This document shows, piece after piece, positions 1 through 34,723 of a stretch of DNA of 34,723 nucleotides (position 1 is its first letter; every line of letters begins with the position of its first letter). The DNA lies in NCBI GenBank assembly GCA_029858145.1, contig JAOUFP010000001.1, forward strand, positions 1-34,723, given 5' to 3'. Origin of the DNA: Nitrospirota bacterium (GTDB taxonomy: Bacteria; Nitrospirota; Thermodesulfovibrionia; Thermodesulfovibrionales; UBA6898). Position numbers and translations under genes: made by a program. The notes under the pieces were generated by a model, which worked only from the letters and a program-made list of their open reading frames with translations, had not been told where the DNA came from and did no database searches.

Positions 1-3
1 TAG

Positions 4-204
4 CCTCCATTATCCATAAATTTTTCTGGTGGCAATCAAACAGCAAGGCAGGAAAAAGGCATTGAGAGCGGTTTCATTTTCCGATAGTCCGACAAACTGT
101 TTCCATGAATATCAGGAGGAAAATGACCCGGAACAAAGCATGAATGAGCGTCAATGTCTTCTCCTGACTTTGAAATACAACATTTTATGAATGATAATGT
201 GGAC
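4..204. repeat. MITE-like ~200-bp interspersed repeat, copy A (uninterrupted)
   Basis: Aligns colinearly and in the same orientation with 13621-13631 plus 15003-15196; most positions are identical by eye, with a few 1-3 nt indels. Imperfect terminal inverted repeats: left CCTCCATTATC-CATAAA versus the reverse complement of the right end, GTCCACATTATCATTCATAAA. TAG on both flanks (1-3 and 205-207). No ORF is conserved between the two copies. Confidence 0.6.
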
Positions 205-446
205 TAGATTTAAAAATAACCGGAAAAGCAGTTGATCTGATCAAAAGACAGGCATGCGCTAAGAACGAGCTTTCATGGCAGCACTTTTGCGGAGCCTCTG
301 ATAGCCGGAAAAACCTCGCACTTTTCTGCAGACAGCCTGATTTCTCCGCCAGCAAAATTCTGCATTATGAACGGTTATGGTACGTATAGAACGCGGTGAC
401 CGGTTGGCAGCCTTATACTTCATGGATGCATCTGATGAGAGTAAAT

Positions 447-1301
447 TTAATGAGCTATCAATTTTCTGACTGTCGCCAGGTTTTTCACATCGTCATCAGG
501 GGATTTCTTGGGGGTCTCGAGTATCATCGGGATATTGGAAAAAAGGTGGTGATTGAGGAAGTTTTTGAACCCGCCGATGCCTATCGCACCATGCCCGATA
601 TGTTCATGCCTGTCAAGACCTCTCCCAAGTCCGCCTTTCGCGTCATTCAGATGCAGCAGCCTTATTTTTTCCTTTCCAATATACTTCAGGATCTCGTCCA
701 GCAATAATTGAAGGCCCTCATCCTTTCCGATATCATACCCTGCAGAAAAAGCGTGACAGGTATCGATGCAGATACCCGAGATAAGTTTTCCGGGGACCTG
801 TGCCATTATCTCTGCAATCTCTTCAACCCTCGAAGTGATGTCCCCGCGCTCACCTGCCGTATTCTCAAGCAGAAGCCCTGCCTTCCATTCCCCTCTCTTC
901 GCGACTGCAGTCAGGCAGGCTATCGCCCTCTTCCGTGCAATCCCCGCGTCTTCCCCGGAAGCACTGCCCGTATGCAATACAACATATTCAGCTCCTATTG
1001 AATCGGCGATATCCATCTCCTGTAAAACCATATCCAAAGATTTTGCGGAAAGTGTTTCGTTAGCCGATGCCAGATTAATCAGGTATGAGGTATGGATATA
1101 TACCGGAGAGATATCGTATTTTTTTCTGGATTTGACAAATGCCTCTATCTCATCCGGCCCTTTCCTTTTCATCGCCCAGCCCCTCGGGTTATGGGAAAAA
1201 ATCTGCATCGTATTGCAGCCAAGTTCATGGGCCCTTTCGAGACTCATGGGCAGCCCCCCTGCAATAGAGGTATGCACTCCAATCTTTCGGAATCTGTTCA
1301 T
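447..1301 (-). CDS. nfo: Endonuclease IV (AP endonuclease, TIM barrel)
   Basis: ORF 447..1400 carries Nfo-like blocks (IGVHTSIAGG, YVVLHTGS, LLLENTAG, CIDTCHAF, LHLNDAK, DRHEHIG). I start it at the ATG giving MNRFRKIGVHTS (1301), because the 33 upstream codons do not look family-like. Confidence 0.9.
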   Translation of the reverse strand: MNRFRKIGVHTSIAGGLPMSLERAHELGCNTMQIFSHNPRGWAMKRKGPDEIEAFVKSRKKYDISPVYIHTSYLINLASANETLSAKSLDMVLQEMDIADSIGAEYVVLHTGSASGEDAGIARKRAIACLTAVAKRGEWKAGLLLENTAGERGDITSRVEEIAEIMAQVPGKLISGICIDTCHAFSAGYDIGKDEGLQLLLDEILKYIGKEKIRLLHLNDAKGGLGRGLDRHEHIGHGAIGIGGFKNFLNHHLFSNIPMILETPKKSPDDDVKNLATVRKLIAH

Positions 1302-1358
1302 ACACTTCCATGATACCGCACCACCCCCCAAAAAACGAAACCGGTAAACGGGTAGCAT

Positions 1359-1387
1359 AAAAAAACCCGCAATCTTCTCTTCCGGGT
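1359..1387 (-). terminator. Weak intrinsic-terminator-like hairpin downstream of the 70-aa gene
   Basis: The minus strand reads ACCCG, a 13-nt loop, CGGGT, then six T. The stem is short and the loop large, so this is tentative. Confidence 0.35.
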
Positions 1388-1555
1388 AACCATTTACCAA
1401 AAAAAAACGTGCTGACTAAACAGTTTAATGTCCGCCGTGAATAAGGACAGGCAGGCACCTTACACAGACATGTTTCTCTCTCCCTTCCTGAACACATGCG
1501 AGACAGACCCTTTCCTTATCAGTTGCGCCACAAACAAAACATTTTACCGACATGA

Positions 1556-1768
1556 TTACCCCTCCAATTCATTGATTTCCCTGACTATCTTTTCCGGATC
1601 AAGATTATGCATCATGGAACCAAAAGATATTGACTCCATATTGATTCCCGGACAGGTAAAGCATCCGCCTCCAAAATATTTCTGTATAACATCCCGTGCG
1701 CCAGGATGCTCCCTGATCACATCTCCTATCACGGAATCCTTTGTAACAAGTTTTTTTGTTGTGCTCAT
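1556..1768 (-). CDS. DUF1858 / hybrid-cluster-protein-associated redox disulfide domain protein
   Basis: 70 aa with the CFTCPG redox motif and overall resemblance to the ScdA/RIC N-terminal domain family. AAGGAGG lies 6 nt upstream of the ATG. Confidence 0.8.
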   Translation of the reverse strand: MSTTKKLVTKDSVIGDVIREHPGARDVIQKYFGGGCFTCPGINMESISFGSMMHNLDPEKIVREINELEG

Positions 1769-1807
1769 TTTTTCCTCCTTTCAGGTTTTTCAGCCTTTGT
1801 TATTTAC

Positions 1808-1813
1808 ATTTTA
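1808..1813 (-). promoter_or_regulatory. Putative -10 hexamer (TAAAAT on the minus strand) for the 1556-1768 gene
   Basis: Its centre lies exactly 32 bp from the centre of palindrome 1835-1850. This mirrors the plus-strand arrangement at 1906-1911. Confidence 0.4.
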
Positions 1814-1834
1814 AACCTTCTCCCTGAGTATTTT

Positions 1835-1850
1835 TATGACCTGTGTCATA
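1835..1850. promoter_or_regulatory. Perfect 16-bp palindrome TATGAC-N4-GTCATA, candidate Crp/Fnr-family operator (site 1)
   Basis: Read directly: tatgac ctgt gtcata. It has the 5-4-5 geometry of FNR-type boxes. It is centred 74.5 bp upstream of the minus-strand start codon at 1768. Confidence 0.55.
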
Positions 1851-1868
1851 CTGCACGCAAACTCCGCA

Positions 1869-1884
1869 TATGACATTTGTCATG
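1869..1884. promoter_or_regulatory. Palindrome tATGAC-N4-GTCATg, candidate Crp/Fnr-family operator (site 2)
   Basis: ATGAC attt GTCAT at 1870-1883. Its centre is 34 bp from the centre of site 1 and 74.5 bp upstream of the ATG at 1951. Confidence 0.55.
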
Positions 1885-1905
1885 GAATCACCGGGGAGTT
1901 TGCGC

Positions 1906-1911
1906 TATGAT
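1906..1911 (+). promoter_or_regulatory. Putative -10 hexamer TATGAT for the 1951-2358 gene
   Basis: Its centre is 32 bp downstream of the site 2 centre. That spacing is expected for a class II (-41.5) activator site. Confidence 0.4.
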
Positions 1912-1950
1912 GAGGGAAGAAAATACACCTAAATTTTATCAGGAGGTACC

Positions 1951-2358
1951 ATGGACAGATTCGTAAGAAATTTCATCATAGTCAGTATCATCTATCTCGG
2001 GCTTTCATCAATTATGGGAATTGCTATGCTCTGGAAACAGTCCCTGATGTCGCTGAAGTTCGTTCATTCACATCTCAATATGCTCGGATGGGTTTCAATG
2101 ATGATCTACGGGGTCGGGTATCATGTGCTGCCGAGATTCTCGGGAAGACCACTGAAGCACCCCAAAATGGGAGAACTGCAATTCTGGACAGCCAATGCAG
2201 GGCTGATCGGCATGTTATTATTCTATAGCCTGAACATCTCTGCGCCAAAGGCCGCGTACAGCACTGCATCGGTAGCATTTGGCGGACTCGAGGTCTTTTC
2301 GATAGCACTCTTCTTCTACAATATGCTGGCCACTCTTCTGCCTGGCGGCCAGCACTGA
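1951..2358 (+). CDS. Small 4-TM membrane protein with a His-containing motif reminiscent of heme-copper oxidase subunit I helices
   Basis: 135 aa with four hydrophobic helices and the motif HSHLNMLGWVSMMIYGVGYHVLPRF. AGGAGG lies upstream of the ATG. The family assignment is tentative. Confidence 0.75.
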   Translation: MDRFVRNFIIVSIIYLGLSSIMGIAMLWKQSLMSLKFVHSHLNMLGWVSMMIYGVGYHVLPRFSGRPLKHPKMGELQFWTANAGLIGMLLFYSLNISAPKAAYSTASVAFGGLEVFSIALFFYNMLATLLPGGQH

Positions 2359-2368
2359 ATACTCCGTG

Positions 2369-3040
2369 TTATACCAGGGCCTTCAGTTTTTCGAGGTCCC
2401 TGACAACAATATTTCCGCCCTTTGCAGCAACAAGTCCTGCCTTTGAAAGTTTGCTCATGGTCCGTATGGACGTTTCGACCGTCGTGCCAACCATTTCGGC
2501 TATGTCCTGTTTGGTAAGTTTCATATTTATCTGGATTCCGCCTGGCACAGTCTCACCTGCCTTATCGCAGAGCTTTACAAGGAGCGATGCGATCCTCGCC
2601 TCCACTTTTTCAAGGGCTATGCTTTTGAGAGTCTCGTGAGAACCTTTTATCCTGTCTCCGATATTCATCGCCATGCAGTACATCAGACTGGGGAACCTGT
2701 CCATCAGGCTCAGGATATCCTTTCTCGATATCTTTAATACTTCCGTATCTTCCATCGCGACCGCATTGGCAGGATAGGGAAAGCCCCTCACCACGGCTAT
2801 CCCTCCAAAAAACTCCATAGGGGATATCACCTCAAGGATGATTTCTTTACCCTCCTGGGAGATTTTAGTAATTTTCACCTTCCCTTTTTTTACTATATAA
2901 AACCAGTCCGAAGGATCGCCTTCAGAGAAGACGGTCTCTTTTTTCCTGAACGTCCCGCTCGCAAGACAGCGAAATACTTCTTTCTCTTCCTGCGCACTTA
3001 ACGTATTGAACAGAGATATTTTTTTCAAGTCGAACATCAT
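2369..3040 (-). CDS. Crp/Fnr family transcriptional regulator
   Basis: 223 aa with an N-terminal cNMP-binding-like beta barrel (GDPSDWFYIVKKGKVKI) and a C-terminal HTH (TKQDIAEMVGTTVETSIRTMSKL). It has no FNR-type N-terminal Cys cluster. Confidence 0.9.
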   Translation of the reverse strand: MMFDLKKISLFNTLSAQEEKEVFRCLASGTFRKKETVFSEGDPSDWFYIVKKGKVKITKISQEGKEIILEVISPMEFFGGIAVVRGFPYPANAVAMEDTEVLKISRKDILSLMDRFPSLMYCMAMNIGDRIKGSHETLKSIALEKVEARIASLLVKLCDKAGETVPGGIQINMKLTKQDIAEMVGTTVETSIRTMSKLSKAGLVAAKGGNIVVRDLEKLKALV

Positions 3041-3234
3041 CAGTAGAATAATAGATTTTTTCCTAAATTACAAATATCTTCAATTTTCTTCCATTTTGTT
3101 GCAATAAGAAGCGCTTTTCATATCAACCGCCGAGCCTCTAAAGTTTGAATTTATAGCGCACCTGATTATTTATCTTGACAATCTGCCTTATTTTTGGTTT
3201 TATATACTTGTAAGCGCCTCGTTACCTCCCCTAA

Positions 3235-3272
3235 GCTGCTGTCCACATTCCACGGACAGCAGCATTTTTTTT
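3235..3272 (+). terminator. Strong hairpin plus T8 tract, oriented for the plus strand
   Basis: GCTGCTGTCC (3235-3244), a 9-nt loop, GGACAGCAGC (3254-3263), A, then TTTTTTTT (3265-3272). On the minus strand the U-tract is absent and only an upstream A-tract is present. It may still close the nadE-to-DUF362 operon. Confidence 0.65.
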
Positions 3273-3273
3273 C

Positions 3274-4392
3274 CTAAATCCCTGCCAATTCATATTTTCG
3301 CGCCCCGAGGCCGAGTTTCTCAGCTTCCTCTAACTGGAGCAGATAGGGTTTGTGGTGCAGTTTCCCGAGAATATTATCCCCTTTCCTGATCTGTTTGTCG
3401 GAAGCAAGCGACTGGGGCAAAGGCTCTGCCGCAGCCAGCATATCGATGCTCGCCTGTTCTACCGCCACGATATCTTCAGATATAAGGATACCGAGATCCT
3501 GGATGACCGGGACATCCGCGGCAGGCATACAATCGCATTCAGGCTGGATCTCGGTCAGAAAATTGACATAAAGGATTTTCCCCGGCTCAAAGGTGCTCAT
3601 TACCGCCTTTGCGGCTTCCGCGAGAGAATGCATAAAGCGTTTATCCTCACCAGGAAGCGTCAGGGACTCTGACTGGCAGACCCGCTCGCACCTGCCGCAC
3701 CTCCAGCATACGTCACCGTCCCAGACAAGCTCGTCATCCCTGAACGTTATGGCATCGAGCGGACAAACGTCCCGGCACTGATTACAGAGTTCGCACTTCT
3801 CCGCATCCCATACCATTTCGCCCTCCCCGATTGTATGCATCGAACCTCTTCCGCACTTCCACCCACAGGTACGGTGGGCGCTGCTCACTCCTCCCATCGC
3901 CATATTCTTTAATGCTCCTGCATACCCTGAATTGATATGCCCTTTTACATGTGAACAGACAACCATGGCCGGAACATCATGAATCACTGAAGCAACAGCG
4001 ACCTCCCCCAGGATTTCACCTGCCCTGACCATTATATTGTCGTTGCCGTAGAGGCCGTCGGCAAGCACAACAGGGGCTCCGACAGAAAGATGATTGATCC
4101 CGTTCTGGTTGGCTACTTCAAGATAATCGAGTCCTTTTATCCTCACCGTATCCGTGACAAAAGGCTTTGCGCCGATTTTCTTAAGTGCATCCGAGATTTT
4201 CCTTAAGAAGACAGGACGTATAATCCTGTGGGCGCCTTCTGAACCGAAATGCGTCTTGATCGCGACCCACTCGTCAGGGCTGAAATAATGCATCAGCCCT
4301 ATCCCCTGCAGCAGTCTTTCGAGTTTGCCGGGCATGCTGTCATGATAGTTCCATTTTTTTGCTCTTGCCGGGGCAAAATAGACTTTTGCCAT
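3274..4392 (-). CDS. DUF362 domain protein with an inserted 2x[4Fe-4S] ferredoxin-like motif
   Basis: 372 aa with CELCNQCRDVCP and CWRCGRCERVCQ cysteine motifs inside a DUF362-like scaffold. AGGAGG lies upstream of the ATG. Confidence 0.85.
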   Translation of the reverse strand: MAKVYFAPARAKKWNYHDSMPGKLERLLQGIGLMHYFSPDEWVAIKTHFGSEGAHRIIRPVFLRKISDALKKIGAKPFVTDTVRIKGLDYLEVANQNGINHLSVGAPVVLADGLYGNDNIMVRAGEILGEVAVASVIHDVPAMVVCSHVKGHINSGYAGALKNMAMGGVSSAHRTCGWKCGRGSMHTIGEGEMVWDAEKCELCNQCRDVCPLDAITFRDDELVWDGDVCWRCGRCERVCQSESLTLPGEDKRFMHSLAEAAKAVMSTFEPGKILYVNFLTEIQPECDCMPAADVPVIQDLGILISEDIVAVEQASIDMLAAAEPLPQSLASDKQIRKGDNILGKLHHKPYLLQLEEAEKLGLGARKYELAGI

Positions 4393-4414
4393 AAAACCTC
4401 CTGATCACAAAGCG

Positions 4415-4675
4415 TTAATGAGTGCCTGCCGATGCTGCTTTATTATATATCCATCCGATCAGGACCGCGCTCACAAATCCATCGAGAAAGCCGTAGAGCA
4501 ATCCGAGAAAGCTTCCGGCAGGGGTGATGGCATAACCGGGATAGATAGACTGGGCAAGCACCTCCAGAAACAATCTTCCGTACCCTGTATAGTATGAAAT
4601 CCACGTCGTTACAAAGAGTGAGCCTCCCCACACTGTCCCTAATGCAATGCCCAAAGCTATTGGCTTGAGTCCCAT
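4415..4675 (-). CDS. Small integral membrane protein, unknown function
   Basis: Two or three hydrophobic helices. I prefer the ATG giving MGLKPIALG (4675) over the GTG at 4705. Confidence 0.6.
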   Translation of the reverse strand: MGLKPIALGIALGTVWGGSLFVTTWISYYTGYGRLFLEVLAQSIYPGYAITPAGSFLGLLYGFLDGFVSAVLIGWIYNKAASAGTH

Positions 4676-5001
4676 AGTTTCTTTCCTTTCACATAGAGCA
4701 CACACGCCAGAAAGGCGCCTGTCGTATTTGCCGCCATATCCCCGGCTGAAAAACTTCTGTACGGCAGAAAGTACTGCACAACCTCCATGCCCGCACCATA
4801 AAGGGCCGCAACAGCGACAGACGAATAACAGGCCCTGGTTAAAGTTGTTTTGCGCTCAAAAAACCTGAACAGCAGTATGGCTGTCAGCCCGTACATAACA
4901 AAGTGTACAACCTTGTCTGCCGGCAGATCAGTCTCTACTCCTGCTACAGGCACAACAGAAGCGATCAAAATCATCGCAAACCAGACAGTCAGCAAAAACA
5001 T
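4657..5001 (-). CDS. VanZ-like family membrane protein
   Basis: 114 aa with a VanZ-like helix pattern (DKVVHFVMYG, EVVQYFLPYRSFS). Its start abuts the rsmI stop (TAGATG). Confidence 0.7.
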   Translation of the reverse strand: MFLLTVWFAMILIASVVPVAGVETDLPADKVVHFVMYGLTAILLFRFFERKTTLTRACYSSVAVAALYGAGMEVVQYFLPYRSFSAGDMAANTTGAFLACVLYVKGKKLWDSSQ

Positions 5002-5826
5002 CTATTCACCCGAGAGGCTCTTGTCATAGAGTTCTTTTTTGCTGATGCCGTACTCTTCAGCAATTCTCCTTACCGCCTCTTTTCTCCCCAGCCCTTTCTT
5101 CATGAGGTCCCTTATCTCCATCAGGGCATCCTCGTTCGAATGCATTTTCTCCACTGGTCTGCCTTCGAGCACAATGACATATTCGCCCGCTATTTTCGAT
5201 GTCTCCACCCGCTCGCGTATGCTGCCTGCAGTGCCCCTGAATACCTCTTCATACAGCTTGGTGATCTCTTTTATGATAACCGCTTTCCTGTCCTGAAAGA
5301 TTTCACCAATATCGTCAAGTGTCTCAAGGAGCCGGTGAGGGGCCTCATAGAGCACGGTCGTGCGTGAATCAAGGCTGAGCTTTTTTAATTCCTTTACTCT
5401 CTGGGACTCTTTCACGGGAAGGAATCCCTGGAATATAAAAGCATCAGTTGAAAAACCTGATATCGAAAGTGCCGCGATCACCGCTGTCGGTCCGGGGATG
5501 GGGATAACACTGATACCTTCTTCAATGGCCCTTCTGATAAGGACACCCCCGGGGTCGGATATGCCCGGCGTCCCTGCATCGGAAATAAGTGCGACCGCCT
5601 GCCCTGAGTGGAGAATCCGGACCGTCTCCTCCGCCTTGACCTTCTCCTTCTCCCCCCAGTAGCTTATCAGGGGCTTGGAAATGCCGTAATGGTTCAGCAG
5701 TTTCAGGGAATGTCGTGTATCCTCCGCTGCGATGACATCGACCTCCTTCAGAACCCTCAATGCGCGCAGCGTGATGTCTTCGAGATTGCCGATAGGCGTT
5801 GAAACGATATAGAGAACCCCTTTCAA
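5002..5826 (-). CDS. rsmI: 16S rRNA (cytidine1402-2'-O)-methyltransferase
   Basis: LYIVSTPIGNLEDITLRALRVL and AEDTRHS motifs with a tetrapyrrole-methylase fold. TTG start, overlapping the upstream stop codon. Confidence 0.9.
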   Translation of the reverse strand: MKGVLYIVSTPIGNLEDITLRALRVLKEVDVIAAEDTRHSLKLLNHYGISKPLISYWGEKEKVKAEETVRILHSGQAVALISDAGTPGISDPGGVLIRRAIEEGISVIPIPGPTAVIAALSISGFSTDAFIFQGFLPVKESQRVKELKKLSLDSRTTVLYEAPHRLLETLDDIGEIFQDRKAVIIKEITKLYEEVFRGTAGSIRERVETSKIAGEYVIVLEGRPVEKMHSNEDALMEIRDLMKKGLGRKEAVRRIAEEYGISKKELYDKSLSGE

Positions 5827-6074
5827 CGCTGGTTCAGCATCTTTCTAAGTTTTTTGTCGGTCCTGACAATCTCATCCGCGTCGTCTCCCGTAAGCTCCCA
5901 GGCATAATCGTCTTTCGCGGATCGCTTCAGTTTGATCCTCACAGGCTTTTTCGGTTTAATCTGCTGCAGTTCCGGCTGCTTTTTGAACTGAAACGCATCT
6001 TGCCCGGCGCAATACGCCGGCGGGACAAAAAAACAGAGAGAAAAAGCAATACTCAGCACACACAAAGATTTCAT
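5823..6074 (-). CDS. Small exported protein, unknown function
   Basis: 83 aa with an N-terminal signal-like segment (MKSLCVLSIAFSLCFFVPPAYCAG) and a lysine-rich mature part. Its start overlaps the nadE stop by 1 nt, as TGATG. Confidence 0.55.
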   Translation of the reverse strand: MKSLCVLSIAFSLCFFVPPAYCAGQDAFQFKKQPELQQIKPKKPVRIKLKRSAKDDYAWELTGDDADEIVRTDKKLRKMLNQR

Positions 6075-7807
6075 CAGTAACTCCTGTATCTGTTCGTTAT
6101 CGGAAAGCGCCTGTCCCTGCCGAAGGCCCTGGAAGTGATCTTTATTCCGGGCGGGGCCTGCCTTCTCTTATACTCGCTTCTGTCCACCATCCCTATCACC
6201 TTCCTGGCACATTCCGGATCACACCCCATTTTCAGAATCTCCTCGAAAGAGAACTCGTCTTCAATATACGCCTTAAGGATCGGATCGAGCACCGGATAGG
6301 GCGGGAGCGTGTCGCTGTCCTTCTGGTCATACTTCAGTTCGGCAGTCGGCTCCCTCCATAAAACCCTTTCAGGAATAACGGCTTTGCCCCCGGCTGAATT
6401 CCTCCAATTACTGACAGCATAGACGAGCGTCTTGGGCACATCCTTGATGACCGCGAAACCGCCTGCCATATCGCCGTAGAGCGTCGCATACCCGACGCTC
6501 ATCTCTGATTTGTTTCCGGTCGTCAGCACAAGCCAGCCGAATTTATTCGAGAACGCCATGAGCAGATTTCCCCGTATCCTTGCCTGGAGGTTCTCCTCTG
6601 TTGTATCCTCCTGTCTTCCTTCGAAAGCTCCGGAAAGTATGCGCAGGTACCCGCCCAGGATATCATCGATCGGCAATTCCCTGATGGAAATGCCGAGATT
6701 CTCCGACAGCTCGAACGCATCCTCCCGGCTCACCTGCGACGTGTATTTCGAAGGCATGAAAAGACCAGTCACATTCTCCTTGCCGATCGCATCCGCTGCG
6801 ATTGCCGCGACGAGGGACGAGTCTATGCCGCCGCTGAGGCCGATTACCACCCCGCTGAAGCCGTTTTTCCTCACGTAGTCGGCCGTGCCGAGGACAAGGG
6901 CCCTGTACACCTCTTCTTCACTCTTCAGCGCATGCTCCACAACCGGCTGCCGAAGTTTTTTACGTTCAGGATATCCCGCTGCCGGCATTTTTATCTTCTT
7001 TACGGCACAGGCCGTCCTTGCAGGCAGCTGCATCGAGGCCTGGTTTCTGCTCTTTCTGTATTTCCTGAGGCGCTCCATGTCAAGATCAAGGACCAGCAGG
7101 TCTTCCTCAAACTGTTTCCCTCTCGCGATCAGACTGCCTTCATGGTCGCAGACCATGCTGAAGCCGTCGAAAACCAGCTCGTCCTGCCCTCCGACCGCAT
7201 TCAGATACACAATCACCACGTCATTTTCAGAGGAGCGCTCTTTCAGGATCCTTTCTCTCACCGCCGGTTTTCCCATCTCATAGGGAGAGGCATTGATGTT
7301 AATGATCACCTCAGCACCTGCAAGCGCCTGGACCCGTGCGGGCCCCTCCCGGTGCCAGATATCCTCACAGATATTGATCCCGATTCTGGCGCCGGCTATA
7401 TTGTAAACAGGATACCTTTTCCCGGACTTGAAATAACGGTGCTCGTCGAATACCCCGTAGTTCGGCAGAAAGATCTTATGATAGATATCAGCTATTCTGC
7501 CATCGGCGATTACCGCGGCAGCGTTGTACAAGCTGTTCTTTTCCGCATCGACAAAGCCTGTGATAACGGTAATCCCCGCGGTTCGGGAGGCAATTTTTCC
7601 CAGTTCGGCCAGATTATCGGATATGAATTGGGGTTTGAGGATCAGGTCCTCGGGCGGATATCCCGTCAATGCAAGTTCCGGAAACGCGACGATATCGGCC
7701 TTGTACCTTCCGGCCTTTTTTATATAATGCGAAATCTTTTTCGAATTCCCGGCAAGATCACCAACCGTCGAATTTATCTGTGCAAGCGCCACACGTAACA
7801 CTTTCAT
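6074..7807 (-). CDS. nadE: Glutamine-dependent NAD+ synthetase (CN-hydrolase domain plus NAD synthase domain)
   Basis: 577 aa with an N-terminal nitrilase-like domain (FPELALTGY, ICEDIW) and a C-terminal PP-loop (GLSGGIDSS). Confidence 0.92.
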   Translation of the reverse strand: MKVLRVALAQINSTVGDLAGNSKKISHYIKKAGRYKADIVAFPELALTGYPPEDLILKPQFISDNLAELGKIASRTAGITVITGFVDAEKNSLYNAAAVIADGRIADIYHKIFLPNYGVFDEHRYFKSGKRYPVYNIAGARIGINICEDIWHREGPARVQALAGAEVIININASPYEMGKPAVRERILKERSSENDVVIVYLNAVGGQDELVFDGFSMVCDHEGSLIARGKQFEEDLLVLDLDMERLRKYRKSRNQASMQLPARTACAVKKIKMPAAGYPERKKLRQPVVEHALKSEEEVYRALVLGTADYVRKNGFSGVVIGLSGGIDSSLVAAIAADAIGKENVTGLFMPSKYTSQVSREDAFELSENLGISIRELPIDDILGGYLRILSGAFEGRQEDTTEENLQARIRGNLLMAFSNKFGWLVLTTGNKSEMSVGYATLYGDMAGGFAVIKDVPKTLVYAVSNWRNSAGGKAVIPERVLWREPTAELKYDQKDSDTLPPYPVLDPILKAYIEDEFSFEEILKMGCDPECARKVIGMVDRSEYKRRQAPPGIKITSRAFGRDRRFPITNRYRSY

Positions 7808-16183: not shown

Positions 16184-17248
16184 TCAGGTCTCTGCCCCAG
16201 ACCTGCCGGACTCTTCCTTCCGGCTGGTATGCCCGCCTCTGAGCTGTCCGCAGGCAGCGAGGATGTCCTGCCCCTTGCTCTCACGTATAAGCACGGTCAT
16301 GTTACCGTCTGTCAGAATTTTCTGAAATGCAAGAACGCTGAAACGGGAAGGCCGCTGCAAATCGCTCCCCTCATGCGGGTTAAAGGGGATAAGGTTCACC
16401 TTGCAGCGGATTCCCCTGAGAAGCCTTACCAGTCTTCGCGCGTCTTCAGGAGAATCGTTTACACCGGCGATCAGGACATATTCAAAGGTAATCCTCCTTC
16501 GCGGCTTGAGGGGAAATCTTCGGCAAGCCTCTATCAGTGTCTTTATCGGATATTTCCTGTTGACCGGCATTATCCTGTCGCGCACCGCGTCGGTAGTCGC
16601 GTTGAGCGAGACCGCAAGGTTGACATCCGGGGCCTTCCCCGGCAGTTCGAGTATCTTCGGCGCGAGCCCTGCTGTCGAAAGCGTTATCTTGCGCTTCGAG
16701 ATTCCTATGTGCAACACAATCCTCTTCAGCGCCTCGACCACCTCATCGAAGTTCGCAAGAGGCTCTCCCATGCCCATCAAAACGATATTGGAAATCTTCT
16801 CCGGGGCGATAAGCCTGTTGACGCTCAGGATCTGGTCCACAATCTCCCAGGCCCTGAGGTTCCTGATCAGTCCAGCGGCGCCGGTAAGACAGAAGCGGCA
16901 TCCCATCGCGCAGCCTACCTGTGATGATATGCATAAGGTCAGACGGTCTTTGTCGGGGATCAGTACGCTCTCGACGGTCTGTCCGTCTTCGAGGGAAAAA
17001 AGGAACTTCTCCGTCCCGTCAGAAGACCGCTGTCTTGCGACGACCACGAGGTTGCCGATAGTCGAGATCTCCGCGAGCCTGCTTCTGAGGTCTTTCGAAA
17101 ACTCGGTGATCTCATCCAGAGAGGTAGCGTACCGGGCGTAGATCCAGTTCAAAAGCTGGTCTGTCCGGTAGTTGGGGAGACCCCGCTCTTCCATGAAGCC
17201 GGATAGTTCATCCCTCGACAGGGTCTTCAAATTTATTTTTTTTGACAT
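16184..17248 (-). CDS. rlmN: 23S rRNA/tRNA (adenine-C2)-methyltransferase, radical SAM
   Basis: 354 aa with CAMGCRFCLTG (Cx3Cx2C), MGMGEPL, and a C-terminal AACGQL motif. Confidence 0.93.
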   Translation of the reverse strand: MSKKINLKTLSRDELSGFMEERGLPNYRTDQLLNWIYARYATSLDEITEFSKDLRSRLAEISTIGNLVVVARQRSSDGTEKFLFSLEDGQTVESVLIPDKDRLTLCISSQVGCAMGCRFCLTGAAGLIRNLRAWEIVDQILSVNRLIAPEKISNIVLMGMGEPLANFDEVVEALKRIVLHIGISKRKITLSTAGLAPKILELPGKAPDVNLAVSLNATTDAVRDRIMPVNRKYPIKTLIEACRRFPLKPRRRITFEYVLIAGVNDSPEDARRLVRLLRGIRCKVNLIPFNPHEGSDLQRPSRFSVLAFQKILTDGNMTVLIRESKGQDILAACGQLRGGHTSRKEESGRSGAET

Positions 17249-17280
17249 GGCCTTAAGAAAAAATTCCGGAGATCAGAGGT

Positions 17281-17862
17281 TTACTGCCTGGCCGTGCATC
17301 GGGGGCAGAAAAACTTCCCGCTGAACCACGGCGTCTCATGGGAAAATTCAGGGATGAGGTCGAGCAGCATCGGCGCGCTGCATAAGGCGCACCTGAAATT
17401 ATTGAGTTTAAAATCATCGGAAAGTTTCCTTGCGTCATAGGCGTCTTCCCGAATCTCTATAGTATATTGCGCGAAACTCTGTTCAGGGGGGCGCTGGCTC
17501 AGCACCGTCCGGATCTTCTCGACAACCTCATTCGGCTTCGTTGTAGACTTGACAATATACCCCGCTGCGCCAAGATTCAGCGCCTTTTCGACCTCTTCCG
17601 GCTGCCCTTTCGCGGAAAAGACGAGGACAGGGACACCGGACAAACGGGAATCAGTTTTGATGACCTGGAGGACCTTGAAACCGTCCATAACAGGCATCAT
17701 GAGATCAAGCAGCACGATATCCGGCTTTTCCCCGGAAAGCAGCTTGATAGCCTCCATGCCGTTGTCGGCAGTCAGTACCTGGAACTGCTCGAGCGTGAGC
17801 TTGTTCCTGTACATCTGCTGGACCGCCTTCGAATCCTCCACCAACAGTATTTTATTTCTCAT
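17281..17862 (-). CDS. Single-domain response regulator (REC) with a C-terminal CxxC...CxxC zinc-ribbon-like tail
   Basis: REC motifs LLVEDS, LLDLMMPVMDG, VFSAKG and YIVKS, followed by a ~70-aa tail containing CALC and CPRC 27 residues apart. Confidence 0.85.
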   Translation of the reverse strand: MRNKILLVEDSKAVQQMYRNKLTLEQFQVLTADNGMEAIKLLSGEKPDIVLLDLMMPVMDGFKVLQVIKTDSRLSGVPVLVFSAKGQPEEVEKALNLGAAGYIVKSTTKPNEVVEKIRTVLSQRPPEQSFAQYTIEIREDAYDARKLSDDFKLNNFRCALCSAPMLLDLIPEFSHETPWFSGKFFCPRCTARQ

Positions 17863-17984
17863 GGCAAAAAATGTAATCCTTCCGGCCAGATTATGTCAAC
17901 AAAAATACCTTCTCACCGCTATCCCCGGGATCGAATCATAATCCCTTATCTGATAAGGATACTCTGCAGACAAATCCCTCTGTT

Positions 17985-18413
17985 CTAAAGGATCTCTTCA
18001 ATCCTGACATTGAATGTCAGGTCCTTCCCTGCCAACGGATGATTGCAGTCCATGGTGAAGGATTTTTCGGATTTGCCGATGACCGTAATGTTCACCGCCT
18101 GGCCGTCAGCACGGTACATCTGGAGCTGCTGCCCGATCTCCGCGCTGAAGTTCTCCGGTGCGCGCGACCTGTCGAACTCAAAGATCATCTCCTCTTTCCG
18201 CGGTCCATATGCCTCTTCAGCCGGTATTTGTATTGTTTTTGTCTCTCCGACAGCCATCCCGATTACTCCCTGCTCAAATGCCTTCAGTAGTTCGCCTTCC
18301 CCCACCTTGAATTCCATGGACGCGCCATCTTCAGAGGTATCAAAAACTGTCCCGTCCTCAAGTCTGCCTGTATAATGAACCCTTACGGTATCACCTTCTT
18401 TTACCATAGCCAT
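17985..18413 (-). CDS. FKBP-type peptidyl-prolyl cis-trans isomerase (SlyD-like, with an IF insert)
   Basis: 142 aa with VHYTGRLEDGTVFDTS and a SlyD-like insert region. GGAAGGAG lies upstream of the ATG. Confidence 0.88.
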   Translation of the reverse strand: MAMVKEGDTVRVHYTGRLEDGTVFDTSEDGASMEFKVGEGELLKAFEQGVIGMAVGETKTIQIPAEEAYGPRKEEMIFEFDRSRAPENFSAEIGQQLQMYRADGQAVNITVIGKSEKSFTMDCNHPLAGKDLTFNVRIEEIL

Positions 18414-18612
18414 TTTTTTCTCCTTCCCTGATTTTCTTGATCTGCGGCGCTGCTGCGCACGGGCACTCCCGGGCCGGGCCGGGGATGCGATACTTAAAGT
18501 TCGTCAATTTTAACATACTTTCCCCACTATTATCTTCCCGGCCAAATGCTGCTTGGCTAAATATCCTCTCCGTGGCATAATAGTCAATCACCCCGTCTCA
18601 AGGGAAGGGGGA

Positions 18613-19575
18613 ATGCTTAGCGAGCAAGGAAGAATATTATCCCGTATTTCCCGAAAAAATATTGTTGGAGGTCGCAGGTTGAAAACAGCAGGGATTTTTC
18701 CCGGCCAGGGGTCAGAGTTTCCCGGAATGGCGGAACAGCTTAAGGAATACCCCGTTACAGGAGAGATTTTCTCCGTTATCAGCAAGATTGCCGGCAGCGA
18801 TATCTTGAAGCTCGCCCTTGAAGGGCCTGAGGAAGCTTTGAGAGAACCCCTGGCCGCGCAGCTTTCTGTCTTCGGCACGAGCGCATGTTACTGGCACCTT
18901 CTTAGGGAGCGTATCGTTTTTCAAGGTCTTGCAGGCTACAGCCTCGGTTTTTATTCAGCACTCTATGCCGCATCCTCGATCTCCCTGGAAGACTGCGTAA
19001 GGATCATCATAAAGGCAAACAAGGCTATTTTGGACATAACAGAGGGCACAGAGGGACTGATGGCCGCGATTATAGGCCTCAGGATCAGCGAGATCGAAGA
19101 TATATGCAAAGCTGCCGGAAACGTTTTTGTATCCAATATCAGTTCCGCCACCCAGATCGTTGTGTCGGGCATGCGGGATGATGTACGAAAGGCTTGCCAA
19201 AAGGCGCTGGCCGCCGGCGCACTCCACTGCAGAGAACTTCCCATACCTTTCCCGCTTCACACTCCCCTCATGACCGGTATCGGGGAAAGGCTGGAACCCT
19301 TTGTAAAGAGCATCGAGATAAAGCCGCCCGCGATTCCGGTCATAAGCCATATAGACAGCAGAATTTTGAAACTGGAGGATATCGCAGAGGTGATCTGCGG
19401 ACAGCTCACGAGAAAAGTAGCGTGGAAGGATACCGTAATCTTTTTTGCGGGGGCAGGGACAACCAGATTCCTTGAAATCGGCCCGTCCGATGTGTTATCA
19501 AAACTGGTCAGGTGGATAGTGAGGGATGCCGAGTCGGTGCATGCCGGGGAGGTGCTTGATTGCCAGACCGTGTAG
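18613..19575 (+). CDS. ACP S-malonyltransferase-like acyltransferase (FabD family)
   Basis: FPGQGSEFPGM, nucleophile elbow GYSLG, and HTPLM. The start is uncertain. ATG 18613 follows a purine-rich tract. TTG 18679, with GGAGG 7 nt upstream, would give a more typical short N-terminus (MKTAGIFPGQGS). Confidence 0.85.
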   Translation: MLSEQGRILSRISRKNIVGGRRLKTAGIFPGQGSEFPGMAEQLKEYPVTGEIFSVISKIAGSDILKLALEGPEEALREPLAAQLSVFGTSACYWHLLRERIVFQGLAGYSLGFYSALYAASSISLEDCVRIIIKANKAILDITEGTEGLMAAIIGLRISEIEDICKAAGNVFVSNISSATQIVVSGMRDDVRKACQKALAAGALHCRELPIPFPLHTPLMTGIGERLEPFVKSIEIKPPAIPVISHIDSRILKLEDIAEVICGQLTRKVAWKDTVIFFAGAGTTRFLEIGPSDVLSKLVRWIVRDAESVHAGEVLDCQTV

Positions 19576-20294
19576 CTCTCGTTACAGGCGGTACAAAGGG
19601 TATAGGAAAGGCAATAGCCCGCTCTCTTGTCAGTAAAGGCATACGGGTATTCATGAACTACGCCTCTGATGACAAGTCTGCCGAAGAGGCGCTGAACGAA
19701 CTCAATACCGGCGGAAATTACGCCCGGACCATAAAGGCCGATGTCTCCGACCAGCAGCAGGTGAATGAGATGATAGACGGGATAGTCCGGGAGACGGGCA
19801 GGATCGACATCCTCGTAAACAATGCCGGCATAATAAAAGACGGCCTTCTGATGCTTATGCCTGACAGCAACTGGCACCGGGTGATTGAAGTGAACCTCAA
19901 CGGGGTCTATTATACATCCAGGGCGGTCCTGCGGACGATGATAGGCAGCAGATGGGGCAGGATCATCAATATCATTTCACCGAGCGCGCTCCTGGGAAGG
20001 GCCGGACAGACAAACTATTCCGCTGCAAAGGGAGGCGTTTTGAGTTTTACAAAATCGCTGGCAAGAGAATCCGCGCGGTTCGGCATAACCGTCAACGCGG
20101 TCTCACCCGGCGTGATCGCGACCGGACTCACAAGGTACATGGACGAACGCGTCAAAACAGAGTTCCTTTCGATGATTCCTGCGGGAAGATTCGGGACCCC
20201 TGAAGAGGTCGCGCACGCGGTCCTGTTTCTGGCCTCGGACGAGGCCGCTTATATTACCGGTGAATACATATCCGTTGACGGAGGACTCACATAG
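19560..20294 (+). CDS. 3-oxoacyl-ACP reductase-like SDR (FabG family)
   Basis: TGGTKGIGKAIA, NNAG and YSAAK motifs. TTG start preceded by GGAGG. It overlaps the upstream gene by 16 nt. Confidence 0.9.
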   Translation: MPDRVALVTGGTKGIGKAIARSLVSKGIRVFMNYASDDKSAEEALNELNTGGNYARTIKADVSDQQQVNEMIDGIVRETGRIDILVNNAGIIKDGLLMLMPDSNWHRVIEVNLNGVYYTSRAVLRTMIGSRWGRIINIISPSALLGRAGQTNYSAAKGGVLSFTKSLARESARFGITVNAVSPGVIATGLTRYMDERVKTEFLSMIPAGRFGTPEEVAHAVLFLASDEAAYITGEYISVDGGLT

Positions 20295-20554
20295 TGGAAA
20301 AAGAAACGCTCATTGAAGAACTGAAGGCGCTCATCATAAAGAGCCTGAAACTCGAGGATGTCCTGCCTTCGGATATCGATCCCGCCGCGCCGCTTTTCGG
20401 GAGCGGGCTGGGCCTGGACTCGATAGACGCGCTCGAACTGGTCGTTGCGCTCGAGAAAACATATGGCATAAGAATACCCGACGAAGATGTAGGAAAAGAG
20501 GCGTTCGCGTCGCTCAGCGCGCTCGCCGGCTATGTCATAAAAAACAAGAAGTAG
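20294..20554 (+). CDS. Acyl carrier protein
   Basis: 86 aa with the LGLDSIDALEL phosphopantetheine-attachment motif. GTG start, sharing 1 nt with the upstream TAG. Confidence 0.88.
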   Translation: MEKETLIEELKALIIKSLKLEDVLPSDIDPAAPLFGSGLGLDSIDALELVVALEKTYGIRIPDEDVGKEAFASLSALAGYVIKNKK

Positions 20555-20561
20555 CGCTGCC

Positions 20562-20954
20562 ATGAGACCTTTTGAACATCTCCTTCACAGACATCCTTTT
20601 GTTATGCTCGACAGGGCAGAGGTAGTGGAGGAAGGAAGACATGCAAAAGGCATAAAACTTGTTAGTGCCGATGATCCCGCGGTATCGCAGGCAGGCATCT
20701 TCCCTTCCGCGTATGTCGTGGAGGCGATGGCCCAGACTTCGGGCATCGCGAGCGGGAAGGAAACAGGCTCGATGCTGGCAGGGCTGAAAGACATAGAATT
20801 CCGCGGCACTGTGCTGACAGGGGATACGCTGGAGACCGAAAGCATATTCGAAAGGAATTTCGGCGGGCTTTATTTCTTCTCCTGCACGGCATCCGTATCA
20901 GGGAAGAGGGTCGCGGAAGGAGGGGTGATACTCTACTTCGATGAAACAGCATGA
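20562..20954 (+). CDS. FabZ/FabA-like hotdog-fold protein, atypical (canonical GHFP His segment absent)
   Basis: HRHPFVMLDR and IFPSAYVVEAMAQ align with FabZ PHRFPFLLVDR and IFPGVLILEAMAQ. The segment between them is about 4 residues shorter and lacks the His. Confidence 0.75.
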   Translation: MRPFEHLLHRHPFVMLDRAEVVEEGRHAKGIKLVSADDPAVSQAGIFPSAYVVEAMAQTSGIASGKETGSMLAGLKDIEFRGTVLTGDTLETESIFERNFGGLYFFSCTASVSGKRVAEGGVILYFDETA

Positions 20955-21366
20955 AACGCGCCTGACAGTCAGGTTCAACGAAGTCGATTCCTATAACGTC
21001 GTATGGCACGGCCACTACCTCGGCTATTTCGAGGTGGGCAGGCTCGACCTCTGCGGCAGGTTCGGCATGTCGCCCGGCAACCTCGGGGTCCTCGGGCTTT
21101 TCGCGCCGGTGGTCGATATGCGCTGCAGGCTGCGCGCGTCCGCCAGATACGGGGACGAGCTTCTCCTGGAGACATCCGTTGTTCCCACTGAAAAGGCGAT
21201 GCTGATCTTCTCTTTCCGCCTCTACCGGCTGCCTGATATGCACCTCCTCGCCGAAGGTGAGACATCACATGTGCTCCTCAACCTCGAAAACAAGATGCTC
21301 TATGAGGTCCCTCCGGAACTGGCTTCGAGGATAGCAAAGATGACGGCGTATCTTGATGCAGAGTAA
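20941..21366 (+). CDS. 4HBT/YbgC-type acyl-CoA or acyl-ACP thioesterase (hotdog fold)
   Basis: 141 aa with VRFNEVDSYNVVWHGHYLGYFE, typical of the YbgC/4HBT class. It overlaps the upstream gene by 14 nt. Confidence 0.8.
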   Translation: MKQHETRLTVRFNEVDSYNVVWHGHYLGYFEVGRLDLCGRFGMSPGNLGVLGLFAPVVDMRCRLRASARYGDELLLETSVVPTEKAMLIFSFRLYRLPDMHLLAEGETSHVLLNLENKMLYEVPPELASRIAKMTAYLDAE

Positions 21367-23734
21367 ACTGCCCCTCATCCGGTCTTTCACAAAAAAACAT
21401 CCCCGGCTGACCCTGCTTTTGTCGGCATTCGTCCTCATCGCCGCGCTCTCGATCATTTCAGGGGCGAGGTTCGATACTGACGTGACGAGGCTCATCCCCG
21501 TGCACGCGGAGAAGACCGCCCGCTACTTCTCGCTTCTCGAGACCTTCGGGGGCATGGAGAAGACCTACCTTGTTTTTTCTTCGGACAGCATCATGGACCA
21601 CACGGACACGATCGACGCTGTCGGCAAAGAGATAACATCCTCGGGGCTCGTGCGCAGCGCTGAATGGAAAATCCCTGAAGCAACAAAAAAGTTTCTGCGG
21701 GAGGTCTACGCGAAAAAGGCCCCCCTCCTCCTTTCCGGGAAGGAGATGGAGGAGTTCACCAAACGCCTCTCTCCTGAAGGCATGTCGCGTGAGCTGGAAA
21801 AGACACGGCAGCGTCTCACACTGCCCGGCGGGCAGGAGCTGCTCGCGCAGATAGACCCGCTGAATCTGTTCGAGATCTTTTCCGGCCATATGAAATTCTC
21901 CGGCACGCCCTTTGATTTCAGGTCAGGCTATTTTCTCACGCCGGACGGCAGGCATGTCGTCATGATCCTCACGCCATTGAAATCACCCCGGGACATCGCG
22001 TTTTCAGAAAAGCTCGTCGGACGTCTTGAAACGATACTCGGGAAATACGCAAAGGAAGGGCTGAAGGCGGTGATAACCGGAAGCCACGCGATCACCCTCC
22101 ATGAGGCATCCGTAATGAAATCCGAGATTGTCACCAATATCATCATGTCCCTTCTCGGCGTGGCCCTCATATTCCTGATCTTCTTCAGGTCGCTGAAGGG
22201 GCTTTTGTATGTCATGCTCCCTGTCTCCACTGCGATTGTAACCACCATGGGAATGATGCTGGCGGTCACCGGAGCTCTTTCGGAGATCACCGGCGCCTTC
22301 GCCGGGCTCATCACAGGCCTCGGCATAGACCTCGGGATCGTCCTCTACGTGAGATACCTGATCAATTCCAGCGCATACGCGGACAGGGCAGAGTGCATGG
22401 ATAAAAGCATATCTGACGTCTACAGAGGGATCACCACCGGCGTGATCACCACCGCCCTCACCTTTTTGCCGATGGTCTTCTCTTCGTTCAAAGGGATACG
22501 CGACCTCGGCCTGCTGACCGGCCTCGGCATGATCTTCTGCTGGGTCTTTCTCTTCGGCCTCTTTTCCTTGCTGATCAGACCTTCAACCGGGAAATTCGTG
22601 GAGATAAAGGCGATAGGGAAACTTGCCGCCAGGGCATATAACAGGCCCTATTGGGTTATTTCCGTTACAGCGGTCATCACCCTCCTGCTCGTGCCCTTCA
22701 TCCCCCGCGTCCCTGTAACCGGAGACATAACAAAGCTCGGCACGACAGACAATAAGGCACGGCAGGCTCTCGAAGAGCTGAAGGAAAGCTACCTTGAAGA
22801 GCAGGGGGTCTTTATCATAGCGGGCGCGGAAGACCTCGAATCGGTCCTCAGGAGAAGCCTTGAGATAAAAGAGTCTCTTTCAGGAAAAATGACCGGTCTC
22901 TTCGCGGCAGGAGACATCCTCCCTCCTCTCTCCCGGCAGGAAGAAAACCTGCGCGTTCTCTCTTCTCTGGACGCCGGAAAGATCGTCCGGGACTTCAACA
23001 GAAAGGCGGCTGAGGCAGGGTTTGACGTCAGGGCCTTCGGAGCCTTCACCGAAGGGTTGAAAGGCATGCTTGCCAACAGGGCCCCCGTCACCGTCAACGA
23101 CCTCGAACCGGTCAGGGACGCGATAGAAAAAATACTGGTAAAGGACAGTCACGGGTGGAAGACACTCATAACCGGAAACCTCAGGGAAGGCGCGGCGCTC
23201 GGGAATTACCCCGGACTTGAGTATACAGGGCCCGCGTTCATAAAACAGGAACTCCTTCACATCCTGAAAAAAGACGCGATTGTCATCAGCATCATCGGCC
23301 TTCTCCTCGTGAACATCGTCCTTTTTATCGATTTCAGACGCCTCTTTTACGTCATCCTCTGCCAGATCCCCGTGTTCTTCGCCATCATCTGCGTGCTCGG
23401 CATTATGGGCCTTTCGGGCATAAGCCTGAACTTCATGAACGCGATCGTCTTCGTCATGCTCGCGGGAATCGGGACCGACTATACCGTACACCTCCTCCAC
23501 CGCTATCTGACTGACCGGGACATCAGCGCTGCCTTTCTCCAGACAGGAAAGGCGGTCCTCGTCGCAGGACTTACCACGCTCGCGGGGTTCGGCACCATAG
23601 GCTTTTCCTCATATAAGGGGCTTGCGACCATGGGCCAGGTCGCGGCCATCGGGACGATGCTCTGCGTTCTTTTCTCTTTAACTCTCATCCCTTCCCTGTT
23701 AAAATTACATGAGAACATTTCCGGCAAAAGATGA
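21356..23734 (+). CDS. MMPL/RND-superfamily exporter
   Basis: About 790 aa, with two blocks of about 6 TM helices, each preceded by a large soluble loop. It resembles the predicted exporters found in aryl-polyene and hopanoid type lipid clusters. ATG at 21356 (the ORF track begins at TTG 21353). It overlaps the thioesterase gene end. Confidence 0.85.
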   Translation: MQSKLPLIRSFTKKHPRLTLLLSAFVLIAALSIISGARFDTDVTRLIPVHAEKTARYFSLLETFGGMEKTYLVFSSDSIMDHTDTIDAVGKEITSSGLVRSAEWKIPEATKKFLREVYAKKAPLLLSGKEMEEFTKRLSPEGMSRELEKTRQRLTLPGGQELLAQIDPLNLFEIFSGHMKFSGTPFDFRSGYFLTPDGRHVVMILTPLKSPRDIAFSEKLVGRLETILGKYAKEGLKAVITGSHAITLHEASVMKSEIVTNIIMSLLGVALIFLIFFRSLKGLLYVMLPVSTAIVTTMGMMLAVTGALSEITGAFAGLITGLGIDLGIVLYVRYLINSSAYADRAECMDKSISDVYRGITTGVITTALTFLPMVFSSFKGIRDLGLLTGLGMIFCWVFLFGLFSLLIRPSTGKFVEIKAIGKLAARAYNRPYWVISVTAVITLLLVPFIPRVPVTGDITKLGTTDNKARQALEELKESYLEEQGVFIIAGAEDLESVLRRSLEIKESLSGKMTGLFAAGDILPPLSRQEENLRVLSSLDAGKIVRDFNRKAAEAGFDVRAFGAFTEGLKGMLANRAPVTVNDLEPVRDAIEKILVKDSHGWKTLITGNLREGAALGNYPGLEYTGPAFIKQELLHILKKDAIVISIIGLLLVNIVLFIDFRRLFYVILCQIPVFFAIICVLGIMGLSGISLNFMNAIVFVMLAGIGTDYTVHLLHRYLTDRDISAAFLQTGKAVLVAGLTTLAGFGTIGFSSYKGLATMGQVAAIGTMLCVLFSLTLIPSLLKLHENISGKR

Positions 23735-24435
23735 GGACCATGCCTTTGACCGAGCGTAACATCTGCTGCGTAATCCCGGCATATAACGAGGCAAGAAGAA
23801 TTTCTTCCGTGATCAGAGGCGCCAGGGAGCATATCAATGACGTCATCGTCGTCGACGACGGTTCGGGGGACGCTACCGCGGAACTGGCTCAGAAGGCGGG
23901 CGCATATGTCCTCAGGCATGATCTGAACCGCGGGAAAGGCATGGCGCTCAGGACCGGCTTCTCCCATGTAATGAAAAGAGGCTACCGGGCGGTCTTGACA
24001 CTCGACGCGGACGGACAGCACGATCCTTCGGAGATACGGAAGTTCCTCTCCGCGTTTCAGGAAAATTCAGGCGATGTCATCATCGGGTCGCGGCTCTGGG
24101 ACAAGGCTGCGATACCCCGTTACCGCTACATCCCGAACCAGATAGGGATATTCTGCATATCAAAGGCAGCCGGCTGCAGGATAGAAGACACTCAGTCAGG
24201 GTTCCGCCTCTACCGGAAAGAGGTGCTGGACGCGTTAAACCTTGTGACCACAGGCTTTGAAACCGAGACGGAGATACTCATTAAAGCAGGGAAGAAAGGC
24301 TTTAAGATCCATCACCTCCCGGTATCCGCAATTTATCACAGCGACTACACAACCAATTTCAGGCCTGTCAGGGACTTTTACCGCATAAGCATTCTGGTCT
24401 TGAAGCTGGCCTTTTCAGGAGAAGCAAAAGGGTGA
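23731..24435 (+). CDS. Family 2 glycosyltransferase (Dpm1/GtrB-like)
   Basis: CCVIPAYNE, VVVDDGSGD and LDADGQHD motifs. ATGA overlap with the exporter gene. Confidence 0.88.
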   Translation: MRTMPLTERNICCVIPAYNEARRISSVIRGAREHINDVIVVDDGSGDATAELAQKAGAYVLRHDLNRGKGMALRTGFSHVMKRGYRAVLTLDADGQHDPSEIRKFLSAFQENSGDVIIGSRLWDKAAIPRYRYIPNQIGIFCISKAAGCRIEDTQSGFRLYRKEVLDALNLVTTGFETETEILIKAGKKGFKIHHLPVSAIYHSDYTTNFRPVRDFYRISILVLKLAFSGEAKG

Positions 24436-24441
24436 GATCCG

Positions 24442-24681
24442 ATGAAAGACAAATCGCCAAACCCGGGAATCTCTTTTTTTCCATCCGGGCAAGGGCGGCT
24501 TCCCGACGAACCATATAATACAGTGCTCTTTTCTGATTGCAGGGTTGAAAATATCTACTGGGACAGAAACAAATTATTTATTGAATATTCTAAATTACAA
24601 AATAAACACCCGGATAAAATCAGGGCAGAATTAAAAATGAATCCTCCTGCCCGGGCGACGTTGATTGAGATTAATCCCTGA
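24442..24681 (+). CDS. Hypothetical 79-aa protein (last gene of the operon, AT-rich)
   Basis: ATG 6 nt after the GT2 stop. I recognise no motif. The central part is visibly more AT-rich than the neighbouring genes. Confidence 0.45.
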   Translation: MKDKSPNPGISFFPSGQGRLPDEPYNTVLFSDCRVENIYWDRNKLFIEYSKLQNKHPDKIRAELKMNPPARATLIEINP

Positions 24682-24725
24682 AAGGGCGCTGCGCTCATAC
24701 CGTCGGGCATTCGGCCTGCCCGCTG

Positions 24726-27410
24726 CTACTTGTCCAGCACCTCCCGTATCTTTCTTAAAATCTCCTCTGTCGTGGCAGTTTTCGATATGAAATTTAACTT
24801 CTCCTCAATGATCCCCTGGTTGTCTATTATGTCTTTCGTATATCCGCTCATAAAGAGCACCGCAGTCTCCCGACTCTCTTTTTTAATCTCCTCATACACT
24901 TCCCTGCCGTTTTTTTTGGGCATCCGCACATCGAGAAAGACAAGATCAATCTGGTCTTTCTTTTCCATAAACACCTTCACCGCGGACTCGCCGTCCCCAG
25001 CCTCCAGCACCGTATACCCCGACAGTCGCAGCACCTCGCTCATCGTCTCCCTCGCATCATGGTCATCTTCCGCCAGGAGGATCGTTTCTTTCCCTTCGGT
25101 TGCCGAAGTGACATCCCGGCTCTCTTGCTGTACTGCCTTTGCTTCCACTGCTGGAAGGTATAGCTTGAAGGTGGTCCCCTTTCCCGGCGCCGTCTCCACA
25201 TCAATAAAACCGTTGTGCTGTTTTACTATGCCATAGGTGACCGCAAGCCCCAACCCTGAGCCATGCCCCAACTCCTTTGTGGTAAAGAACGGCTCGTATA
25301 TCTTTTCCTTTATCTCCTCTTCCATCCCCACTCCTGTGTCAGAGACGCTCAACAGGACATATCTGCCGGAAACACCGTAGCCGTGCCTCTTCCTGAATTC
25401 CTCATCCATGTCTATTATTTCGGTACGAATGGTCAGTCTCCCTCCGTCCGGCATAGCATCCTGCGCATTGGTCGCGAGGTTCAGGAGAACCTGTTCTATC
25501 TGGTTGATGTCTGCCATGACTGCCGGTTTTTTGTCAGTGAGAACTATAATCATCTCTATGTCTTCGCCGATAATAGGGGATAACAGTTTCGTCCCCATAT
25601 GAATGATCCCGTTGAAATCTACGGGCCGCAGGGTGATTGTCTGTTTTCTGCTGAACGCCAGAAGATCGTGGCAAAGGCTGCTGGCTTTGTTTATGGACGA
25701 ACTGATCTGTTCAGCATATTTGATCACCGGGTTGTCCGCCTGAAGTTTTTTCAGTATGAGGTGAATGGATCCCTTTATCGTAGCGAGAATGTTGTTGAAT
25801 TCATGGGCGATCCCCCCGGCAAGGAGACCGACCGCCTCCATTTTCTGGGACTGCTGCAGCTGTTCATTCAAAACCGCCAGTTCCCGTGTGCGCTGTTCGA
25901 CCAGTTCCTCAAGATGGGCACGGTATTTTCCGAGCTCCTCTTCAGCAAGTCTGCGCTCTTTGATCTCGTCGTTGAGGCTCTCGATTGCCCTTGAAAGATC
26001 TGTTGTCCGTTCCCTTACTCTCTTTTCCAATTCTTCATAGAGCATGGCATTTTTCAGGGCGATGGAAGCCTGGTCAGCTATGGTAATCAGGAGAGAAATA
26101 TCTTCGCCCGAGAAGGCGTCCGTGGATAATTTTTCTCCGGGTATCAGTAAGAATGCAAGTTTCTCTTCTACAAATATTGGCACGAGTGCTTCCCCTTCGA
26201 AGGGCTGCAAGATCTCTGCGATGGCATGTGCCTGGTCCTCTGAAGCGGATAATTCCTCCTTAATAAATATACCCTTGCGCTTCAAATAATTTGCTGACAA
26301 AGTGCATGCTCCGGGTGGAACGGCGCCAGCCCTGACATTCGGGGCCTTGTCCTGCGCAATCCTGGAGCAGGTTATTTCAAATGATCCGTCTGCGGCGGAC
26401 AAGAGGTATGCGCTTTTCAATCTCAGAGAGTCGAAAATAGTGTCGACGATGAGTCTGCAGATGCGCTGCAGTTCGATTGTTGTCGTGAGTTTATGGCTTA
26501 TTTCCTTGACTGTGGCATAGTGGTCATACGTGGTCCTGTGGAATACCTTGTCCACCAATAACTGTATCCTGTTTTTGAGCGGCGCAAAAAGGAGGGCGAT
26601 GATAAGCGCGGAGATGACCGTGATGGTGAAAGAGGTTATACCGGTTACCTGAGACAGGTAGGTTGTCAGGATGAACACGAGAACCACAAAGAGGCCAGTG
26701 AGGAGACTGACAGAAAGTGAATAGACCACGCTTTTCCTGACCACAAGGTTGAACTCCATGATTCGATGCCGAAGGATGGCGTAGCTGAGGATAACGGCAT
26801 ACACCACTATCCCGAAATTCCCGAACGGATACAGCAAATCTATCCGGAACATCGGCAGGAATGTAGTTGTAGCGCCGACAAAGCCCATGAGAAACCCGAA
26901 CATGATATAGGAGGCCTGGGTCCGTCTGTAGCCTTTTGCTTTTCTGTAGAACTGAATGAGCAAATGGTAACTGAACAGGACAAAGAACAGATAAAGGAGG
27001 ATTGCCAGCGTGTACGCAGGCGTCACTTCATTATAAAACAAACCAAAAACATATCTGGTTTTGTTAAAGATGAGATTTGTGCCGAAGCCCAGGAAAGCAG
27101 AGACTGTTGCCTGTACGTATCCAAAGGAAAGTAATTTCCTGTTTTTGCTTCCAGTGAATTCGCCCACCAGATGATAAAACGAAGGGCCGACAAAGAAGCC
27201 GCCTAAGTTTGCACACTGCCACCCCAGTATCGCCGTGTTGCCGGTCCGGGCGATTCCTGCCAGGAAACAACCAAAACCCCAGAGGGCAACCGCAATATTG
27301 AAAAAGAGCAGGCGGCGGTGTAAACGGGTTCTGCCAAAGAGAAATGACACTGCAGACAGAAGCGCGCAGGTGATTCCAACGCCAAGACCTGCCGCGGCAA
27401 AGAGATTCAT
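24726..27410 (-). CDS. Hybrid sensor histidine kinase/response regulator (7TM N-domain, GAF-like, HisKA, HATPase, REC)
   Basis: 894 aa with about seven N-terminal TM helices, a coiled coil, H-box [27 protein letters not shown] and GSGLGL boxes, and REC ([18 protein letters not shown]). Confidence 0.9.
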
Positions 27411-27670
27411 ATGAAATATCGCTGCGGCATAAGATAAAACAAAAGAGACGAAACGCCCCCCGAATGATACCTCATGCTGAACACTGTTATCCGCATCTTA
27501 TCCCCCGGTGTTTTCTTCCATTCCGGAAAAAACGTTCGCAATCGGCTTTCCGGCAGGAAAAATATCCATTGTCGGCATTTTGAGGCTGACCGCAATCAGG
27601 CAAGTATCAGGGTTTTCATAACTGATTCGACATTGACTGAAAAATCTTCCCTCTGCCTTGCCCCTGTAAT

Positions 27671-28270
27671 CTATTTCACCCCGAAGATCCAAAGCCACAG
27701 AAATTTGGAGTATTCATTCAAAACCATCGACCTGTCTCGTCTTCTCTTCCACCAATCTTCGAATGTGAACCAGCTTTTTTCCACCGGAGCGCTTATGATT
27801 TTGATGTCGTTTCCCATTACTTTCCGGAAAATGGTAAATGCCCTTTTGCTGTGATAGGGAGAGGTGACTAGGATAAGGGATTTGTACCCGCGCTTCTGAA
27901 AGATTTCCTTCGTGTACTTCGCATTTTCTTCAGTGTTTCTCGATTTGTCTTCAAGCAGAATGTTCTTTCCCGGAATCCCGAGATACTCCGCATGCTCTTT
28001 CATGAGGGAGGCCCAGGAGTATTTCCAGACAAGCGGGCCTCCGGACATGATGATCCGGTCTTTCTTGGCCCAGTCGTCACGGTAAAGATAGACGCCATAT
28101 TCGACACGCTCCTTTTCATCGCCTGCGAGGATGACGATAACGTCGGCTGGTTTCAGTTCATCTTTCTGGTAAAGAATTCTCCCCGCTTTATCAAGAAGAA
28201 AGGGATGAACGAAAAAGACGAGTGCAGCCAATATGAGTAATAGAATAATAACTTTAAGGCATTTGAACAT
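27671..28270 (-). CDS. YdcF/ElyC/SanA (DUF218) family protein
   Basis: VIVILAGDEKERV and TSPYHSKRA blocks with an N-terminal TM helix. I prefer the ATG giving MFKCLKV (28270, with GGGAGG upstream) over the ATG at 28285. Confidence 0.8.
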   Translation of the reverse strand: MFKCLKVIILLLILAALVFFVHPFLLDKAGRILYQKDELKPADVIVILAGDEKERVEYGVYLYRDDWAKKDRIIMSGGPLVWKYSWASLMKEHAEYLGIPGKNILLEDKSRNTEENAKYTKEIFQKRGYKSLILVTSPYHSKRAFTIFRKVMGNDIKIISAPVEKSWFTFEDWWKRRRDRSMVLNEYSKFLWLWIFGVK

Positions 28271-28428
28271 AGTTCCTCCCGCCATAACATTTTATTAAGT
28301 CTGACCGGTACCGTCTTTTTGCAGACCAAACAGCGACTTCGGGCAAAAAATCAAGGCACGGGGCATGCAGAAAAGATGTTGTGAGTCGCGGTAATCCCGG
28401 CATAAAAACAGCAGCAGGCTCATGGATA

Positions 28429-28454
28429 GAAAAAATCCTGAGGCGGCCCTCAGG
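28429..28454 (-). terminator. Intrinsic terminator (minus strand)
   Basis: The minus strand reads CCTGAGG, GCCG loop, CCTCAGG, then ATTTTTTC. The stem is 7 bp and GC-rich, followed by six T. Confidence 0.65.
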
Positions 28455-28745
28455 CAGACCGGGCTGACTTGGCGGCATGTGTCGATGCAGGACTGAAGTC
28501 AAACTCATCCTCCCTCAAGATGTCAGAAAATCAGTCTTTCCGTCCGGCACAAGGATGTACGGCTATGCGGTCCGCTTTTTTTTGTGCGCCTTCCGAAATA
28601 CAACAAACCGGCCTCACCAATGAACAAATGCCGGCTGGAGAAACAGCGGACAATCCGTGCCGCGAAACAGAACAGCGGTGTACATTTTCAAATCAGCGCC
28701 CCGATTATCTTTTTGAGGGGAAGAGCGTCCGGAATAACCTGTCTG

Positions 28746-29903
28746 CTATTTGTTGCGCGCCGCCTCTTTGATGATCGCCTGTCCGATAACGTTTCTCTGT
28801 ATCTGGTTCGTGCCTTCGTATATCTGGAGTATCTTTGCGTCTCTCATCATCTTTTCGAGAGGATACTCTTTCATGTATCCGGAGCCCCCTGTGACCTGAA
28901 GCGCGTCAGTGGTCACTTTCATCGCGGTATCCGTTGCAAAGAGCTTGGCCATCGCGGATTCCTTCGAGACATCCTTTGCCCCGCTGTCTATGAACCGCGC
29001 AACAGAGTAAACGAGGGAGCGGGAGGCCTCAATAGAGGTAGCCATATCGGCAAGCATATGCTGTATCGCCTGGAAGCTTATAATTGGATGTCCGAACTGG
29101 ACCCTCTTCCGGGCAAATTTTACCGCCTCTTCGTAGGCACCCTGTGCAACTCCAACACCCTGCGCTCCAACACCTGTTCTCGAGCTGTCGAGGGTCTTCA
29201 TCGCGACGAGGAAACCGGCACCATCCTTTCCGATAAGGTTTTCCTTCGGGATTCTGCAGTTATCGAAGATAAGCTCGGTTGTCGCGGAAGCCCGTATCCC
29301 CATTTTGTTTTCTTTTTTCCCGAATGTAAAGCCAGGGGTTCCTTTTTCAACAACGAATGCGGAAGCGCCACGGGGGCCTTTTGAACGGTCGGTGATCGCT
29401 ATTATGGTATAAATCTCAGCTTCGCCGCCATTTGTTATCCACTGCTTTGTGCCGTTTATGATGTATTCGTTCCCATCGAGTTTTGCGGTAGTCTGGGTCC
29501 CTCCGGCGTCACTTCCCGCGTTGGCTTCCGTCAGCCCGAAGGCCACGAGTTTTTCCCCTGCCGCGATATCAGGAAGATATTTCTTCTTCTGGGCATCCGT
29601 GCCAAAAAGCAGTATGGGGTATGTGCCCAGCGCATTTGCAGCGTACGTTGTTGAAACCCCGAGACAGGCACGCGACAACTCCTCGACAGCGATGCAGAGC
29701 TCGAGGCTGGCCTTTCCAAGACCGCCGTATTCTTCAGGAATGAAGAGTCCAAAGAGATCTGACTGAGCGAGAACTTTCATGATGTCCCAGGGAAATTCGC
29801 CTGTTTCATCCAATTCAGCCCTTACAGGCACGATTTTCTCTTCAGCGACCTGTCGTGCCAGGTCTCTGATCATGATCTGTTCTTCACTCAAAAAGTAGTC
29901 CAT
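28746..29903 (-). CDS. Acyl-CoA dehydrogenase (short/medium-chain, butyryl-CoA dehydrogenase-like)
   Basis: 385 aa with GLTEANAGSDAGG, WITNGG, and YEGTNQIQR near the C-terminus. GGTGGAGG lies upstream of the ATG. Confidence 0.92.
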   Translation of the reverse strand: MDYFLSEEQIMIRDLARQVAEEKIVPVRAELDETGEFPWDIMKVLAQSDLFGLFIPEEYGGLGKASLELCIAVEELSRACLGVSTTYAANALGTYPILLFGTDAQKKKYLPDIAAGEKLVAFGLTEANAGSDAGGTQTTAKLDGNEYIINGTKQWITNGGEAEIYTIIAITDRSKGPRGASAFVVEKGTPGFTFGKKENKMGIRASATTELIFDNCRIPKENLIGKDGAGFLVAMKTLDSSRTGVGAQGVGVAQGAYEEAVKFARKRVQFGHPIISFQAIQHMLADMATSIEASRSLVYSVARFIDSGAKDVSKESAMAKLFATDTAMKVTTDALQVTGGSGYMKEYPLEKMMRDAKILQIYEGTNQIQRNVIGQAIIKEAARNK

Positions 29904-30002
29904 TCTATTGTACCTCCACCTTTAAAAAACTCAATCTTATCTGGAATTTATAATGACAACCATTGTAACAAAAAAGAGATAAAATATGAAAGAAGATATA
30001 TT

Positions 30003-31181
30003 TCACAGAAGACGGCGCATAGCACGGAAATATTCCTTTCTGCATTTTTGCTCGACGGTTCTCATGACATCGAACGGTGTGCTGAAGTTATCGCTGCCGG
30101 CGATAAAAATGCCGTGCCCGTAGACGATAACCGCGTTCCTGCCGGCCATGGCCTCCGGCACTGTGTGAGCAAGGCCTGTGGGGCCGGTCCCGATCTCGCC
30201 GGAGACAACAGGGATGCCGTCGATAAAACGCGGTATGCGGCAGGTTTTATAGCAGGTAGAAAGATCGCATCCCTCCCGCCTGCAGGACATGGATTGTATG
30301 ACCGTGAATTTGGGGTGGCCGTGAATGATCGCTTTTTTCCCGGTGGCCCTGTAGATGCCTATATGCGCCGAGAGTTCCGAGGACGCGGTTATCCCGGCAG
30401 AAGAAGACCCGTCGAGAGGCACGGCGTCAATGCAGGTCTCGAGCTCATCCAGGGAACTCCCGGTCTGGCTGATATAGATCTTATTCCCATGGACGTATGA
30501 GATATTTCCGAAGTACGAGTCCACGAGCCTGTTGTCAACAAGCGCCGTGCCGGTCTTTACGATAGAGGCGTAAACATCGTCTTCCTGTTCCGGAACGCGG
30601 GGGGCAACGGGATTTTCTGATATGCCATCCGGGGGTAATTTGCTGACGATATCGTGGAACGACCTGCGTGTCCTTTCATCTGCCGGCAGGTTTTTTTTTC
30701 TGCAGTCCTCCAGGGAGAACATGATATCCGTAAAGAATTTTACAAAGGCCGAGAAGCAGGCAGAACTGAATGATACAAAGGCCTGCTCAGGGCTTACCGT
30801 GCCATGTGCGACAATGCCTTTTCCCCTGATTATCGCCGCCTTTCTGCGCGACAATGCCTTGAAAATTTCAGAAGCCTTCAATTCTTCTATAACCGGAATG
30901 TCATGAAGGAATGTTCTGGTTTCACAATCCGAAGGGGTCAGTTTTTCTTCTCCCTGTTCCGTAAGAGAACAGATGATACTCCGGTATGGCTCAGCCGGTT
31001 CCGCATAGAGGAGGCTGTTGATGTTCATCATTTCAAAGACCCTTGCGAGTTCGGTACTGCCGGCTTCTGAAGGTCTGTTCGATTCCAGTTCTGCGTCCAG
31101 CCCGAGAAAGAAGATGCTGTCTTCCCCGGCCAGCCCCTGGCGGACCATTTTTGTTATATATTTATCGAGTAATCTTTTCAT
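30003..31181 (-). CDS. Class II aldolase/adducin-domain protein with a duplicated, partly degenerate architecture
   Basis: The C-terminal half has GNISYV, ISQTGSS, IIHGHPKF and VIVYGHGIFIAGSD. The N-terminal half has a related AIIRGKGIVAHGTVSPEQAF block without the His residues. Confidence 0.75.
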   Translation of the reverse strand: MKRLLDKYITKMVRQGLAGEDSIFFLGLDAELESNRPSEAGSTELARVFEMMNINSLLYAEPAEPYRSIICSLTEQGEEKLTPSDCETRTFLHDIPVIEELKASEIFKALSRRKAAIIRGKGIVAHGTVSPEQAFVSFSSACFSAFVKFFTDIMFSLEDCRKKNLPADERTRRSFHDIVSKLPPDGISENPVAPRVPEQEDDVYASIVKTGTALVDNRLVDSYFGNISYVHGNKIYISQTGSSLDELETCIDAVPLDGSSSAGITASSELSAHIGIYRATGKKAIIHGHPKFTVIQSMSCRREGCDLSTCYKTCRIPRFIDGIPVVSGEIGTGPTGLAHTVPEAMAGRNAVIVYGHGIFIAGSDNFSTPFDVMRTVEQKCRKEYFRAMRRLL

Positions 31182-31273
31182 GCCTCAGAACGATGGAATA
31201 TGTTGTGCAGGACAGGCCTGAAAATCATGGACAGGACAAGTTGCGCCATACCGCATCTTCCGTCTTTCTGTAT

Positions 31274-33034
31274 TCACAGATATTCCCCAAGGCCGAGACT
31301 GACTAAAAGGTCGCTGTCCGGCACACCGTTTTGGCCGTATCCCCTCGCCCGGTAATAATTGTTTCGGGCCGCAAGAAATTCCTCCCTGTCCAGAGGTTTT
31401 ACCTGTATGTTGGGAGATGATGAGCCCTCCTCGGCAAAGAATCTCTCCGGCAGGTCGTCATCGTTTATATCGAAGCCATTTAAAGAATTAAGATGCCGTT
31501 CGAGGACGTAGATCCTTTCCCCGGTCTTAAGAAGGGACTGCGCGTCATGATCCATGCCGGTGACCGCTGAAACGGCCTTCGCGTATTCTTCCAGAGATGC
31601 CGCGAAAAAAACAAACTTGCACGCGGTGATTGAATCGACGACCGCGTTCATATCCTCCGCTATCTTTATGATCCGCGCCTTTCCCTCAAATGAGAAACGG
31701 TCGGTCGCGACGGGTTTTCTCAATATCTCATGGCTTATCGGATAGGCGCGCAGGTGACATCCTCCCCTGTTCGAAGTTGCATAGGCGAGCGCCATGCCGT
31801 ACGCTCCACGCGGATCATAAGCCGGCAGTTCGAGCCCCTTGACGGACATGCTCAGCTGCTGCCTGCCCTGAAGCTGTGCGTACCGGTACGAACCTTCCGC
31901 GAGAGCTTCTCCCGGACCTTTTTCGCGCATCGCGATCTTTTTGATAAGAGCGAGCATTTCATCGGGACCGGGTACGGCGCCTTCCAGTTCAGCATAGCAT
32001 GATAGCGTCGAGGCGGTACTTATGGTATCCATCCCGAAATCATTACAGAGCCTGTTTGCCTCTATTATTGATTCGACGTCATTATTGCCGTTCAAGGCCC
32101 CGAAGTGGGAAACCGTCTCATATTCCGGGATGATCTCTCCCCTTTCCCCGACTTTCTTACAGAGGACGGGACAGCCCGCGCATCCGGTTTTTTTGGTTTT
32201 ATAGCGGTTCTTCAGTCTGTAACCCGAATATGACGAGGCAAAGTCATAGAACGTTGCCCTGAAGTTATCAGTAGGTTCCATCCGCCGTGAGTGGATGAGA
32301 TCGACGAACGCGGAAGTGCCGAATTCAGAGAGCCCCAGCTCTCCAAAGACCGCCTGTGAAGCCCTCAGCAATCTCATAATTTCTTCACGGGCCTTCTGAA
32401 GTTCTTCCCGGTCATATACCGGTACGGCGCCGTCTCCCTTTACTTTTATCGCCTTTATTCTCTTTGCTCCCATGACAGCGCCGAGACCGCCCCTGCCCGC
32501 GAGATAATGGCCGTCAAAGACAATCGACGCGAATTTAACTCCCTTTTCACCGGCGATTCCGATAACGGCATCCGATCCTTTTCCCCCGATCAGCTTTCTT
32601 ACCTCTTCGACGTTTTTCCCGGTGAGTCTTTCTGCGTCCTCGACAGTGGCCCTGCCGTTTTCTATAGTGAGCGTAACCCCGCTGTCTGCTATGCCGACAA
32701 TTTCTATGCAGTCAAAGCCTGCCTTTTTCAGCGCTGTCCCGAATTTCCCTCCAACAGAGCAGTCCATTACGGTGCCGGTGAGGGGGGAGCGGGATATGAC
32801 GGACGAGCGTCCGGAAGTTGGGGCGGCTGTCCCCACCAGAGGCCCTGACGAAAAGATGAGCGGCATATCAGGGGAGTCGAATTCATTAAGTATCCGTTTG
32901 CCGAGCAGGGCAACGCCGAAGCCTCTTCCCCCCATGAATTTTTTATTCAGACCGGTAGGTGTACTGATGATCTCGGTTTTTTTTAGCCTGAGGTCAACTC
33001 TGAGGGTTTTAGAAGTGTAGCCGTACATTTGCAT
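31274..33034 (-). CDS. Aldehyde:ferredoxin oxidoreductase family (tungstopterin) enzyme
   Basis: YGYTSKTLRVDL N-terminus, GGRGFG, GCAGCPVLCKK cluster cysteines, and GMDTIS. The start is ambiguous among TTG 33061, ATG 33034 and ATG 33028. Confidence 0.9.
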   Translation of the reverse strand: MQMYGYTSKTLRVDLRLKKTEIISTPTGLNKKFMGGRGFGVALLGKRILNEFDSPDMPLIFSSGPLVGTAAPTSGRSSVISRSPLTGTVMDCSVGGKFGTALKKAGFDCIEIVGIADSGVTLTIENGRATVEDAERLTGKNVEEVRKLIGGKGSDAVIGIAGEKGVKFASIVFDGHYLAGRGGLGAVMGAKRIKAIKVKGDGAVPVYDREELQKAREEIMRLLRASQAVFGELGLSEFGTSAFVDLIHSRRMEPTDNFRATFYDFASSYSGYRLKNRYKTKKTGCAGCPVLCKKVGERGEIIPEYETVSHFGALNGNNDVESIIEANRLCNDFGMDTISTASTLSCYAELEGAVPGPDEMLALIKKIAMREKGPGEALAEGSYRYAQLQGRQQLSMSVKGLELPAYDPRGAYGMALAYATSNRGGCHLRAYPISHEILRKPVATDRFSFEGKARIIKIAEDMNAVVDSITACKFVFFAASLEEYAKAVSAVTGMDHDAQSLLKTGERIYVLERHLNSLNGFDINDDDLPERFFAEEGSSSPNIQVKPLDREEFLAARNNYYRARGYGQNGVPDSDLLVSLGLGEYL

Positions 33035-33085
33035 TTTACCCGTAAAGGAAAATTCTTCCAATTCATTCCGTCTGCATGAAATCTT

Positions 33086-34426
33086 TCAGGCGCTGACATC
33101 GACATCTGATATGAGCAGACTCGGTGCCCCCATAGATCCATAAAATGTCAGGTCATTTCCCGCAGCAGCGACCTTGCTGAAGAATTCGAGAATATTGCCT
33201 GAGATAACCGCTTCTTTTACGGGGAATTGTATCTCTCCGCCTTCGATCCAGAGTCCTGTTACCCCAACAGAAAAATCGCCGGAAATCGGATTCGCGGTGT
33301 GGACACCCATCGCGTCGACTATATATAATCCCCTGTCCAGTGTCTTGAATAAATCTTTTTTGCAAGGACTTTTGCCTGAGGAGGAGGGCTCGATAAAAAG
33401 ATTTGTAATGCCCACTGAAGGCAGTGTGGAAAAACCGCCTCTTGCGGCGTTTCCGGTTGAGTGTGTGCCTCCCCTTCTGGCGGTATAGGTGTTGTAGAGA
33501 TATCCCTGAAGCACGCCTTCGCGCACTAAAAACTTTTCCCTGGTGGTGACACCCTCGGCGTCGACCGGGCTGCTGCCCAGCTTGCCCGGCAGAAGGCCGC
33601 TGTCAACAATATTTATCAAGTGGCTGATGATCCTCTTTCCCAGCTTGTCTTTCAGAAGGGACTTGCCTTTCTGAAGGGAATCCGAGGAGAAGGAGGAGGC
33701 GAATATGCTGAGAAAGTCAACCGCCACCGAATTGTCGAGGATAATGCCGGTGCGCCTTTCTGTAATAGTCCTCGCGCCGAGCAATTGCACCGCGCGCTCT
33801 GCCGCGGTCCTTCCCGTGTTTTCAAAAGAGACGTCGCGCAGGAATCTGCTCCCCGAAAAATCCCATCCCGTCTGGCTCTCCTGTCCGTCTTCTGCGATGG
33901 CCATGATCTGCGCCGAACAGGATGTTGAATGGTAGTGCGCCCTTACGGACTTCGAGTTGACGATGTATGTCTCCGCACTGGTGAATGAACCCGAGGCCTT
34001 TCGTACCTTTTTTATCCTGCTGTCGGCAGCAAAGGCCGATTTTTCAAGAAGTCTGGCGAGACTGATAGCGTCATTTTCCCGCAGGTCCGCGAGTGCAGGG
34101 TCGTATACCTCGATCTGCGCAGGCGCGGAGGAATCGGGAAGTCCCAGCCAGATATCTTCATCGGAATAAGCTGCCGCCCCGACAGCCTGCGTTATGACAG
34201 AATCCTTTTCATTCAGGTCCGTTGCATACGCGAATCCGAGCCGTTTATTCTTTATCACACGAAGGGAATAGCCATGGCTCAACGACGATGACAGCGAATC
34301 TACCGCCTGGCCCTTGACGTCCACGGAAAGATTTTTAAAGGCTTTGAAGAATACCTCAGCCTCATCAACCCCTTTTTTGACAGCCTGTGAAACGATCTCT
34401 TCGGCAAAGGCAAGATCAATCTTCAT
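33086..34426 (-). CDS. TldD/PmbA family metalloprotease/modulator
   Basis: 446 aa with family-typical blocks (LRVIKNKRLGFAYATD, GDFSVGVTGLWIEGGE). Confidence 0.88.
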   Translation of the reverse strand: MKIDLAFAEEIVSQAVKKGVDEAEVFFKAFKNLSVDVKGQAVDSLSSSLSHGYSLRVIKNKRLGFAYATDLNEKDSVITQAVGAAAYSDEDIWLGLPDSSAPAQIEVYDPALADLRENDAISLARLLEKSAFAADSRIKKVRKASGSFTSAETYIVNSKSVRAHYHSTSCSAQIMAIAEDGQESQTGWDFSGSRFLRDVSFENTGRTAAERAVQLLGARTITERRTGIILDNSVAVDFLSIFASSFSSDSLQKGKSLLKDKLGKRIISHLINIVDSGLLPGKLGSSPVDAEGVTTREKFLVREGVLQGYLYNTYTARRGGTHSTGNAARGGFSTLPSVGITNLFIEPSSSGKSPCKKDLFKTLDRGLYIVDAMGVHTANPISGDFSVGVTGLWIEGGEIQFPVKEAVISGNILEFFSKVAAAGNDLTFYGSMGAPSLLISDVDVSA

Positions 34427-34723
34427 AGTAAGACGCGGAGGCGGTATCCGACTCCCACACAGTTACAGCAGAGACGCGCAGATTGTCATCATTGATTTTT
34501 TTCTTCATGGAGTCGAAGATCCATTTCGCGATATTCTCAGAAGACGGATTTTTCTCCGTAAAGGGAAAAATGTCGTTCAAAAAGGCGTGGTCAAGAGGGG
34601 ACACTACTTCATTGGCTATTTTTTTCAGTTCGTGAAAATCTATGGCGATATCGATGTCATTCAGCCGTTCTGCCGTAACGTTGATCTGCACCTTCCAGTT
34701 GTGACCATGCAGGTTTTCGCATT
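34416..34723 (-). CDS. queD: 6-carboxytetrahydropterin synthase / PTPS family, 5' end cut by the window edge
   Basis: Reading past the ORF-track start gives CENLHGHNWKVQINV, the QueD/PTPS signature. The reading frame stays open to position 34721. It overlaps the downstream gene by 11 nt. Confidence 0.85.
   Translation of the reverse strand, partial: CENLHGHNWKVQINVTAERLNDIDIAIDFHELKKIANEVVSPLDHAFLNDIFPFTEKNPSSENIAKWIFDSMKKKINDDNLRVSAVTVWESDTASASYYED

Follow-up and report, generated by a model that had tools for sequence, protein, structure and literature searches.

Can an operon that encodes its own acyl carrier protein (ACP) and a lipid exporter, and no ketosynthase, serve in the making of a lipid? 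The question was raised by a group of genes located in the window (the whole 34.7-kb stretch of DNA analyzed here), which had been predicted from the nucleotide sequence to form an ACP-dependent operon of eight genes. Comparison of these genes with their relatives suggests that seven of them, tightly packed, are the conserved core of an uncharacterized lipid-making and lipid-exporting cluster in anaerobic Nitrospirota. The features of the locus are the following.

17985-18413, minus strand: FKBP-type PPIase, divergent (PF00254)
18553-18581, plus strand: sigma-70-like promoter candidate, TTGGCT-17-CATAAT with TG upstream (consensus scan only)
18613-19575, or from TTG 18679, plus strand: FabD-derived acyltransferase (AT) without the malonyl-binding Arg (PF00698, 54.9 bits); candidate starts 18553, 18613 and 18679
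19560-20294, plus strand: FabG-type 3-oxoacyl-ACP reductase (KR), 244 aa, TTG start (TIGR01830, 299.3 bits, cutoff 297.75)
20294-20554, plus strand: ApeE-type dedicated ACP, 86 aa (PP-binding; NF006617, 84 bits, cutoff 70)
20562-20954, plus strand: FabZ-fold hotdog protein (DH-like), 130 aa, catalytic His absent, Glu kept (FabA Pfam, 29 bits)
20941-21366, plus strand: YbgC/4HBT-class hotdog thioesterase (TE), 141 aa, putative ApeK-like role (4HBT_2, 52 bits)
21353 or 21356 to 23734, plus strand: MMPL/RND (HAE3, HpnN-like) predicted lipid exporter, 792-793 aa (PF03176, 104 bits)
23731-24435, plus strand: soluble GT2 of the polyprenyl-phosphate-sugar synthase type (Dpm1/ArnC/PpgS-like), 234 aa, putative ApeJ-like role (PF00535, 87.5 bits)
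24442-24681, plus strand: 79-aa ORF, outside the conserved set
24726-27410, minus strand: hybrid histidine kinase, convergent

Organization and conservation of the locus

An ORF check found all eight ORFs on the plus strand, with coordinates and junctions exactly as originally predicted: in order, a 16-nt overlap, a 1-nt overlap, a 7-nt gap, a 14-nt overlap, a 14- or 11-nt overlap, a 4-nt ATGA and a 6-nt gap. Pfam and NCBIfam searches agreed with all the families that had been proposed (Acyl_transf_1, FabG TIGR01830, PP-binding, FabA/FabZ-like, 4HBT_2, MMPL and Glycos_transf_2), and the divergent FKBP gene and convergent histidine kinase gene were found at the flanks as described. One detail had to be corrected. 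The AT gene had been given the start ATG 18613 (320 aa), but its start is most likely TTG 18679 (298 aa), because a GGAGG sequence is found at 18667-18671 and the N-termini of the orthologs agree with it. The promoter candidate lies inside the 199-nt divergent intergenic region between the FKBP and AT genes, 5′ of both of these starts; since it overlies 18553-18581, a start at TTG 18553 is unlikely. An IS110 element is located 3.7 kb upstream of the operon.

The order AT-KR-ACP-DH-(TE)-MMPL-GT2 recurs in at least 15 independent Nitrospirota/Thermodesulfovibrionales loci, and the arrangement is not a chance juxtaposition, as the original prediction had considered it might be. The operon is also maintained in L056 and L057, the closest relatives. 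In the window none of the seven ORFs is disrupted, and their dN/dS values against three relatives range from 0.02 to 0.48; purifying selection acts on all seven genes. An FKBP-RR-RlmN block is found divergently upstream in most relatives of the FKBP type, including L002, L003, L010, L012-L014, L017 and L056, while L009 and L011 keep only its FKBP and RlmN genes. The FKBP gene is a conserved neighbor rather than a demonstrated component of the operon. The eighth gene did not stand as an operon member. The 79-aa ORF has no Pfam or NCBIfam match and no homolog in any of more than 50 related loci, and therefore the conserved set consists of seven genes. DNA homology to L057, which has an MMPL with 87% identity, does not extend beyond the GT2 stop codon, and at the position of the 79-aa ORF the relatives have unrelated ORFs of 136-161 aa with no Pfam match. 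From these comparisons, the ORF appears to be an orphan or spurious.

The acyltransferase, the reductase and the carrier protein

The AT is closest in sequence to FabD (137 bits to 6smd in a PDB search) and the proposed FabD-like assignment was right as to the family, but in kind the protein is probably not a malonyl transferase. It scored 178.7 bits against TIGR00128 (fabD), under the cutoff of 260.9. Equivalents of Ser92 and His201 are kept, the former within GYSLG, a motif shared with P0229 and one more distant AT subfamily in the alignment, while most orthologs have GHSLG. At the position of FabD Arg117 the window AT has Ala and every aligned member of its family has A, V or I, whereas Arg occupies that position in every canonical FabD match of the same alignment. 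The gene is constrained (dN/dS 0.15-0.16). ATs that accept monocarboxylic acyl groups have an established signature: they retain the Ser-His pair but have lost the Arg with which the malonyl carboxylate would pair. This combination is found in polyketide synthase (PKS) loading ATs and in the R606A mutant of the animal fatty acid synthase (FAS) malonyl/acetyl transferase, which reportedly was made by Rangan and Smith and lacks the Arg that pairs with the malonyl carboxylate. Those enzymes are domains of type I megasynthases, whereas the window AT is free-standing and closest to FabD. Judging from the sequence, and from one residue class only, the AT is probably a starter or acyl loader rather than a malonyl transferase. 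It had been proposed that the operon has no adenylating or loading enzyme. There is indeed no adenylating enzyme in the window, but the statement about loading is probably wrong because the Arg117-less AT is the likely loader.

The KR, with orthologs that are 61-89% identical and dN/dS values of 0.07-0.15, also scored 273 bits against FlxB, under the FlxB cutoff. The ACP is the most constrained gene of the operon (dN/dS 0.02-0.03). It includes a glycine-rich motif, FGSGLGLDS, and scored 41 bits against AcpP TIGR00517, for which the cutoff is 70.45. Its best PDB match is 9LS6, the ApeE protein of A. baumannii (E 5.6e-18) (PMC12624758).

The order of these three genes mimics that of a canonical fab operon, fabD-fabG-acp, and the KR is just above the FabG equivalog cutoff. 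These facts, together with the IS110 element and the lack in the window of the partner modules described below, could be taken to mean that the locus is a housekeeping fabD-fabG-acpP operon or the decaying, nonfunctional remnant of a larger cluster. Such a reading is very improbable and was largely refuted: the AT (178 vs. 261 bits) and the ACP (41 vs. 70 bits) do not reach the equivalog cutoffs of FabD and AcpP, neither Arg117 nor the catalytic His of FabZ is present, the seven ORFs are intact and constrained, and the operon was kept in both closest relatives.

The hotdog proteins

The proposal that the fourth gene encodes an atypical FabZ-like hotdog protein was correct. The AF2 model (pLDDT 88) has the FabZ fold and compares with E. 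coli FabZ 6n3p at a TM-score of about 0.8. The protein scored 62 bits against TIGR01750 (cutoff 155), and its His54/Glu68 pair is incomplete, with the His deleted. All DH-like orthologs have a deletion of the GHFPG segment and retain (I/V)E(A/S)MAQ. The family is small (four representatives at E<=1e-30 among 1.84 billion) and the top nine matches are all His-less. A weak, precomputed ApeP-like Pfam match was also found. By analogy, the protein resembles one half of the dehydratases of aryl polyene (APE) clusters, in which ApeI and ApeP form a heterodimer that has only one active site (PMC8041823). The DH-like protein alone cannot form a complete FabZ site, and a partner is therefore presumed. 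Nonetheless, a His-bearing hotdog partner is encoded in none of the operons, and the window operon has one FabZ-fold gene.

The PDB matches of the TE are 1z54 and 6fdg, a 4-hydroxybenzoyl-CoA thioesterase. The TE can be regarded as an accessory gene, since about half of the orthologous operons lack it (L002, L007, L010, L012, L013, L017, L020, L055 and L056).

The exporter and the glycosyltransferase

The best NCBIfam match of the MMPL protein is HpnN (TIGR03480; 177 bits, under the cutoff), and in the PDB it is related only to hopanoid transporters of the HpnN type, 5khn and 6wu0. There are 44 MMPL relatives at 42% identity or higher, and those with a source name are from Nitrospirota. The GT2 scored 126 bits against PpgS and 122 bits against AglJ, both under the cutoffs, and matched DPMS 5mlz and ArnC in the PDB. 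Its orthologs are 49-90% identical, and L003 is the only locus where it is missing.

Partner genes in related loci

Domain scans of all the large ORFs of the 34.7-kb window found no ketosynthase (KS), adenylating enzyme or LolA. No large ORF matched PF00109 or PF02801, and tblastn with KS/CLF queries found nothing in the window, where a FabF paralog (KS/CLF-like pair) is likewise missing. The claim that the operon encodes no KS was thus borne out, and no condensing enzyme is hidden among the operon proteins. The same scope applies to the ApeH-type loader, as there is no AMP-binding protein in the window, where the Arg117-less AT is present instead, and to the LolA-like carrier, since neither LolA-like nor LolB-like proteins were found there.

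The operon is only half of a system. Most relatives carry, in addition, a partner module composed of a B12 radical SAM (B12-rSAM) gene, a gene for a protein of about 255-267 aa, a SPASM-rSAM gene, a second B12-rSAM gene and a gene for an LpxL-like acyltransferase (PF03279). The full module, including the LpxL-like gene, is found in L005, L007/L055, L009, L011, L015, L019 and L029. In L053, where the locus ends, only the LpxL-like gene is missing from it. Homologs of the B12-rSAM, SPASM and PF03279/LpxL-like proteins, as well as a TIGR04072 enzyme, are absent from the window. These partner modules must be located elsewhere in the genome or have been lost. One relative, L052, encodes LolA and a TIGR04072 enzyme, together with a KS whose Cys-His-His residues are intact and a CLF-like protein that lacks them. 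The TIGR04072 ("rSAM_ladder_B12") enzyme of L006/L052 is at the equivalog level (374 bits, cutoff 360), and orthologs 51% identical to it adjoin the AT in L005 and L020; the B12-rSAM of this type beside the AT in L053 and L054 was assigned by position only. In these last two loci, the cluster comes directly after the lipid A genes ompH-lpxD-fabZ-lpxA...lpxI. Geobacterales cousins have B12-rSAM, Arg-less AT, TE, KR, KS, CLF, LolA, LolB and MMPL genes in one row, and LolA is found only there and in L052. Of the 14 Nitrospirota relatives whose loci extend roughly 10 kb to both sides of the operon, only about one has a KS nearby. In view of the modules added in the relatives, including the KS/CLF pair of L052, the lack of a KS is a trait of the operon and not of the system in every genome. 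A phytoene-dehydrogenase-like gene was seen in no locus.

The operon is most constantly accompanied by genes for B12-rSAM and SPASM enzymes and not by KS genes; between loci, the SPASM enzymes share 71-78% identity, and one of the B12-rSAMs matches TIGR04072 ("lipid biosynthesis") at the equivalog level. These partners raise the possibility that in KS-less genomes the three to four B12-rSAM enzymes and the SPASM enzyme, in place of a KS, assemble or couple the carbon skeleton while it is ACP-bound, through iterative methylation or C-C coupling, with the window operon giving only carrier, reduction and export functions. We consider such assembly quite unlikely, as biochemical precedent for the family is lacking, the window contains no such rSAM gene, the usual reaction of B12-rSAMs is methylation and not chain extension, and KS-containing clusters carry the same rSAMs. 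A broader form is unlikely too, if slightly less so: most Nitrospirota carriers would have a truly KS-less lipid pathway in which the FabD-derived AT, no longer malonyl-specific, passes a pre-made or amino-acid-derived acyl group to its own ApeE-type ACP, B12/SPASM rSAMs replace Claisen condensation in building or coupling the carbon skeleton, the LpxL-like enzyme links the product to an anchor resembling lipid A, and the MMPL exports it. Were this true, it would be a new way of making an outer-membrane lipid in strict anaerobes.

Relationship to known systems

The resemblance to APE clusters noted in the original prediction is real. The ACP has ApeE as its nearest solved relative, the hotdog protein has weak ApeP-like matches, and the TE, MMPL and GT2 match the roles of ApeK, ApeM and ApeJ. 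These three proteins and ApeD are proposed to act in release, anchoring and export (PMC8253772). The APE clusters (ApeA-R) of E. coli, Xenorhabdus and Acinetobacter and the window operon share a dedicated ApeE-type ACP, a FabG-like KR (ApeQ role), a FabZ-like subunit missing half of the active site, a 4HBT thioesterase, a small soluble GT2 and an MMPL, and both lack an enoyl reductase. In contrast, the window operon has no ApeO, ApeC or ApeR ketosynthase, ApeH adenylating loader, methyltransferase, Lol-like proteins (ApeL/ApeN) or second hotdog subunit. It has the FabD-derived AT, whereas APE clusters have none and borrow the housekeeping FabD (PMC12624758). The B12-rSAM and SPASM genes of the relatives are unknown in APE clusters, and the window MMPL is only about 25% identical to that of the KS-containing Geobacterales cousins.

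A second group of relatives is the "ladderane-type" clusters, in which type II FAS genes are found with radical SAM genes in anammox bacteria, Desulfotalea and Geobacter (PMC2649909). These clusters (Kuenenia kuste3603-3608 and kuste3335-3352; Desulfotalea; Geobacter; TIGR04072) share with the window operon a dedicated ACP and a variant FabZ. Like them, relatives of the operon have a TIGR04072 B12-rSAM beside the AT (L006, L020 and L005) and a KS/CLF-like pair (L052). The hosts of both groups are anaerobes, and outside anammox bacteria no product of either is known; the assignment of TIGR04072-type clusters to ladderanes is likewise unproven (PMC10139942). The window differs in having no rSAM or FabF paralog, the anammox amxFabZ keeps the catalytic His48 that the window hotdog lacks (PMC10139942), and the Arg-less AT, MMPL, GT2 and LpxL-like module in this order belong only to the Nitrospirota version. 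The operon is a cousin of the APE and "ladderane-type" clusters without a chain-extending enzyme of its own.

The logic of the AcpXL/LpxXL system of Rhizobiales is also similar. There, a dedicated ACP and a FabZ-like protein make a very-long-chain fatty acid, which an LpxL-family enzyme installs on lipid A; the cluster has two FabF ketosynthases of its own and no rSAM, MMPL or GT2. The relatives carry the PF03279 acyltransferase and two adjoin lpxD-fabZ-lpxA-lpxI, which suggests a functional analogy; the LpxL-like gene is not in the window.

Proposed pathway

We give somewhat better than an even chance to the reading that the seven genes form the core, with carrier, processing and export functions, of a modular pathway for an outer-membrane lipid. 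The pathway would be of the type II FAS/PKS kind and related to the APE and "ladderane-type" B12-rSAM clusters. We infer all of its steps. The Arg-less AT, with its Ser-His pair, would take the place of the adenylating loader ApeH and transfer a non-carboxylated starter acyl group to the ApeE-type ACP, with a CoA thioester or another ACP as the donor. Condensation, if any, would be carried out by a KS/CLF pair encoded elsewhere, as it is beside the operon in one relative, or by a housekeeping KS. The KR would reduce beta-keto intermediates on the dedicated ACP, and the DH-like subunit, giving only the Glu half of an active site, would handle the chain after it, presumably paired with a His-bearing hotdog partner as in ApeI/ApeP. 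In most relatives, B12-rSAM and SPASM-rSAM enzymes may modify the chain and the LpxL-like acyltransferase may move it to a glycolipid anchor, possibly related to lipid A. The GT2 would supply or attach a sugar, the optional TE would release or proofread, and the HpnN/ApeM-like MMPL would export the lipid towards the outer membrane. Against this pathway are the scarcity of a nearby KS (about one of 14 long-flank relatives), the absence of the partner module from the window, the lack of a hotdog partner gene in the operons and the GYSLG that the window AT has where GHSLG is usual.

The scarcity of KS genes bears as well on another, distinctly less probable, possibility: a self-contained pathway that truly has no KS. 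The AT would put a pre-made acyl chain on the ACP, e.g., a 3-oxoacyl or 3-hydroxyacyl group from CoA or housekeeping AcpP, and dedicated chain extension would be absent. The beta-position of this chain would be adjusted by the KR and the hotdog protein before release or transfer, glycosylation and export. In the window, as in about 13 of the 14 long-flank Nitrospirota relatives, the surrounding 10 kb or so has no KS, the AT has lost malonyl specificity and would therefore bring no extender units to its own ACP, and Thermodesulfovibrionales-like loci adjoin lpxD-fabZ-lpxA, consumers of 3-hydroxyacyl-ACP. However, a KS/CLF pair is in line with homologous AT, KR, TE and MMPL genes in L052 and all Geobacterales cousins, a KR paired with a DH is a signature of post-condensation processing, and housekeeping FabD and AcpP could provide the malonyl-ACP extender, much as FabD is borrowed in APE systems (PMC12624758).

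For the favored modular pathway, one further observation concerns the starter. Genes for IOR alpha/beta, an arylacetyl-CoA-making enzyme, are inserted inside the operon in L006/L052, and an IOR-alpha homolog is found at the same place in L015; the insertion is consistent with a CoA-thioester starter.

Results and Discussion

The eight plus-strand open reading frames of the original prediction were confirmed at the positions given for them within 18613-24681, together with all seven junctions: overlaps of 16 nt and 1 nt, a 7-nt gap, overlaps of 14 nt and of 11 or 14 nt, a 4-nt ATGA and a 6-nt gap. The family assignments of the operon proteins were upheld by Pfam and NCBIfam profile scans.

Genes of the operon (18613-24681, plus strand, in 5′ to 3′ order) and their profile matches
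AT, FabD-derived acyltransferase: Acyl_transf_1
KR, FabG-type reductase: TIGR01830, 299 bits (cutoff 297.75)
ACP: NF006617, 84 bits (cutoff 70)
DH-like protein: FabA/FabZ-like hotdog
TE: 4HBT_2 thioesterase
MMPL: MMPL transporter
GT2: Glycos_transf_2
79-aa ORF: no match in Pfam or NCBIfam

The flanks were also as claimed, with a divergent FKBP gene on one side and a convergent hybrid histidine kinase gene on the other, and profile scans of the 20 other large ORFs of the window identified no ketosynthase (KS), adenylating enzyme or LolA. A hidden condensing enzyme was ruled out: none was found when the eight proteins and the 20 flanking ORFs were scanned with Pfam and NCBIfam, or by tblastn with KS and chain-length-factor-like (CLF) queries. 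On the 3′ side of the GT2 gene, the window carries only the orphan ORF and the histidine kinase. No regulatory RNA was detected in the 5′ region of the operon when the whole window was searched against Rfam at gathering thresholds. The AT gene has three candidate starts, TTG 18553, ATG 18613 and TTG 18679. The last of these (298 aa) is probably the correct one because a GGAGG (18667-18671) lies 7 nt upstream and the N-termini of the orthologs fall at the equivalent residue; a promoter-like site at 18553-18581 also favors it. The KR requires the TTG 19560 start for an intact Rossmann motif. The window, itself a metagenome contig of 34.7 kb, shares this locus with a 22.9-kb ENA metagenome contig, ERZ27296335.

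Related loci were collected by scanning one representative genome for each GTDB species with an MMPL alignment, by look-ups of individual homologs, and by our own ORF and BLAST analysis. The expectation that the synteny recurs across genomes was borne out, as the order AT-KR-ACP-DH-(TE)-MMPL-GT2 was found in at least 15 Nitrospirota loci. Those MMPL homologs that had a source name came from Nitrospirota or Thermodesulfovibrionales MAGs. The TE is absent from about half of the related loci and the GT2 from one, and a divergent FKBP-response regulator-RlmN block lies upstream of the operon in most of the closer relatives. The predicted set of eight genes has to be reduced by one. No homolog of the 79-aa ORF was found in any locus, and against L057, a relative with an 87% identical MMPL, the DNA homology breaks off at the stop codon of GT2; therefore, this ORF was ruled out as a component of the system and the conserved unit consists of seven genes. 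Scans of the ORFs of 136-161 aa that follow GT2 in relatives gave nothing informative in Pfam or NCBIfam. The seven genes are under purifying selection, with dN/dS values of 0.02-0.48 against three relatives, and the ACP is the most constrained.

The AT is nearest to FabD structures (137 bits to 6smd), yet it scores below the FabD equivalog cutoff. In FabD, Arg117 (E. coli numbering) binds the malonyl carboxylate, and its loss is well established as a sign that an acyltransferase accepts monocarboxylic acyl groups, as in PKS loading ATs and in FAS R606A mutagenesis. The AT relatives recovered in a homolog search were aligned with the canonical FabDs from the same search. While Arg is present at this position in every canonical FabD aligned, it is replaced by Ala, Val or Ile in every member of the operon-linked family, and Ser92 and His201 are kept throughout that family. 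Because of this family-wide loss of Arg117 with retention of Ser92 and His201, the AT is most likely an acyl or starter loader rather than a malonyl transferase, as judged from the alignment. The GxSxG motif of the window AT (about 18940-18955) reads GYSLG instead of the GHSLG found in most close orthologs; Tyr also replaces His in P0229, and does so as a rule in a subfamily that is more distant (P0298-P0306).

The DH-like protein is predicted to adopt the FabZ fold (AF2 pLDDT 88, TM-score about 0.8 to 6n3p). In FabZ, one subunit contributes the His of an active site and the other contributes the Glu. In all orthologs of the DH-like protein the GHFPG segment with the catalytic His is deleted and the catalytic Glu motif is retained. 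Exhaustive profile searches showed that the family is small, with four representatives at E<=1e-30, and that the nine best matches are all His-less. The 50 top Foldseek matches listed are FabZ entries, including canonical FabZs, the anammox amxFabZ (8ayd) and a YcsD-FabZ model; this last one, 9a6k, is a PDB integrative model of the YcsD-FabZ hetero-complex and is among the best structural matches. The aryl polyene (APE) dehydratases ApeI/ApeP are heterodimers with a single active site (PMC8041823), and by analogy the protein resembles half of a heterodimer of this kind. In the comparison with ApeI/ApeP, 6qsr was not among the 50 top Foldseek matches listed and gave only a weak sequence match (E 0.36). 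No His-bearing hotdog partner is encoded in the operon. The housekeeping FabZ is a candidate for this role, as FabZ paralogs can pair with it.

A housekeeping fab operon was ruled out by the equivalog cutoffs and the missing catalytic or specificity residues, and when the dN/dS evidence is added, a housekeeping or decaying operon is essentially excluded.

The best solved relative of the ACP is ApeE (9LS6), the starter-carrying ACP of the A. baumannii APE cluster (PMC12624758). The TE resembles YbgC/4-hydroxybenzoyl-CoA thioesterases and the MMPL the hopanoid shuttle HpnN; the GT2 is similar to dolichyl-phosphate-mannose synthase and ArnC in their catalytic domains. ANME-1 archaea (Methanophagales contigs L043-L050) also encode MMPL homologs, which share 30-36% identity with the window protein over its C-terminal two thirds and are not surrounded by the bacterial operon. 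This sequence likeness could reflect inter-domain transfer or a shared lipid-transporter family.

Most relatives carry, within about 10 kb, a second module with a B12 radical SAM enzyme (B12-rSAM), a protein of ~255-267 aa, a SPASM-rSAM that is highly conserved (71-78% identity), another B12-rSAM and an acyltransferase of the LpxL family. None of these partner-module genes is in the 34.7-kb window. Pfam and NCBIfam gave nothing informative for the 255-267-aa proteins or for a 383-aa neighbor. In three relatives (L020, L053 and L054) DUF2062 and two B12-rSAM genes lie directly before AT. Two of these, the Thermodesulfovibrionales-like contigs L053 (1-6631) and L054 (385-6887), have the cluster directly after ompH-lpxD-fabZ-lpxA...lpxI, with bamA before ompH in L054. 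This adjacency suggests that the product is linked to lipid A or outer-membrane biogenesis.

The relative with the highest MMPL identity among the species-representative genomes scanned (L006/L052) has, upstream of FKBP, genes for LolA, a KS with an intact Cys-His-His triad, a CLF-like protein without the triad, three B12-rSAMs and a DUF2062 protein. With TIGR04072, 'rSAM_ladder_B12, lipid biosynthesis B12-binding/radical SAM protein' (cutoff 360), one of its rSAMs reaches 374 bits, and in another relative, L005, the AT is directly preceded by a B12-rSAM that is 51% identical to this enzyme. Between MMPL and GT2, the first relative also has the alpha and beta genes of indolepyruvate:ferredoxin oxidoreductase (12354-14493 in L006, 15030-17169 in L052), and an alpha homolog occupies the same position in L015 (5816-7459). 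This oxidoreductase makes arylacetyl-CoA. The insertion fits a CoA-thioester starter for the Arg-less AT and hints at arylacetyl-CoA or another 2-oxoacid-derived group. In L029, a branched-chain aminotransferase gene is found just upstream of the hotdog gene. More distant Geobacterales loci, with an MMPL about 25% identical, have B12-rSAM, an AT likewise without Arg117, TE, B12-rSAM, KR, KS, CLF, LolA, hydrolase, LolB and MMPL in a single row. They correspond to the 'FASII plus radical SAM' clusters to which Rattray et al. drew attention in Geobacter, Pelobacter and Desulfotalea while looking for ladderane genes (PMC2649909).

Considering the observed gene content, residue losses, fold, recurrence, selection and partner modules, we lean with moderate confidence toward the operon being the core of a modular pathway of the APE/ladderane type for an outer-membrane lipid, a core that provides the carrier, the processing steps and the export. 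The chemical steps, like the product, are proposed from these observations. The Arg-less AT would prime the ApeE-type ACP with a non-carboxylated acyl group, and the KR and the half-site hotdog, with a putative His-bearing partner, would process beta-keto intermediates. Any chain extension would fall to housekeeping enzymes or to a KS/CLF pair whose genes lie elsewhere. The radical SAM enzymes would decorate the chain, the LpxL-like enzyme would move it onto a glycolipid anchor, the GT2 would provide or attach a sugar, and the MMPL would export the product. The main alternative is that an acyl chain made beforehand is remodeled in a truly KS-less manner. It is favored by the lack of a KS within about 10 kb in about 13 of 14 Nitrospirota relatives; however, relatives bearing KS/CLF exist and the logic of the KR/DH pair speaks against it, and we regard it as rather unlikely. 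Should the KS-less genomes truly do without a dedicated condensing enzyme, the mechanism of the pathway would be new. A replacement of condensation by the radical SAM enzymes seems quite improbable.

The operon would work like the non-condensing half of an APE cluster, yet it is not an APE cluster. It lacks KS/CLF, ApeH, Lol-like proteins and the second dehydratase subunit, whereas it includes an AT and its relatives include rSAM genes, neither of which is present in APE clusters. It belongs more naturally with the TIGR04072-associated 'ladderane-type' lipid clusters, although the window is without their defining rSAM and FabF paralogs. A literature search on the Nitrospirota cluster found no study or characterization, only general BGC surveys and APE and ladderane papers. 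What is new is that a free-standing derivative of FabD has systematically lost Arg117, that a His-less FabZ subunit occurs unpaired, that the architecture is split and that there is a link to lipid A genes.

Clusters of the APE and 'ladderane' types rank among the most widespread lipid gene clusters of bacteria, but the anchoring and export of their products, and the whole chemistry of the radical-SAM-containing versions, are poorly understood. In the Nitrospirota variant, the genes for carrier, processing and export functions stand apart from those for condensation and radical SAM chemistry, a FabD derivative without the Arg takes the place of the usual loader, and half a dehydratase site is kept; in some genomes the variant lies inside a lipid A operon. 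Three points are open to testing: which substrate the AT uses, which protein pairs with the His-less hotdog and which acceptor serves the LpxL-like enzyme. The answers could reveal the product and membrane anchor of the cluster family. An experimental route that anammox bacteria deny may exist in cultivated Thermodesulfovibrio species.

Other features of the window
3274-4392: DUF362/4Fe-4S
8217-10931, minus strand: hybrid histidine kinase, GAF-PAS-HisKA-HATPase-receiver
12304-13620: GGDEF gene
13882-14925, minus strand: IS110-family transposase (DEDD_Tnp_IS110 and Transposase_20)
15301-16284: RluD-like gene
24726-27410, minus strand: hybrid histidine kinase, 7TM-GAF-HisKA-HATPase-receiver, convergent with the operon
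28746-33061, minus strand: acyl-CoA dehydrogenase, 392-aa protein with a C-terminal class II aldolase domain, tungsten-type aldehyde:ferredoxin oxidoreductase

The histidine kinase at 24726-27410 is not conserved beside the operon in relatives. The genes at 28746-33061, which are unrelated to the operon as far as tested, point together with the DUF362/4Fe-4S gene to an anaerobic lifestyle. The IS110 element lies between the GGDEF and RluD-like genes. A relative with a 78% identical MMPL (L056) has the same GGDEF-RluD-RlmN-RR-FKBP synteny without the element, which is therefore a recent insertion in the lineage of the window.
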